From Candidatus Omnitrophota bacterium (GTDB taxonomy: Bacteria; Omnitrophota; Gorgyraeia; JAFGHF01): a stretch of DNA of 64,000 nucleotides. Below, piece after piece: positions 1 through 64,000 of the stretch; within the stretch, counting starts at the first letter, position 1; the number at the start of each line of letters is the position of its first letter. The position numbers and the translations under genes were made by a program. The notes under the pieces were generated by a model. The model saw nothing but the letters and a program-made list of their open reading frames with translations. It searched no databases and was not told where the DNA came from. The DNA is taken from the NCBI GenBank assembly GCA_020341815.1, contig CP070837.1:780954-844953 (forward strand), in the 5' to 3' direction.

Positions 1-1483
1 GACCTCTCAAAAAACCTATTTCTTGAATTGTATTATAAAAGCTAACTCCCGAGACTCTCATATCAGGATGCTCATCGGTCAGTTCTCCGCCCACAAAGAC
101 CTCTGTTTCCCTGGCCTCTGTTACCCTGCCAGCCAGATAAATCGCAATGCCTATTATAATTCCCGCCAGAAGAAGAGCCGTAGCCAGATTCACATTCCAT
201 ATACCTAAGAACTCTACACTTTGTCCTATACTCGGAACAATAAACGCCCCCAGCGGCATGCGATAGGCAAATACTCCGAAGATAATGCACAATAGCGCAA
301 GAAAAGCCGAAGGCATCCATATTGCCGGACTCGTTTCTTTCCCTAAAGGCAGCAGCTTCTGGTCTCTGACTTGCGAAGAAGTCTGCCCCAAAAACACGGT
401 GTGAACTAATTTCATAAAACTGGCTAGCGTCAAGGCGCTGCCAAACAGAGCCGCCACCAGCCAGACTATCCAGAGATATCCTCCATTTGAGGCCGTCTTT
501 ATTATACCCTGATAAACCAGCCATTTTGAAGCAAATCCATTAAAAGGCGGCACACCCGATATGGCCAGGGAAGCTATTAAAAATGAAACAAAAGTAATAG
601 GCATAAACTTAACAAAACCGCCTAAATTATCTAAATTGGTGGTTCCGCTTTTCTTTTCTACGGCCCCGCCCGATAAGAATAAACAGGACTTATACACCGC
701 ATTGTTAAGCATATGAAACAAGCCTCCGGCAATACCTATGGGATTGCCCGTTCCGATACCCAAGACCATATACCCTACCTGACTGACTGCATGATATCCC
801 AATAGACGCTTTAAATCGTGTTGGATAAGTGCCATCATTACTGCGGCCACTATAGTAAAACTTCCCACGGCCATCAAGAGGGTATTCATCGCGCTATTCA
901 TCTGAAACAAATCCAGAGAAATCCTGGCCAGAAAATATATTCCCAGTAGCTTATCCAGAGATGCCGGCAAATACGCGGTAACAGGCGTGGGGGCGTCTTC
1001 CGCCGTATCGGGAATCCAGGTATGAAGCGGCATTGCTCCGGCCTTGGCAAATGCACCGGCGGCAAAACACAGGTATGCCCAGACTGCCGGCTTAGAGGTT
1101 AAGGCTATGCTTATTTTATCCATCTGGAGCGTCCCGGTGAGTTGACCTACAAAAGCCAATCCCAAAATCATCAGGGCATCCGCTGCACCGATTATAATAA
1201 ATGTCTTCTTGGCCGTATAAAGAGTATTTTCCTTCTGCCCGAAACCAATCAGCAAGTAGAGAAGCAACCCCAGAAATCCCCAGAATACCATAAACAAAAT
1301 AAGATTATTTGAAAACACCGCGCCCAATGAAGACAGTAAAGTAAGCACAAGATAGGAATAATAGCGCCAAAGACCTTTTCTTCCCCGCATAAAGGCGGAT
1401 GAATAAAAAATAATCAAGAGAGAAAAGATACCGATGAATATTCCTACAAAATTGGAGAGATTGTCAAATCTAAAAAACTGCAT
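1..1483 (-). CDS. Antiporter-like membrane subunit of energy-converting hydrogenase (NuoL/M/N - Mrp - HyfB/EchA family); C-terminus lies beyond the window start
   Basis: Minus-strand frame open from ATG at 1483..1481 to the window edge; absent from the ORF track because it has no in-window stop. Hand translation begins MQFFRFDNLSNFVGIFIGIF and contains AYLCFAAGAFAKAGAMPLH, the conserved motif of complex I/Mrp antiporter-like subunits. Start overlaps the stop of the upstream large subunit (TGATG). Confidence 0.75.
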   Translation of the reverse strand, partial: MQFFRFDNLSNFVGIFIGIFSLLIIFYSSAFMRGRKGLWRYYSYLVLTLLSSLGAVFSNNLILFMVFWGFLGLLLYLLIGFGQKENTLYTAKKTFIIIGAADALMILGLAFVGQLTGTLQMDKISIALTSKPAVWAYLCFAAGAFAKAGAMPLHTWIPDTAEDAPTPVTAYLPASLDKLLGIYFLARISLDLFQMNSAMNTLLMAVGSFTIVAAVMMALIQHDLKRLLGYHAVSQVGYMVLGIGTGNPIGIAGGLFHMLNNAVYKSCLFLSGGAVEKKSGTTNLDNLGGFVKFMPITFVSFLIASLAISGVPPFNGFASKWLVYQGIIKTASNGGYLWIVWLVAALFGSALTLASFMKLVHTVFLGQTSSQVRDQKLLPLGKETSPAIWMPSAFLALLCIIFGVFAYRMPLGAFIVPSIGQSVEFLGIWNVNLATALLLAGIIIGIAIYLAGRVTEARETEVFVGGELTDEHPDMRVSGVSFYNTIQEIGFLRG

Positions 1484-2664
1484 CAATACCCCATCTTCTT
1501 TCTTAGTTTTTCGGTCTTTGCCTGCGAAAGCTTAACCAGCTCTTCGCCATTATAAAGTTTTTTGCCTTTGGTAGTACGCACGGCCATTCTTTCGGTGCAG
1601 CAGTAACAGGGGTCGATGGCCGCTAAAATTATAGTTGCGTCCGAGATAGTCTCACCCACCACAGTAGCCTTATATGTGGGCAGGTTCATAAATGTAGGCG
1701 CCCTGACCTTATGGCGCACGGGTCTATTTGTGCCGTCACTCCTTATATAATGGAAGGTCTCTCCCCGGGGTGCCTCGATATGGCCGATGCCTTCCCCTGC
1801 GGGGATATTCTTTAGCTTCAGGTCTATCTCTCCCGCAGGCAGATTAAGCAGGCAATATTTAATTATCTTTATGGACTCGAAAGTCTCCAGTATCCTTACT
1901 ACCGCCTTATCAAAGACATCACCGTTTTGCGTAACTATCATCTTCCAGCCTATCTTATCATAGGCTCCGTAGGGTGAATCCTTTCTAACATCCCTGGCCA
2001 CCCCTGAAGCTCTTGCGGTAGGGCCAAGGGCGCTGAAATTTATAGCCTCCTCTTTGGAAAGGATACCTATTCCCTTGGTGCGGGCATGAAGCACCGGGTC
2101 GTCTATCACGGCCTTCTTCAGCATCTCAAGAGTAGGCACGATGGAATCTATCTTTTCAATAACACCTGTTATGTCTTCGGTCTTAATATCCCGTCTTACT
2201 CCCCCGGGCTTAAACATGGCATAGTTATTTCTGTTTCCGGATAAAATCTCCATTACGTCCAGAATTTCCTCTCGCAGTTTCCAGGCCCACATATATACCG
2301 TATTGTACCCCAGAAAGTGTCCGGCCAGGCCCAGCCACAAAAGATGCGAATGTATCCTTTCCCCCTCGGCAATTATCGTCCTGATATATTTTGCACGCTC
2401 AGGCACCTCAACAGGAATAATATCTTCTACTGCCCTTGTGCAGGCAAAGGGATGACTGGTGGAGCATATCCCGCAAATCCTCTCCACCAGAAATGTTGTC
2501 TGGTCAAAGCTTTTGCTTTCGGAGAGTTTCTCTATACCCCGGTGATTGTATCCCAGCTGCACATCGATATCCACAACCGTCTCGCCCTCAACGGTAAGGG
2601 TAAAAAACTCCGGCTCTTCCTGCAGCGGATGATACGGTCCTATCGGAACTATGGTTCTTCCCAT
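1483..2664 (-). CDS. [NiFe] hydrogenase group 4 large subunit (NuoD-like, EchE/MbhL type)
   Basis: Track ORF 1483..2667 (TTG); ATG at 2664 gives [13 protein letters not shown]. Contains both Ni-binding motifs: N-terminal RICGICSTSH (RxCGxCxxxH) and C-terminal DPCYCCTER (DPCxxCxxR), so it is a true hydrogenase rather than a cysteine-less NuoD. Start overlaps upstream stop (TGATG). Confidence 0.85.
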   Translation of the reverse strand: MGRTIVPIGPYHPLQEEPEFFTLTVEGETVVDIDVQLGYNHRGIEKLSESKSFDQTTFLVERICGICSTSHPFACTRAVEDIIPVEVPERAKYIRTIIAEGERIHSHLLWLGLAGHFLGYNTVYMWAWKLREEILDVMEILSGNRNNYAMFKPGGVRRDIKTEDITGVIEKIDSIVPTLEMLKKAVIDDPVLHARTKGIGILSKEEAINFSALGPTARASGVARDVRKDSPYGAYDKIGWKMIVTQNGDVFDKAVVRILETFESIKIIKYCLLNLPAGEIDLKLKNIPAGEGIGHIEAPRGETFHYIRSDGTNRPVRHKVRAPTFMNLPTYKATVVGETISDATIILAAIDPCYCCTERMAVRTTKGKKLYNGEELVKLSQAKTEKLRKKMGY

Positions 2665-3137
2665 CAAACTCCTCTATCTCTTATTGCGCTTTTGTCCCAT
2701 TCTTTATAATCGCCTCTTAAAGGATGAACTCCTTCGGGCCACGCCTCAGGTAAAAGAAGCCTTCTTAAATCGGGATGTCCCCGGAAATGTATCCCTAAAA
2801 GCTCATACATTTCTCTTTCTATCCAGTTTGCCGCCTCAAAGAGAGGGGCGAGTGAGTCTATTTCCAGCTTTGGTTTTGGCAGTTTTACCCGTAGAGAAAT
2901 AAGCAGGTTTATATCTTCAATAGTAAAATGATAGAGAATCTCCATATGATATCTTGCGTCTATCCCTGAGGCAATGTTGAACCTTGCCTTCAAGTCGCCA
3001 AAGATGTAACCGGCGACCTTAGTAATTGCTGAGGGCTTAATCTCAATATACACCCTCCTGGCGGATTTATCCAAAACCTCGATTATCTCTTCGGCAAATC
3101 TCTCTTTTATATCATTTAAGACTTCTTCTCTGGTCAT
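2664..3137 (-). CDS. NuoC-like subunit of energy-converting hydrogenase (EchD/MbhK, 30 kDa subunit family)
   Basis: 157 aa [17 protein letters not shown]...; size and position between small and large subunit genes; ATG start, 4-nt gap to upstream gene. Confidence 0.7.
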
Positions 3138-3141
3138 TTTT

Positions 3142-3564
3142 CTACTTCTTTTTAATTTTCTCTATCAATTTAACCACGCCGGCAATAATCGCCTCCGGCT
3201 TGGGCGGACAGCCGGGAATATAAACATCCACAGGGATAATCTTATCCAGCGGCAGGGGGCAATTATAACTATGGATGAACATACCGCGGGACAAGGAACA
3301 TTCTCCTATCGCCACCACAAGACAGGGCTTGGGCGCCTGCTCATATAACCTCTTTAATCTGACAACCGACTGGCGGTTACAGGAGCCGGTAATCAAAAGC
3401 ACATCGGCGTGCTTGATACTGGGGGCCAGAAGCATCCCGAATCTTTCAATATCAAATCTCGGCGTAAGGCAGTCCAGTATCTCTATATCACAGTTATTGC
3501 AGCTGCCCGTAGATAAGTGAAATACCCAGGGAGATTTTAATAATGCCTTCAGCTTCAAGCTCAT
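3142..3564 (-). CDS. [NiFe] hydrogenase group 4 small subunit (NuoB-like, EchC/MbhJ type)
   Basis: 140 aa; cysteine ligands for a proximal Fe-S cluster (GSCNNCD ... GEC ... GCPP), typical of NuoB/HycG-type small subunits. Confidence 0.8.
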
Positions 3565-3575
3565 ATCTTTATCCT

Positions 3576-4499
3576 TTACAAACCTTTTAAAGCCAGCAAA
3601 ACTGCTGCGGCGGCAATAATGGTCAAAGGTCCCCAGAAGAACCTTACCGCCTGGTCAATCCTGACACGGGGATTGGTATTCCTTATTACCGTAATCAAGG
3701 CAACCAGGCCCACAACCTTCAGCAGGCCGTTTAAAAGATGCAAACCGTCAGATCTTAAACCGCCCATAAATATAATTGCCAGAAAAAAGGGCAGCGTAAA
3801 CAAAAGCATATTCTTCATCAATCTATAAATGCCTAAGGCGCTGCCGGAATACTCTACCAAGGGGCCGGAGACAATTTCTGTCTCGGCCTCAGGGATATCA
3901 AAAGGAACCAGGGCCAGCTTTGCCTGCACACAAAAAACAGCCACCACCAAAGCTAAAGTTCCGGAGAGGCTTCCCGTAATAGCCCCGTTTTGGGTCTGAT
4001 AAGCCAGAATCTCTGCCAGTCTTATGGAAAAGCCGGATTTTATTACCGGCACAAACACCGCAAGCACAAAAGGGAGCTCATAACCTAAGATAAGCTTCAT
4101 CTCCCGCGAGGCCCCCAGGCTTGCTAAGGGGTTTCGCGAGGCAAAGCCACCCATTATTATACTGATAGAAGGGATAGTCAATAGATATAATACCACTATC
4201 AAATCCCCTAAGAATGTATCGCCCGAGCCGAGATTATTTATCCATAATAAAGTAGCTACCAGGATTACGCTGGTCAAGCCCGCAACAGGGGCCATCAAGA
4301 AGGTTGCCCTTGAGGCGCCCCGGGGGATAAGTGTTTCTTTGCCTAAGAGTTTTACGATATCGATTAAAGGTTGTAAAATGGGCGGACCCACGCGATATTG
4401 TACCCTGGCGGTAACCTTTCTATCCACCCAGCTGGCCAAGAGGCCTATAATAGCCGTTAACAAAAACCCATAAAAAATAAAATACAATATGTATATCAT
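3576..4499 (-). CDS. NuoH-like integral membrane subunit of energy-converting hydrogenase (EchB/HycD type)
   Basis: 307 aa polytopic membrane protein (MIYILYFIFYGFLLTAIIGLLASW...RVQYRVGPP...), NuoH/HycD family signature; ATGA overlap with upstream ferredoxin gene. Confidence 0.8.
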   Translation of the reverse strand: MIYILYFIFYGFLLTAIIGLLASWVDRKVTARVQYRVGPPILQPLIDIVKLLGKETLIPRGASRATFLMAPVAGLTSVILVATLLWINNLGSGDTFLGDLIVVLYLLTIPSISIIMGGFASRNPLASLGASREMKLILGYELPFVLAVFVPVIKSGFSIRLAEILAYQTQNGAITGSLSGTLALVVAVFCVQAKLALVPFDIPEAETEIVSGPLVEYSGSALGIYRLMKNMLLFTLPFFLAIIFMGGLRSDGLHLLNGLLKVVGLVALITVIRNTNPRVRIDQAVRFFWGPLTIIAAAAVLLALKGL

Positions 4500-5002
4500 G
4501 CCTTTTCTCTATCCCAGTGCGTAGAATGGACGATAAGATTATCCCCAACAAGAAAGGTGTGCTCATTCAGCTTCAAATCGGCATCTTTCAAACTCAGCGC
4601 CCCGTAAGGACAACTCTGGATGCAAAGCGGATCACTAAGCCAGGCCCTTCTGTCCAGGCAAAAATCACAACTATGCGTCAATAAAGGAACCAGCTCCGGA
4701 TATATCGTGCCGTAAGGGCAGGCATGACTGCAGGATTTGCAACTTACGCAGCGCATATTGTGCCTGGTGAGAAGTTTTTCCTTATCTTCCTGCTCCTCAA
4801 GCGCCTCTACCGGACAGGCATTGACGCAATGCGGCTCCTCACACCTGCGGCAGACCAGATAATATGTAGCCACTTCCGCCACCGAAACGATTCCGTTATT
4901 CCCGGGATGATAAAAATAACTGCATTTTACGACACACTCTTCGCATTCGCCGCTAGCACAAACATCCAGATCAATAAACAAGCGTTTATCTTTAGCGCCC
5001 AT
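4496..5002 (-). CDS. 4Fe-4S ferredoxin-type subunit (HycB/EchF-like)
   Basis: 168 aa with several CxxCxxCxxxCP-type clusters (CVSCKSCSHACP, CDFC...CIQSCP). Confidence 0.7.
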   Translation of the reverse strand: MGAKDKRLFIDLDVCASGECEECVVKCSYFYHPGNNGIVSVAEVATYYLVCRRCEEPHCVNACPVEALEEQEDKEKLLTRHNMRCVSCKSCSHACPYGTIYPELVPLLTHSCDFCLDRRAWLSDPLCIQSCPYGALSLKDADLKLNEHTFLVGDNLIVHSTHWDREKA

Positions 5003-5003
5003 A

Positions 5004-5822
5004 TCAGTCCCAGATATTAGGAAAGTTTTTTATCTTAGAATATTTAAAAACAGGCCCGTCTTTACAGGCATAATAAATCCCCAGACGGCAATGGCCGCAC
5101 TTTCCGATGCCGCAGGACATATTCTTTTCCATAGAAAGATAGATATTCTCTTCTTTAAAGCCCATCTCCTGTAGTTTCCTAGTGGCGAATTTCATCATTA
5201 CCGGCGGGCCGCAGACAATAGCAATGCCTGATGCGTAATCCATATCTACATCATCTAAAATAGTAGTAACCAGCCCCACATGACCCTGCCAGCTTTCATC
5301 CCCGGCATCAACCGTCAGCTTCAAATTCAGGTCTTTTCTTTCCCGCCACTTCTCTGTCTCGCTTCTATATACAAGCTCACGGGGCGTTTTACAACCCCCT
5401 CTAAAAAATAACTTCTTAAACTCATCCGAACGCTCCAGCAAAGAATACATCAGGCTTCTTAAAGGGGCAAAGCCGCATCCGCCTCCCACAACCAATAGCT
5501 CTTTGCCTTTAAAATCATCCAGGGGATAACCTTTGCCAAAAGGCCCGCGCAGACCCACGATATCGCCTTTTTTAAGCTGGTGAATCCTCTCGGTAACCCT
5601 GCCCACCTTCATTACGGTCACTTCCATAGTATCTTTCACCGAAGGCCTTGATGAAGGGGTAAAAGGGGCCTCGCCTACTCCGGGAATAGTCAATTCTATA
5701 AATTGACCGGTGGCAAAGGAAATTTCTTCTTTGGGTTTAAGCTTGATTGTCTTTATGGTCGGGGTCTCTGTGGTAACTTCGAGGACCTTTGTCTCTATGG
5801 GGCTGTAAGGATTATTGGGCAT
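5004..5822 (-). CDS. FAD/NAD(P)-binding ferredoxin-reductase-like subunit with C-terminal [2Fe-2S] motif (AsrB / sulfhydrogenase gamma HydG-like)
   Basis: 272 aa; FNR-like barrel plus GGGCGFAP nucleotide-binding motif and C-terminal CGIGKCGHC cluster, as in PyrK/AsrB/HydG proteins. Confidence 0.75.
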   Translation of the reverse strand: MPNNPYSPIETKVLEVTTETPTIKTIKLKPKEEISFATGQFIELTIPGVGEAPFTPSSRPSVKDTMEVTVMKVGRVTERIHQLKKGDIVGLRGPFGKGYPLDDFKGKELLVVGGGCGFAPLRSLMYSLLERSDEFKKLFFRGGCKTPRELVYRSETEKWRERKDLNLKLTVDAGDESWQGHVGLVTTILDDVDMDYASGIAIVCGPPVMMKFATRKLQEMGFKEENIYLSMEKNMSCGIGKCGHCRLGIYYACKDGPVFKYSKIKNFPNIWD

Positions 5823-6843
5823 TGCCTACCAGTTTTTTGAGAACCTTTCTGATGTCTATCTTTGCCGGACACGCCGAGATACAGCGGCCGCAGCCTGTGC
5901 AGGCATAGATATCGGCTACCTTGGGGAAAAAATCAAATTTTTTTTCAAACCTGTTTCTTAATCTCATCCATAACTTCGGCCGGGGATTGGCCCCGCCGGC
6001 AACCTCGGCAAAATCCTTTATCATACACGAATCCCAGATGCGCAGGCGCGCCATATGCTGCGGGCTTTTCTGGTCATATAGGAGAAAGCAATGGCAGGTC
6101 GGACAGATAGTATTGCATGCCCCGCACTCTACGCAAGTCTTGGCTTCATCTTTCCAGATGTCCGACTCATATTTCTTCTCAATTATGCCTTTATATGATT
6201 CCTGATGTGGAATATCGTTTTCCTTAATATTATCCTCTACCTTTTTGGCTACCCAGTTCCTTTGCCCGTCTCTTTCGGAAAGGGCCTCATCAGGCATCTC
6301 TTCAAAGAGCGAGGAATGTTTATCGATAAGCGTTTCTCCTTTTTGTGAACCCACCTCCACAAGAAAACCTTCCTTGCCCTGAGAAAGATTAATATCAAAG
6401 TTCTCTCTGGGGTAAGGCTGAATACCTAAGGCCATACAAAAGCAGGTCTCGATGGCAGAGGTGCAGTCTGCGGATATAATAAGGTTTTGCTGGCGATTCC
6501 TGATATAGAAAGGGTCTTTATAATCATGATTTGTGAATACATGGTCTTGAACCTTGAAGCCTTTGAGGTCGCAGGCCTTAACTCCCACAATGGCAAATGG
6601 CTTGTTTGTTGAGGAAGGAACTTTATCGGTCTTGAAGTCTTCGGCAACTATTTCTCTGGCCCGCGAAAAAAAGGCCTTCAGGGGTTCATATGCTCTGACC
6701 TCGCCAATTACAACATTATCCGAAGATTGATTAAACTTTTTATAAAAACGCTGCTTATCCTTTTTAACAGGAACATAGACCTCATAATCGGCCTGTAATG
6801 CCTCGAGCAGCTTAACAAAATTATTTTTGGAAATATAATGCAT
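5812..6843 (-). CDS. Fe-S subunit, AsrA / sulfhydrogenase beta (HydB)-like
   Basis: 343 aa with C-terminal cysteine clusters CVECGACNTICPTCHC and CTGCGRCISACP; partner of the FNR-like subunit directly downstream (11-nt overlap). Confidence 0.65.
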   Translation of the reverse strand: MHYISKNNFVKLLEALQADYEVYVPVKKDKQRFYKKFNQSSDNVVIGEVRAYEPLKAFFSRAREIVAEDFKTDKVPSSTNKPFAIVGVKACDLKGFKVQDHVFTNHDYKDPFYIRNRQQNLIISADCTSAIETCFCMALGIQPYPRENFDINLSQGKEGFLVEVGSQKGETLIDKHSSLFEEMPDEALSERDGQRNWVAKKVEDNIKENDIPHQESYKGIIEKKYESDIWKDEAKTCVECGACNTICPTCHCFLLYDQKSPQHMARLRIWDSCMIKDFAEVAGGANPRPKLWMRLRNRFEKKFDFFPKVADIYACTGCGRCISACPAKIDIRKVLKKLVGNAQ

Positions 6844-6844
6844 A

Positions 6845-7483
6845 TTATTTTTTCATTTCTTCTCTCTTTACCAGAAAATAAGAGAGCGTCTCCAGTTCTC
6901 TGGAGAGATCCACATCTTTTACTTTGACATTATCCGGCACAATCAGTGTCGCCGGGGCAAAGTTCAGAATACATTCCACTCCTGCCTTAATCAACTTATC
7001 CGCCACTCCTTGAGCCTCTTTCGCCGGCACGGCTATAATGCCGATAGATATCTTTTTTGCCGGGATTGCTCTGGAAAGCTCATCTATGGACTGAACAACA
7101 ATATCTTTTACCTGCTTGCCTATTTTCCTGGCATCCACATCAAAGGCCGCTACTATATTCAGTCCGCGCTCCTTAAGTCCCGGATAAGCCAGAAGCGCCG
7201 AACCCAGATGCCCCGCCCCTACAACCGCAACATTCCAGGTACTGTCTTTTCCCAGTATCTTCTCCAAAGCGGCTTTTAACTCATCGGTATTGTAGCCGGC
7301 GCCGCTTACACCGAATTGACCAAAGTAGCCCAGGTCCTTCCTTACCTGCGCATCGCTTAAGTTGGTCCTCTCGCCTAATTCCGCAGAAGATATGGTGTGA
7401 ATATTCATTTTGGTTAATTCACTAATTTCTCTCAAGTAAATAAAAAGACGCGAGATGACCCCTTCAGGAACCTTTTTGTTCAT
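6845..7483 (-). CDS. rex: Redox-sensing transcriptional repressor Rex
   Basis: Track ORF 6845..7615; likely start is the internal ATG at 7483 (MNKKVPEGVISRLFIYLREI...). Winged-helix N-terminus plus Rossmann motif VAVVGAGHLG, typical of Rex. Stop is 1 nt before the next gene. Confidence 0.8.
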   Translation of the reverse strand: MNKKVPEGVISRLFIYLREISELTKMNIHTISSAELGERTNLSDAQVRKDLGYFGQFGVSGAGYNTDELKAALEKILGKDSTWNVAVVGAGHLGSALLAYPGLKERGLNIVAAFDVDARKIGKQVKDIVVQSIDELSRAIPAKKISIGIIAVPAKEAQGVADKLIKAGVECILNFAPATLIVPDNVKVKDVDLSRELETLSYFLVKREEMKK

Positions 7484-7496
7484 CTGCCGCCTCTGT

Positions 7497-7514
7497 TTGT
7501 AACAATATTCACAG
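7497..7514. promoter_or_regulatory. Rex-box-like palindrome A (TTGTAACAATATTCACAG)
   Basis: Matches the Rex operator consensus TTGTGAA-N4-TTCACAA at 5/7 and 6/7 half-site positions; lies 14-31 nt upstream of the rex ATG. Confidence 0.45.
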
Positions 7515-7517
7515 ACT

Positions 7518-7535
7518 TTGTGCCACTTTTCACAA
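7518..7535. promoter_or_regulatory. Rex-box-like palindrome B (TTGTGCCACTTTTCACAA)
   Basis: Left half 5/7, right half 7/7 to TTGTGAA-N4-TTCACAA; directly adjacent to box A and just downstream of a candidate -10. Confidence 0.5.
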
Positions 7536-7564
7536 AGAATAACAAATAAAAAAGGCTTTGTCAA
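7536..7564 (-). promoter_or_regulatory. Candidate sigma70-type promoter for the rex-hydrogenase operon
   Basis: Minus strand reads TTGACA-N17-TATTCT (-35 perfect, -10 at 4/6); the Rex boxes sit immediately downstream. Confidence 0.3.
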
Positions 7565-7628
7565 GGAAAATCTGTAAGGATTTTCCGCAGACCTCGCCGC
7601 TTTTTGGCGGGGCAAAATATAATTTCTA

Positions 7629-8660
7629 TCAGCAAATCCTGCCGCCGCCTATCACAACATCCCCCTGATAAAATACTGCCGATTGGCCCGGCGCAGGCGC
7701 CCATTGGGGATGTGCAAATCTTACCTTCGCCTTTTCCTTTCCCTGCGGAATAATGCTGGCGGGTGCTGCCAGATGCAGGTATCTTATCTTAACCTCTGCC
7801 TCAAGATGCGCCTCTAACCTACCTCCATATATAAAACTTACATTATCGACAATTAATTCATCTTTATAAAGTTCTTGCTTGAGCCCTACCACGATACTGT
7901 TATTTTCCCTATCGATAGAACTTACATATAAAGGCTCTTTATGGGAGAGGCCTATCCCCTTGCGCTGGCCGACAGTATAAAAAATAATCCCCTGATGTTC
8001 ACCGATAACCTCACCACCCTTCCTTAAGATAGGCCCGGGCCTGTAGAGCTCTTCGGGAATATATTCCTTAAGAAACTCTCCATAGCGATTATTAGGGATA
8101 AAGCATATTTCCTGGGATTCCGTGCTTTCCGCTGCCGGCAAATCTTTCTTGCGGGCAATCTCTCTTACCTGTTCCTTGGTTAAATTGCCCAGGGGCATTA
8201 AAGTCCTCTCCAGCTCTTCCTCATTCATTAAATACAGAAAATAAGACTGGTCCTTTCGGGAATCAATCCCCCTTTTAAGAAGGTGCCTTTGTCCATTATG
8301 TTCTATGCAGGTATAATGGCCGGTAGCTATATAATCTGCGCCTAAGGCCCCGGCCTTTCTAATTAACGTATCGAACTTTATATATTTATTACATCTGACA
8401 CAGGGATTGGGCGTGTGTCCTCTTTTATATTCTTCGCAGAAGTCGCTAATCACCCTCTCCTTAAATATATCCTCAAGATTCAGGACATAATGGGGTATTC
8501 CCAATCTGCGACCTTGAGCTCTTGCCTCTTCCAGTCTGGAATCTTTAGTCATCTGCATAGTCAGACCGATGACCTCAAAGCCCTCATCCTTAAGCAGACT
8601 GGCCGCAACCGATGAGTCTACGCCCCCGCTCATTGCTATAACAACTTTTTTTCGCTTCAC
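7629..8660 (-). CDS. mnmA: tRNA 2-thiouridine(34) synthase MnmA
   Basis: Track ORF starts at TTG 8708; GTG at 8660 preceded by GAGAGGT gives VKRKKVVIAMSGGVDSS, the PP-loop SGGxDS motif typical of the MnmA N-terminus. Confidence 0.85.
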   Translation of the reverse strand: MKRKKVVIAMSGGVDSSVAASLLKDEGFEVIGLTMQMTKDSRLEEARAQGRRLGIPHYVLNLEDIFKERVISDFCEEYKRGHTPNPCVRCNKYIKFDTLIRKAGALGADYIATGHYTCIEHNGQRHLLKRGIDSRKDQSYFLYLMNEEELERTLMPLGNLTKEQVREIARKKDLPAAESTESQEICFIPNNRYGEFLKEYIPEELYRPGPILRKGGEVIGEHQGIIFYTVGQRKGIGLSHKEPLYVSSIDRENNSIVVGLKQELYKDELIVDNVSFIYGGRLEAHLEAEVKIRYLHLAAPASIIPQGKEKAKVRFAHPQWAPAPGQSAVFYQGDVVIGGGRIC

Positions 8661-8735
8661 TTTAAAACCTCTCAATATAAAAAGCGCCCTTGCCCACTTC
8701 CCTTCCAATTCAAAAAGGCATCAGGCGCCTGCTTT

Positions 8736-9674
8736 TTACTCCTGGCTCAAATAACGCTCGCCGGTGTCCGGTAAAATTACTACGATAAGCTTACCTTTGT
8801 TTTCTTTTCTCTTGGCTACTTTAATTGCCGCAAAAACAGCAGCTCCTGAGGAAATCCCCGCTAATATACCCTCTTTGAGGGCCAACTGCCGCATGGCCCT
8901 CAAGGCATCCTCATCGCTGACCTGAATTACCTCATCAATCAGCTCTTTTTTTAAAACCTGGGGAATAAATCCAGCGCCGATACCCTGAATCTTATGCTTA
9001 CCCGGTTTTTTTCCCGCCTGCTCGCCATATTTTTGGCGAGAAAGAACTGCAGATTCTTTAGGCTCAACTGCGATAGCGCGAAATCCCGGCTTTCTTTTTT
9101 TGATAGCTTCGGCCACTCCGGTAATAGTTCCACCTGTGCCCACACCGCTAACCAAAATATCTACCTTTCCCTCCGTATCACGCCAAATCTCCTGGGCTGT
9201 AGTCTGGCTATGAGCTTTAGGGTTAGCCGGATTTTCAAACTGCTGCGGCATAAAGGAATTAGGAGTCTTTTTTATGAGCCCTTCCGCCTTTTTGATTGCC
9301 CCGGGCATCCCTGCTTTGCCGGGTGTCAAGATAACTTTGGCACCCAAAAGAGATAAAATTTTTCTACGCTCAACGGACGTCTTATCCGGCATAGTTAAAA
9401 TTAAGTTATAACCTCTTACTGCCGAGACAAAGGCCAGACCAATGCCTGTATTGCCGCTGGTCGGCTCAATAATGGTAGTGCTTTTTTTAATCAATCCCTT
9501 TTTCTCGGCATCCTCAATCATACTCAAGCCGATTCTATCCTTTACGCTGGATAAAGGATTGAAGAACTCAAGTTTTCCTGCCAGATGGGCCTTTAATCCG
9601 GGGCTTATCCTATTTAGGCTCACTAAAGGGGTATTTCCTATCAGAGCGGTTATATCTTTTGCTATCTTTGCCAT
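8736..9674 (-). CDS. cysK: Cysteine synthase A (O-acetylserine sulfhydrylase)
   Basis: 312 aa; [18 protein letters not shown]..., PLP-lysine region SVKDR and GNTG glycine loop characteristic of CysK/CysM. Confidence 0.85.
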
Positions 9675-9693
9675 TAACTTTCTCTCCTTGCAA

Positions 9694-10596
9694 CTATCTT
9701 TTTCGACTTAAATATCTGAATGCGCCCAATGCTGCCTTGGAGCCTTCTCCTGCGGCGATGATAATCTGTTTCTCTACAACATCGGTAACGTCACCGGCGG
9801 CAAAAACCCCCGGGATATTGGTTTCATTGCGGCAATTCACTTTAATTTCGCCGTTTTCGTTTATATCTATGCCCCTGGCAAAGGCGGAATTGGGTTTTAG
9901 GCCCACTTCTACAAAGATTCCCTCAACAGCTAAGGATTCCTCTTTGTCTTTCTTTTCTATCTTAATACCTTTGACCATCTTATCGCCAAAGATAGAGGTT
10001 ATGCGCGTATTATTAAGGATAGATACCTTTTTACTAGAGTTGACTTTCTCCTGCATGATGGCGTCGCCCGTAAGATTATCGGCAATATTAATAATATAGA
10101 CGCGCCTGGCTATCTTTACTAACTGTAAAGCCGCATCCAGCGCAGAATTCCCCCCACCGACAACAGCAACGTCTTTGCCGGTGAATAAAGGGCCATCGCA
10201 GGTAGCACAATAAGTAAGCCCCCTGTTTTTAAACTCTTTCTCACCCGGAACGCCAAGCTCTTTTGAGGTTTTTCCGGAAGCAATTATCAGTGTTGCGGTC
10301 TCATATTTGCCCTTATCCGTCTTAACCAGAATAGAGTTTTCTTTTCTCTCAAGCGCCAGGGCCTGTTCGTTTTCTTTCAAGTCGATATTGTATTTCTTCA
10401 TGTGTTCTTCGAACTTTGCGGTCAACTCCGGACCGCTAATAAATTGATAACCGGTGTAATTCTCAATATTTCCGCTCCAGGCGGTTTGTCCGCCGATATC
10501 TTTGGTGATGACCAGAAAGTTCATCCTCTTGCGGGCGGCATATACGCTGGCGGTTATGCCTGCGGGGCCCGCCCCGATAATGATTAAATCATACAT
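9694..10596 (-). CDS. trxB: Thioredoxin-disulfide reductase-like flavoprotein
   Basis: 300 aa; FAD-binding GAGPAG, redox-active CATCDG and NAD(P)-binding GGGNSA motifs. Confidence 0.8.
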
Positions 10597-10600
10597 AATT

Positions 10601-10837
10601 TTACAATCCTAACAGCTGGCTTATTCTGTCTTTATCAAAGCCCGTTACGATTTCCCCGTTGATGTCCAGTACCGGAACACCCATCTGTCCGGATTTATCT
10701 ATCATCTCTTGCGCGGCTTCCTGATTTTCCGAGACGTCAACGTCTTCGAAAGGTATATTATTTTCCTTTAAGAATTGCTTGGCCCTGATGCAGTATGGAC
10801 AGGTAGGGATGCTGTATATCTTTACCTTATTATCCAT
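10601..10837 (-). CDS. Glutaredoxin-like protein (NrdH/Grx family)
   Basis: 78 aa with CPYC active site and thioredoxin-fold length. Confidence 0.75.
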   Translation of the reverse strand: MDNKVKIYSIPTCPYCIRAKQFLKENNIPFEDVDVSENQEAAQEMIDKSGQMGVPVLDINGEIVTGFDKDRISQLLGL

Positions 10838-10852
10838 TTTGGCCTCTCTTTT

Positions 10853-11296
10853 TTACAAATCCGTCTCTTTAATCCAGGCGCCATGCAGATTGCACAGCTC
10901 TATTACACTTAAACGCCCTTTATTCGCCTTAAGATGAAGTGCGCCGGCCGGATTGAGCTTATCAGGGGTAAGCGCAATTCTGGAGATAAACTCCTTGTCT
11001 ATGTAGAAATCGATATGCAGGATATAGTGCTCCGGCTGCATCGGATGCTGAATCTCACCCATCTTTACGTGCACGTCTTCGCAGCCCTCGGGTATCAGGC
11101 CGCATTTTTTTACCAGATTGATTACGGGGATGTGCTTCTTTTCCAAGTCGCTGAGATTATTTTTATCTTTGGGCAGCTTTATGGCATCTTCTTTTTCCTC
11201 AAAGGCGCTTTGAGGTGCCCCGCATACGGGGCATTTATCGGGTGCAGTGCCATTGATTGAGATAAACTTGCAAACCTTGCAAACCAGACCTTTCAT
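10853..11296 (-). CDS. Superoxide reductase (desulfoferrodoxin/neelaredoxin type) with N-terminal Cys4 domain
   Basis: 147 aa; N-terminal CKVC...CPVC pair; SOR centre motifs EKKHIPV and CNLHGAW. Confidence 0.7.
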   Translation of the reverse strand: MKGLVCKVCKFISINGTAPDKCPVCGAPQSAFEEKEDAIKLPKDKNNLSDLEKKHIPVINLVKKCGLIPEGCEDVHVKMGEIQHPMQPEHYILHIDFYIDKEFISRIALTPDKLNPAGALHLKANKGRLSVIELCNLHGAWIKETDL

Positions 11297-11313
11297 GGTT
11301 CACCCCCCTTTTT

Positions 11314-11889
11314 TTAATAATTTTCACAGAGGAGCTCGTAATAGCTCTGCGGATGGGCGCAGGCAGGACACTCCTCGGGTGCTTCTTTTCCTTCATGCAC
11401 ATATCCGCAATTGCGGCATTTCCATTTAACCACTGCATCTTTTTTGAACACAGTGCCTTCTTTTACATTTTTAAGTAATTTCCGATATCTTTTCTCATGC
11501 TGCTCTTCCACTTCGGCTATTTCCTTAAACTGCTTGGCTACCTCTTCAAAACCTTCACTCCGGGCGACCTCTTCGGCCTCTTTATAAAGCTTGGACCACT
11601 CCAGGTGCTCTCCGGCGGCTGCGGCTTGCAAGTTCTGCGGCGTATCCCCGATTATGCCTGCCGGGTAAGAAGCGGTAATCTCTACATCGCCCCCTTCCAA
11701 GAGTTTGAAAAACCTCTTGGCGTGCTCTTTCTCATTGTCGGCGGTCTCTAAGAAAATTGCCGCTATCTGCTCATAACCCGCCTTTTTTGCTACCGAAGCA
11801 AAATATGTATAACGGTTCCTGGCCTGGGACTCCCCGGCAAAAGAGGCAAGTAGGTGCTTTTCCGTCTTTGTTCCTTTTACGCTTTTCAT
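11314..11889 (-). CDS. rbr: Rubrerythrin
   Basis: 191 aa; diiron four-helix bundle E..EXXH motifs plus C-terminal rubredoxin-like CRNCGY...CPAC. Confidence 0.85.
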   Translation of the reverse strand: MKSVKGTKTEKHLLASFAGESQARNRYTYFASVAKKAGYEQIAAIFLETADNEKEHAKRFFKLLEGGDVEITASYPAGIIGDTPQNLQAAAAGEHLEWSKLYKEAEEVARSEGFEEVAKQFKEIAEVEEQHEKRYRKLLKNVKEGTVFKKDAVVKWKCRNCGYVHEGKEAPEECPACAHPQSYYELLCENY

Positions 11890-11902
11890 CCTTTTCCCTC
11901 CT

Positions 11903-12364
11903 TTATTTCAGGTGTGCCGGTGTAAGGTCGACTATTTTTTCCGTATCCATCACAATCATATATTCGGGCGTAGGCAAAAGTGCCTCCGGATGATGGCGGT
12001 GCCCTTTTTCCCCGGCAACATTCTTAAGAACCCTTTTTGTAATCCTCTGGGCAATCTTTTTCTCCCAGTCCGTAATAATATGGGAACCGAGCTTATCTTT
12101 TTTTATGAGCTTTGCCTTACCCTTCAGGGAAAAACCTCTAAACTTATGTTCATCGACAGCCGTAACTGCTATATTGGGATTACTTCTTAAGTTTTCGAAA
12201 GTCTGGGCATTATAAAGGTCAAGGAGATAAATTTGGCCGTTTTTGTTTATCTTCACTATGCCTTTACAGGAATTGTGAGGCGAGCCTGCTTTATCAATGG
12301 TCGAGACGATAACAAAACTCTGCTTATGAAAAAACTGGATTAAATCATCGCTAAGCGCTTTCAC
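11903..12364 (-). CDS. Pyridoxamine 5'-phosphate oxidase-like FMN-binding protein
   Basis: 153 aa, GTG start 2 nt after the desulforedoxin stop; split-barrel FMN-binding family by length and sequence character. Function unknown. Confidence 0.55.
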   Translation of the reverse strand: MKALSDDLIQFFHKQSFVIVSTIDKAGSPHNSCKGIVKINKNGQIYLLDLYNAQTFENLRSNPNIAVTAVDEHKFRGFSLKGKAKLIKKDKLGSHIITDWEKKIAQRITKRVLKNVAGEKGHRHHPEALLPTPEYMIVMDTEKIVDLTPAHLK

Positions 12365-12366
12365 GG

Positions 12367-12492
12367 TCAGCCTGAGACCTTTTCCATAGGCTGATTGCAG
12401 CAGACCAGCTCCCCTCCGCCCACCTTTGTTACGGTAACTTCATTGCCGCAGACATTGCACTTGTAATGCTCACCAACCTTTTCTACCGCCAT
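12367..12492 (-). CDS. Desulforedoxin-like small Cys4 metalloprotein (41 aa)
   Basis: Below the ORF-track cut-off. Hand translation MAVEKVGEHYKCNVCGNEVTVTKVGGGELVCCNQPMEKVSG* carries the desulforedoxin CxxCG ... CC cysteine pattern; strong SD (GAGGGAGG) upstream; stop 2 nt before the next gene. Confidence 0.55.
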   Translation of the reverse strand: MAVEKVGEHYKCNVCGNEVTVTKVGGGELVCCNQPMEKVSG

Positions 12493-12504
12493 ATACGCCT
12501 CCCT

Positions 12505-12921
12505 CTATTTAAAAAGATCTATGTATATCGCAAAAAGCAAAGCCAGGGCTGAAAGCGCAAATATAAACATATAATTTATTCTTTCTTTTCCGGAACTCAG
12601 CGCGCAAAGAATTGCGCCCAGCAAATCGTAATCCTCTTGGCTTAACTTTTCTTTAAGATTTATCTTATCCAAAAGCCTTCTCTGAGATATGGCGTTGTGT
12701 CTTGCCTGATTTATTCTAAACTTATACACAAAAAATAAGAAAAATCCACCCACCCCTATATACCAGGCAACCTTGGCATAAAAGGGGCTGGCGTGCATCA
12801 GAATTGTCACCACCCGAATTGCCGCCGTTGCTATAAGGCCGATAATAAAAAATAGCCAGGAAGCAAAAGAATCCCTGCAATTTTTATATTCGCTGCAGGT
12901 TATGCATTTATTTTTTTCCAT
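12505..12921 (-). CDS. Hypothetical membrane protein with N-terminal CxxC...C motif
   Basis: 138 aa; predicted transmembrane segments; no recognised family. Confidence 0.45.
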   Translation of the reverse strand: MEKNKCITCSEYKNCRDSFASWLFFIIGLIATAAIRVVTILMHASPFYAKVAWYIGVGGFFLFFVYKFRINQARHNAISQRRLLDKINLKEKLSQEDYDLLGAILCALSSGKERINYMFIFALSALALLFAIYIDLFK

Positions 12922-12929
12922 GAGACCTG

Positions 12930-13580
12930 TTAAACTATGATTTCTTTCAGCTGGGATATATTATCTATGATATAATCCGGTCTTGCTTTTAGAATATCCT
13001 CTTTTTTGCCTATTCCGTAGGTAACCGCGCAAGTTGCTATACCGGCTCTTTTGCCGGCTAATATATCTACATCCATATCCCCTACAATTATAGTTTTTTC
13101 TTTAGGCATTTTGAGCTTTTCCATGGTTTGGTCCAAAGAACAGGAAGAAGGCTTCATGCATCCGGAGTTATCTCCTCCTAAGACATCTTCAAAATAATCA
13201 TATACGCCGAGCGTCTCCAGGGCGAGCCTGGCAAATTTATACTTTTTATTGGTCACGATGGACTTTCTCTTATCCTTAAAATATTCCAATACTTCTTTTA
13301 CGCCCGGATAAAGACGGGATTTATCTACGGAATGAAGTGCGTAATATTGTTCGAACCGGAATACGGCCTCATTAAGAAGCGAATCCTTCTTTTCCCCTAA
13401 AGACTTCCCGATTAAGTCCTCTAAGCCCGTACCGATATAAGAAGTTATCTCGGATAAACTTTTCTCCTTAAGGCCAAACTGCCTTAAAGTAAAATTGACG
13501 GCACCGGCTATATCCTCTCTTGAATCAACTAAAGTGCCATCTAAATCAAATATAATCAAGCCTATAGGCTTTGCCTGCAT
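12930..13580 (-). CDS. HAD-superfamily hydrolase (phosphoglycolate phosphatase-like)
   Basis: 216 aa; HAD motif I IIFDLDGTLVDS and motif IV GDMDVD. Confidence 0.75.
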   Translation of the reverse strand: MQAKPIGLIIFDLDGTLVDSREDIAGAVNFTLRQFGLKEKSLSEITSYIGTGLEDLIGKSLGEKKDSLLNEAVFRFEQYYALHSVDKSRLYPGVKEVLEYFKDKRKSIVTNKKYKFARLALETLGVYDYFEDVLGGDNSGCMKPSSCSLDQTMEKLKMPKEKTIIVGDMDVDILAGKRAGIATCAVTYGIGKKEDILKARPDYIIDNISQLKEIIV

Positions 13581-13586
13581 CGCCTT

Positions 13587-14321
13587 TTATCCCGCAATTT
13601 TAAGCAACATCATAAAAACCAGCCCTAAGATAAAAGTGAAAAAGGCGATATTTGCCCTTTTCGCGTCCTTCTGCTTATGCAGCTCGGGGATCAAGTCCGA
13701 GGCGGCAATATAGATAAAGCCCCCGGCGGTAAATGAAATCAAAAATAAAGAAAAGTTTTGCGTGAGGCCTGAGAGAATATATCCTATAACAGCGCCTAAT
13801 ACAGCCGTAAGGGCGCAGAGAAAGTTAAAAAATAGCGCCCGGGTTTTAGTAAAGCCGCCATAAACAAGGATTCCGAAATCCCCCATCTCCTGGGGAATCT
13901 CATGAAAGATAACCGCCAGCGTAGTTATGATGCCCAATTTTATATCGGTCATAAAACTGGCGGCGATAATCAGGCCATCGGTAAAATTATGTACCCCATC
14001 ACCGATTAAGTTCAGATATGTAAAGGTGTGCACATCACACACTCCTTCGTGACAATGCCTCCAGTAAAGATATCTTTCCATCAGGAAAAAGGTGGTAAAA
14101 CCGATTAAGGTATAGAAAAATACAAGGTTGCATGCACATCGGGTGAGAGCCTCAGGCAGAAGGTGCAGGAAGGCTCCACCAATTAATCCACCGGCGGCAA
14201 AACCGACCAATAAAACCAGTATGTTATCAAATGTCTTTGTCTTTACTCCTAAAGTAAAAACACCGATTAACGAAATAAGGCTGACCACTATTGTAGCCGA
14301 TAAAATCCAAATCAGCGTCAT
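13587..14321 (-). CDS. ZIP-family divalent metal transporter (ZupT-like)
   Basis: 244 aa polytopic membrane protein with HNFTDG and HEIPQEMGDF motifs typical of ZIP transporters. Confidence 0.75.
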   Translation of the reverse strand: MTLIWILSATIVVSLISLIGVFTLGVKTKTFDNILVLLVGFAAGGLIGGAFLHLLPEALTRCACNLVFFYTLIGFTTFFLMERYLYWRHCHEGVCDVHTFTYLNLIGDGVHNFTDGLIIAASFMTDIKLGIITTLAVIFHEIPQEMGDFGILVYGGFTKTRALFFNFLCALTAVLGAVIGYILSGLTQNFSLFLISFTAGGFIYIAASDLIPELHKQKDAKRANIAFFTFILGLVFMMLLKIAG

Positions 14322-15518
14322 TTAAAACACCTCTTTCTCACAGGCGGTTATGGCCTCATCCACCTCTTTTTGAAGTGTATCGGGTAAGCCCATTATTGAT
14401 GTATCCAGGAACCCTCTGACAATAGCTGCCTGGGCTTCGCCCTGACTTAAGCCCCGGGACATAAGATATTCTATTTCATCCTTGGCAATCTTACCCACTG
14501 CTGCTTCGTGCGAAAGGTCTACGCCTTCCACAGTCCCCTCAAGCTCCGGAATAGCATGGATGCGTCCTTTTTCCGTAACCATCAGCCCGCGGCATTCCAG
14601 ATGCGCCTTTATCCCGGCTACCTCTCCTTTTAAATGGCCCCTGGCAATAATATCTCCTCCGGCTGAGACTGCCCGGGCTACAACCTCGGCCCTTGAGCCC
14701 TCCGCCTTTAATATTACTCTTGAACCCACATCCAAAACTCCGCCGGGATGAGCAAAAAGTATAGAATTATACCGTCCCACGGCACCCCGCCCAACAAGTT
14801 CGGCCCTGGGATACATCTGCAGGTTCTTTACCGGCTTAAGGCAGATATAATTTGATAGAAATGTGCCTCCCTCTTCTACTAAGGCTGCGGTCCGCGGGCG
14901 CACACATACATCCTCTGCCCAGTTATGAATCATGGTAAAGGTGAGCTTCGCCCCGCGCTTTACATAAAACTCGGAAATCCCGATATGCAGACCTCTTTTT
15001 ACGTCGCTGGCCGTGGCGCATCCGGTAATAATCTGCAGGTCCGAACCTTCCTCGGCAATTATTACATTATGGACATTTTGAATTATGTTATTGTCATTTA
15101 TAAAAAGGCAGGCCTGCAAGGGATAAGTCGCCTTGACGCCGGGAAGAGCCCTTAAGAAATAACCATGATGGGGTTGATTATGCGCCTGCCTGGTAAACTC
15201 ATCGGCATCAAGGGCAACCACCTTCCAGAAATAATTATCCACCCACTCATATTTTTTAATGGCCTCGGTGGTGCTCATTACCTCTACTCCCGGATAAAGG
15301 CTCTCAGAATGCACTACGCTGTGGTCCATCTGAAGATAAGTCCCTGAGCGCCCTTTCTGCGAAGGGTCGACTCCGGCAGAAAGCATATTCTTTTTCTGGT
15401 CAGCGCTGACTTTCGCTAAGTCTTCCAGATAACCCAGAGACTTGGCCTTGGACTTATAGGAGGGGATGTCTATTTTTCCGGCCTGTGAGAGCCCTTTCTT
15501 GGTTTTTCTCTTTGGCAT
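14322..15518 (-). CDS. sufB: Fe-S cluster assembly protein, SufB/SufD family
   Basis: Track ORF 14322..15530; SufB-like sequence character (EAIKKYEWVDNYFWK). Start uncertain: the ORF overlaps the sufC 3' end by about 50 nt. Confidence 0.65.
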   Translation of the reverse strand: MPKRKTKKGLSQAGKIDIPSYKSKAKSLGYLEDLAKVSADQKKNMLSAGVDPSQKGRSGTYLQMDHSVVHSESLYPGVEVMSTTEAIKKYEWVDNYFWKVVALDADEFTRQAHNQPHHGYFLRALPGVKATYPLQACLFINDNNIIQNVHNVIIAEEGSDLQIITGCATASDVKRGLHIGISEFYVKRGAKLTFTMIHNWAEDVCVRPRTAALVEEGGTFLSNYICLKPVKNLQMYPRAELVGRGAVGRYNSILFAHPGGVLDVGSRVILKAEGSRAEVVARAVSAGGDIIARGHLKGEVAGIKAHLECRGLMVTEKGRIHAIPELEGTVEGVDLSHEAAVGKIAKDEIEYLMSRGLSQGEAQAAIVRGFLDTSIMGLPDTLQKEVDEAITACEKEVF

Positions 15519-16216
15519 GTTATGCACCATTCATAACCGTGTTTCTTTACGGTTTTCAATATCTCCTTGGGCTCGCCCATACAATGAAGCCTGCCGCCCA
15601 CTAAGATACAACCTTCATCTGCCTTTACATAATCCAATATATATCCCGTATGCGTGATAATCAGGGCGCTATTATCCTTATCTCTTTTTAGTATCCGGTT
15701 CATAATCTCACCCACCAGGGCAATGTTTTCCAAATCAACGCCTGATTCGGGCTCATCAAAAAGACTTAAGCGCGCCCCACCCGCCAAAAGCTGCAAGAGT
15801 TCCGAGCGTTTTATCTCCCCTCCGGAAAACCCTAAGTTTATATCCCTCTCCAGAAACTCTCTTAAGTTAAGCTCACCGGCTGCCCTGTCAATATCAAAAT
15901 CTCCGCCCTTTATCAAATCCACCATCTGCCTTACCTTTACCCCTCTTATGGTAGGAGGCCTCTGAAACATCATCCCTATCCCTAAGCGGGCGCGCTCATC
16001 GATGGAGAGGTCGTTTATTTTCCTGCCTTTGAATATAATACTTCCCTGGGTAATTTCATAATTAGAAAAGCCGATAATGGTCATGAGCAGAGAGGTTTTT
16101 CCTGAGCCGTTAGGACCGAGCAGGGCAATAGTCTGGCCCTTCTTGACCCGCAGATTTATGTCGGTCAATACCTCTTTGCCCGATACTTTTACGGTTAAGT
16201 TCTTTATCTTTAACAT
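15470..16216 (-). CDS. sufC: Fe-S cluster assembly ATPase SufC
   Basis: 248 aa; Walker A GPNGSGKTS, ABC signature FSGGE, Walker B SLFDEPESGVD. Confidence 0.85.
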   Translation of the reverse strand: MLKIKNLTVKVSGKEVLTDINLRVKKGQTIALLGPNGSGKTSLLMTIIGFSNYEITQGSIIFKGRKINDLSIDERARLGIGMMFQRPPTIRGVKVRQMVDLIKGGDFDIDRAAGELNLREFLERDINLGFSGGEIKRSELLQLLAGGARLSLFDEPESGVDLENIALVGEIMNRILKRDKDNSALIITHTGYILDYVKADEGCILVGGRLHCMGEPKEILKTVKKHGYEWCITCQREKPRKGSHRPEK

Positions 16217-16217
16217 A

Positions 16218-17384
16218 TTAAAATATCGTATTTGCTAATATACCCATGGCTACTACCTGAGGCACAGTAACTACAGGAAGCCAGATGGCTACCCTTCGGC
16301 CAACATTATGCCAGAGCAGGCCTATCTCTGTATAGTCGGTAACAACCCCGGCCATTAAAAATACGAAGGCATTTCCTAAAGCACGCGTCTGCCTGTATAT
16401 CTCAAAGGCAAGAGGTGCTGTGCCTTCGGAACAAACCTCAAGGATAGTGGCAACAACTAAGGTTATGGTTAAGCCGAGAGCGTTGGGCCCCATATAATTT
16501 TGAAATATGTTCTGGGGTATGTAGGCCGCAGAAAGTGAGGCCAGGCCCATGCCTATCAGTATCCACCATAATACCATATTAGCCAGGGAAATTGAACCGG
16601 AAAATACACCTTTTATATCCTGCCTTATTCCTATAGAAGTAAGCTTATATGAGCTAAATCTTGCCTTTAAGTCCTTAAATACAGAAAAACCTTCCTCTAT
16701 TTCTCTTATATTTTTATTTTTTTCTATCAGGTCTTTTGATTCCAGGAATTGAAAAATGAAACCGGTGATAATTGCGATAATCAGGGCAGAGATTATAATA
16801 AATAAGGCCTTTGCTCCGAAGAAACCGATTAACATTATAGTCAAAGTGAAGTTTGCCCAGGGTGAGGCCAGGAGAAAAGCCACTACAGCCGGGTTTGAGG
16901 CGCCTTTTTTGTGCAATTCAATGGAAAGCGCCAGAATCCCGTGGCTGCAGGCGCTCATAAAGAAACCCAATATCACCGAATAGAATATCGTGCTTCTTTT
17001 AGGCTTGGCCAAAAAGTAAGAGATATATTCCCGGGGTATAAAATGGTCAATAATTCCACCCAGGATAAACCCCAGTAAAATAGCCCACCAGATGCGCTCG
17101 AAATACATCAATAATGATTTCCTGAAGGGCTCAAGGATAGGCACAATATAGGAAAGAATGCAAAGTGCGCTCAAGACAGATGCCACAATAGTCGTCTTAT
17201 TTTTATACCATTTTACCTTTGGCTGCACAAGGCAGGTGGCTACTTCCCTGTCACTGATTTTATTCTGCCGGGCAAACTTCTTAAGGCAATTTTCACTGCA
17301 AAAATAATGGGTTTGGCCGTCTTTTGTCAGCTTTAGGCTTTGCGCTTCACTTACATCCATTCCGCAAACAGGGTCTTTTGCCAT
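16218..17384 (-). CDS. Predicted permease with N-terminal TRASH/YHS metal-binding domain
   Basis: 388 aa; N-terminal DPVCGMDV...HYFCSENC followed by a polytopic permease domain. Confidence 0.6.
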   Translation of the reverse strand: MAKDPVCGMDVSEAQSLKLTKDGQTHYFCSENCLKKFARQNKISDREVATCLVQPKVKWYKNKTTIVASVLSALCILSYIVPILEPFRKSLLMYFERIWWAILLGFILGGIIDHFIPREYISYFLAKPKRSTIFYSVILGFFMSACSHGILALSIELHKKGASNPAVVAFLLASPWANFTLTIMLIGFFGAKALFIIISALIIAIITGFIFQFLESKDLIEKNKNIREIEEGFSVFKDLKARFSSYKLTSIGIRQDIKGVFSGSISLANMVLWWILIGMGLASLSAAYIPQNIFQNYMGPNALGLTITLVVATILEVCSEGTAPLAFEIYRQTRALGNAFVFLMAGVVTDYTEIGLLWHNVGRRVAIWLPVVTVPQVVAMGILANTIF

Positions 17385-17385
17385 T

Positions 17386-18129
17386 TTAATACCCCGTAAA
17401 GTTCTCTGCTTTAATTTTACCTTCGGGAAGACCTAATTTATTCTTCAGGATGCCAGTTAAGCTGCTCACCATGCCCGGCGGGCCGCAGATATAAAATACT
17501 CTTTCTTTATAATCGCCCACCTCTTCTTTTATTACTTTATCATCAATAAGCCCGACTCTTCCGGGCCATTTTTTTCTATCGATATCCTCAGAGGTCAACC
17601 CAGCCCCTGCGCGCAGGGGCTGGGTCAAGGTATAGACGATGCGAATATTTTTATTACTCCTGCTTATTCCGTCTAAATCCTCTCTAAATATAATATCTTC
17701 TTCCTTGTTGTTACCGTAAAGCAAAATTATATCTGAAGGTATGCGCTTATCTGCAACAAATTTACAAATGCTTCTTATCGGGGTTATTCCTATGCCTCCG
17801 GAAAGAAAGGCAATTTTTTCGTATTCTCCCGTAAATGTGAAAGAGCCGTAAGGCATCTTAAGCTGCGCCCAGTCACCAACCTTTAAGCCTTCAAGAGCCT
17901 TTGAAAACTCACTTTCGGTTATCCTCTTGGTAAATTCCACATAGCCCTTCTCGGTAGGAGAATTGGAAAAGGAAAAATGTTTTGTCTGTTCTTTCCCTCC
18001 TATCTTTATACTTACAAAAAAGAACTGCCCAGGCTTAAAATCTACATCCTTATTCAGCTTAAAGCGAAAACTCTTTACGTTAGGCGTTCTCTGGATTATA
18101 TCCCGCACCTCTGTCTCAAACTGAATCAA
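17386..18129 (-). CDS. FAD/NAD(P)-binding oxidoreductase (ferredoxin-NADP reductase-like)
   Basis: 247 aa; FNR-like barrel and nucleotide-binding motifs (GGIGITP, ICGPPGM); no Fe-S motif. Confidence 0.65.
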   Translation of the reverse strand: MIQFETEVRDIIQRTPNVKSFRFKLNKDVDFKPGQFFFVSIKIGGKEQTKHFSFSNSPTEKGYVEFTKRITESEFSKALEGLKVGDWAQLKMPYGSFTFTGEYEKIAFLSGGIGITPIRSICKFVADKRIPSDIILLYGNNKEEDIIFREDLDGISRSNKNIRIVYTLTQPLRAGAGLTSEDIDRKKWPGRVGLIDDKVIKEEVGDYKERVFYICGPPGMVSSLTGILKNKLGLPEGKIKAENFTGY

Positions 18130-18144
18130 ATTAAACCACTCCCT

Positions 18145-18417
18145 TTATCCAAAGCTATAGTGTTTCTTCACCGCCTCCTGAATATCCCAGAGGCAACTTA
18201 GGCCCTTGGGGAAAACCACAAAATCGCCTGCGCCGAAATTGACGGTCTTTGCGTCTTTGGTGGTAACAGTAACCTTGCCTTTTAAAAGATAGCAGCTTTC
18301 CTTATCATCATAATGCCAGTTGAATCTGGATACCTCTTTCTCCCATATCGGCCAGCTGGATACATTCAAGTCCCTCAATTTATCCTGAGTAGGTTTCTCG
18401 ATCTTTATCTCGGACAT
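18145..18417 (-). CDS. Cupin-domain protein
   Basis: 90 aa small beta-barrel protein; family assignment tentative. Confidence 0.5.
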   Translation of the reverse strand: MSEIKIEKPTQDKLRDLNVSSWPIWEKEVSRFNWHYDDKESCYLLKGKVTVTTKDAKTVNFGAGDFVVFPKGLSCLWDIQEAVKKHYSFG

Positions 18418-18434
18418 CTTCTTATGCCTCCTTT

Positions 18435-19586
18435 TTATCCTTCGCTTTCCATCTGCGATAAGAATACTTCTTTAAACAGGCCTTGCTTATGCGCCTCCCA
18501 AAATGCCTCTATTACTTTAGGGTCGAATTTTGTACCTGAGCCGGCCTTAAGTTCGGAAATTGCCTTGTGATAAGCCAGCGCCTTCCTGTAGGGCCTGTCG
18601 GTCATCATAGCATCTAAAGAATCCGCCACCCTGATTATTTTGGCCAGGATATTTATATCTTTTTCCTTCTTTCCGTAAGGATAACCGGTTCCGTCGCAAT
18701 TCTCATGGTGCGAAATGACTCCTTCCACTACTATATCCCCCAGCCATTTTTTTAAAGGTTTAATTATATTTGCGGACTCCAGGGGGTGGCGCTTCATCTG
18801 CTTCCATTCCTCAGCATTCAGCTTGTCCTCTTTCTTAAGCACGCTGGCGGAAAGTGCGACCTTGCCTATGTCATGAAATTCGGCAGCATAATATAAAGAT
18901 ATCTCGCCATACGGGATTTTCTCCAGTTCCCCGCTAAGCTGCGAGCCGATAATCACAGAAATCCGGGCAACCCTGTCAGAATGCCCTTTGGTATAAACAT
19001 CCTTATCTTCCAAGGCCTTATTTATCTTGCGTATAGAACTGACAAAAAGCTCTACTTCTTTCTTCACGGCGTTAAAATCATTGATCAGCTTTGCGCAATG
19101 CTGCGCCACCAGAGAAAAGGAGGCTATTTCTTCATTAGCATAGTCTTGCTCTGAGAGTTTTTTTCCTAAAATAAATACGGTTAGCAACTTCTCTTTAGCA
19201 AAACCCGGCAGGCAAACTTCGCCCTCCATCCTCTCTAATTTATTCTTAACTAAAGACAAAAAGCCCTGCCTTTCCTTTGTTAAGGCAACTGCAATATTCT
19301 CATCCACCTCCCTGGCCAAAAAAGGCTTTTTTATATCCAAGATGTGCTTTATCAAGGGGTCTGTCAGGCTAAAACTTGCCTCTTTTATGCTTGAGGCGCT
19401 GTCTTTTCTTGCTATATTCCTCTTGAGAATATATTTACGTTTTACTTCATCCAGGACGAATATCCTGATAAGCTCCATGGCGGAAAAGCTCTTGGCCTCA
19501 TTTTCCAAAAAGGCAAAAAGTTCCTTAGGAGTCTCTAATTTTGATATCTTCTCAATATCTTTTTTTAGCATCCCCGGCTCTTTCAT
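18435..19586 (-). CDS. HD-GYP domain phosphodiesterase with N-terminal sensor region
   Basis: 383 aa; HD motif HDIGK and downstream GYP-type motif (DGTGYP). Confidence 0.75.
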   Translation of the reverse strand: MKEPGMLKKDIEKISKLETPKELFAFLENEAKSFSAMELIRIFVLDEVKRKYILKRNIARKDSASSIKEASFSLTDPLIKHILDIKKPFLAREVDENIAVALTKERQGFLSLVKNKLERMEGEVCLPGFAKEKLLTVFILGKKLSEQDYANEEIASFSLVAQHCAKLINDFNAVKKEVELFVSSIRKINKALEDKDVYTKGHSDRVARISVIIGSQLSGELEKIPYGEISLYYAAEFHDIGKVALSASVLKKEDKLNAEEWKQMKRHPLESANIIKPLKKWLGDIVVEGVISHHENCDGTGYPYGKKEKDINILAKIIRVADSLDAMMTDRPYRKALAYHKAISELKAGSGTKFDPKVIEAFWEAHKQGLFKEVFLSQMESEG

Positions 19587-19594
19587 AAAAGAAC

Positions 19595-20965
19595 CTATCT
19601 TTCCAATATACTTTTTGATAACCTTTTTACGGGTTTGACAGGATATGCTCCATTAAAACAGGCGGTGCAGAAGTGCTCTCTCGGCAGTAACATTGCCCCA
19701 AGCATCCCTTCAAGGCTTAAATAAGCCAGGCTATCCAGATTGATAAAGTTTCTAATCCATTCTACACTGTGACCTGAAGCAATCAGTTCTTTCTTGGTGG
19801 GAAAATCGATACCGTAGAAGCAGGGATATCTCAAAGGCGGACAGCTCACGCGCATATGCACCTGTTTCGCCCCGGCCCGGCGCAATGTTTTTACGCGCAA
19901 GCGGCTTGTTGTGCCGCGGACAATGGAATCCTCAATGATAACTATACGTTTTCCTTTAAGCGCGTCACTTACAGGATTAAGCTTTACGCGCACGCGAAAA
20001 TCCCTGACAAATTGCGAAGGTTGAATAAAAGTCCTGCCTACATAATGATTCCTCACCAGGGCCATCTCCAGAGGAATGTTGCATTCCTGGCTGTAACCTA
20101 AGGCGGCATAATTTCCCGAGTCAGGAACAGGCATCACCAAATCGCAATCCGCCGGGCATTCACGACCAAGCTGACGGCCTAAACACTTGCGCGTTAAGTA
20201 CACATTCTTGCCGAATATATTGCTGTCTGGCCGGGCGAAATAGATATATTCAAAGATGCACAGAGCGGGCTTGTGCGCAGAGGGAAGCCTGAAGGATTTC
20301 ACTTCATTTTTATTGATAAATATAATCTCACCCGGCTCAACCTCCCTGATATATTTGGCGCCGATTAAGTCCAGAGCACAGGTCTCACTGGCCAAAACAT
20401 AAGCCCCATCAAGCCTGCCCAGACACAGCGGCCTCCATCCATAAGGGTCTCTTGCGCCAATCAATAAATCATTAAACATCAAAACCAGCGAATAGGCGCC
20501 TTCAGCTTGACTGAGAGCCTCGATTACAATTTTACTGATTTCTTTTTCCTTTGATTTAACTAAAAGGTGGGCAATCAGCTCCGAATCCATTGTGCTCTGA
20601 AATATAGAGCCTTTTTCCTCGAGAGTATGATGTAATTTCAGGGTGTTGGTAAGGTTGCCGTTATGGGCAATAGCGATATTGGCTTTTCTGTGTTTTGCCA
20701 AAAACGGCTGGATATTTTTTGCGGAACTTGCGCCGGTAGTGGAATAACGCGTATGGCCCACGGCGAGGGTACCCCGCAAAGGCTTAATTGCCCTCTCATC
20801 AAAGACGTCACTCACCAAACCCATACCTTTATGCTGACGGACTCTTTTTCCGTCGTAAGTGACAATCCCGGCGCTTTCTTCCCCGCGATGCTGCAGGGCA
20901 TAAAGGCCAAGATAAGTGAGCCTGGCTGCATCCTTATGTCCGGTTATACCGAATATTGCGCACAT
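19595..20965 (-). CDS. purF: Amidophosphoribosyltransferase
   Basis: 456 aa; N-terminal MCAIFGI with catalytic Cys and a PRTase domain. Confidence 0.9.
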   Translation of the reverse strand: MCAIFGITGHKDAARLTYLGLYALQHRGEESAGIVTYDGKRVRQHKGMGLVSDVFDERAIKPLRGTLAVGHTRYSTTGASSAKNIQPFLAKHRKANIAIAHNGNLTNTLKLHHTLEEKGSIFQSTMDSELIAHLLVKSKEKEISKIVIEALSQAEGAYSLVLMFNDLLIGARDPYGWRPLCLGRLDGAYVLASETCALDLIGAKYIREVEPGEIIFINKNEVKSFRLPSAHKPALCIFEYIYFARPDSNIFGKNVYLTRKCLGRQLGRECPADCDLVMPVPDSGNYAALGYSQECNIPLEMALVRNHYVGRTFIQPSQFVRDFRVRVKLNPVSDALKGKRIVIIEDSIVRGTTSRLRVKTLRRAGAKQVHMRVSCPPLRYPCFYGIDFPTKKELIASGHSVEWIRNFINLDSLAYLSLEGMLGAMLLPREHFCTACFNGAYPVKPVKRLSKSILER

Positions 20966-20976
20966 GCTTTCTTCAG

Positions 20977-21747
20977 CTAAATCCTAACTTTTATTCCTTT
21001 TTGCTTAAGGTACTCTTTTGCCTGCGGGATGGTAATTTCACCAAAATGAAATACCGATGCGCATAAGACATTGGCAGCCTTAGCCTGGCTCACCGCCTGA
21101 TAAAGATGTTCTAATTTACCTGCGCCGCCTGAAGCGGTAACGGGAATCTTAACGGTCTCGGCCACGGCCCGGGTCATCTCTATATCATAACCTTCTTTGG
21201 TACCGTCGGCATCCTTGCTGGTCAGGAGGATCTCCCCCGCTCCTAATGTTTCAACCCGCCTGGCCCATTGCACTACATCCAAGCCCGTTGCCTTTTCTCC
21301 TCCCATAATTAGAACCTCTAATCTCGGAGACCCGCTTTGAGGAGAATTTTTCCTGCCGTCAATAGCTACGACAAGCTTTTCCCTGCCGAACCTTTCGCTT
21401 GCCTGCTTAATTAAATCGGGATTTTTAACTGCGGCGGTATTGATAGAAACCTTATCTACGCCAAGATTAAAAAGGGCTTCCATATCCTCTAAGTTTCCGA
21501 TACCTCCCCCGACACAAAAAGGCACCGTGGTTACTTCCTTTACCTTTTTTACCCAATCCAGGCGCGTTGCCCTTGATTCTACGGAAGCAGCGATGTCTAA
21601 AAAAACAAGCTCGTCTGCGCCTTGAGCGCAATAAGCAGCTGCTGCCTCTACCGGATCGCGGGCATCTTTCAAATCCACAAACTTTATGCCTTTAACCACC
21701 CGCCCATTCTTGATATCCAGGCAGGGGATAACCTTTACCGCTTGCAT
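20977..21747 (-). CDS. hisF: Imidazole glycerol phosphate synthase cyclase subunit HisF
   Basis: 256 aa; HisF-type (beta/alpha)8 sequence (IPCLDIKNGRVVKG ... GADE ... SGGAG). Confidence 0.8.
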   Translation of the reverse strand: MQAVKVIPCLDIKNGRVVKGIKFVDLKDARDPVEAAAAYCAQGADELVFLDIAASVESRATRLDWVKKVKEVTTVPFCVGGGIGNLEDMEALFNLGVDKVSINTAAVKNPDLIKQASERFGREKLVVAIDGRKNSPQSGSPRLEVLIMGGEKATGLDVVQWARRVETLGAGEILLTSKDADGTKEGYDIEMTRAVAETVKIPVTASGGAGKLEHLYQAVSQAKAANVLCASVFHFGEITIPQAKEYLKQKGIKVRI

Positions 21748-21762
21748 TTTATCCTCACTTTG

Positions 21763-24000
21763 TTATTTTAACCTTGAAGGAATTGCCTCTCTCCAGGTTT
21801 TGCTTAATTTATCCAGCGGCAGGTTAATTATCGTTTTCCCTTCGGATTGGACCGTAAGTTTTTCCCCGCCGACATTACCTAAAATCTGATACGGGACTGA
21901 ATGCTTCCTTGCTATCTCCTCCAAGCTGCCGAGATTATCCTTATTCAGAGAGACTACTATTCTGGAAGGCGCCTCGCCAAAGAGAATCTCATCCATCCTT
22001 ATATTGCCTTCTCCTATCTCCCCTAAAGTTATGGCTGCGCCCAGCATTTGATCTGCCTTTGTAATACAGGCCTCAGCCAAAGCAACCATCAACCCGCCTT
22101 CGGAACAATCGTGGGCGGAATTGACAACACTCTCCTCAATTGCCGAAAGCACAGCTTCCTGAACGGCCTTTTCTTTTTCTATATCTATCTGGGGATTGCC
22201 TTTCTTCTGGTTGTGCACCAGGTATAGATATTCGCTGCCTGAGAGGTCGGCTTTATTCTCACCCAAAAGGACTATTAAGTCACCTTCTTTCTTAAAATCC
22301 TGGGTAACACATTTATCTGCGTCTTTTATCAACCCTACCATTCCCACCATAGGGGTTGGGTCCACCGCCCCTTTGGGGTTTTCGTTATAAAAGCTGGCAT
22401 TGCCGCTTATAACAGGAGTATTCAGGGTTCGACAGGCCGCGGAAAGCCCTTCTATACACTTCTGGAACTGCCAGTAGTTTTCCGGCTTCATCGGATTGCC
22501 AAAATTGAGACCATCGGTAATCGCCAGGGGCCGGCCTCCTGCGCAGACTATGTTTCTTGCCGCCTCCGCCACCGCCATCATTGCGCCGTTATAAGGATTT
22601 AGATAGCAATAGCGGCCATTGCAATCCACGCTTATCGCTAAGGCCATTTTGGTATCCTTAATTTTAATCACGGCCCCATCGGAACCTGCGCCCACTATCA
22701 CTTCCTCTTTATCGATAGCGGTAAAATTTTTATAAGCTGATTCCTTGCTGGCAATAGTCGGAGAATCGAGCAACTGCAACAATACCTTATTAAAATCATC
22801 GGGCTCTGTTATGGATTCACGATTTAACTGCTGGGCCTCTTTTAGATAGAGAGGCTCTTTAACTTCACGATCATAAAGCGGAGCTTCCTCGGTAAGTGCT
22901 TTGGCCGGAACTTCGCAAACCACCACACCTTTTTCCTTAACGCGCATAATCTTATCATCCGTTACCTGTCCAATTTTTACGGCATTAACTTCCCACTTCT
23001 TTAATATGTCCAGCGCTTCCTTTTCTCTGCCTTCTTTTAAAATAGCCAGCATCCTCTCCTGAGATTCAGAAAGGAGAATTTCATAAGGCGTCATCCCCTT
23101 CTCGCGCTGAGGAATAAGGGCCACATCTATTTCAATACCGGTTGCGCTTCTTGAGGCTGTCTCGCAAGAAGAGCAAGTAAGCCCGGCCGCGCCCATATCC
23201 TGCATCCCCACGACCAGGTCTTTTTCTATCAATTCCAGACAGGCCTCTCTTAAGCGCCTTCCCAATTCCGGGTCGCCTATAGCCACAGCGCTCTTTTCCG
23301 AAGCCGACTCCTCCGTTATCTCCTTGGAAGCAAAACTGGCTCCGCCGACACCGTCTCTGCCCGTATCCCCTCCTATATAATATACAGGATTACCTATTCC
23401 GGAGGCTGCGCCTTTGATAATATTGCCATGCTTTACAATGCCCACAACAAAGGCATTAACCAGGGGGTTGCCCGCATAGCTCTCATCAAAATAGGTATCA
23501 CCCCCAACGGCGTTAATCTTGGCAATATTGGCATAATGTGCCAGGCCCCTGATAACTTCTTTAAAGAGGAATTTCACCCGCTCGTTATCTAAACTTCCAA
23601 ATCTTAAGGCCCCCAAAACCGCTACGGGCCTGGCTCCGGTAGTAAATATATCCCTAACGCACCCCCCTATGCCTGTGGCTGAGGCCTCAAAAGGCTCTAC
23701 TGCCGAGGGGTGATTGTGCGATTCTATCTTAAAGGCGACTCCCAAGCCATCGCCTATATCAACGATTCCGGAATTTTCTTCACCTGCACCGACTAATACA
23801 TGACTTGCCTTTGTAGGGAAAAGCTTGAATAATTTGCGTGAATTTTTATAACTGCAGTGCTCCGACCACATCGCCGAGAAAACGCCTAATTCCGTAACAT
23901 TCGGCTCTCTGCCGAGCAATTCCTTTATTCTACTAAATTCCTCTTCGCTGAGGCCCATTTCTTTTGCCAGCTCCACATCAACCTTAATCTCCGTTTCCAT
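21763..24000 (-). CDS. purL: Phosphoribosylformylglycinamidine synthase subunit PurL
   Basis: Track ORF from 24030; ATG at 24000 (METEIKVDVELAKEMGLSEEEF...) matches the usual PurL N-terminus and leaves a 20-nt gap after guaA. Confidence 0.9.
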   Translation of the reverse strand: METEIKVDVELAKEMGLSEEEFSRIKELLGREPNVTELGVFSAMWSEHCSYKNSRKLFKLFPTKASHVLVGAGEENSGIVDIGDGLGVAFKIESHNHPSAVEPFEASATGIGGCVRDIFTTGARPVAVLGALRFGSLDNERVKFLFKEVIRGLAHYANIAKINAVGGDTYFDESYAGNPLVNAFVVGIVKHGNIIKGAASGIGNPVYYIGGDTGRDGVGGASFASKEITEESASEKSAVAIGDPELGRRLREACLELIEKDLVVGMQDMGAAGLTCSSCETASRSATGIEIDVALIPQREKGMTPYEILLSESQERMLAILKEGREKEALDILKKWEVNAVKIGQVTDDKIMRVKEKGVVVCEVPAKALTEEAPLYDREVKEPLYLKEAQQLNRESITEPDDFNKVLLQLLDSPTIASKESAYKNFTAIDKEEVIVGAGSDGAVIKIKDTKMALAISVDCNGRYCYLNPYNGAMMAVAEAARNIVCAGGRPLAITDGLNFGNPMKPENYWQFQKCIEGLSAACRTLNTPVISGNASFYNENPKGAVDPTPMVGMVGLIKDADKCVTQDFKKEGDLIVLLGENKADLSGSEYLYLVHNQKKGNPQIDIEKEKAVQEAVLSAIEESVVNSAHDCSEGGLMVALAEACITKADQMLGAAITLGEIGEGNIRMDEILFGEAPSRIVVSLNKDNLGSLEEIARKHSVPYQILGNVGGEKLTVQSEGKTIINLPLDKLSKTWREAIPSRLK

Positions 24001-24020
24001 TCGTTGCCTCCTTTTCACTC

Positions 24021-25562
24021 TTACTCCCATTCTATTGTGCTCGGCGGCTTTGATGAAACATCATAGACCACCCGGTTTATCCCTTTAACTTCATTAATAA
24101 TACGGTTGGAAACTCGCTCTAAGACTTCATACGGAAGCTTTGCCCAATGCGCAGTCATGGCGTCAACGCTTGTCACGGCTCTTACGGCCACAACGTTTTC
24201 GTAAGTCCTCTTATCTCCCATTACACCCACTGTCTTAACCGGCAGAAACACGCAGAACGACTGCCAAAGCTTGCGGTATAACTTTGCCTTCTTTATTTCA
24301 TCGATTAAAATCCAGTCCGCTTCGCGCAGGATATCCAGCCGCTCTTTGGTAATTGCTCCTAAAACCCTTACCGCCAGGCCCGGGCCGGGAAAGGGCTGGC
24401 GATAAACAACCTCATCCGGCAGGCCCAATTCCTTGCCTACCAGCCTTACTTCGTCTTTGAATAAATCCTTTAAGGGTTCGATTAACTCAAATTTTAGATG
24501 CGGCGGCAAGCCCCCCACATTATGATGGGTCTTGATTGTCGCCGAGGGTCCGCCCAAGGCAGAGCGCGATTCGATTACATCGGGATACAAGGTGCCCTGG
24601 GCCAGAAACTTAAACTTCCCCAGCTTCTTGGCCTCTTTCTCAAAGACGCGGATAAATAATCTTCCGATAATCTTGCGTTTTAACTCCGGGTCTCTTATTC
24701 CCCTTAGTCCGTCTAAAAAAATATCCTGGGCGTTGACAGTTTTTAAATTAAGCCGGTAGTAATTCTTAAATCTCTTTTTTACCAGGGCAGCCTCATTTTT
24801 GCGCAAGAGGCCATTATCGATAAAGATAGCCTTTAAGTTCTTGCCTATTGCCTTATGTAAGAGTAAGGTCAGAACCGAGGAATCCACGCCGCCGCTTAAG
24901 GCACAGAGGACTTTATCTATGCCTATTCTCGCTCTCAATTCCTCGATGGAGCTTTTGACAAACGAGTGCATATCCCAGCTTTTTCGGCAGGCGGCTATAT
25001 CAAAGAGGAAATTGTTTATTATTCTCTTGCCTTTGGGGGTATGCATCACTTCCGGATGAAACTGCAGGCCGTAAAACCTTCTTTTCTCATCAGCCATGGC
25101 GGCGATCTTAGCATTTTCAGTCGAACCGATTATCTTAAATCCGTCCCCGAGTTTCGTAATCTTATCGCCGTGGCTCATCCAGACCGGCTCACTTTTATTT
25201 AAGCCCTTAAATAGGCCCTTTCTTGAGCTAACCTTAAGAATTGCCTTGCCGTATTCTCTGGCCCGAGCTCCGGAAACCTTACCCCCCAGCATCTTAGCCA
25301 TAAGCTGGGCACCATAGCAGATACCCAGAACAGGCACTCCCATATTAAAAGTATCCTTGCCGCAGGCGGGGCTGCGTCTTTCCGTAACGCTGGCCGGGCC
25401 GCCCGATAAAATTAAGGCAGAAGGCCTTCTGGATAAAAGCTCCTCGGCCTTAATATTATACGGCAGTATCTCTGAATAAACCCCGCATTCTCTGACGCGG
25501 CGGGCAATCAGGTGGGTGTATTGCGAACCGAAATCCAAAATCCCTACCCAGTCTTTATACAT
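24021..25562 (-). CDS. guaA: GMP synthase (glutamine-hydrolysing)
   Basis: 513 aa; class I glutamine amidotransferase domain (GICYGAQ) plus ATP pyrophosphatase SGGVDSS motif. Start overlaps the carB 3' end, so it may lie slightly downstream. Confidence 0.9.
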
Positions 25563-28500
25563 TCTTTCACTCCCGGGAGTACCCGATAATAATCCTGCAG
25601 GGCCTTGGGGAAAACCTTGGCTTTAGAGATAGCCTCAATGCCTTCGATGCTGGCCCCGGCAGCGGTTAAAGATGTAATGTAAGGTATTTTATACTGAATT
25701 GCCTTGATGCGGATATAACTGTCGTCGTATTTTCCGCTTCTGCCCAAAGGGGTATTAATAATCAACTGGACTTCACTATTCTTAATCGCATCGGCAATAT
25801 TCGGTCTTCCCTCGTGCAGCTTTCTCACCAGGGTATTATCTATCCCTTTTTCTTTCAAAAAGCGGCTGGTGCCTTCGGTAGCGCAGATATTGAATCCGAG
25901 TTTCCTGATGCGCTGGGCCAGAGGCACCAAAGCGGGCTTATCCTTATCGGTCACGGTTAAAAGGACGGCTCCCTTAACAGGCAATTTTGTGCCTGCGGCC
26001 TCTTCTGCTTTGTAGAAAGCCAGGCCGAATGTATCGGCAATACCCATTACCTCCCCCGTTGCCCTCATTTCCGGACCCAACAAAGGATCCACCTCGGGAA
26101 ACATATTAAAAGGAAAGACCGCCTCCTTGACTCCCACATAAGGAAGCGCTCGCTTCTTTAGTTCGGGAAAGTCGGAAAGCTTTTTACCCAGCATCAATTG
26201 AGTGGCTATGCGCGCTATGGGCATCCCGGTTATCTTGGAAACCAGAGGAACCGTGCGTGATGCCCTGGGATTGGCTTCCAGGATATAAACCTTATCGTCG
26301 CAGATGGCATACTGGATATTCATCAGCCCCACCACATTCAGCTCTTTGGCGATTTGCTCGGTGTATTTCTCAATCGTTTTCAGGTGCTTGGGCTTGATGG
26401 TGCGGGCAGGAATTACGCAGGCCGAATCCCCTGAATGCACCCCGGCCAGCTCAATATGCTCCATAATCGCAGCCACAAATGTCTCTTCCCCGTCGGAGAG
26501 GGCATCCACCTCTGCCTCAACGGCCTGCTCAAGGAATCTGTCAATCAGCATCGGATGTTCCGGGCTCACCCTTATGGCCTCCCGGGCATAAGTGCCTAAT
26601 CTCTCTTCATCATAGATAATCTCCATGCCTCTGCCGCCCAGGACATAAGAGGGGCGCACCATTAAAGGATAGCCGATTTTCTTAGCTATGCTTAAGGCCT
26701 CTTCCAGGGAACGGGCAGTGCCGCTTTCGGGCTGAAGTATGTTCAAGGCAATCATCTTTTCGCGAAAACGCTCTCTGTCCTCGGCCAGGTGAATGTTTTC
26801 CGGGCTGGTGCCTAAGATATTTATCCCATTATCTTTTAACTCCTGGGCGATATTCAAAGGGGTCTGTCCCCCGAACTGGACAATTACGCCTTCGGGTTTT
26901 TCCTTTTCATGAATTGCCAAAACATCCTCAACTGTTAACGGCTCAAAGTAAAGCTTATCGGAGGTATCGTAATCGGTAGATACCGTCTCGGGATTACAGT
27001 TAACCATAATTGACTCGAAAGCCTCGTCGCGCAGGGTGAAAGCCGCATGCACGCAGGTATAATCGAATTCAATCCCCTGGCCAATCCTGTTGGGCCCGCC
27101 GCCTAAAATCATTATTTTTCTATTTTTAGAGACTTCAACTTTATCTTCGGCGTTGTAAGTGGAATAATAATAAGCCGCATTTCCCACTCCGCTTACAGGC
27201 ACCGGCTCAAAGGCCGCCTTTTTCCCAAGTGCAAGTCTCTTAAGACGGACTTCTTTTTCCTTCACATTAAAAAGTCCGGCCAGATACTTATCACTAAAAC
27301 CCCATTCCTTGGCTTGAGTGAGCTTCTCATCGGGAAGCTCCTGCCAGTTATATTCAAGCAGCTCTTCCTCAAAATCAACCAGTTCTTTCATCTGTTTAAT
27401 AAACCAGCGGCCGATGAAGGTAAGCTGATAGAGCTCTTCTATATCTGCACCTTTGCGCAGGGCCTCATACATCAGAAAGACGCGCTCACTTGAAGGCTGA
27501 ACCAGCCTTTCTTTTAAGGCCTCCAGGGAAAGCGATTTGAAATCCTTAGCACCTCCTAAGCCATATCTTTTTATCTCCAGCGAGCGGATGGACTTCTGAA
27601 AGGCCTCTTTAAAGTTCTTGGCAATGCTCATTGCCTCACCCACGGCCTTCATCTGCGTCCCTAAGACATCCTTAGCGCGGGGAAACTTTTCAAAGGCCCA
27701 GCGGGCAAACTTAATTACTACATAGTCCCCCCAGGGCTCGTATTTCTCCAATGTCCCTTTTCGCCAATAAGGAATCTCATTCATAGTTATACCTGCAGCC
27801 AGCTTTGTGGAAATACGCGCAATGGGAAAACCGGTCGCTTTGGAAGCCAGGGCGGAAGAACGGGATGTGCGGGGATTAATCTCGATTACCACCAGGCGGT
27901 CGTCTTTTAGGTTATGGGCAAACTGGATATTTGTCCCGCCGACCACGCCAATTGCATCCACTATTCTATAAGAAAGCTCCTGCATCCTTTTCTGTAATTC
28001 TTCAGGGACGGTAAGCATAGGGGCGGAGCAAAAGCTGTCTCCCGTATGCACGCCCATGGCATCTATATTTTCAATAAAACAGACGGTGATTTTTTGATTC
28101 TTCTGATCCCTGACTACTTCAAGCTCAAGCTCCTCCCAGCCCAGAACAGACTCTTCAACCAAAACCTGATGCACCAGGCTCACCGCCAGTCCACGGCTGA
28201 CAATCGTTCTTAATTCTTCTATATTATAGGCAATTCCGCCGCCGGTTCCGCCCATGGTATAAGCAGGACGAAGCACTACCGGATAACCCAACTTCTCGGC
28301 TATTTTTTCTGCCTCTTCCACGGAATAGCAGGGCTCGGACTCAGCGATAGGTACGTCCAAGTTCTTCATCGTCTCTTTAAAGGCAATTCGGTCCTCACCG
28401 CGCTCAATAGCATCGGCCTTCACCCCGATAATCTCCACGCCGTATTTTTCCAATATCCCTGCCTTATATAGACTGGAACTGAGATTGAGACCGGTCTGGC

Positions 28501-28774
28501 CTCCTAAGTTTGAAAGGAGCCCATCGGGTCTTTCTTTTTCGATAATCTTCTCCAGGCTCTCAACCGTCAAGGGCTCTATATATGTCTTATCCGCCATGCC
28601 CGGATCCGTCATTATGGTGGCAGGATTGGAATTGACCAGCACCACCTCATATCCTTCTTCTTTCAAGGCCTTGCAGGCCTGGGTGCCGGAATAGTCAAAC
28701 TCACAGGCCTGACCGATAATAATAGGCCCTGAGCCGATAATTAACACCTTGTGGATGTCTTTTCTTTTTGCCAT
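25544..28774 (-). CDS. carB: Carbamoyl-phosphate synthase large subunit
   Basis: 1076 aa; duplicated ATP-grasp halves, N-terminus [33 protein letters not shown]. Confidence 0.95.
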
Positions 28775-28821
28775 AGTTCCCCTCTTATTCTTTCTAGATT
28801 AAATAAGATAACTAAGGGCAT

Positions 28822-28851
28822 ATTATATCATATTCTTTAACTATCTTGCAA
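28822..28851 (-). promoter_or_regulatory. Candidate promoter upstream of carB
   Basis: Minus strand reads TTGCAA-N18-TATAAT with TGA immediately upstream of the -10 (extended -10); followed by RBS AAGAGGGGAACT and the carB ATG. Confidence 0.35.
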
Positions 28852-28878
28852 TAGCCAAAAATTGAGTCTGTCTCAACT

Positions 28879-30471
28879 TTATCTCCCATCAAGAATTGCC
28901 TCGGCCTCCCGGCGATAAGCATCCATCACATAAGGGATGCCGGAGACTTTCGCTGCTTCCTCCGTCAAAGCCATTAAGTCTTCTCTGGAAATCGTCTCTA
29001 TCTTGAAATTTCTGCTGCCGGCCATAAGTTGCTGCAGGCCAACCCTGATTTTCTGGACAAAAGAATAAATCCCCAGGGCCCCCAGAGGAATATTATCTAC
29101 ATCTTTACCGTATTTATCTCTCAACTCTTCGTAGCAGACAAAAATCTCCTTTACCGTTTTGCCAAATTCCGATACGGTAGGTGGAAGCTTATTTTCTTTA
29201 AGCCATCTGCCGATATTTTTACCAACGAAAGCGGGAATTACAAGGGCGCGGCCCATACATACCGCTTTAACATATGGGGCGCCCATTGCTATTACTTTGA
29301 AGATATGGTCTTCCGTGGAAAAACCGCCGGCAATAGCGATATCGGGCAGGTGCATACCTTTTTTCGCCAGTTTTTGACAGAACTCATAAGCCAGGGCCTG
29401 TAAGTAAAAGGTAGGGATGCCCCATTCTTCCATCATTCTCCAGGGGCTCATTCCTGTGCCGCCGGGCGCCCCGTCAATGGTCAAAAGGTCAAGCTGAGCC
29501 ATTGAGCTATATTTAACAGCCATAGCCAATTCTCTCATCGAATAAGCGCCTGTTTTTAAACTGATGCGCTTGAACCCCAGGTCCCTTAAGCGCTTAACCT
29601 CCTTCAGGAAGGCATCTTCAGATACAAACCCCAAGCGCGAATGCCGCTCAAACTCTTTTATAGCTCCGTCTTTAAACGCCTCTTGATTGGCGTGCAGGGA
29701 TGGATCGGGGGTTACGATATAACCTCTTTTCTGAAGCTCAAGGGCGCGCCTTAAGCTCCCTACTTTTATTTCTCCGCCGATACATTTGGCGCCCTGGCCC
29801 CACTTTAATTCAATAGCATCCAGCTTATGCTGCTTCCTTATATATTCAGCCACGCCCAGGCGCGTATCCTCCACATTCATCTGCACTAATATTTCGCCAT
29901 AACCTTCGTGGAATCTTTTATAAGTTTCTATCCGCCGGTCCATCTCCGGAGATTTTTTAATCTTTCCTTCTGCGTCCAGCCGAAGGCCCGGGTCAATGCC
30001 GCAAACATTCTCCCCGCAGACTAAAGTAATTCCGGAAATAGCCGCTCCGACTGCGCAATGCTCCCAGTTCTTAGCGGCAATTTCCGTTGAACCAAGGGCA
30101 CCGGTGAAAATAGGCGCTCGCATTTTAATCTTTTTCTTCCAGCCATACTGTGTTTCGGTATTTACATCGGGAAATCTCGCCGTATCGGGGCTTGCCTCCA
30201 CCCCTTCAGGCAAACCCTTTGCCCCTTGCGCATACCCCTGGATATTCAGGTGTGAATAATCCAGGGGGTAATTTTTATCGGCTGCGGCCGTTATCTCGCC
30301 GTAAGGGCCGGGATAAATCACCTCCCGGCCCCTGAAAGAGGCCTTAAAGATTTCGCAACTGCCCCTGCATCCGTCAATACAGCGGGAGCATATCCCCGAA
30401 CCCGGTACAACATGCTTAGAACGATTAAATGTTCTTGTTGCATCGTTTGCATTCGGTCTTTGTAAATTCAT
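28879..30471 (-). CDS. Glutamate synthase domain-2-like FMN-dependent oxidoreductase (GltB-like) with N-terminal Cys cluster
   Basis: 530 aa; GltB central-domain-like sequence; N-terminal CSRCIDGCRGSC; RBS AAGGAGGAA before the ATG. Confidence 0.7.
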   Translation of the reverse strand: MNLQRPNANDATRTFNRSKHVVPGSGICSRCIDGCRGSCEIFKASFRGREVIYPGPYGEITAAADKNYPLDYSHLNIQGYAQGAKGLPEGVEASPDTARFPDVNTETQYGWKKKIKMRAPIFTGALGSTEIAAKNWEHCAVGAAISGITLVCGENVCGIDPGLRLDAEGKIKKSPEMDRRIETYKRFHEGYGEILVQMNVEDTRLGVAEYIRKQHKLDAIELKWGQGAKCIGGEIKVGSLRRALELQKRGYIVTPDPSLHANQEAFKDGAIKEFERHSRLGFVSEDAFLKEVKRLRDLGFKRISLKTGAYSMRELAMAVKYSSMAQLDLLTIDGAPGGTGMSPWRMMEEWGIPTFYLQALAYEFCQKLAKKGMHLPDIAIAGGFSTEDHIFKVIAMGAPYVKAVCMGRALVIPAFVGKNIGRWLKENKLPPTVSEFGKTVKEIFVCYEELRDKYGKDVDNIPLGALGIYSFVQKIRVGLQQLMAGSRNFKIETISREDLMALTEEAAKVSGIPYVMDAYRREAEAILDGR

Positions 30472-30497
30472 GACGTTCCTCCTTCTTAGAAAAAGAA

Positions 30498-30535
30498 AAG
30501 CCCTCTTTTAGACATCTATGTCCAAAAAAGGGCTT
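30498..30535 (-). terminator. Leader hairpin T2 (18-bp imperfect palindrome) followed by a U-rich tract, directly 5' of the gltB-like RBS
   Basis: Plus strand aagccctcttttagacat-ct-atgtccaaaaaagggctt, arms complementary at 16/18; on the minus-strand RNA it is followed by UUUCUUUUUCU and then the SD. Confidence 0.45.
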
Positions 30536-30542
30536 CCTTGCC
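30531..30542 (-). promoter_or_regulatory. ANTAR-target-like hexaloop hairpin GGC-AAGGAA-GCC overlapping the 5' arm of T2
   Basis: Minus-strand RNA GGCAAGGAAGCC: 3-bp stem with 6-nt loop having A at position 1 and G at position 4; its 3' arm shares nucleotides with the T2 5' arm. Confidence 0.35.
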
Positions 30543-30567
30543 TTATTTTTCCCTTACAAAGGGAGCT

Positions 30568-30599
30568 AAAAATAAAAAACCCCAAACATTTCTTTGGGG
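30568..30599 (-). terminator. Rho-independent terminator T1
   Basis: Minus-strand RNA CCCCAAA-GAAAUG-UUUGGGG (7-bp stem) followed by UUUUUUAUUUUU. Confidence 0.6.
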
Positions 30600-30609
30600 C
30601 TGCTTTGCC
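30598..30609 (-). promoter_or_regulatory. ANTAR-target-like hexaloop hairpin GGC-AAAGCA-GCC overlapping the 5' arm of T1
   Basis: Minus-strand RNA GGCAAAGCAGCC: 3-bp stem, hexaloop with A1 and G4; shares 2 nt with the T1 5' arm. A second hexaloop hairpin AAC-AAUGAA-GUU lies 14 nt upstream (30624..30635). Confidence 0.35.
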
Positions 30610-30641
30610 TTATTAACTTTATTAACTTCATTGTTGCTTTA

Positions 30642-30669
30642 AGTATACCACAAAAAGATATTTTGTCAA
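30642..30669 (-). promoter_or_regulatory. Candidate promoter for the gltB-like leader transcript
   Basis: Minus strand reads TTGACA-N16-TGgTATACT (perfect -35, extended -10), between the GAF-ANTAR stop and terminator T1. Confidence 0.4.
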
Positions 30670-30688
30670 GACCTTTTTTAACTTTTTA

Positions 30689-31393
30689 TTATTTCCCTTT
30701 CCTTAATTCATAAGAAAGTATTATCGCCTCGGCGATATCTTTCATCTGAACCCGCTTATCCATGCTGGATTTACGCATTAAATTGAAGGCTTTTTCTTCG
30801 CTTAAATTTTGCTCCTTCATCAATAATCCTTTTGCCTTTTCTATTTTTTTTCTTGATTCTAATTCTTCCTGAATAATCTTGGTCTTAACCAAAAGCTCCG
30901 TGTTCATAATAGCTACAGCCGCCTGATTGGCCACGGCGCTTAAAAGGTCGATATCGCTTTTCGTAAAATTATACCTGCTTGTAGTATAACAATTAATTAC
31001 CCCGATTAATCTTCTTTTCACCATCATCGGGACACTAAGCATAGAGACTAATTTTTCCTTCTTTGCCAACTTTCTTTCCTTATACTTGGGGTCTTTAACG
31101 ACATCCGGGATAGCTATTGGCTTTCTCTCTTTTGCCACCAGGCCGACAACACCCTCTCCCAAGAGCAAAGTCCTTTCTTTCAAGTATTCTTCACTCATGG
31201 CCTGGGTAGCCCTTATCTTCAACTCTTTGGTTTTTTCGTCCAAAAGCCACAATGAACATATCTTTGCCCCCATTACATTGGCTGTCAATGTAACAATGAG
31301 CTTAAGCACATCCCCAAGATAAAGGTCGGAAGTTATGGCCTTGCTTATCTTGCTTAATGTATCGACATAGTTTTTGTAAGAAGACTGCTTCAT
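30689..31393 (-). CDS. GAF-domain / ANTAR-domain RNA-binding antitermination regulator
   Basis: 234 aa; N-terminal GAF-like region and a C-terminal segment resembling the ANTAR helical domain (KIEKAKGLLMKEQNLSEEKAFNLMRKSSMDKRVQMKDIAEAII). Terminator T1 lies downstream. Confidence 0.65.
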   Translation of the reverse strand: MKQSSYKNYVDTLSKISKAITSDLYLGDVLKLIVTLTANVMGAKICSLWLLDEKTKELKIRATQAMSEEYLKERTLLLGEGVVGLVAKERKPIAIPDVVKDPKYKERKLAKKEKLVSMLSVPMMVKRRLIGVINCYTTSRYNFTKSDIDLLSAVANQAAVAIMNTELLVKTKIIQEELESRKKIEKAKGLLMKEQNLSEEKAFNLMRKSSMDKRVQMKDIAEAIILSYELRKGK

Positions 31394-31416
31394 TTAATCC
31401 TCTGAATCCTCTTATA

Positions 31417-32757
<1,341 letters not shown>

Positions 32758-32788
32758 CTACAACCTCCTTCTATATTATTGCCATTAA

Positions 32789-32797
32789 ATTATATCA
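32789..32797 (-). promoter_or_regulatory. Extended -10 element (TGATATAAT) upstream of gdh
   Basis: Minus strand reads TGaTATAAT about 30 nt upstream of the gdh RBS; no good -35. Confidence 0.3.
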
Positions 32798-32828
32798 AAA
32801 AAAGATAAAATATACTATAACATTTATG

Positions 32829-34655
32829 TCAAAATAGATTTTTGCCATAACTTCTAAGGTAGACTGTCAAAATCATAATTGCCACAGGGGTAATGCCGGA
32901 GATGCGATTGGCCTGGCCCAGGGTCAGGGGCCTGAATTTATTCAGCTTCTCTTTAACCTCGCGAGAGAGTCCGCCGACCGTATTATAGTTAAGGCCCTGG
33001 GGTATCCTTATCTTCTCTAAATGCCTGAAAGTGCGCACCTCGGCAAGCTGGCGCCGGATAAATCCGGAATACTTTGCCTCTATCTCTATTCCTTTAAGGG
33101 CATCGGGCGCGATACTCAAAGGAAACTCTACCTTTAAATCTTCGATTCCTATCCCCGGCCTCTTTAATAATTGATAAAGAGCGATCTTTTTATCGTTTTT
33201 GGTTTCTTTCAGGAACTTTATGCCTTCCTGAATCTGAATCTCTTTCTCCCGGGTCTCCTCATATTCCTGAGCGCTCACCAGGCCTAATTCATAGCCGAGT
33301 TTTCTCAGGCGCAAATCGGCATTGTCCTGGCGCAGCATCAAGCGGTATTCTACGCGCGAAGTAAACATCCGGTAAGGCTCAAAGGTCCCTTTGGTAGTCA
33401 AATCGTCAATCAACACCCCGATGTAACTCGTGGAACGGCCTAAGATAAAAGGAGCTCTACCTTTAACCCGCAAGGCAGCGTTTATTCCGGCGATCAGTCC
33501 CTGGGCCGCTGCCTCTTCATATCCGGTGGTACCGTTAATCTGCCCGGCGAGATATAGATTTTTTATCAGTTTTGTCTCTAACGTAGGATAAACCTGGGTA
33601 GAATCCACTACATCGTGCTCAATCCCGTAGCCGAAACGGTTAATCCCGGCCTCTTCCAGCCCGGGAATAGAATGGATAAATTTATCCTGCACCTCTTCAG
33701 ACATATTGGTAAAAAGCCCGTTGGGGTAATACTCATCCGTATCCTTTCCTTCGGGCTCCAAAAATATTTGATGCCGCGGGTGGTGGGGAAACTTGACTAT
33801 TTTTTCTTCGAAAGAGGGGCAGTAGCGTACGCTGGGGGCGTCAATCTTTCCGCTTAAAAGGGCCGAAGACTTTAAATTCTTACGAATAATCTCGTGAGTC
33901 TTTTCGGTAGTATAGGTAAGATAGCAGGGCAACTGCTTTAATTTCAGCTGCTTGCCGGAAAAAGAAAAACCTTGCGGGAGAGTATCACCATTTTGAAGCT
34001 GCATTCGGGAAAAATCTATCGTCTTACCGTCAAGGCGGGCGCTGGTACAGGTATTAAAGCGTAAAAGCCTAAAGCCCAAATCTCGCAAAGAACGGGAAAG
34101 GCCGCAGCTTACATCCTGCTCCTCAATCCTTCCCCCGGGAAAACTGTGCTTACCGATATGGATTAGCCCATTGAGAAATGTGCCCGGGGTAATTACTAAT
34201 GTCTCACCCCATAACTTTTCTCCCTTAGAGGTTTCAATGCCGCAGGCGATATTATCTTTAATAAGGATATTAACTACTTCTGCGCAATGAACTTTGAGAT
34301 TTTTTTGTTTTCTTAAGGCCCTTTGCATATATAAGCTGTATCTTTTTCTGTCTACCTGGGCCCTTAAGGAGTGGACTGCGGCGCCCTTGGAGGCATTAAG
34401 GGTTCTAAACTGGATACCGCAGGCGTCCGTAGCGCGGGCCATCTCGCCACCCAAGGCATCAATCTCTTTAACTAACTGGGCCTTGCCTATTCCCCCGACT
34501 GCCGGATTGCAGGACATAAGGCCGATATTATCCTTATGCAGGGTGATGACCAGAGTAGACAATCCCATCCGCGCAGTAGCTAAAGCAGCTTCGCAGCCGG
34601 CATGCCCTGCACCAATAACTATAACAGGATAGACTTCGCCCTTTGTGCTTTTCAT
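32829..34655 (-). CDS. mnmG: tRNA uridine-5-carboxymethylaminomethyl modification enzyme MnmG (GidA)
   Basis: 608 aa; N-terminal FAD-binding VIGAGHAGCEAA and full-length MnmG-like sequence. Confidence 0.9.
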   Translation of the reverse strand: MKSTKGEVYPVIVIGAGHAGCEAALATARMGLSTLVITLHKDNIGLMSCNPAVGGIGKAQLVKEIDALGGEMARATDACGIQFRTLNASKGAAVHSLRAQVDRKRYSLYMQRALRKQKNLKVHCAEVVNILIKDNIACGIETSKGEKLWGETLVITPGTFLNGLIHIGKHSFPGGRIEEQDVSCGLSRSLRDLGFRLLRFNTCTSARLDGKTIDFSRMQLQNGDTLPQGFSFSGKQLKLKQLPCYLTYTTEKTHEIIRKNLKSSALLSGKIDAPSVRYCPSFEEKIVKFPHHPRHQIFLEPEGKDTDEYYPNGLFTNMSEEVQDKFIHSIPGLEEAGINRFGYGIEHDVVDSTQVYPTLETKLIKNLYLAGQINGTTGYEEAAAQGLIAGINAALRVKGRAPFILGRSTSYIGVLIDDLTTKGTFEPYRMFTSRVEYRLMLRQDNADLRLRKLGYELGLVSAQEYEETREKEIQIQEGIKFLKETKNDKKIALYQLLKRPGIGIEDLKVEFPLSIAPDALKGIEIEAKYSGFIRRQLAEVRTFRHLEKIRIPQGLNYNTVGGLSREVKEKLNKFRPLTLGQANRISGITPVAIMILTVYLRSYGKNLF

Positions 34656-34674
34656 TGGAATAAGAAGTTATATT

Positions 34675-35031
34675 TTAGCGAACAAGAAACCTATTTTTTA
34701 CTCTTTTTGCCTGGAAAAACTGGCGGGTGAACTTTTTTGCGGCTATGCGGTCGAACTTCTGGCAGGAAAAGATATTAATATAAGCCCTGGCCCAAAAATC
34801 GGAAAAATGCCCGGTAATGGAGCTGGTTTCTATTAACTGCACTAAGGAATAGCCTTTGGTAAAGGCCTCTTTTTCTCCGAAATAGGGAATTAAGGTTTCT
34901 CCGTATTGCTTCATCTTTATCAGCTTGCATAGCTTATCTGCATATTCCTTGAGCTTCTTCCTGGAGCCGATTATCTTTTTATTGCATTCGTAAAGGTCCA
35001 TAACTAACTCATAACCATAGGTTTTTTTCAT
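34675..35031 (-). CDS. S-adenosylmethionine decarboxylase-like (SpeH-family) paralog, function uncertain
   Basis: 118 aa; SpeH-like fold signature (DLYECN, ETSSITGHF) but lacks the canonical ESHxxxHTWPE processing motif of the adjacent speH; ATGA overlap with the speE stop. Confidence 0.5.
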   Translation of the reverse strand: MKKTYGYELVMDLYECNKKIIGSRKKLKEYADKLCKLIKMKQYGETLIPYFGEKEAFTKGYSLVQLIETSSITGHFSDFWARAYINIFSCQKFDRIAAKKFTRQFFQAKRVKNRFLVR

Positions 35032-35870
35032 TCACCCAATCCCCCTTTTACGTAAGTGGGTAGTTTAGTGCTTGCAAAATGGATGTCCGGATTATAATAT
35101 TTTGTCTCCAGATTCAGCTGCTTAAACCTATTCATTATTTCATCGTAAGAGATGTCTTTCTGGTTAATCTTCTTAGAGCCGACGAGAAAACTAAAGAATC
35201 CGCCGATATAAGTGGGAATAGCCGCCAGATGCACTGATACATATGGAAATTTCTCTTTCATTATTCGCCAGTTTTCTTTCAATTCCTTCAACTGCAAAGT
35301 TGTCGAGCCGCTTTGCCTGGCCATTATCCCGTCGTCCTTCAGTATGGAAAAAATATCCCGATAAAACTTTCTGGAAAAAAGCACCTTGGCCACGCCAATA
35401 GGGTCGGGCGAATCCACAATAACAACGTCAAACTTTTTCTTTGTCTGGCGAATAAACTTTGCCCCGTCAGCGATAATTATTTCCACTCTTCCATTTGCTG
35501 CAAAAGCACCGCTACTTATGGAAGGAAGATATTTTTTGGAAGTGCGGATTACCTCATCATCAATCTCCACAAGATATACCTTTTTGACATTGTGCTTTAA
35601 GACTTCTCTTAATATTCCACCGTCACCGGCGCCGATGACAAGGACTTCCTTCGGTTCAGGGTAACTCAAAAGCGAAGGATGGGTAAGCATCTCATGATAA
35701 ATAAACTCGTCCTTTTCCGTTGTCTGGATTGCTCCGTCCAAGACAAGCGTCTTTCCGTAACGAGGGGTTTTATATATCCGCAAGTCCTGGTAAGGCGTCT
35801 TTTTCCTGTGGATAAGCTCACCCTTAATTCCCAGTTTTACATCGGGGTATAAGTTCTCGTAAAACCACAT
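35028..35870 (-). CDS. speE: Spermidine synthase (aminopropyltransferase)
   Basis: 280 aa; GAGDGG SAM-binding motif and aminopropyltransferase acidic loop VVIVDSPDPIG. Confidence 0.85.
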   Translation of the reverse strand: MWFYENLYPDVKLGIKGELIHRKKTPYQDLRIYKTPRYGKTLVLDGAIQTTEKDEFIYHEMLTHPSLLSYPEPKEVLVIGAGDGGILREVLKHNVKKVYLVEIDDEVIRTSKKYLPSISSGAFAANGRVEIIIADGAKFIRQTKKKFDVVIVDSPDPIGVAKVLFSRKFYRDIFSILKDDGIMARQSGSTTLQLKELKENWRIMKEKFPYVSVHLAAIPTYIGGFFSFLVGSKKINQKDISYDEIMNRFKQLNLETKYYNPDIHFASTKLPTYVKGGLGE

Positions 35871-36244
35871 TAGAATATACCTCTCTTTAATTCCGCTATT
35901 TGAATGTTCTTGGCAGTAAAGCCTTTCTTTATTACGTCGATGGCGTCATAGGGATTGACGCTGCCACAGACAAAGATATCCATTGCGGCATATTTATATT
36001 CCGGCCAGGTATGAATACTTATATGGGATTCCTTAAGGAGGGCTGCTCCGGATATACCTCCGGAAGAAGAGAATTTATGCAGGTTTATTTTTAGAAGTGT
36101 AGCTCCGCAGGCCTTGACGGCATCTTCCAATATCTTTTTTATTCTCAGAAGAGAAGAAAAATTCTTGCCATCCCAGAGTTCGATAATTAAATGAGTGCCG
36201 GCATATTTTATATGGCTATTGGAAGAACAGTATTCTTTCTTCAT
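35870..36244 (-). CDS. speH: S-adenosylmethionine decarboxylase proenzyme (small, SpeH type)
   Basis: Track ORF from GTG 36250; ATG at 36244 with RBS GAGAGGGG. Processing/active-site motif ESHISIHTWPEY present. Confidence 0.8.
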   Translation of the reverse strand: MKKEYCSSNSHIKYAGTHLIIELWDGKNFSSLLRIKKILEDAVKACGATLLKINLHKFSSSGGISGAALLKESHISIHTWPEYKYAAMDIFVCGSVNPYDAIDVIKKGFTAKNIQIAELKRGIF

Positions 36245-36305
36245 TCCCACCCCTCTCTAATTACCATATTAAAGCAAATATCCCCGTTTTTCGCAAGATT
36301 TTTTT

Positions 36306-36824
36306 TTAAATTATGCTTGAAGCTATTATGGAAAGCATAATTATCGCTATGGCCACTTTGGCAATTATGGAACCGACTCTTCCGATTACGCCTCCGGCAC
36401 CGGATTTAAGCGATTTTACAAGATTCCTCTGGATAAAAAGCTCAACTAAAAAGGCACCCAGGAAAATTCCCAGAAAAGTACCGGCAAGCAGCCCCACTCC
36501 GAAAAAGCCTACCGCACCCAATATGGCCCCAAAGATACCTCCGATAAGTGCACCGAAGGCTGCGGCATTTGAGGCGCCGAGCTTCTTGGCGCCGATTATA
36601 ATAAAAAAATACTCCAGCACCTCACCGCATAAATAAAAAATCGTCAGGATTATAAGCGTCTTTACGCTGATGATGGAAAAATTGGTCAAAAGCGCATATA
36701 AAAGAGAACCGATAAGGATAATTAGGGTACCAAAGGTGGTAAAAAATATAGCCGCTAGTCCCGCTAAACTAAAAATTATCAAGATAGCCAAGGCCAATGC
36801 TTCCATAACATTATTCCCTTGCAT
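36306..36824 (-). CDS. Hypothetical integral membrane protein (glycine-rich helices)
   Basis: 172 aa hydrophobic ORF; possible alternative start at the second Met. Confidence 0.45.
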   Translation of the reverse strand: MQGNNVMEALALAILIIFSLAGLAAIFFTTFGTLIILIGSLLYALLTNFSIISVKTLIILTIFYLCGEVLEYFFIIIGAKKLGASNAAAFGALIGGIFGAILGAVGFFGVGLLAGTFLGIFLGAFLVELFIQRNLVKSLKSGAGGVIGRVGSIIAKVAIAIIMLSIIASSII

Positions 36825-36832
36825 AAAGATAA

Positions 36833-36855
36833 AGCCCGACTGTAAACGCCGGGCT
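36833..36855 (-). terminator. Candidate terminator hairpin downstream of csp
   Basis: Inverted repeat AGCCCG-N11-CGGGCT, 22 nt after the csp stop; flanking T-richness is stronger on the plus strand, so orientation is ambiguous. Confidence 0.3.
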
Positions 36856-36878
36856 CATTTGTCTTTTTTACTTTCAGA

Positions 36879-37079
36879 TTACAACTTTACTACTTTTACA
36901 GCCTGTTCGCCTTTGGGGCCCTGCTGGACCTCAAATTCGACTTCCTGCCCTTCGTCTAAAGTTTTGTATCCTTCACCCTCGATTGCACTATGATGCACGA
37001 ATACATCCTTACCTGACTCGGAAGTAATAAATCCATAACCTTTTTGGTTGCTGAACCACTTAACTTTTCCTTTTGGCAC
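36879..37079 (-). CDS. Cold-shock protein (CspA family)
   Basis: 66 aa; RNP motifs KGYGFI and VFVHHS; GTG start with RBS AAAGGGGG. Confidence 0.85.
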
Positions 37080-37267
37080 TACTTGTTACCCCCTTTCGTA
37101 TCAAATTATAGTAAATAATGGCAGAAACAAGAAAACCGTAAAGAGCGAATTTTCCTCCGCCTTACGGCCCCAGGGACTTCTACTCCTTTACTTACTACCA
37201 TCTTTAATATAGACCAACTTCTTCTATTTGTCAACAAAATTTTATAGATTTTAAAGTAAACCTTTAG

Positions 37268-37273
37268 TATAAT
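37268..37273 (+). promoter_or_regulatory. Candidate -10 (TATAAT) for the plus-strand adhesin/PLD genes
   Basis: Perfect TATAAT 22 nt upstream of the adhesin ATG, with RBS AAAGGAG; no convincing -35. Confidence 0.25.
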
Positions 37274-37295
37274 ATTAGCCGACAAAGGAGCTGCT

Positions 37296-39014
37296 ATGCC
37301 GAATAGAATTAAAGCGTGCATACTAATCCTCCTGTTGCTTGGTCTAATTTTATTCTATAATTCCGGGGCTATCGGGGAAGAAGGAACAAATCGTAATGAA
37401 CTCCCCGAGTGGCTAAAGAGAATATATTATGGGCTGAAGATCGAAACCGATCGCAAGCCCTTTTTTTATTTTGAAACTATCCAACCGCTCTGGAGATTCA
37501 AAAAAGACGATGCGGTAATCTTTACCCAACCGCATATTACCATCAAAGACAGGACAGGTTACTATAGCCTTGGCCTGGGATATCGCAGATTACTTGGCTT
37601 AAACAGGGCCATACTGGGCTTCAATGTCTTCTTTGACTATCAGGAAGGGCGCCATCATCAGATAGGTTTAGGAGCAGAGAGCTTAGGAGATGACCTGGAG
37701 GCCAGAATAAACTATTATTTAGGGACTTCCCATGAAAAACAGATTGAGGAAACCGACACATATTTTAAATATGCAGAGGTAGTTGATGGCCTGGATGCGG
37801 AAGTCGGAATCAGACTGCCTCATCTGTCCTGGGCGAAGTTTTTCGCAGGAGGATACTATTACGGCGCAGATTATACCGATGACCTGCAGGGTTGGAAGGC
37901 AAGATTAGAGCTGAAGCCCTTAAGACATCTAACCCTGGATATAGGTGTTAGAAATGACAATTCTTCCGATGAACGCTGGTTTATGGAAATGCAATGGCGC
38001 ATCCCCTTTGGCGAAGAAGAAGCTGCAACAGAAGAGGCTGCACCCAAAGAAGCTCTTTATAGTAGGATGCTTGAGCCTGTGGAGAGGAATTTCATGCCCA
38101 CCTTAGAGGAATGGACATCGGATAAGACTGCCACAGTAACAGGAGTAATCCTTGATCAAAACGGCAATCCCGTAATTAACGCCAAGGTAGAGATACACTC
38201 CAAGGTAGTAACGGTCTATACTGATGATAGCGGAAGATTCAACGCCACGGTTCCCGTAGGAGAGCACACCCTTTATGCCTGGAATGCAGATGGTGAACAG
38301 ATTATATCCGGAGAGCCCATTAATGTCAGCGAAGATGAAGAAGATATCCTGGATGTTAGAACATATAATGTAGAAGATCCCGCTGCAGCTCCTGCCCCGC
38401 CAGCCAATCAAGGCCCTGTGGTAAGCAATATACTGGATCAAACTATAAATGAAGGTGGAACATTTGACTCTATAAATCTGGATGATTATGTAACCGATCC
38501 GGATGATGACGATGATCAGATAGTCTGGACTTGCTCCGGAAATACCTATATCACAGTCTCCATCTTAAACCGGGTAGCTACATTAACTTTCCCTTCGGGC
38601 TGGAGCGGCTATGAGACCATCACCTTTATAGCTAAAGATCCCGAGGGTCTCTCAGCTTCAAACTCCGCTACTTTCACTGTGAATGAGGCAGTAAATCACG
38701 CCCCGGAAATTAGCGACCTCAAGGCCGAGCCTTATATTATAAAGAAAAAGGACAAGAATAAATCCACAATCAGCTTTGATGTTTCCGATGCTGACGGTGA
38801 TAGAATTACATGGTATGCCAGCGTCTCACCTCAAGACAAAGGAGATGTCAGTCCTGATACTGGCTATGTAAATGGGGGTTCGGGATGCGGCGAAACCACA
38901 TTTACCGCCCATAAACATGAGAAGGGTACTGTTACAATTACCATTGAGTTAAACGACGGCCACGGCGGAACTGATAGTGAATCGATTAACATTACCATTA
39001 AAAAAGATGATTAA
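37296..39014 (+). CDS. Putative outer-membrane adhesin: signal peptide, N-terminal beta-barrel-like domain, Ig-like and acidic cadherin-like repeats
   Basis: 572 aa; hydrophobic N-terminus; aromatic/Gly-rich region (GYYSLGLGYRRL, GGYYYGADY) reminiscent of inverse-autotransporter barrels; carboxypeptidase-regulatory-like beta-sandwich and DPDDDDD stretch. Confidence 0.55.
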   Translation: MPNRIKACILILLLLGLILFYNSGAIGEEGTNRNELPEWLKRIYYGLKIETDRKPFFYFETIQPLWRFKKDDAVIFTQPHITIKDRTGYYSLGLGYRRLLGLNRAILGFNVFFDYQEGRHHQIGLGAESLGDDLEARINYYLGTSHEKQIEETDTYFKYAEVVDGLDAEVGIRLPHLSWAKFFAGGYYYGADYTDDLQGWKARLELKPLRHLTLDIGVRNDNSSDERWFMEMQWRIPFGEEEAATEEAAPKEALYSRMLEPVERNFMPTLEEWTSDKTATVTGVILDQNGNPVINAKVEIHSKVVTVYTDDSGRFNATVPVGEHTLYAWNADGEQIISGEPINVSEDEEDILDVRTYNVEDPAAAPAPPANQGPVVSNILDQTINEGGTFDSINLDDYVTDPDDDDDQIVWTCSGNTYITVSILNRVATLTFPSGWSGYETITFIAKDPEGLSASNSATFTVNEAVNHAPEISDLKAEPYIIKKKDKNKSTISFDVSDADGDRITWYASVSPQDKGDVSPDTGYVNGGSGCGETTFTAHKHEKGTVTITIELNDGHGGTDSESINITIKKDD

Positions 39015-39028
39015 ATGGGGAGATCATT

Positions 39029-40102
39029 ATGAAAAAGATAGGTAATGTAGAAGTATATATGGGGCCGCAGGAACTTAACCAGCCTGATGCCTTAGGAGAA
39101 GTCATTATTAATTTCATAAAGAAGGCAAAAAAGGCTTTATTTATTGCTGTTCAGGAACTGGATTCAGCATCAATTGCCAAGGCAATCATTGAAGCCAAAT
39201 CAAGAGGCATCTCCGTCTCTCTTATTATGGAGGCGGATTACTTGACGGTGCAAAAGCCCCTTAATGACCCCTGGCAGCTCACCGGAAAGAACGAAAAGAA
39301 CCGCGAAATCCATAATGCTTTGATGCGCGCTAAGGTAGATGTTAAAACCGACTATAACCCAAAAATCTTTCATCAAAAGTTTATAGTCAGGGACCCTCTT
39401 GGTGCGCAAGCAGCAGTCTTGACCGGCTCTACCAACTTTACCGACACAGGCACACACAGCAACCTTAATCATATCGTGATTATAAGAGGTAAAAGACACG
39501 CACAAATCTATCTGGATGAGTTTAAGGAAATGGCCACAGGCACCTTTGGACGGCTCAGGTTAAGATTTGATGCGCCCCCAAAGACTTATTCAGTCTCCGG
39601 GGTGCGCATTAAGACACTCTTTGCCCCCGACCACTCCCCTGAGATGGAAATAATGAAGCAGATGCTTAAGGCAAAGGAGCAGATAGATTTTGCGATTTTT
39701 ACCTTTGCAAAATCTTCCGGCATAGACGATACCATGGTCTCCCTTCAGAAATCAGGCATAAAAGTAAGAGGGATTTTTGACCCCGGCCAGGGTAATCAAA
39801 AATGGGCGGCTACTCGTGTATTGGCAAGCAATAAGATTAAGGTTTATCTGGCTAAAAAGAGCCCCCAATTAAATAAGCTCCATCATAAATTGATGGTAAT
39901 AGATAAACAAGTCGTTATCGCAGGCAGTTTCAATTATACCGACCCCGCCAATACGCTTAATGATGAAAATATAATCATTATCGGCGACCTTGACGAAAAA
40001 AGGAAAAACAGCATTAAGCGGCAGAAACAGATAGGCCAATATGTTTATGGCTGGATAGATAAAATGGTCAAGGATAATGGCAAATTAATCTCGAAACCGT
40101 AA
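39029..40102 (+). CDS. Phospholipase D superfamily protein with two HKD motifs
   Basis: 357 aa; HQKFIVRD...GSTNFT and HHKLMVIDKQ...GSFNYT (two HxK(x)4D...GSxN motifs); no obvious signal peptide; 14 nt after the adhesin gene. Confidence 0.75.
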   Translation: MKKIGNVEVYMGPQELNQPDALGEVIINFIKKAKKALFIAVQELDSASIAKAIIEAKSRGISVSLIMEADYLTVQKPLNDPWQLTGKNEKNREIHNALMRAKVDVKTDYNPKIFHQKFIVRDPLGAQAAVLTGSTNFTDTGTHSNLNHIVIIRGKRHAQIYLDEFKEMATGTFGRLRLRFDAPPKTYSVSGVRIKTLFAPDHSPEMEIMKQMLKAKEQIDFAIFTFAKSSGIDDTMVSLQKSGIKVRGIFDPGQGNQKWAATRVLASNKIKVYLAKKSPQLNKLHHKLMVIDKQVVIAGSFNYTDPANTLNDENIIIIGDLDEKRKNSIKRQKQIGQYVYGWIDKMVKDNGKLISKP

Positions 40103-40155
40103 CTCTCATCTGTTTTTTCCCCTTCCAAATAATAAGTCTGGAGAAAATTTTTCCC

Positions 40156-40185
40156 TTGACAAACTATTCCCCCTTTGTCTATAAT
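40156..40185 (+). promoter_or_regulatory. Consensus sigma70-type promoter upstream of the Rrf2 regulator
   Basis: TTGACA-N18-TATAAT, both hexamers perfect, about 30 nt upstream of the Rrf2 ATG. Confidence 0.5.
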
Positions 40186-40196
40186 CTCTATAGACA
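40176..40196. promoter_or_regulatory. Perfect inverted repeat TGTCTATA-N5-TATAGACA overlapping the -10; candidate Rrf2 operator
   Basis: 8-bp arms are exact reverse complements with a 5-bp spacer and overlap the TATAAT box. Confidence 0.4.
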
Positions 40197-40217
40197 ATAT
40201 AGGAAAGGAGCCGAAAA

Positions 40218-40619
40218 ATGAAACTTACCACAAAAAGCGAATATTCACTCTTAGCCCTTATGCATATTGCCCGCCACGAAAAAAACGGCTTTATAAAGAT
40301 AGAGGATATCTGCGCAAAATATGGTATCTCCAAAAAATACCTGGAGCAACTCTTTTTGATACTAAAACAGAACCGTTATCTGAAGACTAAAAGAGGCGCC
40401 TCGGGAGGGTACAAACTGGCAATACCCGCGCAAAAAATAACTGTTGCTCAAATCGCAAGGCTTATGGACGGGGCTTTGGCGCCTACGGAATCTGTGAGCA
40501 AGTATTTCTTCTCGCATACCCCCCTGGAGAAAGAAAAGAACATTATGAGAGCCTTCAAAGAAATAAGGAATTACATCTCAAATAAATTGGAAAATCTGAA
40601 GCTTACAGACTTAATCTGA
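40218..40619 (+). CDS. Rrf2-family transcriptional regulator
   Basis: 133 aa; N-terminal winged helix (MKLTTKSEYSLLALMHIARHE...). No cysteine triad, so probably not an Fe-S-binding IscR type. Confidence 0.8.
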   Translation: MKLTTKSEYSLLALMHIARHEKNGFIKIEDICAKYGISKKYLEQLFLILKQNRYLKTKRGASGGYKLAIPAQKITVAQIARLMDGALAPTESVSKYFFSHTPLEKEKNIMRAFKEIRNYISNKLENLKLTDLI

Positions 40620-40634
40620 TTAAAAGGAGAAAAA

Positions 40635-41396
40635 ATGGACCCTAAAGTGCTTCTTCTTATGCCACTGGCCTTTGTTTGCGAGTTTATTGATTCAAGTTTG
40701 GGCATGGGCTATGGCACAAGCCTCACCCCTATCTTGTTACTTATGGGCTTTGAACCACTACAGGTTGTGCCGGCTGTGCTTTTATCGGAATTTGTCTCCG
40801 GCATTACGGCTGCCTCCTTTCATCATAGCATAGAAAATGTAAGCTTTAAGCCGGGTTCCAAAGATACCAAAGTAGCTCTGGCCCTTTCGGCTTTTGCCGT
40901 TTTAGGCACAATCATAGCCGTATTCTTGGCGGTCAAGCTTCCTGCCAAAACACTCAAGCTCTGGATTGGCGCTATAGTTTTATTTATGGGCATTTTTATT
41001 CTGGCTACATTCAACCGCAAGCCCCGCTTTACATGGAGAAAGATTGCCACATTAGGAACAGTTGCCTCTTTCAATAAGGGAATGAGCGGAGGAGGTTACG
41101 GCCCTTTAGTAATGGGAGGACAGCTTCTTTCCGGAATCAGCGCCAAGAATGCCGTAGGCATCACTTCGCTTTCCGAAGGCGTAACCTGTCTTGTGGGGAT
41201 AATCTTATACTTTTTCCTGAAATCACAGGCCGATTGGACACTGGCCCCCTGGCTTATGGCGGGTGCGGTGCTTTCGGTCCCCTTAGCTGCCCATACCTTA
41301 AAAAGGCTTCCCGAAAGAAAAGTAAAGATTGCCATAGCAGTTATAATAGTTACTCTTGGATGCCTGACATTAGCTAAGGCGCTCTTCCGTGGCTAA
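40635..41396 (+). CDS. TauE/SafE-family (sulfite-exporter-like) membrane transporter
   Basis: 253 aa polytopic protein with duplicated 4-TM halves; 15 nt after Rrf2, RBS AAAAGGAG. Confidence 0.7.
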   Translation: MDPKVLLLMPLAFVCEFIDSSLGMGYGTSLTPILLLMGFEPLQVVPAVLLSEFVSGITAASFHHSIENVSFKPGSKDTKVALALSAFAVLGTIIAVFLAVKLPAKTLKLWIGAIVLFMGIFILATFNRKPRFTWRKIATLGTVASFNKGMSGGGYGPLVMGGQLLSGISAKNAVGITSLSEGVTCLVGIILYFFLKSQADWTLAPWLMAGAVLSVPLAAHTLKRLPERKVKIAIAVIIVTLGCLTLAKALFRG

Positions 41397-41444
41397 ATGT
41401 GCTTTCCTGTTTTTTGCTTCCCTGCCATTCTTATGCCTTTGATC

Positions 41445-42497
41445 TTACCACCTATCACCCTGAAACTCGACATTAGTAAGGCCCGCTTCTTTCGCCCAGC
41501 GTTTTGCCTGGCTGTATTCCTCACGGCTTAGGCGCCGCGCAATGTCAGGGTATTCGAAGGCCTTATAAAAGGGCTGATATTGCGACATCAGATTAACATA
41601 AGTATCTTTGGGAAGATTTTCCGCAATCCACTCAAGCACTTCTTTGGTATGGCTTACATTGTTGGGCATAACCAGATGGCGAATCATCAGCCCCCGGCGC
41701 ATAATTCCATCGGAGCCGGCTCTGGCAACACCGACCTGGCGATTCATCTCAATCAAGGCCTGTTTAGTTACCTCAGGATACCAGCTGGCCCCTGAAGAAT
41801 ATTTTGCAGCCATCTCGCTTGAGAAATACTTAAAATCAGGCAAATAAATATCTATAACGCCATCGAGCATCTTTAATATCTCAAGGCGCTCTGCGCCGCA
41901 TGTATTATACACCAGGGGGATATTTAAACCCTCCTCAGTTGCCATATCAAGGGCTAAAATAATATGGGGTAAATAATGGGTGGGTGTTACAAGATTGATA
42001 TTATGGCAGCCCATTTCCTGAAGCGAAATCATCATACCCGCTAAATCTTCGATAGTATGGCACTTGCCCTCTCCGCCGATACTTATATTCCAGTTTATAC
42101 AGAAAACGCATCGCAATCCGCAATTTGCGAAGAAAATCGTGCCGGAACCGCGCCTTCCCACCAGAGCAGCCTCTTCTCCGAAATGCGGATGATATGACGC
42201 TATCTTAAGCCTTGCGTCTGCCTGACAAAAACCCTTTTCCCCTTCCAGGCGACTCACCCCGCAGCTTCTGGGGCAAAGCTGGCAGCTGGCCAGCATAGAC
42301 ATAAGCTCCTCACCTCGCCTGCGCAATTCGCCGCTACGATGCAGCGCCAGATAAGCCGGCTCAAAGCTTGCTTCCGCTCTATTCATTGATTTCGCTTCTT
42401 TTTTATAAGCTTTGCTTGTCCAAAAGAAAGAGGCTGCAGCTGAAATAACAAAAATCCCGATAAAAAGGCACCATTTAATAAGCTTTCCTTCGGACAT
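41445..42497 (-). CDS. Radical SAM protein (PflX/activase-like) with hydrophobic N-terminal segment
   Basis: 350 aa; radical SAM CGLRCVFC motif plus upstream CQLCPRSC; N-terminal 35 aa hydrophobic. Start could instead be the internal Met at residue 38. Confidence 0.65.
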   Translation of the reverse strand: MSEGKLIKWCLFIGIFVISAAASFFWTSKAYKKEAKSMNRAEASFEPAYLALHRSGELRRRGEELMSMLASCQLCPRSCGVSRLEGEKGFCQADARLKIASYHPHFGEEAALVGRRGSGTIFFANCGLRCVFCINWNISIGGEGKCHTIEDLAGMMISLQEMGCHNINLVTPTHYLPHIILALDMATEEGLNIPLVYNTCGAERLEILKMLDGVIDIYLPDFKYFSSEMAAKYSSGASWYPEVTKQALIEMNRQVGVARAGSDGIMRRGLMIRHLVMPNNVSHTKEVLEWIAENLPKDTYVNLMSQYQPFYKAFEYPDIARRLSREEYSQAKRWAKEAGLTNVEFQGDRW

Positions 42498-42521
42498 AAA
42501 GCTACCATTTCAGAGTTATTG

Positions 42522-43367
42522 TTATCTGGCTGCGGCGCTTATTCTTTTTATTATCTTTTTGGCCAGTTCTGTATTGGGAATAATGATCTCTTCGTTTTTA
42601 TCGGATACGAGCTTTGTGGAAACTGCATTAACGGCCTCTACCCTCCCCGAGAGCGAATCACATTCTATAATATCCCCTTTTTTTAGTTCGTGCGAGAGCA
42701 GCCTTCCGTTAATCACATTGGACATCACTTCTTTCCCGGATACTAAAAAAATGAGGAAGAATCCCAGCGGTATTACGCCGAAAATTACGATTAATGATTC
42801 GGACATAACAAACCGGGAAACATTCAAATGTTCTAAAATGATGATTACGACAAATCCCAATACCGCATAACGCGCAATCGTCCCTAATAAAGAATGAATC
42901 GGAATATTTGCCAGATGTGCGGTCCTATCCACAAATCTAAACGCAAACTTGCTGATAAATACACCCAAAGCGAGGATAATTATCGCCACAACGACATTCG
43001 GTATATATAAAACGATATTTTGAATAAGTTGTGAGGTAACCTTTAAATCCAGGGCATCCTGAGCCATAATCAGCGTATTCAAAAGAATTATCCAGTAAAA
43101 AATATTTCCGATAAGCGCAGAAGGAGATTTCTTCAATCCTCCTTTTTCTAAGAATTTCTTAAATCCTGTCTTTTCCGAAAGCACGTCAAACCCAAAAGCC
43201 CTCAAGAGCTTAGTGATGATTTTTCTGATTATTACAGCGCAAATCCAGCCAAACAGAATAAGCGAAAGCGAAAAGGCAATCCCCGGACCATACTGGCTAA
43301 TAAAATTGTTAACCTGGCTGAATGACTGAACGACAAGATTATTGAAAATTTCTACAAACCTGTTCAT
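42522..43367 (-). CDS. Mechanosensitive ion channel (MscS family)
   Basis: 281 aa; three N-terminal TM helices followed by an MscS-like beta domain. Confidence 0.75.
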   Translation of the reverse strand: MNRFVEIFNNLVVQSFSQVNNFISQYGPGIAFSLSLILFGWICAVIIRKIITKLLRAFGFDVLSEKTGFKKFLEKGGLKKSPSALIGNIFYWIILLNTLIMAQDALDLKVTSQLIQNIVLYIPNVVVAIIILALGVFISKFAFRFVDRTAHLANIPIHSLLGTIARYAVLGFVVIIILEHLNVSRFVMSESLIVIFGVIPLGFFLIFLVSGKEVMSNVINGRLLSHELKKGDIIECDSLSGRVEAVNAVSTKLVSDKNEEIIIPNTELAKKIIKRISAAAR

Positions 43368-43393
43368 TATTCGCCTCCTTTAATTGACATTTT

Positions 43394-44917
43394 TTAATCT
43401 TCTCTGAAGAAATCCTTTATTTTATCCCATGGTTTTTTTACGATTTTTTCACCCTTATCCAGGACTTTTCCGATTTGCTGTTCTGATCTTCCCGCCAGCT
43501 CATCTGTAACCCTATCGAGTTTTCTTAGTACTCCTTCGCCTTTTTTCAGCTCAACCATTAAGAAATCGGCCGTGCCGCCAATTCCTGCCTGGGGGTTTAA
43601 GTCATTCTTAAGCTGCATAATTACCGCAACCGGCGTTGCCGCAGCCGGCTCTTTAACCTTAAGGATGAAGAATATAGTCAATATCTGCAGGGCCGATGAA
43701 AGCAGGAAAATCAGCTGCAGGTTTGATATATTATAACTATAAAAATTAAAATTGATGCCCTCGGTCATTTTGGATATGCTGCCTCCGACAATAGGGGCAA
43801 CTGCGCCCACAAATCCGGTAATCGCCGCAAATAAAGCCAAATATACAGAACGGCCCTCTTTAGGAGAAAGCTTGATGAGAATATTAAACTGGGAAAGGCT
43901 GACTCCCGCCATAAATGCCCCTGAAAGCAGGTGCGCGGTCAATACAGGCAGGTAGTATTTTCCCGGCAAGGCCAAAATCCAGATAAAGGGAACAAGTATC
44001 AAAATCCACCCGGAAACGATAATTATGGGCTTATTGCCCATTTTATCCGAGATAGGCCCCCAGATCTTCATCATAAAAAGCGTAGCCAGTGTGGCAAATG
44101 TCCCGAATATGGTAATATTCGAAAAATCTATCTTTAGATGCTCGATCATAAATACGCCGTAAAATGGTGCGGCAATCTGGATGGCAAACATCCAGGCAGA
44201 AACAAACAGGATTAAGGTGAGGAAGTTTCTGTCTTTTAAGGGCTGGAAAAAGAGGGAAAAGTTCAAGCTCTTACCTTCTTGGCGAACGGTGCTTTCGGTC
44301 TCGGGTATGCGCCACAAAAACCATACCGCTGCAAGCCCTGAGGCCAGCCCAGCGATAAAAAGCAAAATAAATCCGAAAGCATTCTGCGCGGAAAAGCGCC
44401 CCTCCCACATAGTAATAAACTTTCCGCCCAAAAGCACAACCACCATGCCGCAGGCAGAGGCAATCATATTGCGCCTGCCAAAATAACTGCCTCTGATATT
44501 TTCGGGCACCAAATCGCTCATCCAGGCAAGCCAGGACACGCCGGATAAAGAAGCAAAAACGCTTGAGGCCGCTATAACCCCCACCAATACCCAGATACGA
44601 GAATCCGTCAAAGGGGCAAATATGGCAAAGGGAAGTAATATTACTAAAATCCAAAGGGTTCGGCTCACCAAGAGCGAGAAAAAACAAAGTACCTTTTTTC
44701 TGCCGGTTTTTTCGATTATGATGGAGCCGAAAATCTGCGCCAGATTGGCAAAGAAAGGAAGGGAAGCCAGGATGCCTACCTGCTGTGCTGAGGCATTTAA
44801 TATCTTTAAGGCAAATCCCATCAGGAATATACCACCGGCCAAAGAACCCATAACTGCCGAAAGGGCTCCATCGATAACAGAAAGCCTAAGCGCCCTATTG
44901 GTCTGGTCTATGTCCAA
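43394..44917 (-). CDS. MFS transporter with C-terminal soluble extension
   Basis: 507 aa; about 12 TM segments, MFS-like loop (GRKKV); about 80-aa hydrophilic C-terminal tail. Confidence 0.7.
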   Translation of the reverse strand: MDIDQTNRALRLSVIDGALSAVMGSLAGGIFLMGFALKILNASAQQVGILASLPFFANLAQIFGSIIIEKTGRKKVLCFFSLLVSRTLWILVILLPFAIFAPLTDSRIWVLVGVIAASSVFASLSGVSWLAWMSDLVPENIRGSYFGRRNMIASACGMVVVLLGGKFITMWEGRFSAQNAFGFILLFIAGLASGLAAVWFLWRIPETESTVRQEGKSLNFSLFFQPLKDRNFLTLILFVSAWMFAIQIAAPFYGVFMIEHLKIDFSNITIFGTFATLATLFMMKIWGPISDKMGNKPIIIVSGWILILVPFIWILALPGKYYLPVLTAHLLSGAFMAGVSLSQFNILIKLSPKEGRSVYLALFAAITGFVGAVAPIVGGSISKMTEGINFNFYSYNISNLQLIFLLSSALQILTIFFILKVKEPAAATPVAVIMQLKNDLNPQAGIGGTADFLMVELKKGEGVLRKLDRVTDELAGRSEQQIGKVLDKGEKIVKKPWDKIKDFFRED

Positions 44918-44924
44918 GAACCGC

Positions 44925-45674
44925 TTACTCCTGATTGTTCTTTTCTGCCTCCTCAGGCAAAAGCTGCAGTATCTTCCTTATGCTATCTAATTTGCCGAAG
45001 CAGATAAGCTTATCACCAGATAAAATTCTATTTTCTGCGGAGGGATTGGGGATCATTTCCTTTCCCCGATCTCTTTCTATGGCCAATACGGTAATATCCT
45101 GCCTGCGCAACTCGGCTTCTCTCAATGATTGATTGACTACAGGGCTTTCTCTTCCGATTTCAATGCTTGATATCCCGTAACCGCCTGTAGTAACCAAAAG
45201 TTCCTCAAAGGAAACCGGCTTCACGATTTCAGTCTTTATAATACGCTTTTTAAGAAATTGCGTTAACCTTCTCGTAAAACGCGAATGTGTAAAAATTCTA
45301 TAGAGAGAATAAATGGAAATCACCACAATTAATAAATTTATATACGGCAGGAGAAAAGACGGAAATACTAAATGTGTAAGGGGAATATTAATTTTTGGCA
45401 AATAAGACGGGCGCAGGGTATTGGCAAAAGTCGCGATTAAGGTTACCAACCCGGCATTGCCCAATACCATAAGCACTGAAGCGATGCGGCGCCTTTGGGG
45501 ATTGCCCGTTATCAGCTCTGCCTCTTTTGTGGTAAAGCCTGTGCCGCTGAAGCAGGATAGCGACTGGAATTTCGCCAGGGACCATTCAAGCCCTGTCAAT
45601 TGAAAAGCAATCGCCCCGATTCTCACCGCTATAAAAGCAATAATAATTGTAACAATAAAAAGCAATAGATTCAT
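44925..45674 (-). CDS. Membrane protein with C-terminal TrkA-C (RCK_C)-like domain; putative ion channel/transporter
   Basis: 249 aa; N-terminal TM region with pore-like SGTGFTT segment; C-terminal RCK_C-like domain. Confidence 0.5.
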   Translation of the reverse strand: MNLLLFIVTIIIAFIAVRIGAIAFQLTGLEWSLAKFQSLSCFSGTGFTTKEAELITGNPQRRRIASVLMVLGNAGLVTLIATFANTLRPSYLPKINIPLTHLVFPSFLLPYINLLIVVISIYSLYRIFTHSRFTRRLTQFLKKRIIKTEIVKPVSFEELLVTTGGYGISSIEIGRESPVVNQSLREAELRRQDITVLAIERDRGKEMIPNPSAENRILSGDKLICFGKLDSIRKILQLLPEEAEKNNQE

Positions 45675-45692
45675 AATTTTTTCTCCTAAGTT

Positions 45693-45890
45693 TTATTCCT
45701 TTGATTTAAAGTGGTATCCCCCGATCCATCCGATAATAATGCCCAAAAAGAGCGTGGCAAATATAATTATGGCCCTGCTTGTTTGAAATGACCATAAAAG
45801 AAATTTAATCTCTACCACCTCATAATTCTGCGCCGCAAAAATGACCAAAAATAGCATCAAAATAAGTACGACTACCCACTTCCAGCTCAT
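45693..45890 (-). CDS. Small membrane protein (LapA/DUF1049-like)
   Basis: 65 aa with two hydrophobic helices. Confidence 0.45.
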   Translation of the reverse strand: MSWKWVVVLILMLFLVIFAAQNYEVVEIKFLLWSFQTSRAIIIFATLFLGIIIGWIGGYHFKSKE

Positions 45891-45912
45891 TGCATACCTC
45901 CTTAAACTATGA

Positions 45913-46977
45913 TTACATCCACTTCTTCTTCCTGAAGTACGCTATCATATAAATGGCAATTGCGCCGATAATAAACCACACCGCAGGATATCCGAACCGC
46001 CACTGCAACTCCGGCATATACCTGAAGTTCATTCCGTAAATACCGACAATAAAGGTCAGAGGAATAAATATCGTGGCTATAACGGTCAAGACCTTCATCA
46101 CCTCGTTCATTCTGTTGCTCACGCTGGAAAGATAAATATCCAACATGCCTGAGACTACATCCCTGTATGTCTCTATGGTATCGATGACCTGAACAGTATG
46201 GTCATATACATCGCGCAGGAATATGCGGGTTGGTTTTTTAATTAGCTTTGATTCGGAGCGCTCCAGAACACTGACTACTTCGCGCAGGGGCCAAACGGAC
46301 TTCCTTAAGAAGATGATGTCTCCTTTTAAGCGATGAATTATTTGTAAGGTTTTGGGGATGGGGTTAGCTATTATCCTCTCTTCCATGTCCCCTATTTTTT
46401 CTCCAGATTTTTCCAGAATAAGAAAATAATTATCCACGACCGCATCCATCAAGGAATAGACAAGATAATCCGCCCCTGCCCCTCTGATTCTGCTTTTGGC
46501 GTTTCTGATGCGCTCTCTTACATGATCGAATACATCGCCCTCTTTCTCCTGGAATGAAATAACAAAGTTAGAGCCTAAAACCAAACTCACCTGCTCGGCG
46601 TTGATTTCCCCTGCTTTTTCGTCAAAATAAAGCATTTTTAAAACGATAAATATATAACTTTCGAAATCTTCCAGTTTTGGCCTTTGGCCGGTATTAACGA
46701 TATCTTCCAACATCAAAGGATGAAATCCAAAGTGCTTGCCTATTTTCTCTATAATCTCTATATTGTGGATGCCGTCAATATTTATCCATGTGACTGTTGA
46801 GGTATCTCTAAAAGAAAAGCATTCCTCCGGCGCCTTTATTTCTTTCTCCTGAACTTGCTTCTCGTCATAATCGATAACTGTTATCTTTACGCGTTCGGTC
46901 CTTTTCTCTCCCACATGCATCAATGTTCCCGGGGCAAGGCCTATGGTTTTGGAAATTCTTTTAATCAATCGGGGCAT
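45913..46977 (-). CDS. corA: Magnesium/cobalt transporter CorA
   Basis: 354 aa; C-terminal two TM helices with the GMN motif (YGMNF). Confidence 0.85.
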   Translation of the reverse strand: MPRLIKRISKTIGLAPGTLMHVGEKRTERVKITVIDYDEKQVQEKEIKAPEECFSFRDTSTVTWINIDGIHNIEIIEKIGKHFGFHPLMLEDIVNTGQRPKLEDFESYIFIVLKMLYFDEKAGEINAEQVSLVLGSNFVISFQEKEGDVFDHVRERIRNAKSRIRGAGADYLVYSLMDAVVDNYFLILEKSGEKIGDMEERIIANPIPKTLQIIHRLKGDIIFLRKSVWPLREVVSVLERSESKLIKKPTRIFLRDVYDHTVQVIDTIETYRDVVSGMLDIYLSSVSNRMNEVMKVLTVIATIFIPLTFIVGIYGMNFRYMPELQWRFGYPAVWFIIGAIAIYMIAYFRKKKWM

Positions 46978-47013
46978 GATAATCGCTCCCTTTATAAAAA
47001 GATTAAATATATA

Positions 47014-49338
47014 CTAATAATAATACTGCTTTTTGCCGATGGGCGTGCGCCTTATAAAACTAAACCATTTTCCCGGGCTTATAGTAGTCTTTCTGCCGAA
47101 TATATAGATTTCCAATATTTTTTTCTTTTGAGAAACATTTTTAATTTTAACGCAATCATTTGTTAATTTGAGATTCAAAATATTGCCCTGCCAAAAAAGA
47201 CAAAACTCTAATGTATGCCAACTCAAAGGCATCCTTGGAGTTATGGATAATTTATCTTTCATTATCTTAACGCCCCCGAATCCAAAGATTACTGTCTGCC
47301 AGGTGCCGCCTAGAGAAGCTGCATGCACTCCTTCATGGCTATTGCCAAAGATATTACTGATATCTATATGAAGCGCTACATTAAAAAGGCTGTAGGCCTT
47401 TGGCAAGTCATACGCCTCACAAGCATTAAGCGCGGATACAGAAGGGCTTAAAGAAGAATTATGAGTAACCTTATTAATATAAAACTTGTAGTTGGCAATC
47501 TTTGTTTTATCATTAAAGTCTTCGCCTAGTAAATATAGAAGCATCAATACATCCGGCTGTTTAATTAGCTGGGTCTTGCTAAAATCTTCCGAACCCCAAT
47601 CTTTGGGTATAATGGGCAAGCCATTTTCATCGAACTTATCAAAAATTACTTTTTTCAATTTGAAATACCCGTCAAATTGCTCAATGAGGCCGCTTTTAGC
47701 TATCCTGAGTTTCAACCTTTGAGAAATGCGCTTCCAATCTATTGCTTCTTTATTTTCCAATGCCAGTTTTTCTTTTAGGTGTTTGAATAAATGGGTATTT
47801 TTCTTAAGCTTATTGAATAAATTGTAAGCAGTAATCAAGTTCCACCTTGCTATCATATTAGTATAGGCATTATTCTTTACATTTATATGGAACTCATCCG
47901 GGCCGATAATATTGGGGATTTCATATTTTGCGCGTTTCTTATTAAATTTTACCCTTGAAGCCCAGAAGCGCGCGGTCTCAAAAAGAACCTCATACCCGTA
48001 ATCTTCCATAAACTTCTCATCTTTTGTAACCACAAAGTATTTATAAAAAGCATAAGCCACATCAGCGGTAATATGGTGCTCCATCTGCTGGGTATGAATT
48101 GGGATAATCTTCCCGTTAATATCGGTTGACCATTCGGGAGTTTCCTCTTCGCCATTTCTTGCCGACTCCCAGGCAAACTTTGCCCCTTTAAAGCCTTCCT
48201 CTTGCGCCAGGGCGCGAGATTTATTCAGCCTTCTATAGCGGTACATGAGCATATTCTTGGCAATATCGGGGAAATTAAACAGGAAGAACGGAAAAACGAA
48301 TATCTCTGCATCCCAAAAGACATGCCCGCGATAACCTTCCCCGCTCAAAGTACGCGCAGCGATACTGGAGAAACCGTTATCACGCCATCCGCAAATAAGC
48401 ATGTGGTATATATTAAAGCGCAGGTTCTGCTGGATATTGGCGGTTCCCTTGACCAATACATCGGCCCTCTTCCAGGCTCTCTCCCACAGGCGCATATGTT
48501 CTGCAAGAAGCCTTGTGAAGTCCTCATGAAAAACTTTTCTAAACGCTTTCCTGGTTTGTGTCTTAATATTTGCAATATCCTGTTTATACGGAAAGTGCTT
48601 AATAAAGAATAATTTTGTAAATATAATAGGGTGATTTTTCTTGAGATGGATTTTAAATACATTGTCTTTGGCAAAAACTTTTTTTCCTTCGACCTCATAA
48701 TAAAATCCGCTCCGGAAGACTACAATGTGTTTTTTCTGAAGCGTCTCTATCGCCAGATATCCGGCATTATCCTCCTGCCCAAGCTCTCTTACCCGAAAAT
48801 GCTTTTTATATCCTTCGCTTAAGCGGGGTATATTGGAAACCGAAGTATCAATTCCTGTGTTAATATCAGCCGAACAGTCTTCGTCAAGCGAAGTCAGGAT
48901 AATCTGCATTACCCCGATATTTTTATCTTTCATAGACATAAATCTTAGAGACTGGTAATCAAATTGTCTTTTTTTTCTATCTCTATAAAGAGTGCGTTGT
49001 ACTAAAATTGCTTTTTTCATATTAAGGGTTCTGTTATGGCTGGCGACATCCATTGCGATTGCATCAAGCTTGTGCCCTTCGATAGTAAACTTAAAATTTA
49101 TTGGGTTAGGCAGATTGACCAGCTCATCGACCTGCGAGCCCATCTTATCATATAGCCCGGCAATATAAAGGCCCGGTATTGCTCCCACAGGCATATCGGC
49201 CAAAATACCCCGCGCCCCCAGATATCCATTACCCAGAGCAAACTGGCTTTCCCGTTTATTCTGAAGCTCTTTTGCCCATTCCGTTTCCTTTATCAGCCAG
49301 CGCTCATCCTGAATATAATCAGCATAGAAATCTTTCAT
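47014..49338 (-). CDS. Glycoside hydrolase family 65 disaccharide phosphorylase (maltose/kojibiose/trehalose phosphorylase-like)
   Basis: 774 aa; GH65-like N-terminal beta-sandwich, (alpha/alpha)6 barrel and C-terminal domain; substrate not assignable. Confidence 0.8.
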   Translation of the reverse strand: MKDFYADYIQDERWLIKETEWAKELQNKRESQFALGNGYLGARGILADMPVGAIPGLYIAGLYDKMGSQVDELVNLPNPINFKFTIEGHKLDAIAMDVASHNRTLNMKKAILVQRTLYRDRKKRQFDYQSLRFMSMKDKNIGVMQIILTSLDEDCSADINTGIDTSVSNIPRLSEGYKKHFRVRELGQEDNAGYLAIETLQKKHIVVFRSGFYYEVEGKKVFAKDNVFKIHLKKNHPIIFTKLFFIKHFPYKQDIANIKTQTRKAFRKVFHEDFTRLLAEHMRLWERAWKRADVLVKGTANIQQNLRFNIYHMLICGWRDNGFSSIAARTLSGEGYRGHVFWDAEIFVFPFFLFNFPDIAKNMLMYRYRRLNKSRALAQEEGFKGAKFAWESARNGEEETPEWSTDINGKIIPIHTQQMEHHITADVAYAFYKYFVVTKDEKFMEDYGYEVLFETARFWASRVKFNKKRAKYEIPNIIGPDEFHINVKNNAYTNMIARWNLITAYNLFNKLKKNTHLFKHLKEKLALENKEAIDWKRISQRLKLRIAKSGLIEQFDGYFKLKKVIFDKFDENGLPIIPKDWGSEDFSKTQLIKQPDVLMLLYLLGEDFNDKTKIANYKFYINKVTHNSSLSPSVSALNACEAYDLPKAYSLFNVALHIDISNIFGNSHEGVHAASLGGTWQTVIFGFGGVKIMKDKLSITPRMPLSWHTLEFCLFWQGNILNLKLTNDCVKIKNVSQKKKILEIYIFGRKTTISPGKWFSFIRRTPIGKKQYYY

Positions 49339-49349
49339 TATCTTTTCCT

Positions 49350-50411
49350 CTATCTTTGTAAGGACTTTTTATATATATTCAAATAATTCCTGGCCATGCT
49401 TTCTCTTGAAAAGTTCTTCTCGACATACTTTCGGCAAGTTTCCGGTTTGATTTTATCCAGTTTTCCTTCTTTGATGACGCTTACCATATCGTCTTCGGTA
49501 TCCACGCAATACCCTGTCTTGCCATCGATAATAACTTCGGGTGCCGCCCCCCGGCGCAAAGCAATAACCGGTGTTCCGCAGGCCAGCGACTCCAGCATTA
49601 CAAGACCGAACGGCTCTTCCCACTGGCTGGTAAAAAGGGTGCATCTTGCGCGTCTTAAAAGGTCAAATATCATGTGGCGAGGAAGCTCTTTCTGAAACTG
49701 GAAAAATAGGTGCTGAGGGTATTTCTCTATCCAGGGTAAAATCTCCTTTCTGAAGAACTCTTTTTCGAATTGCTCGGTCATCTTTACTGCCATAATAAGA
49801 TTCACGCCCGCTTTGCTTGCTACCCTGATAGCAAGATCCAAGCCTTTTTCCCAATTTACTCTTCCCACAAAAAGAAAAAAATCCTCTTTTTTCTTTTTCC
49901 ATTCAATAGGTTTTGCATTAATGCAGTTGTATACGGTATCTGCAAATCGAATATTTTTATTCAACATAAGATATAATTCCTTTTGCCTTTTTGAAATAGA
50001 GACAAAGTTGTTTTTAGGATTTTTTGACAGTTCCTCGCATCGAACAACCGAGGGTTCGTTTGCCGGCCCGTGAATGGTATAGATAACAGGGATATCTGCC
50101 AGGGGAATGTCCATTGTATGGCAGTGAATGATATCTACGCCTTCATATCCTGCCCGGGAAAAGGCATATTTAGCAATGAGCTCCGTCACGAAAGCCTTGG
50201 TTCTATCCTCAGAATCCAATCCAAAATAATATTCACTCTCAATATAAGGCATAAGGCGACAGGAAACCTTAGAGTCTTTAGCGGCAAAAAGTATCACCTC
50301 CTGACCCAGCTCGGTTAAACCTTCAACAAGATTGTAAATAACAAGTTCGGTTCCCCCATATTTAGGCGGCGGCACAGGAATCCAGGGCGGCGCTATAACT
50401 GCTATTTTCAT
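49350..50411 (-). CDS. Glycosyltransferase family 4 (paralog a)
   Basis: Track ORF from TTG 50426; ATG at 50411 gives MKIAVIAPPWIPVPPPKYGG; C-terminal GT-B EX7E-type region. Confidence 0.8.
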   Translation of the reverse strand: MKIAVIAPPWIPVPPPKYGGTELVIYNLVEGLTELGQEVILFAAKDSKVSCRLMPYIESEYYFGLDSEDRTKAFVTELIAKYAFSRAGYEGVDIIHCHTMDIPLADIPVIYTIHGPANEPSVVRCEELSKNPKNNFVSISKRQKELYLMLNKNIRFADTVYNCINAKPIEWKKKKEDFFLFVGRVNWEKGLDLAIRVASKAGVNLIMAVKMTEQFEKEFFRKEILPWIEKYPQHLFFQFQKELPRHMIFDLLRRARCTLFTSQWEEPFGLVMLESLACGTPVIALRRGAAPEVIIDGKTGYCVDTEDDMVSVIKEGKLDKIKPETCRKYVEKNFSRESMARNYLNIYKKSLQR

Positions 50412-50426
50412 TACAATCTCCCGCAA

Positions 50427-51485
50427 CTATTTTCTAGAAATAATATCCTTATAAAGGTCGAGGTATTTCTTGGCCATACGCTTCCTTGAGAAGTTCTCTT
50501 CAACATACTTGCGGCAATTTTCCGGCTTAATTGAATCTATCTTTTTTATTGCTTCCAGCATTTCATCCTCGGTATTGACAACAAAGCCTGTTTCTCTGTC
50601 CTTAATTATCTCGGGAGCGGAGCCTTTGCGGAAGGCAATAACCGGCGTGCCGCAGGCCATAGATTCAAGCATAACAATACCAAAGGGCTGCTCCCATTTG
50701 TCGCCCGTCAAAGTACACTTAGCGCGTCTTAGTAAATCCAGGAGACTCTCTCTGGGAATTTCATGATGAAGCTGGAAAAGAAGGTCTTTCGGATGCTTTG
50801 CTATTAACGGCTCTATTTCTTTCCTCATATATTCTTCCTCTTCTTCTTCGATTGTCTTAACAGCCATAATCAAACCGATCTTTGCGCGGGCAGCAATCCT
50901 GATTATCGTATCAAATCCCTTCTCCCAGCTGGCCCTGCCTATGCAAAGAAAAAAATCCTCCTTTTTATCCGACCATTTAATAGCTTTAACATTAATACTA
51001 GGATGGACGAAATCGGCAAATTTAATATTTTGATTTAACGTAGTATAAAGCTCTTTTTGCCTGTTTGATATAGCGACTAAATATTCTCTTTCGCCCTTTA
51101 ATAATTCGAGGCACTGCATCAAGGCCCCTTCTGTAGCTGTGCTATAGATGGTATGCACTACGGGCGTACTAACAGTAGATTTAAACATTGTATGGTCATG
51201 GATAATGTCAACCTTTTCGTATCCTGCCCGGGAAAAGGCGTATTTAAGAGCAAGCTCCCTCACAAAAGATTTTTCATCCGCAGGTGAATCCATGCCAAAA
51301 TGTATTGGGCTTTTAGTATAGGGATAGAATGGACAGGAAACTTTTGAATCCTTGTGCCCAAAGAAAATCACCTCTTCGCCCAATTCCCTCAGTCCTTCCA
51401 CGAGATTCCATACTACTATTTCTATGCCGCCATACTTAGGCGGCGGCACAGGAATCCAAGGCGGCGCTACAACTGCTATTTTCAT
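50427..51485 (-). CDS. Glycosyltransferase family 4 (paralog b)
   Basis: 352 aa; N-terminus MKIAVVAPPWIPVPPPKYGG nearly identical to paralog a; abuts paralog a with no gap. Confidence 0.8.
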   Translation of the reverse strand: MKIAVVAPPWIPVPPPKYGGIEIVVWNLVEGLRELGEEVIFFGHKDSKVSCPFYPYTKSPIHFGMDSPADEKSFVRELALKYAFSRAGYEKVDIIHDHTMFKSTVSTPVVHTIYSTATEGALMQCLELLKGEREYLVAISNRQKELYTTLNQNIKFADFVHPSINVKAIKWSDKKEDFFLCIGRASWEKGFDTIIRIAARAKIGLIMAVKTIEEEEEEYMRKEIEPLIAKHPKDLLFQLHHEIPRESLLDLLRRAKCTLTGDKWEQPFGIVMLESMACGTPVIAFRKGSAPEIIKDRETGFVVNTEDEMLEAIKKIDSIKPENCRKYVEENFSRKRMAKKYLDLYKDIISRK

Positions 51486-51499
51486 GCCTACGTTTCCTC

Positions 51500-54226
51500 T
51501 TAGTAATTCTCACCTGAACAGACAGAGAGTATCTCTTTTCTGGTTATGCAGCCAACTAAAGTCTTTCCTTTTACAACGGGAAGAAGCTGAAAAGAGCGTT
51601 CCGTAAAAAGACGAAGCGCTATCTCCACATGGTCGGATAAGTTGACATATTCAACGGATTTATTCATGATATCCTTGGCTTTTAGCTGGGCAAGGTCCTC
51701 TCTTTCGGTGACGCCAACGATATCTTTCTTCGAAATAATCCCGCAAAGCTGGTTATTAGCTTTGACAACAGGAACGCTACTTGCGTTCTTCTCCTTCAAT
51801 ACATGGCTGACTCTCTTTATAGGATCATTTTCATTGACGAATATTAGATTCTCTTCTCTAATTATATCTTTAAGGCGCTTTGCTGAAACCATAACAGCCT
51901 CCTTTCGCCCGATTTTTACTTTAATGGTTTTGAAAGGTTCTATAGAATAATTTTTCTCGAATATCCCAATCTGAATATTAGCATTTTTGGCCTGATTAGG
52001 ATAATAAGTCACTTCCACCTCTTTATTATTGAGAGCCAGTCTTAATAAGCTTTTTCCCCGGAATATCTTAAACTGCATAAGCTTCCAATGGGCGGGCAAG
52101 CGGGGATTAATTGTCAGCTTATTATCCTCAAAGCTTATGCCGGCAAACCCAAATATGGCTGCCTGCCAGATGCCGCCTGCATTTGCCATATGCATACCGC
52201 CATCGCTGTTATTGTGTAAATTTTTCAAGTCAATCTGGCTTGAAAAAAGGAAAAATAAATAGGCCCTTAAGCAATCGCCGAACTCGCTGGCTAAAAGGGC
52301 ATGGATTGAGGGGCTTAGAGAGGACTGATGAAGAGTCCGTTTTATATAATACTGGTAATTTTTTATTTTCTGCTCCCAGTCGAAACGCTGGGGCAGAAGA
52401 TAAAATAAAAATAAAACATCGGCCTGCTTAATAAATTGTGTCTTATCAAAGTCTTTATAAGACAAATGCTGCGGCGCTTCCGGCATAAAAAAATCGCTGT
52501 AACTTCTTATAGATATCTGCTTTTTTTTAAAATAACCTTTAAATTGCTCAATAATTCCCTCTTTGGGCTTGGGGATATAAATGTCTTTGGCAATATCTCT
52601 CCAGCCGTCAACTTCCCTTTCATGTAATCTTAAATTGTGCTCCAATCTATAAAAGGCGTCCGGGTATTTCTCTTTAATTTCATAATAAAGGGAACGGGCA
52701 TATTCCATATTCCAGGAAGCCAGGATATTGGTATAAAAATCATTTTTCACGCGCGTATGAAATTCATCCGGACCAATTACATCCAAAATCTCATATTTTT
52801 TCATTTTTTCATTGAAAGTTACGCAACTTGCCCAAAATCGGGCAGTGGAAAAAACAATTTCTGCACCATGATGGATAATGAAATCGAAATCATCTGTTGC
52901 CCGATAATAATTAAAAACGGCATAGGCAATATCTGCTGAGATATGGTGTTCGTAATCCATGGTCTCTACTTTCATAATAGTGCCGTCTGTGTCCTTGGCA
53001 TAGCGCAGCGTTACCTCATCGCCAATTGATGCAGATTGCCAGGGAAATAAAGCGCCTTTATAATTTCTTTTTTTGGCATTGGCTATTGCCTGACTTAAGC
53101 GCTTATATCGGTACAAAAGCATATTCTTCGCCATAGGCGGGTCCGTATAAAGATAAAAGGGGAGCATAAAAATCTCGGAATCCCAGAAGATATGACCCCT
53201 ATAGCCCTGGCCGCTGAGGGCGCGCGCGCCGATGCTCATAGGAAAATTACCTTTGTAAGCGGCAATAATAAGGTGATATATGTTAAGGCGCAAGGCCTTA
53301 TCGCTTAACTTGTCTCCTTTGATTGTAACGTTTGCCTGCTCCCATCTTCTTTTCCATTCCTCGACATGTTCCTTCAGGCTTTCTTGGAGGCCTCGGGAAC
53401 TAGTCTCCTTGAGTAAACGCAAGCTCTTCTCTTTAAGTTCTCCGACATGGTGTTGTAAAGATGTGTTTATTGTAAATACTTTTGTAAATGTGATAGTCTC
53501 GCCCTTCTGTAGTTCAAAATTATGGGCTCTATCATGAAGCAGCATCTGATTTGAGTTTTTTTCCACAAAAAGCCTGTCGGCATATGCAACCCAGATCTTT
53601 GAAGTTATGGTCCTATAGGCATAATAGTTAATTTCATTTTTTGTATCGGCATCCATTAAACGCATATGCCTTCTTGTTCCATAAACCAGGCCGCCGTAAT
53701 TAGTAGCTGAATCATCCAGAAAATCCAGTGCGGTAACTTCGGCTTTGCCGTTTAAGAGGGTTAAGGAGACTTTCATCCAGCCGATATGAGGGTTTTTCAT
53801 GTTAAAAAAACGCAAAGATTGATACAGAAACTTTCTGTTTTTTCCGTCTTTAAAAAGCGTCTTGCGCACCAGAAGACCTTTATGCATATCCAGATAACGC
53901 ACATGCTTAAGAAATCCCATGAAATGCATGTCAAGCTTTTCTCCCTCGACCGCAAAAATAAAATGGATGGGATTGGGAAGATTGACCAATTCTTCTACCT
54001 GCGCACCGGATTTATCGTAAATGCCGGTAATAAATGTGCCAGGCATTGCTCTTTCAGGATACTCCTCAAGGACACCTCTTGAGCCGATAAATCCATTTCC
54101 CAGGGTAAATATTGACTCCTGGGTATGCTGTTCATCAAGCCCGAAGGAAGTCTCTTTTATAAGCCATTCGGGCGAAGAAAGACTAATTCCAAAAAAATCT
54201 TTCGTATTAAAATATTCTTTTTTCAT
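51500..54226 (-). CDS. GH65-family phosphorylase fused to a C-terminal CBS-domain pair
   Basis: 908 aa; N-terminal about 770 aa collinear with the GH65 ORF at 47014..49338 (shared ELVNLPNPI and other blocks); C-terminal about 130 aa has two CBS-like repeats. Confidence 0.8.
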   Translation of the reverse strand: MKKEYFNTKDFFGISLSSPEWLIKETSFGLDEQHTQESIFTLGNGFIGSRGVLEEYPERAMPGTFITGIYDKSGAQVEELVNLPNPIHFIFAVEGEKLDMHFMGFLKHVRYLDMHKGLLVRKTLFKDGKNRKFLYQSLRFFNMKNPHIGWMKVSLTLLNGKAEVTALDFLDDSATNYGGLVYGTRRHMRLMDADTKNEINYYAYRTITSKIWVAYADRLFVEKNSNQMLLHDRAHNFELQKGETITFTKVFTINTSLQHHVGELKEKSLRLLKETSSRGLQESLKEHVEEWKRRWEQANVTIKGDKLSDKALRLNIYHLIIAAYKGNFPMSIGARALSGQGYRGHIFWDSEIFMLPFYLYTDPPMAKNMLLYRYKRLSQAIANAKKRNYKGALFPWQSASIGDEVTLRYAKDTDGTIMKVETMDYEHHISADIAYAVFNYYRATDDFDFIIHHGAEIVFSTARFWASCVTFNEKMKKYEILDVIGPDEFHTRVKNDFYTNILASWNMEYARSLYYEIKEKYPDAFYRLEHNLRLHEREVDGWRDIAKDIYIPKPKEGIIEQFKGYFKKKQISIRSYSDFFMPEAPQHLSYKDFDKTQFIKQADVLFLFYLLPQRFDWEQKIKNYQYYIKRTLHQSSLSPSIHALLASEFGDCLRAYLFFLFSSQIDLKNLHNNSDGGMHMANAGGIWQAAIFGFAGISFEDNKLTINPRLPAHWKLMQFKIFRGKSLLRLALNNKEVEVTYYPNQAKNANIQIGIFEKNYSIEPFKTIKVKIGRKEAVMVSAKRLKDIIREENLIFVNENDPIKRVSHVLKEKNASSVPVVKANNQLCGIISKKDIVGVTEREDLAQLKAKDIMNKSVEYVNLSDHVEIALRLFTERSFQLLPVVKGKTLVGCITRKEILSVCSGENY

Positions 54227-54234
54227 AAGGAAGG

Positions 54235-54882
54235 TTATTTAAATAACTTCTCAAGTGTCATATGATCTATTTTTGATAGGTCATCTACTACAATAGTTGC
54301 TTTTTTGAGTCTTTCGGCAGTGCCATAACGGTCAATGCCTACGCAAAGCATTTTCCCATTTATTGCGGCCTCAACGCCCAATACGGCATCTTCAAAAACG
54401 ACACATTCCTGATAGCCACATCCGATTCTGTCTGCGGCAAGCTGAAAAATCTGCGGGTCCGGCTTTCCCCTCTTGAGGTCATTGCCGTCCACTATGGCAT
54501 CCGCCAGCTTGATAATTCCTGTCTTTTGCAGGATTTTCTTGCAATTACGGCTTGAGGAAGCAATGGCAATCTTCTTATTGTGCCTTTTCAGCTCTTTGAT
54601 TAAATCCAGAGAGGAATTATATATGTCAATCTCTCCTTTTTCCAATAGCTCAAGGAAATATCTTTGCTTTTTATCGCCTGCTTTTTTTATCTCTGCATCG
54701 CTAAGGCCGGTCAAGATTGCCTTGGTGCCGTCATATCTGGGGATGCCGTCAACCTTGGCTTTATAGTCATCGAAGCTAAACTCTATTCCGTAATCGGAAA
54801 AAAGCTTCTTCCAGGCCTTAAAATGCAAGGGCACAGTATTTACTATTACCCCATCTAAATCAAATATTGCCGCTTTAAACAT
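54235..54882 (-). CDS. pgmB: Beta-phosphoglucomutase (HAD family)
   Basis: 215 aa; HAD motif I AIFDLDGVIV and a beta-PGM-like cap; RBS GAGG. Confidence 0.8.
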   Translation of the reverse strand: MFKAAIFDLDGVIVNTVPLHFKAWKKLFSDYGIEFSFDDYKAKVDGIPRYDGTKAILTGLSDAEIKKAGDKKQRYFLELLEKGEIDIYNSSLDLIKELKRHNKKIAIASSSRNCKKILQKTGIIKLADAIVDGNDLKRGKPDPQIFQLAADRIGCGYQECVVFEDAVLGVEAAINGKMLCVGIDRYGTAERLKKATIVVDDLSKIDHMTLEKLFK

Positions 54883-54893
54883 TATTCTGCCTC

Positions 54894-54927
54894 AATAAAA
54901 AACCCTCGAACTTTTTAGATTCGAGGG
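54894..54927 (-). terminator. Terminator/attenuator hairpin directly 5' of the pgmB RBS
   Basis: Minus-strand RNA CCCUCGAA-UCUAAAAAG-UUCGAGGG (perfect 8-bp stem) followed by UUUUUUAUU, which runs into the pgmB SD. Confidence 0.45.
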
Positions 54928-54938
54928 GGCCGGAACTA

Positions 54939-54959
54939 ATATCCAAAAAGTTCGGATAT
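54939..54959 (-). promoter_or_regulatory. Upstream hairpin whose loop is complementary to the terminator loop/3' arm (candidate antiterminator element)
   Basis: ATATCC-N9-GGATAT hairpin; its 9-nt loop (GAACUUUUU on the RNA) is the exact reverse complement of AAAAAGUUC in the downstream terminator hairpin. Confidence 0.35.
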
Positions 54960-55018
54960 TGTATACTGTTTTAATCTTACCAAATACAATTTATAATTGC
55001 AAGCAAAACATGCGAAAT

Positions 55019-55056
55019 AAGAAGGGCTGGCCGTGCGCATATAGCCAACCCTTCTT
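55019..55056 (-). terminator. Candidate terminator hairpin downstream of the small membrane protein gene
   Basis: Inverted repeat aagaagggctgg-N14-ccaacccttctt (11/12 complementary), about 34 nt after the stop at 55090; weak U-tract. Confidence 0.3.
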
Positions 55057-55089
55057 ATTTGAGTCTTACAGAACCTGAATTGCTTGGTG

Positions 55090-55284
55090 CTATCCCAGCA
55101 TTTTTTTGGCATTCATTGCGATAACAATTGCCGATAGGCCAACCAGCGTATAAACAACCCTGGAAATTACAGACATTACACCGAATATTGCAGCTACAAG
55201 GTCAAAGCTGAAAAGGCCCACCAAACCCCAATTTAAACCGCCCACCACAAGAAGAATAAGCGCTATCAAGTTTATAGCCTTCAT
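55090..55284 (-). CDS. Small membrane protein (DUF378-like)
   Basis: 64 aa with two hydrophobic helices; strong RBS AAAGGAGGG and candidate promoter upstream. Confidence 0.5.
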   Translation of the reverse strand: MKAINLIALILLVVGGLNWGLVGLFSFDLVAAIFGVMSVISRVVYTLVGLSAIVIAMNAKKMLG

Positions 55285-55339
55285 TACTCACCCTCCTTTC
55301 TTTAAAATACCCTTTAAAACAAAGAATCCTCCCTGTTTG

Positions 55340-55367
55340 TATTGTAGCACCAACCTAATTTAAGTCA
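55340..55367 (-). promoter_or_regulatory. Candidate promoter for the small membrane protein gene
   Basis: Minus strand reads TTGACT-N16-TGcTACAAT (extended -10). Confidence 0.4.
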
Positions 55368-55385
55368 AGCTAAAATGAATATTAA

Positions 55386-57346
<1,961 letters not shown>

Positions 57347-57350
<4 letters not shown>

Positions 57351-58306
57351 CTTCTTCTTCTGCCGAAAGGCATAAAGGGGCTGCTGGTTGTGTTATTATT
57401 TCTTGAAGGTAAATATCTTTGTGTCTTAACTATTATTTTATCCTTCAGGCTGAGCCCTGAGACAATCTCTGCATTCTTTTCATCATAAATGCCGAGTTTT
57501 ACCTTCCGCCTTAAGGGTTCCTCGCCCGGGCCCTGACTTACGGATACAAAGGCCCCCTCTTTGGTCTGCTCAATGGCCTCAAGAGGCACGATTAAGACCT
57601 CTTGTTTCTCCACCTCTACGATATCCACGTTTGCGCTCATACCTGAACGAAAGACTTCGGGTATTTCTTTCGGAAGGATATCCACTTCATAAATAGTAAC
57701 ATTATTGACAACCTCGGATTCATAAGATATGTGATCGACTTTGGCATCCACCTTTATTTGAGGATAGGCATCTAAACTCACCCGTGCCGCCTGGCCGATT
57801 TTTACTCTGCCTATATCGGTCTCATCCACCTGGGCCTTGACAATAAGGCGGTCGGATAATACAACTATGACATCGCCTGAGGCAACTGTCTGGCCCGGCT
57901 CAACTGCTCTTACGATTACTTCTGCATCAATAGGGGCTATTAAAGGAGTAGATTTGTAGGCCTCCTGCCAATACTTCAAGCTTTCTTCGCCCTGAGCGCG
58001 GGCTGCGTCTAAAAGGGCGGCCCTTTCGGTTGAGCTCATCAAGGCCAATGTCTGGCCGGCCTTTACCTTTTCCCCTTCCGAGACCATGATTTCTTCGATG
58101 CGCCCGTTAATCGGCGGCTTGATTTCCAGGCGGTTCTGCGGCTCTACTATGCCGGTAGTGGATATGAGGCTCTGGATACTGCCGATTTCAGGGGTTATTT
58201 CTCTGGCAGTCTGCAAAGGATATTTAGTGTCTTTCTTTTTCATTATTAAGACTGCCGCAGCTATTAAAATTACTAAAATAAAACAGATCTTTTTACTTCT
58301 TAACAT
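57347..58306 (-). CDS. macA: Periplasmic adaptor subunit (MacA/HlyD family)
   Basis: 319 aa; N-terminal TM anchor, biotinyl/lipoyl-like and beta-barrel adaptor sequence; 4-nt overlap with macB. Confidence 0.8.
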
Positions 58307-59549
58307 AATCCAGGGTCCCTCCTTTTGCCTGAACCCATTCGGCTTCTTTGACCAGGGTATCGGCTTTGGTATCCAAAAGGGTCTTTTTGGCGCTGGCTAA
58401 ATTATCTTCGATAATCGACCAGTCATCAAAAGAAATAAGGCCGATGGCATATTGCGCCTGGGCAATCTTGGCCCGCTCCTCGGCCGCCTCTAAAAACTTC
58501 TCTTCCACTTTTACCTTATCTATTGCATCCTGCCAGCCTTTCCAGGTATCCTCCATGGTGAAAATAACGCTATCCTTTCCGCTCCTTTCATCTGCCTGGG
58601 CCTGATTAAAGGCGGCCTTGGCCTTAGAGACCTGGGCAATGCGGTTTCCGCCTTCAAATACAGGAAGGGACAGGCTCACGCCCGCCGACCATACATCATT
58701 ATGCGGCGGCCAATGCGAATCGCTCCTTCCGGCTGAGGCGTTTGCGTACACCTCCGGAAGAAACTCCGCCTCGGCGGATTTTAAATCAAATCGAGCGGAT
58801 TCTTTTCTACTCATCAAATCCAGTAAGAAAGGATTGCTTTGGGCCAGATAATCAAAGTCCGGTCTTTGCCGGTTGGGATATTCAACCTTGAAGTCCCCTT
58901 TTGCTTTAATAGGCGTCAATTTGCTGCGGCCCAATTCATTAGTCAGCTGCCTCTGGGCCAAATCGACATTTCTCCTGGCCTGAATTACTTCGAATTCGGC
59001 CTGCCCAAGATTTGCTTCGGCATTTAATAGCGACCCCCTATGTTCTCTTCCCGCCTCATAACGCAATCTTACTAATTCCAGGTTCTGTTTTCGCCGCTGG
59101 GCTGTGCTTTCTGTAATTCCTAAAAGCTCCTGGGCTTTTAAAAGCTCAACAAACGCCTCTTTCAAGCTCAGCCTTACATTGGATGAAGTTACTTCATAAT
59201 TATATCGCGCCGATTTTACATCTTCATCGGCAGAAGATATATCGTAAGAGGTCTTGAAACCGTCAAATAATAATTGCTCTGCGCTCACGCTATAGGCATA
59301 TGTATCGGTGGTGGCACCGCTGGCGGCCTTTGCAGTTGCCCCGCTCAATGCGCTATCTATCTGCGGCAGGGCGTCACTTTTGGCAATGACTTTATCGGCT
59401 ACGGCCTGATTCAGTTGTTCCCGCGCCGATATTAAATCGGGATGGTTTCGTCTGGCCTCTTTAAGGCAATCTTCCCAGGTAAGCTCCTCTTCCGCTGCGG
59501 CATTAATCGAGAAGATAAATAAAAATATAAGGATAAATATAATACGCAT
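58293..59549 (-). CDS. tolC: TolC-family outer-membrane efflux protein
   Basis: 418 aa; signal peptide and two-repeat coiled-coil/beta-barrel organisation typical of outer membrane factors. Confidence 0.8.
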   Translation of the reverse strand: MRIIFILIFLFIFSINAAAEEELTWEDCLKEARRNHPDLISAREQLNQAVADKVIAKSDALPQIDSALSGATAKAASGATTDTYAYSVSAEQLLFDGFKTSYDISSADEDVKSARYNYEVTSSNVRLSLKEAFVELLKAQELLGITESTAQRRKQNLELVRLRYEAGREHRGSLLNAEANLGQAEFEVIQARRNVDLAQRQLTNELGRSKLTPIKAKGDFKVEYPNRQRPDFDYLAQSNPFLLDLMSRKESARFDLKSAEAEFLPEVYANASAGRSDSHWPPHNDVWSAGVSLSLPVFEGGNRIAQVSKAKAAFNQAQADERSGKDSVIFTMEDTWKGWQDAIDKVKVEEKFLEAAEERAKIAQAQYAIGLISFDDWSIIEDNLASAKKTLLDTKADTLVKEAEWVQAKGGTLDYVKK

Positions 59550-59554
59550 CTTAC

Positions 59555-59794
59555 TTAATTTTTATTTGAGATTTCTGCTTTTAGCGTAGATATGTGCTTT
59601 TCAAAGTGAGACAAGAATTGGCTAAAGTCATCAGCCGGGAAAAAGCCGACCATCTTTTTGCCGGGATGCCCTGAGGTCACAATGAGCTTGTCACCCGCTT
59701 TAATGGTAAGCATTTTCCTCACCTCTTTAGGGATGACCACCTGTCCCCTTGCCCCCACTCTCACCAAGCCGTAAAACTTAGGAAACTTATGCAT
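59555..59794 (-). CDS. AbrB/MazE/SpoVT-family DNA-binding protein
   Basis: 79 aa; swapped-hairpin signature VRVGARGQVVIPKEVRKMLTIKAGDKL; first gene of the tolC-macA-macB operon. Confidence 0.7.
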   Translation of the reverse strand: MHKFPKFYGLVRVGARGQVVIPKEVRKMLTIKAGDKLIVTSGHPGKKMVGFFPADDFSQFLSHFEKHISTLKAEISNKN

Positions 59795-59811
59795 TTGTCC
59801 TCCCGTTTTTA

Positions 59812-59845
59812 GTATGATTTGTATGATAAATCATATTTATCATAC
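59812..59845. promoter_or_regulatory. Four 9-bp-phased heptamer repeats (GTATGAT x2, then ATCATAT/ATCATAC); candidate operator
   Basis: GTATGAT at 59812..59818 and 59821..59827, inverted copies at 59830..59836 and 59839..59845; lies between the candidate -10 and the AbrB RBS. Confidence 0.4.
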
Positions 59846-59847
59846 AT

Positions 59848-59876
59848 AATATATCCTCTCTTTCGCCGCTTGTCAA
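59848..59876 (-). promoter_or_regulatory. Candidate promoter of the AbrB-tolC-macAB operon
   Basis: Minus strand reads TTGACA-N17-TATATT. Confidence 0.45.
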
Positions 59877-59888
59877 TATAAATTGCAG

Positions 59889-59923
59889 GATAAAATAAAA
59901 ACCCTGTACCGTACGGTACAGGG
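59889..59923 (-). terminator. Rho-independent terminator downstream of parA (perfect 22-bp palindrome plus U-tract)
   Basis: CCCTGTACCGTACGGTACAGGG is an exact palindrome; on the minus strand it is followed by TTTTTATTTTAT, about 30 nt after the parA stop. Confidence 0.6.
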
Positions 59924-59952
59924 TTTGGTTCAACATGGCTCCCCGGGGCTTC

Positions 59953-60792
59953 TTAGGTTGCATTAAATAATCTTTTTATTCTTTTTGGTACTTTAATAGA
60001 ACGGGAAATGCCCCTTCTGTAAAATATTCTTTTTTTGTTTATAACCTCTTCGGTTACTCTTTTATAGTCTTCGGCACCTTTTGAATTATGATTGTAATCA
60101 AATATGCTCTGGCCGGCTATTGGCGCTTCGTTGAATTTAGAGCAGATTCTAATTATTGAATCGAACACTTCATTACCGAAATGCTTCCTCACCAAATCTA
60201 TGCCGTGTTTTGTCATCTTGGGCCTCATATCTACCATTGTAAAAAGTATGCCCAATATCTTCAACAAAGGGTTGAGCTCGCTTTTTATCCTGTCAAGCGA
60301 AGACTTAAGCTGCTTCAGCCCTTCCAATGAAAGATATTTCGGTTGCAAAGGTATTATTACTTCACTGGAGCAGGTAAGAGCATTTATAGGCAATAGGCTT
60401 AAAGACGGCGGGCAGTCTATGAGAATATAATCATATTTTGCTTTGATGTCAGCGAGTTTTTCTTTTAATCTATATTGCTTATTTGCGTTATCGGCTAAAT
60501 TTATATCGGTCTTTGCTAAAGAGACATGGGCGGGGGCAAGATGCAGCTTTTCTATCCCGGTAGATAAAATAATATCGTTGAAACTAATCGCTTCTTTTAA
60601 AAGAACATCGTACATAGAAAACTCAACAGACGATGGATCTACTCCTAAATATAATGTTGCACTTGCCTGCGGGTCCATATCCAGAATCAATGTTTTATAA
60701 CCCATGCGGGCAAGGTAGGCCGATATATTTACAACCGAAGTTGTTTTTCCCGTTCCGCCCTTTTGATTAACAACGCTTATAATCCTGGCCAT
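59953..60792 (-). CDS. ParA/MinD-family P-loop ATPase
   Basis: 279 aa; deviant Walker A KGGTGKTT at the N-terminus (MARIISVVNQKGGTGKTTS). Confidence 0.8.
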   Translation of the reverse strand: MARIISVVNQKGGTGKTTSVVNISAYLARMGYKTLILDMDPQASATLYLGVDPSSVEFSMYDVLLKEAISFNDIILSTGIEKLHLAPAHVSLAKTDINLADNANKQYRLKEKLADIKAKYDYILIDCPPSLSLLPINALTCSSEVIIPLQPKYLSLEGLKQLKSSLDRIKSELNPLLKILGILFTMVDMRPKMTKHGIDLVRKHFGNEVFDSIIRICSKFNEAPIAGQSIFDYNHNSKGAEDYKRVTEEVINKKRIFYRRGISRSIKVPKRIKRLFNAT

Positions 60793-60801
60793 TGGCTCTT
60801 C

Positions 60802-61851
60802 TTATTTAAATAAATCTTTATCTTCGTCTTTTTTCTTTTTCTTCAAGAAGCCTCCGAGGTCTCGCGGATCAAACTCTCTCTTTTTTTGCGTCTTCTTTGG
60901 AAATGCTTTGGCCAAGTACGGTTCAATTCTTGTCCTTGCAGTAAATTTATTTACAAAAAATAGAGCCAATAGAATCGCCGGGGCAATCAGTAAAAAGCCC
61001 TTGGATCTCGAGGGCTTTTGCTTTTTTGTCTTTTCTTTTTCAATTGGCGCCTTTTCTCTTTGCTCTAGTTTAAGATTTTCTTTCTCTTTCTTTTCTTCAT
61101 TCGCAATTCTCTCTTTAAGCTCGGCTATCTTTACGGTAATCTCGCTCGATTCGGGCAAATAAGGCAAAGTTTTATTCCACTCTGAAATTGCTTCTTCGAA
61201 TTTTCCTTCCTTATAAAACCTTTCTCCTTTAGCAAATGCGGCCCTGATAAATTCTTTTTCTTCTTCAATTTTAGTTGCAACTTCTTTCTCGATCTTCTCC
61301 TCTCTTATCTTAACATCTGCTTTTTCCAGAAGCCCGATCATCTTATTGGCGATTTTATCGAGGTCATCGATATAAGGCGTTTTAAGCCTCCTTTCCTTGT
61401 CAAGTTTATCCAATATATTGATTTGGTACCGGGCTTTTATTCGCGCCTCTTCTATTAAATCCAACACCTCTTGATTGGTTGGCTCTATGGAAAGAGCCTC
61501 GCCCCAGGTCGAAAGCGCTTTTTGATATTCCCTGTCCTGATAATAATTTTTTCCTTTTTGGATTAATTCCCTCAACTTTTGCCCTTGCGCTATTTCTTTT
61601 TCGCTCTGGGTTCCGTCTATTATTTCCTGGGCCTTGGATATGCCCTGAAGGGCCTCTTTATCGTATGAATCTATCTTTAATACTTCTGCCCAGACATCTA
61701 TTGCCTTGTAATATTCACCCCGGTCAAAATAATACTGGGCCTTTGCCTTCATCTTCCTTGTCTGATCGAATTCCGCCAAAGAAGATAAGGCACCTAGAAG
61801 AAGAAACAAGACCGTTAAACAAAATATAATGGAATATTTTCTTTTAATCAT
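60802..61851 (-). CDS. TPR-repeat protein with N-terminal signal/anchor and lysine-rich C-terminal tail
   Basis: 349 aa; hydrophobic N-terminus, TPR-like helical repeats, charged coiled-coil region and a C-terminal TM segment. Confidence 0.55.
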   Translation of the reverse strand: MIKRKYSIIFCLTVLFLLLGALSSLAEFDQTRKMKAKAQYYFDRGEYYKAIDVWAEVLKIDSYDKEALQGISKAQEIIDGTQSEKEIAQGQKLRELIQKGKNYYQDREYQKALSTWGEALSIEPTNQEVLDLIEEARIKARYQINILDKLDKERRLKTPYIDDLDKIANKMIGLLEKADVKIREEKIEKEVATKIEEEKEFIRAAFAKGERFYKEGKFEEAISEWNKTLPYLPESSEITVKIAELKERIANEEKKEKENLKLEQREKAPIEKEKTKKQKPSRSKGFLLIAPAILLALFFVNKFTARTRIEPYLAKAFPKKTQKKREFDPRDLGGFLKKKKKDEDKDLFK

Positions 61852-61894
61852 ATTTACCCCCCATTATATAATATTTGATTACAAGAAACAAGGC

Positions 61895-64000
61895 TTAATC
61901 TAAGTTCTTGCCTATTAATTTCAGCCCTTTTTCAAGTTCGTTCTTCGATTTGAGATAATTATTTCTCTTCCAATGCAAAAACGCCATATCATATATAGAT
62001 TCCAATTCATTGACCAGAATTTCTCTTTCTTCCTCCATCGCAAAATAATCTTCGGCTGCCCGCTCGGCAAGAGCAAGGCCTTCTTTCCACTCCGAAATTG
62101 CGCTTTTGTAATCTCCTATAGAATAGAATTCCTTGCCGACTTCAAGGTGCAATTTTACTGTCTTAAGTACCAATTTGGTGTCGTCTTTTTCTGCAGAAAT
62201 TCTCTCGATGCCTGCAAGCTTCATAGATAATACTTTTCTTCGCCTGGCCCTCTCTTCTCTGATTTCGTCTCTTACCTGCATCATAAGCTGCAATAGATTA
62301 TCGTCATAAGCGTTTATTTCATAAGCCTTCTCTAAATACGCAAATGCCTTATCTTTCAAATCGTATTCATAAAGTTTCTCACCCTGTTTTAAATAGAATA
62401 AAAATTCCTCCTCCTTCGCTTTAGCCCTGTCTTCATATCGTTTTGCCGCATAATATACTTCCAAACCCTGATGGAGACATTCGAGCGCCTCTTCGTATTT
62501 CTCAAATTTGTACCACTCCATTGCTTGAGCATAACAGGCATTTATCTCTTCGACGAATTTCTCATCTCCGGGAATCCGGCTGATTTGATAAAGTTGCAGC
62601 GCATACTCATCGGCAAGCCTCTTCAGCTTTTCTTCGCGGGACTCAAGGAGTTCGGTAGCGTCATCCAAAAACTTATAGGTTACCTGGATATACGGGCCTA
62701 TGCCCTGATAATCTTCGTCCGGGTATTCTTCGTCGGAATAATCAAGGAAATTAAAGCCCGCCCCGATCCTGAAGTGATCGAATACGGTAATGCCTGCTTC
62801 GGCTGCAGTGCCTTGCTTTAATATATTCGTGTTATAATTCTGCATTGCCCTGTAAATAATTGCCGTATCAAAATACGAATTAAACTTATAAGTGAATTTC
62901 AACGTTTTTAAATCGGTTAATGAGTGGGTTCTTATCCCGCTTGCCTTATCCAGCGCGCCTTTTAAGGCATATTTGCCAAAAAACTCCAGGCAGGGAGTAA
63001 TATCATATATTCCCTCTATGCTTCCTACGTGCCAGGTATAGTTTGATTTGGATATAGAGGTGTTGTCCAAATTATTTTTGTATTCGTATTTTGTCAATAG
63101 ATTCAATTTATCGTTATCCGTGGGTCTGTAACCTATGCCGCCCACAATTCGTTCGATTTTGCTTAAATTTTCCTTGTTTTTCCAATCGCGTTCCTTGTAA
63201 TATTCGGCCTTGGCAATAAAATACGTAGCGTTATCGATATCCCATTTTAAATCGGTCCCGAAGTTATACTCTTCTTTTGTCTTGTCATGCCGGAATTCAA
63301 ATTTTGTTCCCCAGGCCGTATCTTTGTCTTTCAGCCAATCGGCAGCCAGGCTTACTGCGGTTGCCTCATAATCAGTATCGCCTGTGGTCCTGGTTCTCTC
63401 AAAGGCACCCCCTAGATAAAAATCCTTAAAGAGCTTTACCTTGGAGTTATAACCTATATTTTCTTCGTTTTTATCCCTGGCGATTACCTGGTTTGCGTAA
63501 GCAGTCAGGTCGACTCTGTCATTTATAGAGATATCCTCTTCCGTGCCGAATGTGGTGTGGTCCATTCTGCCGCCAAGGAAGCCATATTCAATATAACTGC
63601 GCCTTTGGTCTTTCGCAGTTGTAATCCCTATGCTTGAGACGTTGTTTGTTAAGCTTTTATCCGTACCCCTTGTTTTTTCGCGGGTATAATCGTGCCTCGT
63701 ATATAAAGATGTATTCTCGTCGACTTTTATATCTAAGCGCGGCGAAAGCGCATTAATTGATTTTTTATATTTATCTTTATAAAGCTCTCTTTGCCAGGAG
63801 TATTCGCCGGAGGCGACTATATTATCTGTGATTTTAGTGCCTCCCTTTAAGGTAATTTCGTGTCTATGTATATCGTCTATGGCATTCTTTTCATCTATTG
63901 TTTCATCGTAACCATATCCTGTGGACAGGAACGTTTTATCGCCTTCATAGATGAAATCCGCCTTTGTTTGCCTGTCGTATATCCTGCTTGCTATAGAACG
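61895..64000 (-). CDS. Outer-membrane beta-barrel-like protein with C-terminal TPR-like domain; N-terminus beyond the window end
   Basis: Track lists 61895..63565 from the first in-window ATG, but hand translation shows the frame stays open with no stop from 63566 to 64000, so the gene starts outside the window. N-terminal part is rich in alternating aromatic/Gly beta-strand-like sequence ending ...YIQVTYKF; C-terminal third is TPR-like. Confidence 0.5.
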   Translation of the reverse strand, partial: RSIASRIYDRQTKADFIYEGDKTFLSTGYGYDETIDEKNAIDDIHRHEITLKGGTKITDNIVASGEYSWQRELYKDKYKKSINALSPRLDIKVDENTSLYTRHDYTREKTRGTDKSLTNNVSSIGITTAKDQRRSYIEYGFLGGRMDHTTFGTEEDISINDRVDLTAYANQVIARDKNEENIGYNSKVKLFKDFYLGGAFERTRTTGDTDYEATAVSLAADWLKDKDTAWGTKFEFRHDKTKEEYNFGTDLKWDIDNATYFIAKAEYYKERDWKNKENLSKIERIVGGIGYRPTDNDKLNLLTKYEYKNNLDNTSISKSNYTWHVGSIEGIYDITPCLEFFGKYALKGALDKASGIRTHSLTDLKTLKFTYKFNSYFDTAIIYRAMQNYNTNILKQGTAAEAGITVFDHFRIGAGFNFLDYSDEEYPDEDYQGIGPYIQVTYKFLDDATELLESREEKLKRLADEYALQLYQISRIPGDEKFVEEINACYAQAMEWYKFEKYEEALECLHQGLEVYYAAKRYEDRAKAKEEEFLFYLKQGEKLYEYDLKDKAFAYLEKAYEINAYDDNLLQLMMQVRDEIREERARRRKVLSMKLAGIERISAEKDDTKLVLKTVKLHLEVGKEFYSIGDYKSAISEWKEGLALAERAAEDYFAMEEEREILVNELESIYDMAFLHWKRNNYLKSKNELEKGLKLIGKNLD

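Follow-up and report, generated by a model that had tools for sequence, protein, structure and literature searches.

IscR autoregulates classically, by way of a palindrome in its own promoter. The gene of a small sulfide-responsive repressor stands beside a TauE/SafE gene in operons of the CstR/BigR type, those of Staphylococcus aureus (cst/tauE) being present in the literature; the repressors concerned belong to the CsoR/ArsR families and sense persulfide through cysteines. The BigR and CstR operons also pair a Blh-like enzyme with TauE-type sulfite efflux. CymR, the cysteine-metabolism repressor of Bacillus subtilis and S. aureus, has an Rrf2 fold without the cysteine ligands of an Fe–S cluster; it binds DNA in complex with CysK and responds to O-acetylserine. 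The CymR regulon contains ssu and other sulfur-uptake genes, and the Bacillus cymR gene itself is reported to be expressed constitutively and not to be autoregulated (PMC3519770). NsrR carries a [4Fe-4S] cluster and senses NO. In the ScNsrR–hmpA1 complex the DNA site is a 23 bp dyad, which the recognition helix contacts at about ±4 to 8 and the wing, for which the motif Gx2GGx2L was defined in the same work, at about ±9 to 11 (PMC9338935). Finally, it is acknowledged that large clusters of Rrf2 proteins without conserved Cys/His are uncharacterised (PMC9218516).

The locus described here lies in a 64 kb stretch of DNA from a Candidatus Omnitrophota bacterium (the whole stretch that was analysed, 64,000 nucleotides, is called the window below). 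It consists of an rrf2 gene, a tauE gene and an upstream promoter overlapped by a palindrome (Table 1), and it shares traits with each of the systems above. As in CymR, the Rrf2 fold comes without Fe–S cysteine ligands, but the operator lies in the promoter of the regulator's own gene, whereas Bacillus cymR is constitutive. As in the CstR/BigR-type operons, a small repressor gene adjoins a TauE/SafE gene, but the regulator is an Rrf2 protein without conserved cysteines and, unlike in those operons, TauE is interchangeable with ABC importers in related loci. We estimate at roughly three in four the probability that the element upstream of rrf2 is the autorepressed promoter–operator of an rrf2–tauE operon. 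A literature search returned no description of an Rrf2–TauE pairing of this type, of the motif TCTATAGAC, of the cysteine-free clade or of an Omnitrophota Rrf2 protein.

Table 1. Features of the rrf2–tauE promoter region and operon, in window coordinates
Feature	Position	Strand	Remarks
A/T tract AAAATTTTT, UP-element-like	40144-40152	+	Just 5′ of the −35 hexamer; putative function
−35 hexamer TTGACA	40156-40161	+	Read directly; promoter scan; kept in orthologues
Operator site A, TTGTCTATAAT-C-TCTATAGACAA	40175-40197	n/a	Centre 40186; repeat of the sequence-only reading, extended
−10 hexamer TATAAT	40180-40185	+	Read directly; promoter scan; embedded in operator half-site 1
Operator site B, 23 bp	40184-40206	n/a	Centre 40195; mirror image overlapping site A
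Predicted transcription start, A or G	40192-40193	+	7-8 nt past the −10 hexamer; from sigma-70 geometry
rrf2 ribosome-binding site AGGAG	40206-40210	+	7 nt ahead of the ATG at 40218
rrf2, 133-aa Rrf2-family regulator, cysteine-ligand-free clade	40218-40619	+	PF02082, TIGR00738
tauE ribosome-binding site AAGGAG	40624-40629	+	Within the 15 nt gap behind rrf2
tauE, 253-aa TauE/SafE (TSUP) permease, second gene of the operon	40635-41396	+	PF01925

The regulator and its operon

The rrf2 gene encodes a full-length member of the Rrf2 superfamily. PF02082 matches residues 3-133 of the protein at 100.3 bits (cut-off 30, E = 1e-28) and TIGR00738 scores 105.6 bits (cut-off 73.3). The product of the second gene matches PF01925 over residues 9-243 at 115.6 bits (cut-off 32.6, E = 4e-33), so that both genes are those named by the sequence-only reading; for this TauE protein we found neither an NCBIfam equivalog match nor a solved homologue. 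The AlphaFold model of the regulator (pLDDT 83.7) has helices at residues 6-19, 28-35, 39-51 and 107-126 and a wing at 55-67, with an N-terminal winged helix-turn-helix and a long C-terminal dimerisation helix; the pLDDT falls below 50 at residues 91-96 of the sensor loop. The Foldseek matches at E ≤ 0.001 comprise nothing but regulators of the Rrf2 family or similar to it; B. subtilis CymR heads the list (2y75, TM-score 0.76), followed by S. aureus CymR (3t8r/3t8t) and IscR structures. The wing motif Gx2GGx2L is present, with G60, G63, G64 and L67 invariant. A Pfam match to Sp-DndD was rejected, being below threshold (25.7 against 27.2 bits) and confined to residues 28-58.

Sequence comparison with the PDB ranks the IscR of T. 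potens first (4cic, E = 1.9e-18, residues 1-132) and S. aureus CymR (3t8r) second. The identity with CymR in the fold-search alignments is only 27-30%, and the loop signature DGALAPTESVSKYFF distinguishes the Omnitrophota regulator from it; JGI pipelines already label relatives as 'cysteine metabolism repressor'. The scores of the NCBIfam equivalogs all lie below their cut-offs: 76.5 against 207.55 bits for IscR, 43.9 against 182 for NsrR, 48.8 against 193 for RirA, 73.8 against 195 for CymR (NF047409) and 19.8 against 180 for HypR. The absence of the IscR/NsrR cysteine ligands, already noticed from the sequence, is borne out: the only cysteine of the protein is C32, outside the ligand loop, and there is none in residues 84-110. 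With no Cys/His ligand set, unlike IscR, the protein would hold no Fe–S cluster. We do not place it in the IscR, NsrR, RirA or RsrR groups, because it lacks the ligand residues and scores below the respective cut-offs.

Fe–S sensors of the Rrf2 family (IscR, NsrR, RirA, RsrR) ligate their cluster by three Cys, together with His, Asp or Glu, in the loop that comes after helix 5. The region that carries the Fe–S ligands in IscR/NsrR is occupied here by the loop DGALAPTESVSKYFFSHTPL (residues 84-103). Across the clade this loop reads DGALAPTESVSKYFFSxTP, with the strongly conserved form DG[AP]LAP[TV][ED]S[VA]S.YF[FY]..TP[LI]E (loops were extracted from 98 loci, with two lacking a match). Three cysteines occur in the loop in a single sister clade (loci L092-L095 and L097-L099), all other loci having none or one. 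The sister clade keeps the spacing C-x8-C-x5-C, and the corresponding positions in the cysteine-free clade are Ser92 and Thr101, which align with positions 92 and 101 of 4cic. In that crystal structure, Cys92, Cys101 and Cys107, mutated to Ser, are presumably the cluster ligands. Residue 8 is an invariant Glu, at a position that we take to match the cluster ligand contributed by the partner subunit (Asp8 in NsrR, Glu8 in RsrR). Since the sister clade retains C-x8-C-x5-C in the same loop, the cysteine-free clade appears to descend from an IscR-like Fe–S sensor and to read another signal now. We considered a thiol switch through Cys32 and rejected it. Rrf2 regulators of the thiol-switch type (HypR, SaiR, SifR and, with Cys25, S. 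aureus CymR) have a conserved redox-active Cys, whereas Cys32 is strictly kept by the closest relatives alone; L017 and L018 lack it, and a good many proteins of the clade contain no cysteine whatsoever. The clade is large, with more than 1,500 protein clusters at 90% identity (E ≤ 1e-20), the majority of which come from Omnitrophota and further uncultivated anaerobes.

The scan found no promoter-like or terminator-like site in the 15 nt between rrf2 and tauE, and the two genes are probably transcribed as one operon. Upstream lies a gene for a two-domain PLD-like (NucT/DrmC-like) protein and downstream a convergent radical-SAM gene. In the source genome there are no sulfur-assimilation genes, cysK included, within 10 kb of rrf2, and no isc/suf genes adjoin it.

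Promoter and four-half-site operator

The hexamers of the rrf2 promoter match the consensus at 12 of 12 positions in the promoter scan, and TTGACA-N16-19-TATAAT occurs once in the 64 kb window against 0.02 occurrences expected from shuffled sequence. A perfect TTGACA-N18-TATAAT promoter had been claimed at this position, and both direct reading and the scan agree with the claim, this being the sole perfect match in the 64 kb. The window is an exception in its spacer, which is 18 nt long here and 17 nt in most orthologues. Both hexamers are conserved among 37 orthologous sites, as expected for a promoter of the sigma-70 type. A T-rich tract at positions −37 to −33 from the palindrome centre is also kept in the 37 non-redundant orthologous promoters. 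From the hexamers, transcription would start at about 40192-93, within the operator.

The arms TGTCTATA (40176-40183) and TATAGACA (40189-40196) form an exact inverted repeat separated by five nucleotides, ATCTC (40184-40188). One added base pair extends it to 9 + 9 bp (TTGTCTATA/TATAGACAA), and the segment 40175-40197 is a 23 bp palindrome of the form 11-1-11. The exact palindrome is unique in the 64 kb window. Inverted repeats as such are numerous, however: 62 pairs are present in the window (8 nt seed, arms at most 12 nt apart). The significance of the repeat therefore rests on its conservation, because short inverted repeats are common by themselves.

The conserved operator is longer than this repeat. 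It spans about 32 bp (40175-40206) and contains four half-sites of the GTCTA/TAGAC type: GTCTA (40177-81) and TAGAC (40191-95) in site A, CTCTA (40186-90) and TAGGA (40200-04) in site B. Taken jointly, the two sites form a 32 bp palindrome about 40190/40191, which is also the strongest dyad axis across the orthologues. It lies 4.5 bp downstream of the centre of site A at 40186, and the mean palindromic fraction with 16 nt arms is 0.62 at 40190/40191 compared with 0.55 at 40186; the downstream axis scored higher even though the alignment had been anchored on the original repeat. An independent inverted-repeat search returned arms at 40179-40194 / 40187-40202 with 88% complementarity. Moreover, site B scores 22.6 bits on the minus strand with the matrix built from the orthologues, and 17 of 36 orthologous operators reach at least 13 bits at an offset of +9 on the opposite strand, all other offsets being strongly negative. 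The 8 bp repeat over the −10 hexamer was thus correctly described as exact and as overlapping the −10, but it is only a part of the ~32 bp element and its axis is 4.5 bp away from that of the whole.

The operator reads as two overlapping 23 bp sites of the Rrf2 type that span the −10 hexamer and the predicted start. We regard site A as the probable basic dimer site, because a distant clade shares its outer GTC-N13-GAC frame (see below). Site B may be a second register or the site of a second dimer; four half-sites arranged as two overlapping dyads would allow either two alternative registers or the binding of two dimers. With centres 9 bp apart, two dimers would occupy almost the same side of the helix, which makes co-occupancy uncertain; simultaneous occupancy may be sterically impossible. 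The geometry is like that of the NsrR operator (7b0c), whose contacts match the bases conserved from ±3 to ±11 in each 23 bp dyad, but a second, overlapping mirror-image dyad is present here and the [4Fe-4S] cluster of NsrR is not. The GTCTA/TAGAC consensus also differs from what we take to be the published CymR box.

Conservation and specificity of the operator

We compared the window with 19 related loci from a genome scan and with 80 of at least 567 relatives from a metagenome scan, to which three further loci were added through exact-protein look-ups. About 45 orthologous rrf2 genes (60-89% identity) are preceded by the same palindrome, which lies 20-50 nt before the start codon and keeps a constant spacing to a TTGACA that is itself conserved. 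Being conserved in dozens of relatives, the site is therefore real. An absence of the repeat from the orthologous rrf2 promoters had been named in advance as an outcome that would count against its link with rrf2; the repeat is present there. The 37-site non-redundant profile has the consensus TTGTCTATAATGTCTATAGACAAAnTAGAnAA, and positions that played no part in the selection of sites are conserved as well (T-11, T-1, T+1, C+2, T+14, A+15, A+17, A+19 and A+20). A weight matrix built from the orthologous sites only, with the window's own site left out, gives this site 34.6 bits, compared with at most 12.6 bits in 20 shuffled windows.

This pattern bears on the reading of the repeat as an RNA element, either a terminator hairpin of the upstream PLD-like gene or a structured 5′ leader. 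If the repeat is transcribed, the minimum-free-energy fold of 40095-40225 does contain a 9 bp stem with a 5 nt loop (z-score −2.5). No U-run follows the stem, however, and the terminator scan makes no call; there is no match to an Rfam family; and the predicted start lies inside the hairpin, so that the operon's own transcript would be without the 5′ arm. Furthermore, the bases are fixed in the orthologues rather than covarying (T-6, A-5, T+5 and A+8 at 100%, G+7 at 97%), and conservation reaches into the unpaired flanks and the fourth half-site. We consider an RNA function very improbable.

The matrix finds no further copy of the operator in the 64 kb window besides the site in the rrf2 promoter. 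In 481 kb of related loci, just 12 matches of at least 13 bits fall outside rrf2 promoters, in eight loci. Seven of them fall in the interval that separates rrf2 from the transporter gene behind it (L070, L078, L088, L091, L099 and, weakly, L017), and the other five upstream of the gene that precedes rrf2 (L036 and L013), which in L036 encodes a Usp-family protein. A candidate second operator in the window, at 46736-46767, has the 15-mer TCTATAATCTCTATA in common with the operator. We rejected it as a chance match, since it is part of the corA coding sequence (IEIIE codons), contains no TAGAC and, at 8.4 bits, stays within the range of the shuffled windows.

The motif is present irrespective of what comes after rrf2, be it TauE, a Pst-like or an Ssu-like ABC system, or a trio of ABC-ATPase, CobW and FeS genes. 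It travels with rrf2, not with tauE. The three-cysteine sister clade, whose proteins share 36-41% identity with the regulator, has the motif AGTCnATTGA-N3-TGTCGAC instead, within the same 19 bp frame; the outer GTC-N13-GAC of site A is shared and the inner bases differ. Motif and protein clade thus change together. We may wonder at this stage whether the palindrome could be the site of another regulator, for example a global one, with the adjacency to rrf2 being incidental. Short A/T-rich palindromes are common, as the 62 pairs counted in the window illustrate. Another regulator is nonetheless unlikely, and we give this reading a small chance: in about 45 loci the motif accompanies rrf2 whichever cargo gene comes next, and it alters when the clade of the Rrf2 protein alters; its near absence away from rrf2 operons in the 481 kb, and its single copy in the 64 kb, also speak against it.

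In the autorepressed operon that we propose, rrf2–tauE would be strongly transcribed from the near-consensus promoter of the sigma-70 type. A dimer of the winged-helix Rrf2 protein would then bind the GTCTA/TAGAC half-sites over the −10 hexamer and the transcription start, shutting out RNA polymerase. The resulting negative autoregulation would also determine how much of the co-transcribed TauE permease is made. The repressor would be released by an effector, through neither an Fe–S cluster nor a conserved thiol.

Partner genes, transport direction and substrate

The gene that follows rrf2 was identified in 37 informative loci (non-duplicate, at least 60% identity, with enough downstream sequence). 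It encodes TauE in 21 of them, and in eight it belongs to a PstS-like/PstC/PstA/PstB ABC system. An SsuA-family ABC system takes this place in three loci (its component scores 212 bits, compared with a cut-off of 163.5), a methyltransferase followed by an FNT channel in one, and something else in the remaining four. In distant members, the partners include a protein of the DASS (sodium:sulfate symporter) family, an enzyme of the cystathionine gamma-synthase/lyase family and Porin_O_P proteins. Proteins with a DUF2490 domain occur behind TauE as well as behind the Pst-like system. The link of the regulator to anion transporters is therefore robust. NCBIfam 'Sao' matches were also obtained for the Ssu-like ABC system; they were set aside, being far below their cut-offs, and the associated papers concern selenoprotein families.

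The partners also bear on the direction of transport. Export by a TauE/SafE permease would concern sulfite or sulfoacetate. Binding-protein-dependent ABC systems are importers, and in related loci such systems, or a DASS symporter, occupy the position of TauE. We infer that TauE imports rather than exports here, because ABC importers take its place elsewhere and because experiments have identified a TauE-family protein as a transporter that takes up sulfate (PMC11535334). The 'exporter' of the sequence-only reading is accordingly doubtful and probably wrong. Its hint at export of a sulfur compound or anion stands as far as the link to anion transporters is concerned, but the interchangeable partners favour uptake over export.

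On these grounds the operon would most likely serve anion uptake, with a sulfur compound (sulfate, sulfite, thiosulfate or sulfonate) as the probable class of substrate and the regulator as a CymR-like repressor of sulfur supply, descended from an IscR-like Fe–S ancestor. A sulfur compound is favoured because an Ssu-like ABC system, DASS, a Cys/Met enzyme, a rhodanese fusion and TSUP are among the partners. The Ssu-like ABC, TSUP, DASS and Cys/Met PLP-enzyme neighbours are likewise of a sulfur type when set against the CymR regulon. Uptake of a sulfur compound as the specific role remains a tentative assignment, which we hold at somewhat less than even odds.

It should be noted that the Pst-like system is the main discordant partner for a sulfur reading and could suggest phosphate or another oxyanion. 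The ABC-ATPase/CobW/FeS trio suggests metal or Fe–S metabolism. The same autoregulated Rrf2 operator could thus serve something other than sulfur uptake, namely phosphate or another oxyanion, Fe–S/metal status, or export of a toxic anion such as sulfite by TauE. Each version has partners of its own. The Pst-like system is the second commonest partner and is sometimes accompanied by proteins of the Porin_O_P (phosphate-selective-porin) family. The operon of ABC-ATPase, CobW-like GTPase and PF04060 'FeS' genes lies behind rrf2 in L102, L103, L079 and L084, with the same operator ahead of rrf2 in the first two, and the sister clade keeps its IscR-type C-x8-C-x5-C loop. For export, a gene for a Blh-like metallo-beta-lactamase–rhodanese fusion stands directly upstream of rrf2 in L101, a pairing reminiscent of the BigR and CstR operons. 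Yet the Pst-like binding protein scores below the PstS cut-offs, its invariant SGAWALYP and RSDACGAA replace the phosphate-contacting Ser/Thr motifs, and no PhoU gene was seen beside the Pst-like systems. Export alone fits poorly with interchangeable partners, since binding-protein-dependent ABC systems import, and the Ssu-family ABC system, DASS and the Cys/Met PLP enzyme fit sulfur. A role of the operon outside sulfur uptake is a serious, though less probable, alternative on the functional side.

A more specific version of the proposed uptake role can be formulated, which we hold to be unlikely though not negligible. The regulator would be an IscR descendant whose Fe–S pocket has been rebuilt by E8, E91, S92, S94, Y96 and T101 and now binds an oxyanion or sulfur metabolite directly, and it would control interchangeable importers of one and the same substrate through the four-half-site operator. 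These importers, under the same low odds and jointly with the rebuilt pocket, would be the TSUP clade, the Ssu-like ABC system, DASS and a new family of PstS-like binding proteins marked by an invariant Cys (RSDACGAA).

The regulator represents an uncharacterised, new Rrf2 subfamily within a well-known type of switch, the mechanism of a self-occluding repressor being a textbook one. Fe–S Rrf2 regulators are well understood, but the large clades without cysteine ligands are not. For the cysteine-free clade, the present locus defines an operator consensus and an architecture and brings together a consistent group of targets, each of the three drawn from uncultivated phyla without genetics. With operator, architecture and targets defined, the system is therefore tractable in vitro, as it comes down to one small protein, one 32 bp site and few candidate ligands. 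The pattern of partners is moreover a testable lead to the cargo of TSUP/TauE, transporters that are very widespread and little characterised, and of the divergent PstS-like ABC system in anaerobes. If the pocket has indeed been rebuilt as outlined above, a substrate and a role in uptake would be assigned to several uncharacterised transporter families together.

Further promoter-like elements and repeats in the window

By its appearance, a stretch of the minus strand may hold a second promoter-plus-operator arrangement. Downstream of a ParA/MinD-like gene lies a perfect 14/14 hairpin with a T-run, followed by a promoter-like TTGACA-N17-TATATT sequence alongside a 19-nt inverted repeat; these last two elements stand immediately 5′ of a 79-residue MazE/AbrB-fold gene and an OEP/TolC-like gene. 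An exact copy of the core of the rrf2 operator, the 15-mer TCTATAATCTCTATA, is located within the corA coding sequence, where its minus-strand translation reads IEIIE. This copy was judged to be a chance occurrence: it scores 8.4 bits with the operator weight matrix and has no TAGAC half-site. A gene for an FAD/NAD-binding oxidoreductase contains, in its coding sequence, a perfect 14+14-bp palindrome (ACCCAGCCCCTGCG/CGCAGGGGCTGGGT). An Rfam search of the window (1-64000) returned no families at the gathering score.

Coordinates of features in the window and in related rrf2 loci (L-numbers)
Feature	Location	Coordinates	Strand
Candidate promoter plus operator	window	59795-59952	minus
Hairpin with T-run	window	59899-59926	minus
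TTGACA-N17-TATATT	window	within 59795-59952	minus
19-nt inverted repeat	window	59813-59853	minus
MazE/AbrB-fold gene	window	59555-59794	minus
OEP/TolC-like gene	window	58293-59549	minus
Operator-core copy	window	46746-46760	
Palindrome	window	17598-17625	
FAD/NAD-binding oxidoreductase gene	window	17386-18129	minus
ABC ATPase/GTPase/FeS trio	L102	8451-10627	
ABC ATPase/GTPase/FeS trio	L103	8447-10614	
Methyltransferase gene	L003	4366-5145	
Methyltransferase gene	L013	3470-4354	
Small ORF	L011	3517-3786	
Small ORF	L023	912-1193	
Small ORF	L029	1214-1498	
Small ORFs (two)	L031	4543-4818; 4857-5135	
Small ORFs (two)	L032	5295-5603; 5645-5920	
Small ORF	L034	557-832	
PstS-like gene	L002	2856-3830	
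PstS-like gene	L008	3487-4449	
PstS-like gene	L042	4419-5381	

Genes accompanying rrf2 in related loci

The rrf2 loci L002, L005 and L007-L015 are 68-74% identical to the Omnitrophota locus, and their contigs are labelled in the MAG records as Pirellulales, Doudnabacteria, Saccharibacteria, Gracilibacteria or Patescibacteria. These non-Omnitrophota labels may reflect mis-binning or horizontal transfer.

In four loci (L102, L103, L079 and L084), rrf2 is followed by genes for an ABC ATPase, a CobW/HypB-like GTPase and a 215-residue PF04060 ‘FeS’ protein; no permease accompanies the ABC ATPase in these loci. The operator upstream of rrf2 in L102 and L103 is the same as that of the window, and on the truncated contig of L053 the ABC ATPase alone is visible after rrf2. 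Two other loci, L003 and L013, have a gene for a SAM-dependent methyltransferase between rrf2 and the anion-transporter genes: the one in L003, with weak TehB/TPMT-like matches, is flanked by TauE genes on both sides, and the one in L013 is LCM-like and sits 5′ of an FNT channel gene.

Adjoining tauE in several loci are small ORFs of one conserved family (89-102 residues; motif MPPPTKSRIFFDENT..AEKWSL..IFIKLD..); they lie between rrf2 and tauE in some loci and 3′ of tauE in L032, and are duplicated in some. A Pfam scan of one member (the second of the two in L031) gave no match.

The cysteine-retaining sister clade and PstS-like binding proteins

The sister clade of Rrf2 proteins (L092-L095 and L097-L099; 36-41% identity) retains the IscR-type C-x8-C-x5-C loop. 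Its upstream regions carry an operator variant, AGTCnATTGA-N3-TGTCGAC, immediately 3′ of the -10. A Pst-like ABC system adjoins rrf2 in L094, L095, L097 and L099; in L094 a Porin_O_P gene comes before it, a place taken in L095 by a similar, unscanned ORF.

A clade of PstS-like binding proteins comprises the three tabulated members and eight more. They score under the PstS cut-offs and are accompanied by PstC/A/B-type partners, with PhoU absent alongside; DUF2490 or Porin_O_P genes often flank them. Throughout the clade, SGAWALYP, AGGAGKG and RSDACGAA are invariant and replace the phosphate-contacting Ser/Thr motifs. The substrate of these binding proteins is probably something other than phosphate.

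Follow-up and report, generated by a model that had tools for sequence, protein, structure and literature searches.

We propose that six genes on one strand of a 64,000-nucleotide stretch of Candidatus Omnitrophota DNA (hereafter the window) encode a cytoplasmic cycle for synthesis and breakdown of an alpha-1,2-glucoside, which would act as a compatible solute, a small carbon store or both; we put the probability of this reading at roughly 0.55. The genes encode a pgmB-like enzyme, a GH65 protein fused to a CBS pair (GH65-CBS), two glycosyltransferases (GT4-a and GT4-b), a second GH65 protein (GH65-2) and CorA. Judged by homology and conserved residues, the synthetic (GT4) and degradative (GH65) halves appear to point independently to alpha-1,2-glucosides. 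Cyanobacterial sucroglucans offer an analogy for the product, likely a chain of the kojioligosaccharide type that probably starts from a non-reducing disaccharide (sucrose or trehalose, for example). An earlier sequence-only reading had proposed synthesis and recycling of an alpha-glucoside rather than simple maltose catabolism. Our results support this proposal, and none of the outcomes it had named as contrary (a C terminus that does not fold as a CBS pair, ordinary maltose phosphorylases, or GT4 genes from an unrelated polysaccharide pathway) was observed. To that reading we add the predicted alpha-1,2 linkage, a probably non-catalytic GT4, a probable place for corA in the operon, and the finding that the GH65-CBS fusion is rare yet not unique.

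Operon layout and ion-transport neighbors

The five co-directional genes described from sequence (pgmB, GH65-CBS, two GT4 genes and a second GH65) are all present, with exact coordinates, on the minus strand, and are transcribed in the order pgmB-like, GH65-CBS, GT4-a, GT4-b, GH65-2. The features of the locus are:

54903..54927, minus strand: terminator-like hairpin and U-run, a leader element ~20 nt upstream of the pgmB ATG
54235..54882, minus strand: pgmB-like HAD enzyme, 215 aa, operon gene 1 (Pfam HAD_2/Hydrolase)
51500..54226, minus strand: GH65-CBS, 908 aa, with GH65 at residues 1 to ~770 and a C-terminal CBS pair
53036..53038, minus strand: codon CAA for Q397 of GH65-CBS, at the position of CsKP E392 (WET motif)
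51512..51889, minus strand: CBS pair (Bateman module), residues ~780-905 of GH65-CBS
50427..51485, minus strand: GT4-a, 352 aa, TeGSS-family paralog with a degenerate catalytic site
49350..50411 (ATG) or ..50426 (TTG), minus strand: GT4-b, 353 or 358 aa, TeGSS-family, catalytic set complete
47014..49338, minus strand: GH65-2, 774 aa, kojibiose-phosphorylase-like, WET motif
45913..46977, minus strand: corA Mg2+/Co2+ transporter (TIGR00383)
44925..45674, minus strand: TrkA_C-domain membrane protein (Pfam), downstream neighbor, associated context
43394..44917, minus strand: MFS transporter (Pfam), downstream neighbor, associated context
42522..43367, minus strand: MscS-type mechanosensitive channel (Pfam), downstream neighbor, associated context

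Pfam E-values for the five proteins ranged from 1e-20 to 1e-114, far beyond chance, with GH65 N, central and C domains in both GH65 proteins and Glycos_transf_1 plus Glyco_transf_4 in both GT4s; none of the five (pgmB-like to GH65-2) matched a Pfam membrane-protein family. The two GH65 genes flank both GT4 genes, and the spacers measure 0-15 nt. The claim that the GT4 genes have no intergenic gap holds if GT4-b starts at TTG 50426, but not with ATG 50411, which leaves a 15-nt spacer; this ATG is the likelier start because it is preceded by GGGAG and agrees with a 353-aa NCBI protein.

We observed that corA (TIGR00383 score 343.4, cutoff 200.75) follows GH65-2 after only 36 nt and has its own GGGAG, and no terminator-like site was found in this spacer, so that corA is probably the sixth gene of one transcript with the five. 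At the other end, no terminator-like site within 42000-56000 is stronger than the hairpin in the pgmB leader, which has 9 pairs, 5 of them G-C; the leader has a fold z-score of -2.76 and matched no Rfam family.

Ion-transport genes recur beside the module in relatives, whose loci are numbered with the prefix L. In L001 the same pair, MFS (844 bits) and MscS (393 bits), is found upstream of GH65-CBS; in L105 a GH65-2-type gene has an MscS gene directly next to it, and in L005 (Elusimicrobiota) an MgtE gene adjoins the GT4 pair. Other modules are accompanied by a Na/Ca exchanger (L098), a cation-chloride cotransporter (L100) or a K+ channel with TrkA domains (L101), and the distinct loci with ion/osmoregulation genes next to the module number at least seven. 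A part for Mg2+ import in osmoadaptation is documented (PMC8844918). Through guilt by association in these recurrent neighborhoods, corA and the neighboring MFS, MscS and TrkA_C genes would tie the cycle to ion/osmotic homeostasis.

Kojibiose-type phosphorylases, the CBS fusion and the pgmB-like enzyme

The two GH65 proteins are 41% identical, and the best PDB match of both was the kojibiose phosphorylase of C. saccharolyticus (CsKP, 3WIQ), at 582 bits for GH65-CBS and 550 bits for GH65-2. The second-best GH65 structure was 2-O-alpha-glucosylglycerol phosphorylase (4KTP, 343-351 bits), and maltose phosphorylase (1H54) scored only 279 and 252 bits, respectively. An AF2 model of GH65-CBS (mean pLDDT 83.5, pTM 0.88) matched 3WIQ/3WIR in Foldseek with TM 0.92-0.93. 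With residue roles taken from a GH65 review (PMC11442529) and in CsKP numbering, both proteins keep the catalytic acid E483, the -1 subsite (F342, W343, D344, K596, Q597) and the phosphate site (K330R, Y337, S631, S632, H675); the 14 diagnostic residues of GH65-2 are those of CsKP save the conservative K330R. All kojibiose phosphorylases and hydrolases are reported to share the +1 motif WET, whereas maltose, trehalose and nigerose enzymes have MVI, WRA and WEF (PMC11442529). WET is carried by GH65-2 and 119/120 relatives, and GH65-CBS has WQT. At the level of diagnostic residues, GH65-CBS and GH65-2 are kojibiose (alpha-1,2)-type phosphorylases. As the sequence-only reading had anticipated, the bit scores and WET/WQT motifs indicate that neither protein is an ordinary maltose phosphorylase; a hydrolase identity was likewise rejected, both being kojibiose-type phosphorylases.

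The Q at the E392 position is unique to the GH65-CBS of the window, with E in all 28 fusion and 92 non-fusion relatives, and its CAA codon is one base from GAA. Mutation of E392 in CsKP lowered kojibiose activity to <2.1% (PMC11442529). Given this Q, the window's GH65-CBS may have a different substrate or low activity. CsKP-type enzymes accept higher kojioligosaccharides. The kojibiose phosphorylase of T. brockii adds glucose to O-2 of the glucose unit in sucrose and related sugars (PMC1994063), so enzymes of this type are known to be able to phosphorolyze glucosylsucrose-type compounds. GH65-2 belongs to a large Omnitrophota family (>120 matches, 56-64% identity), with orthologs after GT4a-GT4b in L104 and within the L001 cluster. 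The latter cluster also contains a DSP/PTP-like phosphatase and a DAGK/YegS-like kinase.

The C terminus of GH65-CBS folds as the CBS pair that had been read from its sequence: Pfam found two CBS stretches (residues ~786-901 of 908, E = 5e-20), and AF2 predicted beta-alpha-beta-beta-alpha twice (pLDDT 82-94, residues ~780-905). The pair, with motifs GIISKKDI and GCITRKEI, aligns with the CBS pairs of 28/28 fusion proteins. Its best PDB match was MJ1225 (3KH5, E = 4e-11), which we take to be an adenylate-binding relative of the AMPK gamma subunit. An exact match to GH65-CBS, from a Candidatus Omnitrophota bacterium MAG, is annotated "CBS domain-containing protein". That a CBS pair on a GH65 enzyme is unusual was borne out by a search of 1.84 billion representatives, which gave ~5 clusters at 50% identity; the fusions are largely monophyletic.

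The pgmB-like protein passed subfamily TIGR02009 (177.5, cutoff 153.35) and scored 156.8 against the bPGM equivalog TIGR01990, under its cutoff of 189.4. Its best PDB match was L. lactis beta-PGM (1LVH, 103 bits), with which it is identical at D8, D10, T16, H20, G46, R49, S114, S116, N118, K145, E169 and D170; K117 is replaced by R. On these residues, this HAD enzyme is a probable beta-phosphoglucomutase. Orthologs of pgmB (55% identity) adjoin GH65-CBS in L102 and L103, in keeping with the earlier claim of a functional link between beta-PGM and GH65. The L102 locus is flanked by stress and chaperone genes, not ion genes.

The GT4 pair and its recurrence with GH65

GT4-a and GT4-b are 59% identical over their full length and, as described from sequence, have near-identical N termini (MKIAVVAPPWIPVPPPKYGGIE versus MKIAVIAPPWIPVPPPKYGGTE). 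The best PDB match of both, also at full length, was TeGSS (8X3Q/7FG9), at 178.8 bits and 38% identity for GT4-b and 154.8 bits and 35% identity for GT4-a. The next-best match of GT4-b reached 72 bits, and TeGSS is the sole strong solved relative of both. TeGSS is a soluble alpha-1,2-glucosyltransferase, crystallized as a homodimer, whose product is a salt-induced oligosaccharide; it yields oligomers, more than a trisaccharide. GT4-b retains W10, Y18, H115, R179, K184, E256 and E264, and with them the UDP-binding and catalytic residues of TeGSS, and is a probable NDP-glucose alpha-1,2-glucosyltransferase. An alpha-linkage made by a retaining GT-B enzyme needs an alpha-linked donor, so that, of the two donors the sequence-only reading had left to choose between, NDP-glucose is expected for GT4-b, not beta-G1P.

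GT4-a carries H115Y, G116S and E256Q. H115 and E256 are both present in 79/79 distant family members, and 88/90 b-type sequences have E256; in the a-type clade, Q256 is found in 20/20 members and H115Y in at least 80%, while R179 is lost from 5/20. Y115 and Q256 are found in the a-type copies of the window, L001 and L104, and in L005 and L007, too, one member of the tandem GT4 pair, the second, is degenerate. In TeSPS, His158 binds the 6-OH and Glu331 the 3-OH of the donor glucose, and H158A and E331A abolish activity (PMC7264703); we took these residues as the equivalents of H115 and E256. How much the first Glu of EX7E matters differs among GT4 enzymes (PMC8760489), so GT4-a could still be active. 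Orthologs from different genomes share 59-66% identity for the a-type and 73-76% for the b-type, and the a-type value indicates genes under constraint, not pseudogenes. Judging by these substitutions, GT4-a probably serves GT4-b as a partner that is non-catalytic or altered. The acceptor-pocket signature of cyanobacterial GSS orthologs (Y/H70, E74, T119, N122) is not retained in either GT4; the acceptor and, strictly, even the linkage are predictions.

The module recurs in Omnitrophota and Elusimicrobiota. A TeGSS-family GT4 directly adjoins GH65-CBS in 5/7 distinct loci (window, L001, L003, L005, L087), and in the remaining two (L102, L103) pgmB adjoins it without a GT4. With L104, where GT4a-GT4b-GH65-2 are ordered as in the window, GT4-GH65 adjacency is found in six loci from two phyla and in several orientations. 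This recurrence, together with TeGSS as the only strong characterized relative, argues against GT4 genes of an unrelated polysaccharide pathway. Several further GH65-CBS and GT4 proteins have matching lengths for their longest contigs, a proxy which suggests that they share contigs. Among close GT4 relatives, those in L098 and L100 have no GH65 neighbor, and L099 has a GH15 instead. No GH65 lay within 10 kb of distant GT4-family members (0/79; 31-39% identity to GT4-b, tblastn), so the wider family is not generally tied to kojibiose phosphorylases. As a clue to the acceptor, GT4 genes of relatives adjoin, in L003 and L101, a gene that joins an SPS-type GT domain to a PfkB kinase and, in L001 and L098, a TreT-like synthase, and mannosylglycerate genes are adjacent or nearby in L005; no sucrose or trehalose synthesis gene was found within the 64-kb window.

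A proposed make-and-break cycle and its alternatives

In the proposed cycle, GT4-b would move glucose from NDP-glucose to O-2 of a glucosyl acceptor, as homology to TeGSS and the conserved catalytic residues suggest. GT4-a, without the donor-sugar ligands H115 and E256, would probably bind the acceptor or regulate, perhaps as a heterodimer with GT4-b, for which the TeGSS precedent is a homodimer. Both GH65 proteins would strip alpha-1,2-glucosyl units with phosphate to give beta-glucose 1-phosphate, their actual substrates being predicted, and probably split the work by chain length or acceptor. Beta-phosphoglucomutase would convert beta-G1P to glucose 6-phosphate, as its conserved residues and conserved adjacency suggest. 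The CBS pair, a putative sensor, would gate degradation in response to a signal inside the cell, for example adenine nucleotides, c-di-AMP or ionic strength.

Identical enzymology would serve a storage polymer, a longer intracellular alpha-1,2-glucan that replaces glycogen and is mobilized by the CBS-gated phosphorylase according to energy charge, much as AMP acts on glycogen phosphorylase, with the ion neighbors incidental. The oligomers made by TeGSS, the higher kojioligosaccharides accepted by CsKP-type enzymes, the match to the presumably adenylate-binding MJ1225 and the flanks of L102 all fit a polymer. However, at least seven distinct loci have ion/osmoregulation genes next to the module, compatible-solute synthases lie near it (SPS-like, TreT-like, and the mannosylglycerate genes of L005), and branching and debranching functions are absent. 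We consider storage unlikely as the main role, although it and an osmolyte role are not mutually exclusive. Somewhat less probable is another chemistry, in which the GT4s act on glycerate, glycerol, inositol, lipid or protein or form a linkage other than alpha-1,2, and the GH65s act on that glucoside or on, for example, trehalose or nigerose. The acceptor-ring residues of TeGSS are not conserved, GH65-CBS has WQT in place of WET, a glucosylglycerol enzyme ranks second among GH65 structures, and the phosphatase and kinase of L001 hint at a phosphorylated or lipid intermediate. Yet the WET of GH65-2 and 119/120 relatives is the motif reported for kojibiose enzymes, with MVI, WRA and WEF in those for maltose, trehalose and nigerose, 4KTP scores far under 3WIQ, glucosylglycerol too has a 2-O-alpha linkage, and the five proteins lack a Pfam membrane-protein match.

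We give less weight still to a purely catabolic locus, in which the GH65s and beta-PGM, a classical catabolic pairing (PMC11442529), digest imported kojibiose or alpha-1,2-glucans, as in T. brockii koj and E. coli ycj, and the GT4s are unrelated envelope-polysaccharide genes that were inserted. The same-strand MFS transporter ~2 kb downstream and the loci with GH65-CBS and pgmB but no GT4 are consistent with this, but the GT4 genes are closely packed between both GH65 genes, their adjacency is kept across two phyla, the window has no sugar ABC transporter, binding protein or secreted glycosidase, and the closest characterized GT is no envelope enzyme but a soluble synthase of oligosaccharides. 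Lastly, the GH65s could run in reverse, with beta-PGM supplying beta-G1P from G6P for synthesis of alpha-1,2-glucosides without nucleotide sugars, and the GT4s only priming or capping. Phosphorolysis is reversible, kojibiose phosphorylases readily form kojioligosaccharides in vitro, and pgmB is the first gene; however, on general biochemical grounds cytoplasmic phosphate normally favors phosphorolysis, the intact NDP-sugar transferase GT4-b would be left without a necessary role, and sequences do not distinguish reaction direction. We regard this reversal as very improbable.

Overall, our analyses favor the make-and-break cycle of an alpha-1,2-glucoside. Cyanobacterial sucroglucans are salt-induced solutes that accumulate reversibly (PMC4390843), and the adjacency of GT4 and SPS-type genes in relatives of the window mirrors that of tll1590 (SPS) and tll1591 (GSS) in T. 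elongatus.

The operon and its counterparts in related loci

We found five back-to-back ORFs at 47014-54882, all on the minus strand and with unambiguous Pfam assignments, as the sequence-only reading of this stretch had described; a corA gene follows them on the same strand.

Genes of the operon (window positions, in transcription order)
54882..54235, minus strand, pgmB-like HAD protein (beta-phosphoglucomutase-like), 215 aa, first in transcription order
54226..51500, minus strand, GH65-CBS (GH65 fused to a C-terminal CBS pair), 908 aa, assigned by Pfam
51485..50427, minus strand, GT4-a, 352 aa, assigned by Pfam
50411/50426..49350, minus strand, GT4-b, 353 or 358 aa, assigned by Pfam
49338..47014, minus strand, GH65-2 (second GH65, without CBS), 774 aa, assigned by Pfam
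46977..45913, minus strand, corA, 36 nt past GH65-2, with its own GGGAG

The two GT4 proteins are 59% identical to each other, and the two GH65 proteins 41%. The GT4 genes are adjacent, as had been noted, but the absence of any gap between them probably does not hold: GT4-b most likely starts at ATG 50411, which has a GGGAG in front and agrees with the 353-aa NCBI protein, and this start leaves a 15-nt spacer. GH65-CBS, GT4-a and GH65-2 have exact database matches (from a Candidatus Omnitrophota MAG), and GT4-b matches as a start-codon variant. Given the 36-nt spacer and the GGGAG in front of corA, and the lack of a terminator-like site in the interval between GH65-2 and corA, the transcription unit therefore probably comprises six genes.

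Within the 14-kb region, the terminator-like hairpin that ranks strongest lies at 54903-54927 on the minus strand, ~20 nt before the pgmB start codon, in the leader (54883-55005). It consists of CCCTCGAA, a loop and TTCGAGGG, followed by TTTTTTATT. It may act as an attenuator of the operon, or else as an additional terminator for the DUF378 gene upstream. By eye, AAAAAGTTC, from the loop and 3' arm, has a potential pairing partner further upstream, GAACTTTTT, in an antiterminator-like arrangement; this alternative pairing was absent from the minimum-energy fold of the leader, which is modestly stable (z = -2.76). We observed no riboswitch or other known RNA at the Rfam gathering threshold anywhere in the window, and only chance-level matches at a relaxed threshold in 54800-55420.

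A 64-aa membrane ORF of DUF378 (55090-55284, minus strand, E = 1.8e-22) immediately precedes the operon; it has its own promoter-like site at 55368..55341 (10/12 matches, TG present) and a hairpin that looks by eye like a terminator at ~55015-55055. Further upstream, the minus-strand genes at 55386-59549 encode a MacB-type ABC transporter, an HlyD-family adaptor and an outer-membrane efflux protein, that is, a tripartite efflux system with no evident link to the sugar operon. At 28879-32757 (minus strand), the gene for a GAF-ANTAR RNA-binding regulator (30689..31393) sits between those for glutamate dehydrogenase and a glutamate-synthase-domain protein; another GAF-ANTAR gene lies near a GH65-2-type locus in a different genome (L105, 15865-16572), and these placements may point to antitermination control linked to nitrogen. 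In the window, real plus-strand genes of 150 aa or more are confined to those at 37296-40102, encoding an inverse-autotransporter (intimin/invasin-like) beta-domain protein with Ig-like repeats and then a PLD-family protein, and one at 40635..41396. Among the 52 ORFs of at least 150 aa scanned in the window, a scan that left out two short plus-strand ORFs overlapping minus-strand genes, there were no genes for the synthesis of sucrose, trehalose or UDP-glucose.

Gene neighbourhoods of the module were compared across related loci from other genomes.

The module in the window and in related loci (taxonomic labels in the text are those of the source records)
Window: pgmB / GH65CBS / GT4a / GT4b / GH65-2 / corA, then TrkA_C protein, MFS, MscS
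L001/L002: MFS / MscS / histidine kinase / two response regulators / GH65CBS / GT4a / GT4b / TreT-like / DSP-type phosphatase / DAGK-like kinase / PGM-PMM / ... / GH65-2
L003/L004: GT4 (divergent) / GH65CBS / GT4 / SPS-type GT-PfkB kinase fusion; second such fusion nearby
L005/L006: GH65CBS convergent with two GT4; then MgtE; mannosylglycerate genes nearby
L087: GH65CBS / GT4a / GT4b
L098: TreT-like / GT4a / GT4b / DUF481 / Na-Ca exchanger
L099: GT4 / GH15 with trehalase-like N-domain
L100: cation-chloride cotransporter / GT4
L101: GT4 convergent with SPS-type-PfkB, then K+ channel with TrkA domains
L102: HSP20 / ClpB / DnaJ / pgmB / GH65CBS
L103: GH65CBS / pgmB
L104: GT4a / GT4b / GH65-2
L105: MscS / GH65-2-type / a different GT4 / ... 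/ MFS

A GT4 gene is adjacent in 5/7 distinct GH65-CBS loci, and pgmB in the other 2/7. The order GT4a then GT4b is kept in the window and in L001, L087, L088, L089, L098 and L104; a metagenome scan with GT4-b as the single query gave three useful loci only (L087-L089).

Several neighbours suggest variants of the pathway. The SPS-type domains (TIGR02472, 305-312 bits, scored on two copies) and the TreT-like proteins (NF041139, 413-431 bits, cutoff 775) score below curated cutoffs, and so we name them SPS-like and TreT-like only. SPS-type GT4-PfkB fusions of ~810-820 aa (L003, 317-2782 and 13790-16234; L101, 5515-7950) adjoin a GT4 of the family of TeGSS, a soluble alpha-1,2-glucosyltransferase; their PfkB part resembles fructokinase or IolC, and the fusion might couple acceptor phosphorylation to disaccharide-phosphate synthesis. 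In two Omnitrophota loci, a TreT-like homolog is directly beside GT4a-GT4b (L001, 14924-17541; L098, 7698-8906), and the genes that follow it in L001, for a phosphatase (DSP/PTP), a DAGK/YegS-like kinase and PGM/PMM, hint at a trehalose-based or phosphorylated variant. In L099 (10001-12909), a close single relative of GT4-b has a GH15 gene with a trehalase-like N-domain directly after it, instead of GH65, and the two genes may represent a hydrolytic version of this make-and-break arrangement.

The phosphorylases, the CBS pair and the mutase-like protein

Pfam PF03636, PF03632 and PF03633 (the N-terminal, central (alpha/alpha)6 and C-terminal domains of GH65) matched both GH65 proteins, with E down to 1e-114. 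The best PDB relative of both is the kojibiose phosphorylase (EC 2.4.1.230) of C. saccharolyticus (CsKP, 3WIQ), at 582 bits for GH65-CBS and 550 bits for GH65-2, versus 343-351 bits for glucosylglycerol phosphorylase and 252-279 bits for maltose phosphorylase. An AlphaFold2 model of GH65-CBS (mean pLDDT 83.5, pTM 0.88) matched 3WIQ/3WIR in Foldseek with a TM of 0.92-0.93. Residue roles were taken from a 2024 GH65 review (PMC11442529, Table 2), with the CsKP numbering verified in the alignment. The catalytic acid E483 and the -1 subsite (F342, W343, D344, K596, Q597) are identical to CsKP in both proteins, and the phosphate site (CsKP K330, Y337, S631, S632, H675) reads R, Y, S, S, H in both, K330R being a conservative change common to many relatives. 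Hydrolases have a catalytic base where phosphorylases have the phosphate-binding site (PMC11442529), and the retention of the catalytic acid, the -1 subsite and the phosphate site marks both GH65 proteins as phosphorylases, not hydrolases.

The WET motif of the +1 subsite (W391, E392, T417) is intact in 119 of the best 120 relatives and in GH65-2; the GH65-2 family is large and well conserved in Omnitrophota (at least 120 matches at 56-64% identity). The GH65-CBS of the window reads WQT, with Q397 in place of E392 (codon CAA, 53036-53038, minus strand, one base from GAA). We observed Q at this position in no other of the 28 fusion and 92 non-fusion sequences that make up the best 120, the other 27 fusions being WET, and E392Q is therefore ruled out as a trait of the CBS-fused clade. 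Since E392 substitutions reduce the activity of CsKP on kojibiose to <2.1% (PMC11442529), the window GH65-CBS may have altered specificity or low activity if Q397 is a real lineage-specific change; it is either that or an assembly error. With WQT in place of WET, we therefore call this protein kojibiose-phosphorylase-like rather than a confirmed member. The PDB ranking and the diagnostic residues rule out a maltose, trehalose or glucosylglycerol phosphorylase or a GH65 hydrolase, in line with the earlier reading against simple maltose catabolism.

Residues ~780-905 of GH65-CBS hold two Pfam PF00571 CBS stretches (E = 5e-20), and the AlphaFold2 model of this region runs beta-alpha-beta-beta-alpha twice (pLDDT 82-94), a predicted fold that agrees with the C-terminal CBS pair first proposed from the sequence. 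The fusion had also been thought unusual, and the database search bore this out: when we compared the C-terminal 219 residues with 1.84 billion representatives, GH65_C and the CBS pair were matched together in only ~5 clusters at 50% identity. The architecture is rare and narrow; this count excludes a common fusion, and a unique one is ruled out by its presence in 28/120 best relatives, from Omnitrophota (51-70% identity) and Elusimicrobiota (42-46%), per the source annotations. In a quick neighbour-joining tree of the GH65 core, 25/28 fusions fell into one clade, and all 28 CBS pairs align with one another. The term "CBS" does not occur in the 2024 review (PMC11442529), and we found no paper that combines "CBS domain" with GH65 in the literature searched; going by these sources, the CBS pair has no counterpart in any characterised GH65.

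The CBS motifs, GIISKKDI and GCITRKEI, follow the generic G-h-h-S/T-x-x-D/E pattern only. The best NCBIfam CBS match, to the c-di-AMP-binding CbpB, was weak (55.7 bits vs a cutoff of 125), and all specific NCBIfam CBS models scored far below their cutoffs, so that no CBS ligand is assignable from sequence; OpuCA CBS structures were among the PDB matches of GH65-CBS.

For the HAD protein, the best PDB match was L. lactis beta-phosphoglucomutase (EC 5.4.2.6; 1LVH), aligned end to end at 103 bits. The protein keeps D8 and D10 (nucleophile and acid-base), T16, H20, G46, R49, S114, S116, N118, K145, E169 and D170, with the substitutions K45D, S52G and K117R. It reached the NCBIfam subfamily TIGR02009 (177.5 vs 153.35) and missed the equivalog TIGR01990 (156.8 vs a cutoff of 189.4). 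The pgmB gene adjoins GH65-CBS in the window, L102 and L103. These conserved residues and the adjacency in three loci are consistent with the functional coherence of GH65 and beta-phosphoglucomutase that had been suggested for this block.

The GT4 tandem and its likeness to TeGSS

The only strong solved relative of both GT4 proteins was TeGSS (7FG9/8X3Q; glucosylsucrose synthase family, with alr1000), at 178.8 bits for GT4-b and 154.8 bits for GT4-a, with the next family at 72 bits; the match spans chain residues 4-340 at 35-38% identity. TeGSS makes the cyanobacterial salt- and heat-induced glucosylsucroses (sucroglucans), and its gene, tll1591, adjoins the sucrose-phosphate synthase gene tll1590 (PMC9909042).

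In TeGSS numbering, GT4-b keeps W10, Y18, H115, R179, K184, E256 and E264, a complete catalytic and donor-binding set. GT4-a keeps W10, Y18, R179 and K184, and carries H115Y, G116S and E256Q. We observed that H115 and E256 were invariant in 79/79 distant family members among the matches listed and that E256 was kept in 88/90 b-type (GT4-b-like) sequences; all 20 a-type (GT4-a-like) sequences had Q256, and five of the 20 had also lost R179. [quoted passage not shown] We infer that H115 and E256 of TeGSS are their equivalents, the Glu from a shared E-P-F-G context and the His from conservation only. With the importance of the first Glu of EX7E varying among GT4 enzymes (PMC8760489), GT4-a is likely, not certainly, inactive; given H115Y and E256Q, we treat it as a TeGSS homolog that should not be classed among the active synthases.

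L005 from Elusimicrobiota (Y18S, H115Y, R179Y, E256D) and L007 (H115Y, R179H, K184Q) likewise have a degenerate copy, as the second GT4 of their tandem pairs. Between genomes, b-type orthologs are 73-76% identical; a-type orthologs are still 59-66% identical and are therefore constrained, not decaying, genes. We read the pair as one catalytic subunit with a non-catalytic or altered partner.

Cyanobacterial orthologs are 58-66% identical to TeGSS and have in common an acceptor ring of Y/H70, E74, T119 and N122, a signature kept in 12 cyanobacterial loci with minor variation at E74 and N122. Positions 70, 74 and 119 are K, R and T in GT4-a and K, T and N in GT4-b; position 122, where the alignment is unstable, is never N (Q or L in GT4-a, R or V in GT4-b). 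The acceptor-ring signature is not kept, and sucrose is therefore not established as the acceptor; the window GT4s belong to the same broad family as TeGSS without being its orthologs.

We also observed a GH65 gene within 10 kb in 0/79 more distant TeGSS-family loci among the matches listed, which came from Actinomycetota, Nostoc, Paraburkholderia, candidate-phyla-radiation (CPR) lineages and others; that they included no Omnitrophota is a limit of this sampling, not a sign of absence. On these listed loci, the GH65 link is thus specific to the Omnitrophota/Elusimicrobiota clade, and a general linkage of TeGSS-family GT4s to GH65 is ruled out.

A candidate alpha-1,2-glucoside cycle

Two independent lines converge on alpha-1,2 chemistry: the nearest characterised transferase forms alpha-1,2 bonds, and the genetically coupled phosphorylases bear the kojibiose signature. 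For the GT4s, an alpha-1,2 product made from UDP-glucose has only the indirect support of this conserved linkage. The simplest reading of the operon is a make-and-break alpha-1,2-glucoside cycle. GT4-b, with GT4-a, would transfer glucose from an NDP-glucose to an acceptor to form an alpha-1,2-glucoside; GH65-2 and GH65-CBS would use phosphate to split the glucoside into beta-glucose 1-phosphate (beta-G1P) and the acceptor; PgmB would convert beta-G1P to glucose 6-phosphate (G6P); and the CBS pair would gate the degradation. The sequence-only reading had proposed that an alpha-glucoside is made and recycled under allosteric control, and the comparisons made here support this proposal and sharpen it to a likely alpha-1,2-glucoside.

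With beta-G1P as donor, the kojibiose phosphorylase of T. brockii glucosylates sucrose, kestose, raffinose and related sugars at O-2 of their glucose residue (PMC1994063). Run backwards, this reaction is a phosphorolysis of 2-alpha-glucosylated compounds of the sucrose type, which therefore counts among the known capacities of such enzymes. Sucroglucans accumulate reversibly after salt addition (PMC4390843), and neither this review passage nor the TeGSS paper (PMC9909042) names a sucroglucan-degrading enzyme.

Mg2+ transporters of two unrelated families adjoin the module in two phyla: CorA in the window (45913-46977), whose gene is probably co-transcribed, and MgtE beside the GT4 pair in Elusimicrobiota (L005, 15003-16364). 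Other ion systems beside close relatives are an MscS channel, a cation-chloride cotransporter, a K+ channel with TrkA domains and a Na/Ca exchanger. A published study (PMC8844918) links Mg2+ homeostasis to osmoadaptation, and the recurrence of MscS, MFS, K+, Mg2+ and Na+/Ca2+ genes next to the module suggests that it has a role in osmotic or ionic homeostasis. We put forward a tentative reading, at a probability of roughly 0.3: in Omnitrophota and Elusimicrobiota, a heteromeric GT4 synthase (a catalytic subunit and a pseudo-enzyme) would build sucroglucan- or kojioligosaccharide-like solutes, and a kojibiose-type phosphorylase gated by its CBS pair would release them when signalled by a nucleotide, c-di-AMP or ionic strength, in coordination with mechanosensitive channels and Mg2+/K+ transport, a system that would be previously undescribed.

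The same enzymology would serve the turnover of a storage glucan, which differs from the solute cycle in physiology only and which we consider unlikely. A cycle built on a different acceptor draws on the loss of the TeGSS acceptor ring in the GT4s, on the WQT variant of the window GH65-CBS and on the phosphatase and kinase genes of L001; we hold it to be quite unlikely. A purely catabolic locus is disfavoured and improbable, because the GT4 genes are interleaved with the GH65 genes, in conserved adjacency, and no uptake or secreted components are present. Synthesis by reverse phosphorolysis is compatible with the sequences but highly improbable; it would leave an intact GT4-b without a necessary role.

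Every protein family in the operon is already known. In the literature searched, we found no description of a CBS-fused GH65 or of any GH65 enzyme with a regulatory domain, of a conserved coupling of TeGSS-family GT4s with kojibiose-type phosphorylases, of an intact/degenerate GT4 tandem, or of a Mg2+ transporter gene that is (probably) co-transcribed with such a module. If the solute cycle is correct, GH65-CBS would be the first GH65 enzyme under regulation, and glucosylsucrose-type solutes would gain their missing route of degradation; the genetic link itself names a testable candidate route for the breakdown of sucroglucans, whose synthase was identified only in 2022, or of kojioligosaccharides. 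A CBS-gated phosphorylase would amount to compact allosteric control of compatible-solute or reserve turnover, and in the GT4 pair we see a clean candidate for a soluble sugar pathway with a pseudo-enzyme partner. There is demand for kojibiose phosphorylases and alpha-1,2-glucosyltransferases in the production of rare prebiotic sugars, so that new pairs, possibly with new acceptors, would be of practical value. The module also adds concrete, testable physiology for Omnitrophota, to our knowledge a phylum known only from uncultured genomes. Overall, the finding has a solid basis and can be tested directly; it does not amount to a categorically new kind of biology.

Among known systems, CsKP shares with GH65-CBS its three-domain GH65 architecture and fold at 39% identity, and with both window proteins the catalytic acid, -1 subsite and phosphate site (save K330R), as well as WET with GH65-2. 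It differs in that GH65-CBS has an extra C-terminal CBS pair of ~130 residues, in the WQT of the window copy, and in that the window GH65 genes accompany glycosyltransferases, not an uptake system. Genes for 1,3-alpha-oligoglucan phosphorylase often adjoin a nigerose phosphorylase gene, suggesting sequential breakdown (PMC11442529). The window likewise has two GH65 paralogs at one locus, whereas their specificity is of the alpha-1,2 type; by analogy, GH65-CBS and GH65-2 could divide the labour between oligomers and disaccharides. We know of no separate alpha-1,2-oligoglucan phosphorylase. The window HAD protein resembles L. lactis PgmB (1LVH/1O08) in its catalytic and distal phosphate residues (save K117R) and in a gene that lies beside genes for putative beta-G1P-producing phosphorylases; it differs in falling below the equivalog cutoff, and in K45D, S52G and K117R.

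The likeness to TeGSS comprises homology over the full ~350 aa, W10, Y18, R179 and K184 in both paralogs, H115 and E256 in GT4-b, a GT4 that in relatives adjoins an SPS-type synthase as in tll1590-tll1591, and a salt- or stress-related physiological context. In contrast to TeGSS, the window has a tandem of one intact and one degenerate copy, and the GH65 link seen here is absent from the cyanobacterial loci among the matches listed. GtfA/GtfB, which act in the glycosylation of streptococcal serine-rich adhesins, form a pair of catalytic and non-catalytic GT-B proteins. The window GT4s are similarly adjacent GT-B paralogs, one with the catalytic residues and the other conserved without them, although the substrate class differs. 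AMP-regulated glycogen phosphorylase offers a functional analogy only, in the logic of its control. In OpuA/OpuCA, MgtE and CbpB, a tandem CBS (Bateman) module is likewise joined to a protein that serves solute or ion homeostasis, whereas in the window the module is fused to a glycoside phosphorylase, not to a transporter.

Follow-up and report, generated by a model that had tools for sequence, protein, structure and literature searches.

The window, that is, the whole stretch of 64,000 nucleotides that was analysed, comes from a MAG of Candidatus Omnitrophota, in which PgmB (NCBI UCB56464.1) is encoded on a 1.55-Mb contig. Essentially all ORFs of the window (about 60) were taken into a Pfam scan, and the annotation of a pgmB-GH65-GT4 operon, which the original prediction had made from the letters of the DNA, was confirmed in this way. 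The first gene of the operon, pgmB, encodes a protein whose N-terminus (MFKAAIFDLDG) agrees with the consensus of the beta-phosphoglucomutase family. All genes around the pgmB leader are on the minus strand, and their positions are listed in Table 1 together with the elements of the leader that are described below.

Table 1. Genes and sequence elements at the pgmB locus and elsewhere in the window
Feature	Position	Strand	Source and remarks
MacB / HlyD / TolC efflux genes	59549..55386	-	Upstream of the DUF378 gene
DUF378 gene (64 aa)	55284..55090	-	Pfam; behind an intergenic extended -10 match
Long hairpin terminator of the DUF378 gene	55014..55061	-	RNA fold
Promoter-like site P1	54974..55002	-	Read from sequence; within a 38-nt block identical in contig L162
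Hairpin A	54938..54960	-	Fold, -7.3 kcal/mol; 24/24 nt identical in L162
Putative antiterminator helix, 5' strand, CGAACUUUUUGGAU	54941..54954	-	Spans the loop and 3' arm of hairpin A
Putative antiterminator helix, 3' strand, AUCUAAAAAGUUCG	54907..54920	-	Top of the T 5' arm, T loop and first 5 nt of the T 3' arm; identical in L162
Intrinsic terminator T	54894..54927	-	Consensus terminator scan; fold, -12.4 kcal/mol
Shine-Dalgarno GAGG (54893..54890) and pgmB ATG (54882..54880)	54880..54893	-	Read from sequence
pgmB, beta-phosphoglucomutase family hydrolase	54235..54882	-	Pfam; first gene of the operon; behind an intergenic extended -10 match
GH65 fused to two CBS domains	54226..51500	-	Pfam; directly after pgmB
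GT4 glycosyltransferase, first	51485..50427	-	Pfam
GT4 glycosyltransferase, second	50426..49350	-	Pfam
Second GH65	49338..47014	-	Pfam
CorA	46977..45913	-	Pfam
TrkA_C protein, MFS transporter, MscS-like channel		-	Pfam; further neighbours
Glutamate-synthase-domain gene	28879..30471	-	Behind an intergenic extended -10 match
Carbamoyl-phosphate synthase large-subunit gene	25544..28774	-	Behind an intergenic extended -10 match

Two hairpins and a promoter-like site in the pgmB leader

The hairpin next to pgmB, designated T, has a stem of CCCTCGAA (54927..54920) with TTCGAGGG (54910..54903), which amounts to 9 bp including the closing U.G pair and holds five G-C pairs, and a loop of 7-9 nt; as RNA it reads CCCUCGAAU, CUAAAAA and GUUCGAGGG (54927..54903). 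It is followed by the tail UUUUUUAUU, consisting of T6 (54902..54897) and then ATT. By sequence and fold, T has the G+C-rich stem, short loop and adjoining U-tract of an intrinsic (Rho-independent) terminator, and the perfect 8-bp hairpin with U-tract of the original prediction was recovered by both the consensus scan and the fold. The U-tract ends directly at the Shine-Dalgarno sequence, and the ATG is 7 nt past the latter. The distance of about 12 nt, which had been assigned to the space between the hairpin and the Shine-Dalgarno sequence, is that to the ATG.

Hairpin A, upstream of T, is formed by AAUAUCC (54960..54954), the loop GAACUUUUU and GGAUAUU (54944..54938) as RNA, with a core of ATATCC (54959..54954) paired to GGATAT (54944..54939) around the loop GAACTTTTT; in ViennaRNA the stem grows to 10 bp and ends in a CUU triloop, with the energy given in Table 1. 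The gap from A to T is 10-11 nt, shorter than the 15 nt or so reported before. In sequence, A nearly repeats the apical part of T in inverted form. Only these two inverted copies, both at this locus, were found in the 64-kb window, and searches with nhmmer and with a covariance model built from two leaders found none among 161 other loci; REP/BIME-like repeats were rejected as a candidate on these counts.

P1 is composed of TTGCAA (55002..54997), a 17-nt spacer and the extended -10 sequence TGgTAAGAT (54982..54974). Its TTGCAA begins twelve bases past the terminator of the DUF378 gene, which, as modelled by the fold, is expected to insulate the pgmB leader from transcription coming from upstream. 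The predicted transcription start is near 54967, and hairpin A starts approximately 7 nt past it. The pattern TTGNNN-N13-15-TGNTANNNT had nine matches in the window, five of which were intergenic, where the intergenic share of the window is 6.8% (p = 1.5e-4). On the minus strand, the extended -10 pattern had four intergenic matches in the window, located 48-171 nt before gene starts (see Table 1 for the genes). Because the four matches are all upstream of genes and intergenic matches are enriched, P1 is a credible promoter.

The U-tract of T abuts the Shine-Dalgarno sequence and therefore leaves no room for a promoter downstream of T, where inspection of the sequence found no motif of sigma-54 or another type either. 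A further candidate promoter, TACAAT (54963..54958) within hairpin A, from which transcripts would lack the 5' arm of A, was also considered and rejected; its -35 spacing is poor and it is removed by a 4-nt indel in L162, the related contig described below. Given that the upstream gene has its own terminator, that P1 is credible and that no promoter fits after T, we infer that T belongs to the pgmB transcription unit, in which it would be preceded by about 40-70 nt of leader. This agrees with the original prediction, which had placed the hairpin within the pgmB 5' leader because of the lack of promoter room.

An alternative helix incompatible with both hairpins

An exact 9-mer complement between T and the second hairpin had been pointed out in the original prediction. 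The complementarity was confirmed and found to be longer, comprising 10 perfect bp, or 14 bp with one G.U (54954..54941 with 54920..54907). Since this 14-bp helix takes parts of both A and T, it excludes both hairpins, and the proposal that the terminator and antiterminator pairings are mutually exclusive holds.

The rarity of this pairing was determined with dinucleotide shuffles of the 131-nt leader, 1.6% of which contained a perfect complement of at least 10 nt. The duplex energy between the upstream region and T was -18.1 kcal/mol and was reached by 0.6% of the shuffles with a 40-nt upstream region and by 0.13% with an 86-nt one. Among 20 terminator-like hairpins in the window, the pgmB leader had the most extreme z-score (-3.77). 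However, a control hairpin located in an MscS-like coding sequence (42783..42762) had a z-score of -3.66, so close to that of the leader that the complementarity statistics alone are suggestive, not decisive.

In the minimum-free-energy fold of the 73-nt transcript, A and T are both formed (-22.0 kcal/mol), the pairs of the T stem having probabilities higher than 0.97 and the closing U.G pair a probability of 0.53. When the antiterminator was enforced, the energy was -15.0 kcal/mol and its equilibrium probability was approximately 0, corresponding to an equilibrium preference of about 7 kcal/mol for the terminator state. Because A and T together are favoured at equilibrium, termination would be the default and read-through would need help or kinetics. 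For nascent RNA of 60-62 nt, the antiterminator was the minimum-free-energy fold with a probability of 0.95-0.99; in this interval GUUCG is already made and the last GAGGG of T is not yet made. Kinetically, the antiterminator is at a disadvantage, since the arm of T that it has to capture is the 3' one and not the 5' one.

Comparison with a close relative and with more distant loci

The comparison covered the loci of 160 pgmB homologues, fetched from collections of genomes and metagenomes. One further member of the 90% protein cluster of PgmB, P0121, is encoded on the Logan contig L162. Its pgmB is 95% identical to that of the window in amino acids, 93.4% in nucleotides and 86% at third codon positions. 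In the leader, the promoter block (38/38), hairpin A (24/24) and the T hairpin (26/26) are identical, 88 nt being unchanged in total, whereas most positions differ in the three linkers that separate or follow the blocks. At the start site, the window has the linker AAAACAGUAUAC and L162 has GAGGCGAUGGUUUAAG; from A to T, the linkers are GUUCCGGC and ACACCGGU, respectively; and the sequence after T is UUUUUUA in the window and AUUCUUA with a 13-nt insertion in L162. The T tail of L162 is accordingly degraded to AUUCUUAUUUU, a poorer U-tract, and the site is still called terminator-like.

The 38 non-identical alignment columns were all located outside the 46 columns of the predefined hairpins (hypergeometric p = 4e-8). 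For the 88 unchanged sites, p was 2e-6 to 9e-5 at a neutral identity of 0.86-0.90, and the linkers had diverged far faster than neutral sites. Conservation of the loops taken alone was weak (p = 0.07-0.15). This pattern suggests that the hairpins and the complementary segments are under constraint. Covariation in related pgmB leaders had been suggested as a check, and there were no compensatory changes between the window and L162, because the paired regions are identical in both genomes.

Several neighbours of pgmB are present in the window and not in L162, namely the efflux operon, the DUF378 cassette (55379..55011), the GH65-CBS gene with the two GT4 genes, CorA, and the MFS gene with the MscS-like gene. 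The leader module remains attached to pgmB despite the differing flanking cassettes in the two genomes. A further pairing is particular to L162, in which UAAGAAU, immediately before A, can pair in full with AUUCUUA, immediately after T (shuffle p = 0.004); with this flank pairing, the alternative helix would be extended to 23 bp, or a closed three-way junction would be formed. Only three of the seven pairs of this flank helix can be made in the window.

Beyond L162, the PgmB proteins found by protein search were at most 76% identical, and an N-terminal PgmB fragment, used to look for partial genes at the ends of contigs, retrieved no additional close relative. The upstream region of L163 (82% identity) differed from the leader of the window. 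The leader terminator was absent from about 145 more distant pgmB loci, the upstream context of which was not syntenic; in 77 of 145, pgmB was within 30 nt of the preceding ORF, typically a gene for an Na+/H+ exchanger, an MscS channel or MgtC, and a terminator-like hairpin was found in the upstream gap of 0 of the 42 loci with a gap of at least 100 nt. Thus, the conservation of the complementary 9-mers, on which the original prediction had staked itself, was found in the only close relative, L162, and did not extend to the more distant loci, from which the leader as a whole is absent.

Known RNA families, sensors and regulators

No Rfam family reached its threshold in a scan of the pgmB leader, in line with the original prediction. 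At permissive E-values, the leaders of the window and L162 and the L082 element all stayed far below the gathering scores; the PyrR binding site (RF00515) scored 18.1 bits against a gathering score of 54 (E = 8.4), and bglG-cis-reg (RF03530) scored 16.6 bits against 80 (E = 4). By Pfam, the scanned ORFs of the window contained no CAT_RBD or PRD domain, and no sugar-responsive RNA-binding protein was found among the roughly 60 of them. Regulators of other types were detected in the window (Rex-like, Rrf2 and MazE/AbrB-like), as was a CspA-type protein (36879..37079); none of them had an evident link to the pgmB leader.

In the pgmB leader itself, no leader peptide, RNA-binding protein site, aptamer or tRNA-binding element was identified as a sensor. 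As for a leader peptide, the frame from TTG at 54946 is open in both genomes and four of six substitutions are at third positions, but p is about 0.1 and the frame has neither a Shine-Dalgarno sequence nor an ATG, and this candidate was rejected. Pairing of the A-T linker to the Shine-Dalgarno region was rejected as well, being inconsistent between the window and L162. A literature search for antitermination at pgmB gave nothing relevant.

The original prediction had also stated that no cognate RNA-binding antiterminator and no known riboswitch was recognised in the window. This has to be corrected in one respect, as Pfam detected a GAF-ANTAR protein encoded at 30689..31393, between a glutamate dehydrogenase gene and the glutamate-synthase-domain gene. 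The target RNA of ANTAR proteins consists of hexaloop hairpins in which position 1 is A and position 4 is G, and the second hairpin overlaps a terminator stem (PMC8934654). A TTGACA-16-TGgTATACT promoter lies in the leader adjoining the ANTAR gene (30688..30472), as do two terminators in tandem. Each of these terminators shares its 5' arm with an A1/G4 hexaloop hairpin (GGC-AAAGCA-GCC and GGC-AAGGAA-GCC), and AAC-AAUGAA-GUU precedes these two hairpins. Judged by its sequence, this leader fits the layout of the ANTAR target motif. In the pgmB leader, no A1/G4 hexaloop hairpin with a stem of at least 3 bp was found in the window or in L162, and by that criterion it is not an ANTAR target.

A possible transcription attenuator and the alternatives to it

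The pgmB leader has a terminator between a promoter-like site and the first ORF, and a helix that is incompatible with this terminator. We tentatively propose, with a probability of about 0.42, that it is a lineage-specific, cis-acting transcription attenuator, terminating by default and based on three mutually exclusive helices, namely A, the 14-bp helix and T. Transcription would begin near 54967 at the conserved extended -10 promoter P1, and hairpin A would form first. About 10 nt further on, T would fold and stop most transcripts just before the Shine-Dalgarno sequence, so that the operon is OFF by default. Read-through would call for the 14-bp helix, in which the loop and 3' arm of A pair with the loop and upper 3' arm of T. 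Because A locks the 5' strand of this helix, it would act as an anti-antiterminator, and the operon would be turned ON through a factor or condition that blocks or melts the 5' arm of A or stabilises the long helix. Strand exchange may start at the loops, CUUUUU and AAAAAG, which are complementary to each other. The two tandem terminators predicted beside the ANTAR gene indicate leader-terminator control elsewhere in this genome, and we count them in favour of the proposal. The evidence is solid for real, constrained structural elements and moderate for a regulated switch; termination at T in vivo, formation of the alternative helix and a regulated choice between the two are what we infer from it.

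A simpler view is that T is an unregulated, leaky terminator, a valve that lowers the amount of the pgmB operon transcript, with A being a hairpin that stabilises the RNA by protecting its 5' end. The A/T complementarity would then be a by-product without any part in switching, because A is a partial inverted copy of the top of T. In L162, the module directly follows what is left of the macB 3' end, and no other terminator separates the two, so T could be the ancestral macB terminator, that is, the one that ended an ancestral macAB-tolC operon. Another terminator in the window (36856..36832) ends 7 nt before a gene starting at 36824, and plain leaky terminators in front of genes therefore occur in this compact genome. 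This view is also in accordance with the thermodynamics, which gives essentially 100% of A and T together, with the absence of both a sensor and covariation from our results, and with the similar z-score that the control hairpin attained by chance. Nevertheless, it would be wasteful, as a constitutive arrangement, to place a strong canonical terminator about 70 nt past the only plausible promoter of the operon. Few shuffles reach the 14-bp complementarity, and the loops have not changed at all, in contrast to linkers whose divergence far exceeds that of neutral sites. We consider a leaky terminator less likely than the attenuator, yet a serious rival to it.

The stretch from P1 to T might also be an independent, trans-acting small RNA of about 70 nt, with pgmB expressed by its read-through. 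The predicted unit of 70-73 nt, with a promoter, conserved hairpins, a linker and a terminator, has the layout typical of bacterial small RNAs. However, the single-stranded linker, usually the seed region, is its least conserved part (the A-T linker compared above), and neither another copy nor an obvious target was found within the window. Moreover, pgmB has no promoter of its own, which means that the element must act in cis anyway. We regard a small RNA as improbable.

Constraint at the DNA level was considered as well, in which case AATATCC-N9-GGATATT and CAATT-ATA-AATTG in the promoter spacer would be operators that bind a repressor of P1, and T would be incidental. Hairpin A is indeed a perfect, perfectly conserved 7-bp inverted repeat at approximately +8 to +30 from the predicted start, and identical sequences cannot tell constraint on DNA from that on RNA. 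The three overlapping inverted repeats, the G.U pairs that exist for the transcribed strand only and the strand-specific U-tract point to RNA instead; in addition, the motif was found nowhere else in the window, and neither genome has a gene for a sugar-type DNA-binding regulator close to it. We regard operators as quite improbable.

A more specific version of the switch can be conceived. The GH65, beta-phosphoglucomutase and GT4 operon may act on compatible solutes, and it is located among ion-homeostasis genes (MscS-like, TrkA_C and CorA). In this version, a leader of about 70 nt would be a switch made of RNA alone, one that has no protein partner, directly senses ionic strength, K+, Mg2+, temperature or transcription rate, starts strand exchange at the loops and turns on this operon; we give this version very little credence. 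Least probable of all is a compact ligand- or ion-sensing RNA in which A and T are present together, joined by a kissing contact of their loops (CUUUUU with AAAAAG), for although the 9-nt loops have six complementary bases in common and the UAAGAAU/AUUCUUA pairing of L162 (p = 0.004) could close the fold as a three-way junction, this flank helix is missing from the window (3/7 pairs), the junction linker is not conserved, the complementarity reaches well into both stems, further than contact between loops would require, and no Rfam riboswitch matches.

If the leader is indeed a transcription attenuator, it would be a candidate cis-regulatory RNA in Omnitrophota that matches no Rfam family. To our knowledge, almost nothing is known of gene regulation in this phylum, which has no cultured members. 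The operon neighbours (an MscS-type channel, a TrkA_C protein, CorA and the CBS-fused GH65) suggest a role in osmolyte turnover, and the small size and clean three-helix design of the element would make in vitro testing easy. As it is confined to two close genomes among those compared, we present it as a testable lead and not as a discovery.

Relation to known systems

The ANTAR-regulated leaders of the EutV, NasR and AmiR type (PMC8934654) and the proposed pgmB attenuator have leader-terminator control as a common principle, and differ in the hexaloops, which are missing from the pgmB leader. The pgmB leader also resembles the three-helix attenuator of the trp type, in that an upstream hairpin, an alternative helix that is exclusive with it and an intrinsic terminator are placed right before the first gene. 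In the trp leader, the logic is given by the pairings 1:2, 2:3 and 3:4. Unlike the trp type, the pgmB leader is only about 85 nt long and has no translatable leader peptide with regulatory codons, and its antiterminator would take the loop and 3' arm of the terminator, not the 5' arm. With antitermination by BglG, SacY and LicT at RAT sites, the proposed mechanism would have in common the location in the leader of a sugar operon, a default OFF state and a weaker alternative structure that needs stabilisation. In sequence, the pgmB leader is unlike the RAT consensus. Attenuation by a terminator and an antiterminator is a well-known kind of control, and the pgmB leader, to which no family is assigned, would be a new member of it.

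Gene cassettes and neighbourhood of pgmB

The region from 42401 to 59855 of the window is colinear with 3704..8648 of L162, a Logan contig from a close relative whose PgmB shares 95% amino-acid identity and whose pgmB is preceded by the same leader. Nucleotide identity along this region is approximately 90-93%, yet whole cassettes are found only in the window, and of macB a 59-nt remnant of the 3' end is retained in L162. The palindromic hairpin listed in the table below is 100% conserved in L162, although its upstream genes differ between the two genomes, and it looks like a bidirectional terminator.

Features of the window and of related pgmB loci
Feature	Position	Strand
Window-only cassette: MazE-like, TolC, HlyD, MacB	59855..55437	
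Window-only cassette: DUF378 gene with own promoter and terminator	55379..55011	
Window-only cassette: GH65-CBS and two GT4 genes	54226..49349	
Window-only cassette: CorA	47011..45695	
Window-only cassette: MFS and MscS-like gene	44881..42401	
12-bp palindromic hairpin (AAACCCTGTACCGTACGGTACAGGGTTT)	59899..59926; L162 3719..3746	
Small frame: TTG in 3' arm of hairpin A, through T, to TAA overlapping pgmB start; 23 codons	54946..54875	minus
Approximately 100-nt hairpin element upstream of pgmB	L082 about 650..778; also L087, L088, L089, L090, L092	
Terminator-like hairpin inside MscS-like coding sequence (42522..43367)	42762..42783	minus
Terminator-like hairpin directly 3' of CspA-type gene (36879..37079)	36832..36856	minus
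GAF-ANTAR antiterminator gene	30689..31393	minus
217-nt leader 3' of GAF-ANTAR gene	within 30472..31393	minus
Two tandem intrinsic terminators, ANTAR-adjacent leader	30601..30578; 30537..30496	minus
Third A1/G4-hexaloop hairpin, ANTAR-adjacent leader	30635..30624	minus
Gene with glutamate-synthase domain, downstream of the 217-nt leader	28879..30471	minus

In six loci from more distant relatives (L004, L005, L007, L011, L014 and L016), the gene preceding pgmB encodes a Na+/H+ exchanger, MgtC or an MscS channel, and the two genes either overlap or lie up to 15 nt apart. A link between the GH65/PgmB cluster and ion or osmotic homeostasis is suggested by these neighbours and, in the window, by the CBS fusion and the genes for TrkA_C, CorA and an MscS-like protein.

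Further features of the pgmB leader

Hairpin A and terminator T of the pgmB leader are flanked in L162 by UAAGAAU (3905..3911), directly 5' of and overlapping A, and by its perfect complement AUUCUUA (3968..3974), directly 3' of T (shuffle p = 0.004); at the equivalent positions of the window, 3 of the 7 are paired. This pairing would either lengthen the antiterminator, the alternative helix that excludes A and T, to 23 bp or close a three-way junction.

The small frame that runs across A and T is likewise open in L162, where it comprises 25 codons and ends in TAATG. Of the six substitutions between the two sequences, four are third-position changes (p about 0.1). The frame has neither a Shine-Dalgarno sequence nor an ATG and is therefore probably not translated.

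In relatives whose PgmB is 72-76% identical, a long hairpin element of approximately 100 nt (GGGGACACAATACTTAATTA ... TAATTAAGTATTGTGTCCCC) recurs between pgmB and a tRNA-like sequence, the latter judged by eye, and in some cases additional tandem partial copies (caattctggggacacaatactt) are present. No Rfam family was found for this element, the sole hit being a spurious miRNA match. Possible identities are a mobile element, the remnant of an att site or a leader RNA of another kind.

Other terminator-like hairpins and a putative ANTAR-target leader

Complementarity to the upstream sequence was unusually strong for the hairpin within the MscS-like coding sequence (z = -3.66), which we used as a chance control for such complementarity. 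Just 7 nt separate the hairpin behind the CspA-type gene from position 36824, where the DUF456 gene starts; this hairpin is a further instance in this genome of a terminator immediately ahead of the next gene.

The leader adjacent to the GAF-ANTAR gene carries a promoter (TTGACA-16-TGgTATACT). Each of its terminators overlaps, in its 5' arm, a 3-bp hairpin that has an A1/G4 hexaloop (30609..30598 and 30542..30531). Rfam gave no family match to this leader. Judged by its sequence, the leader has the appearance of a classical ANTAR target, here in Omnitrophota.
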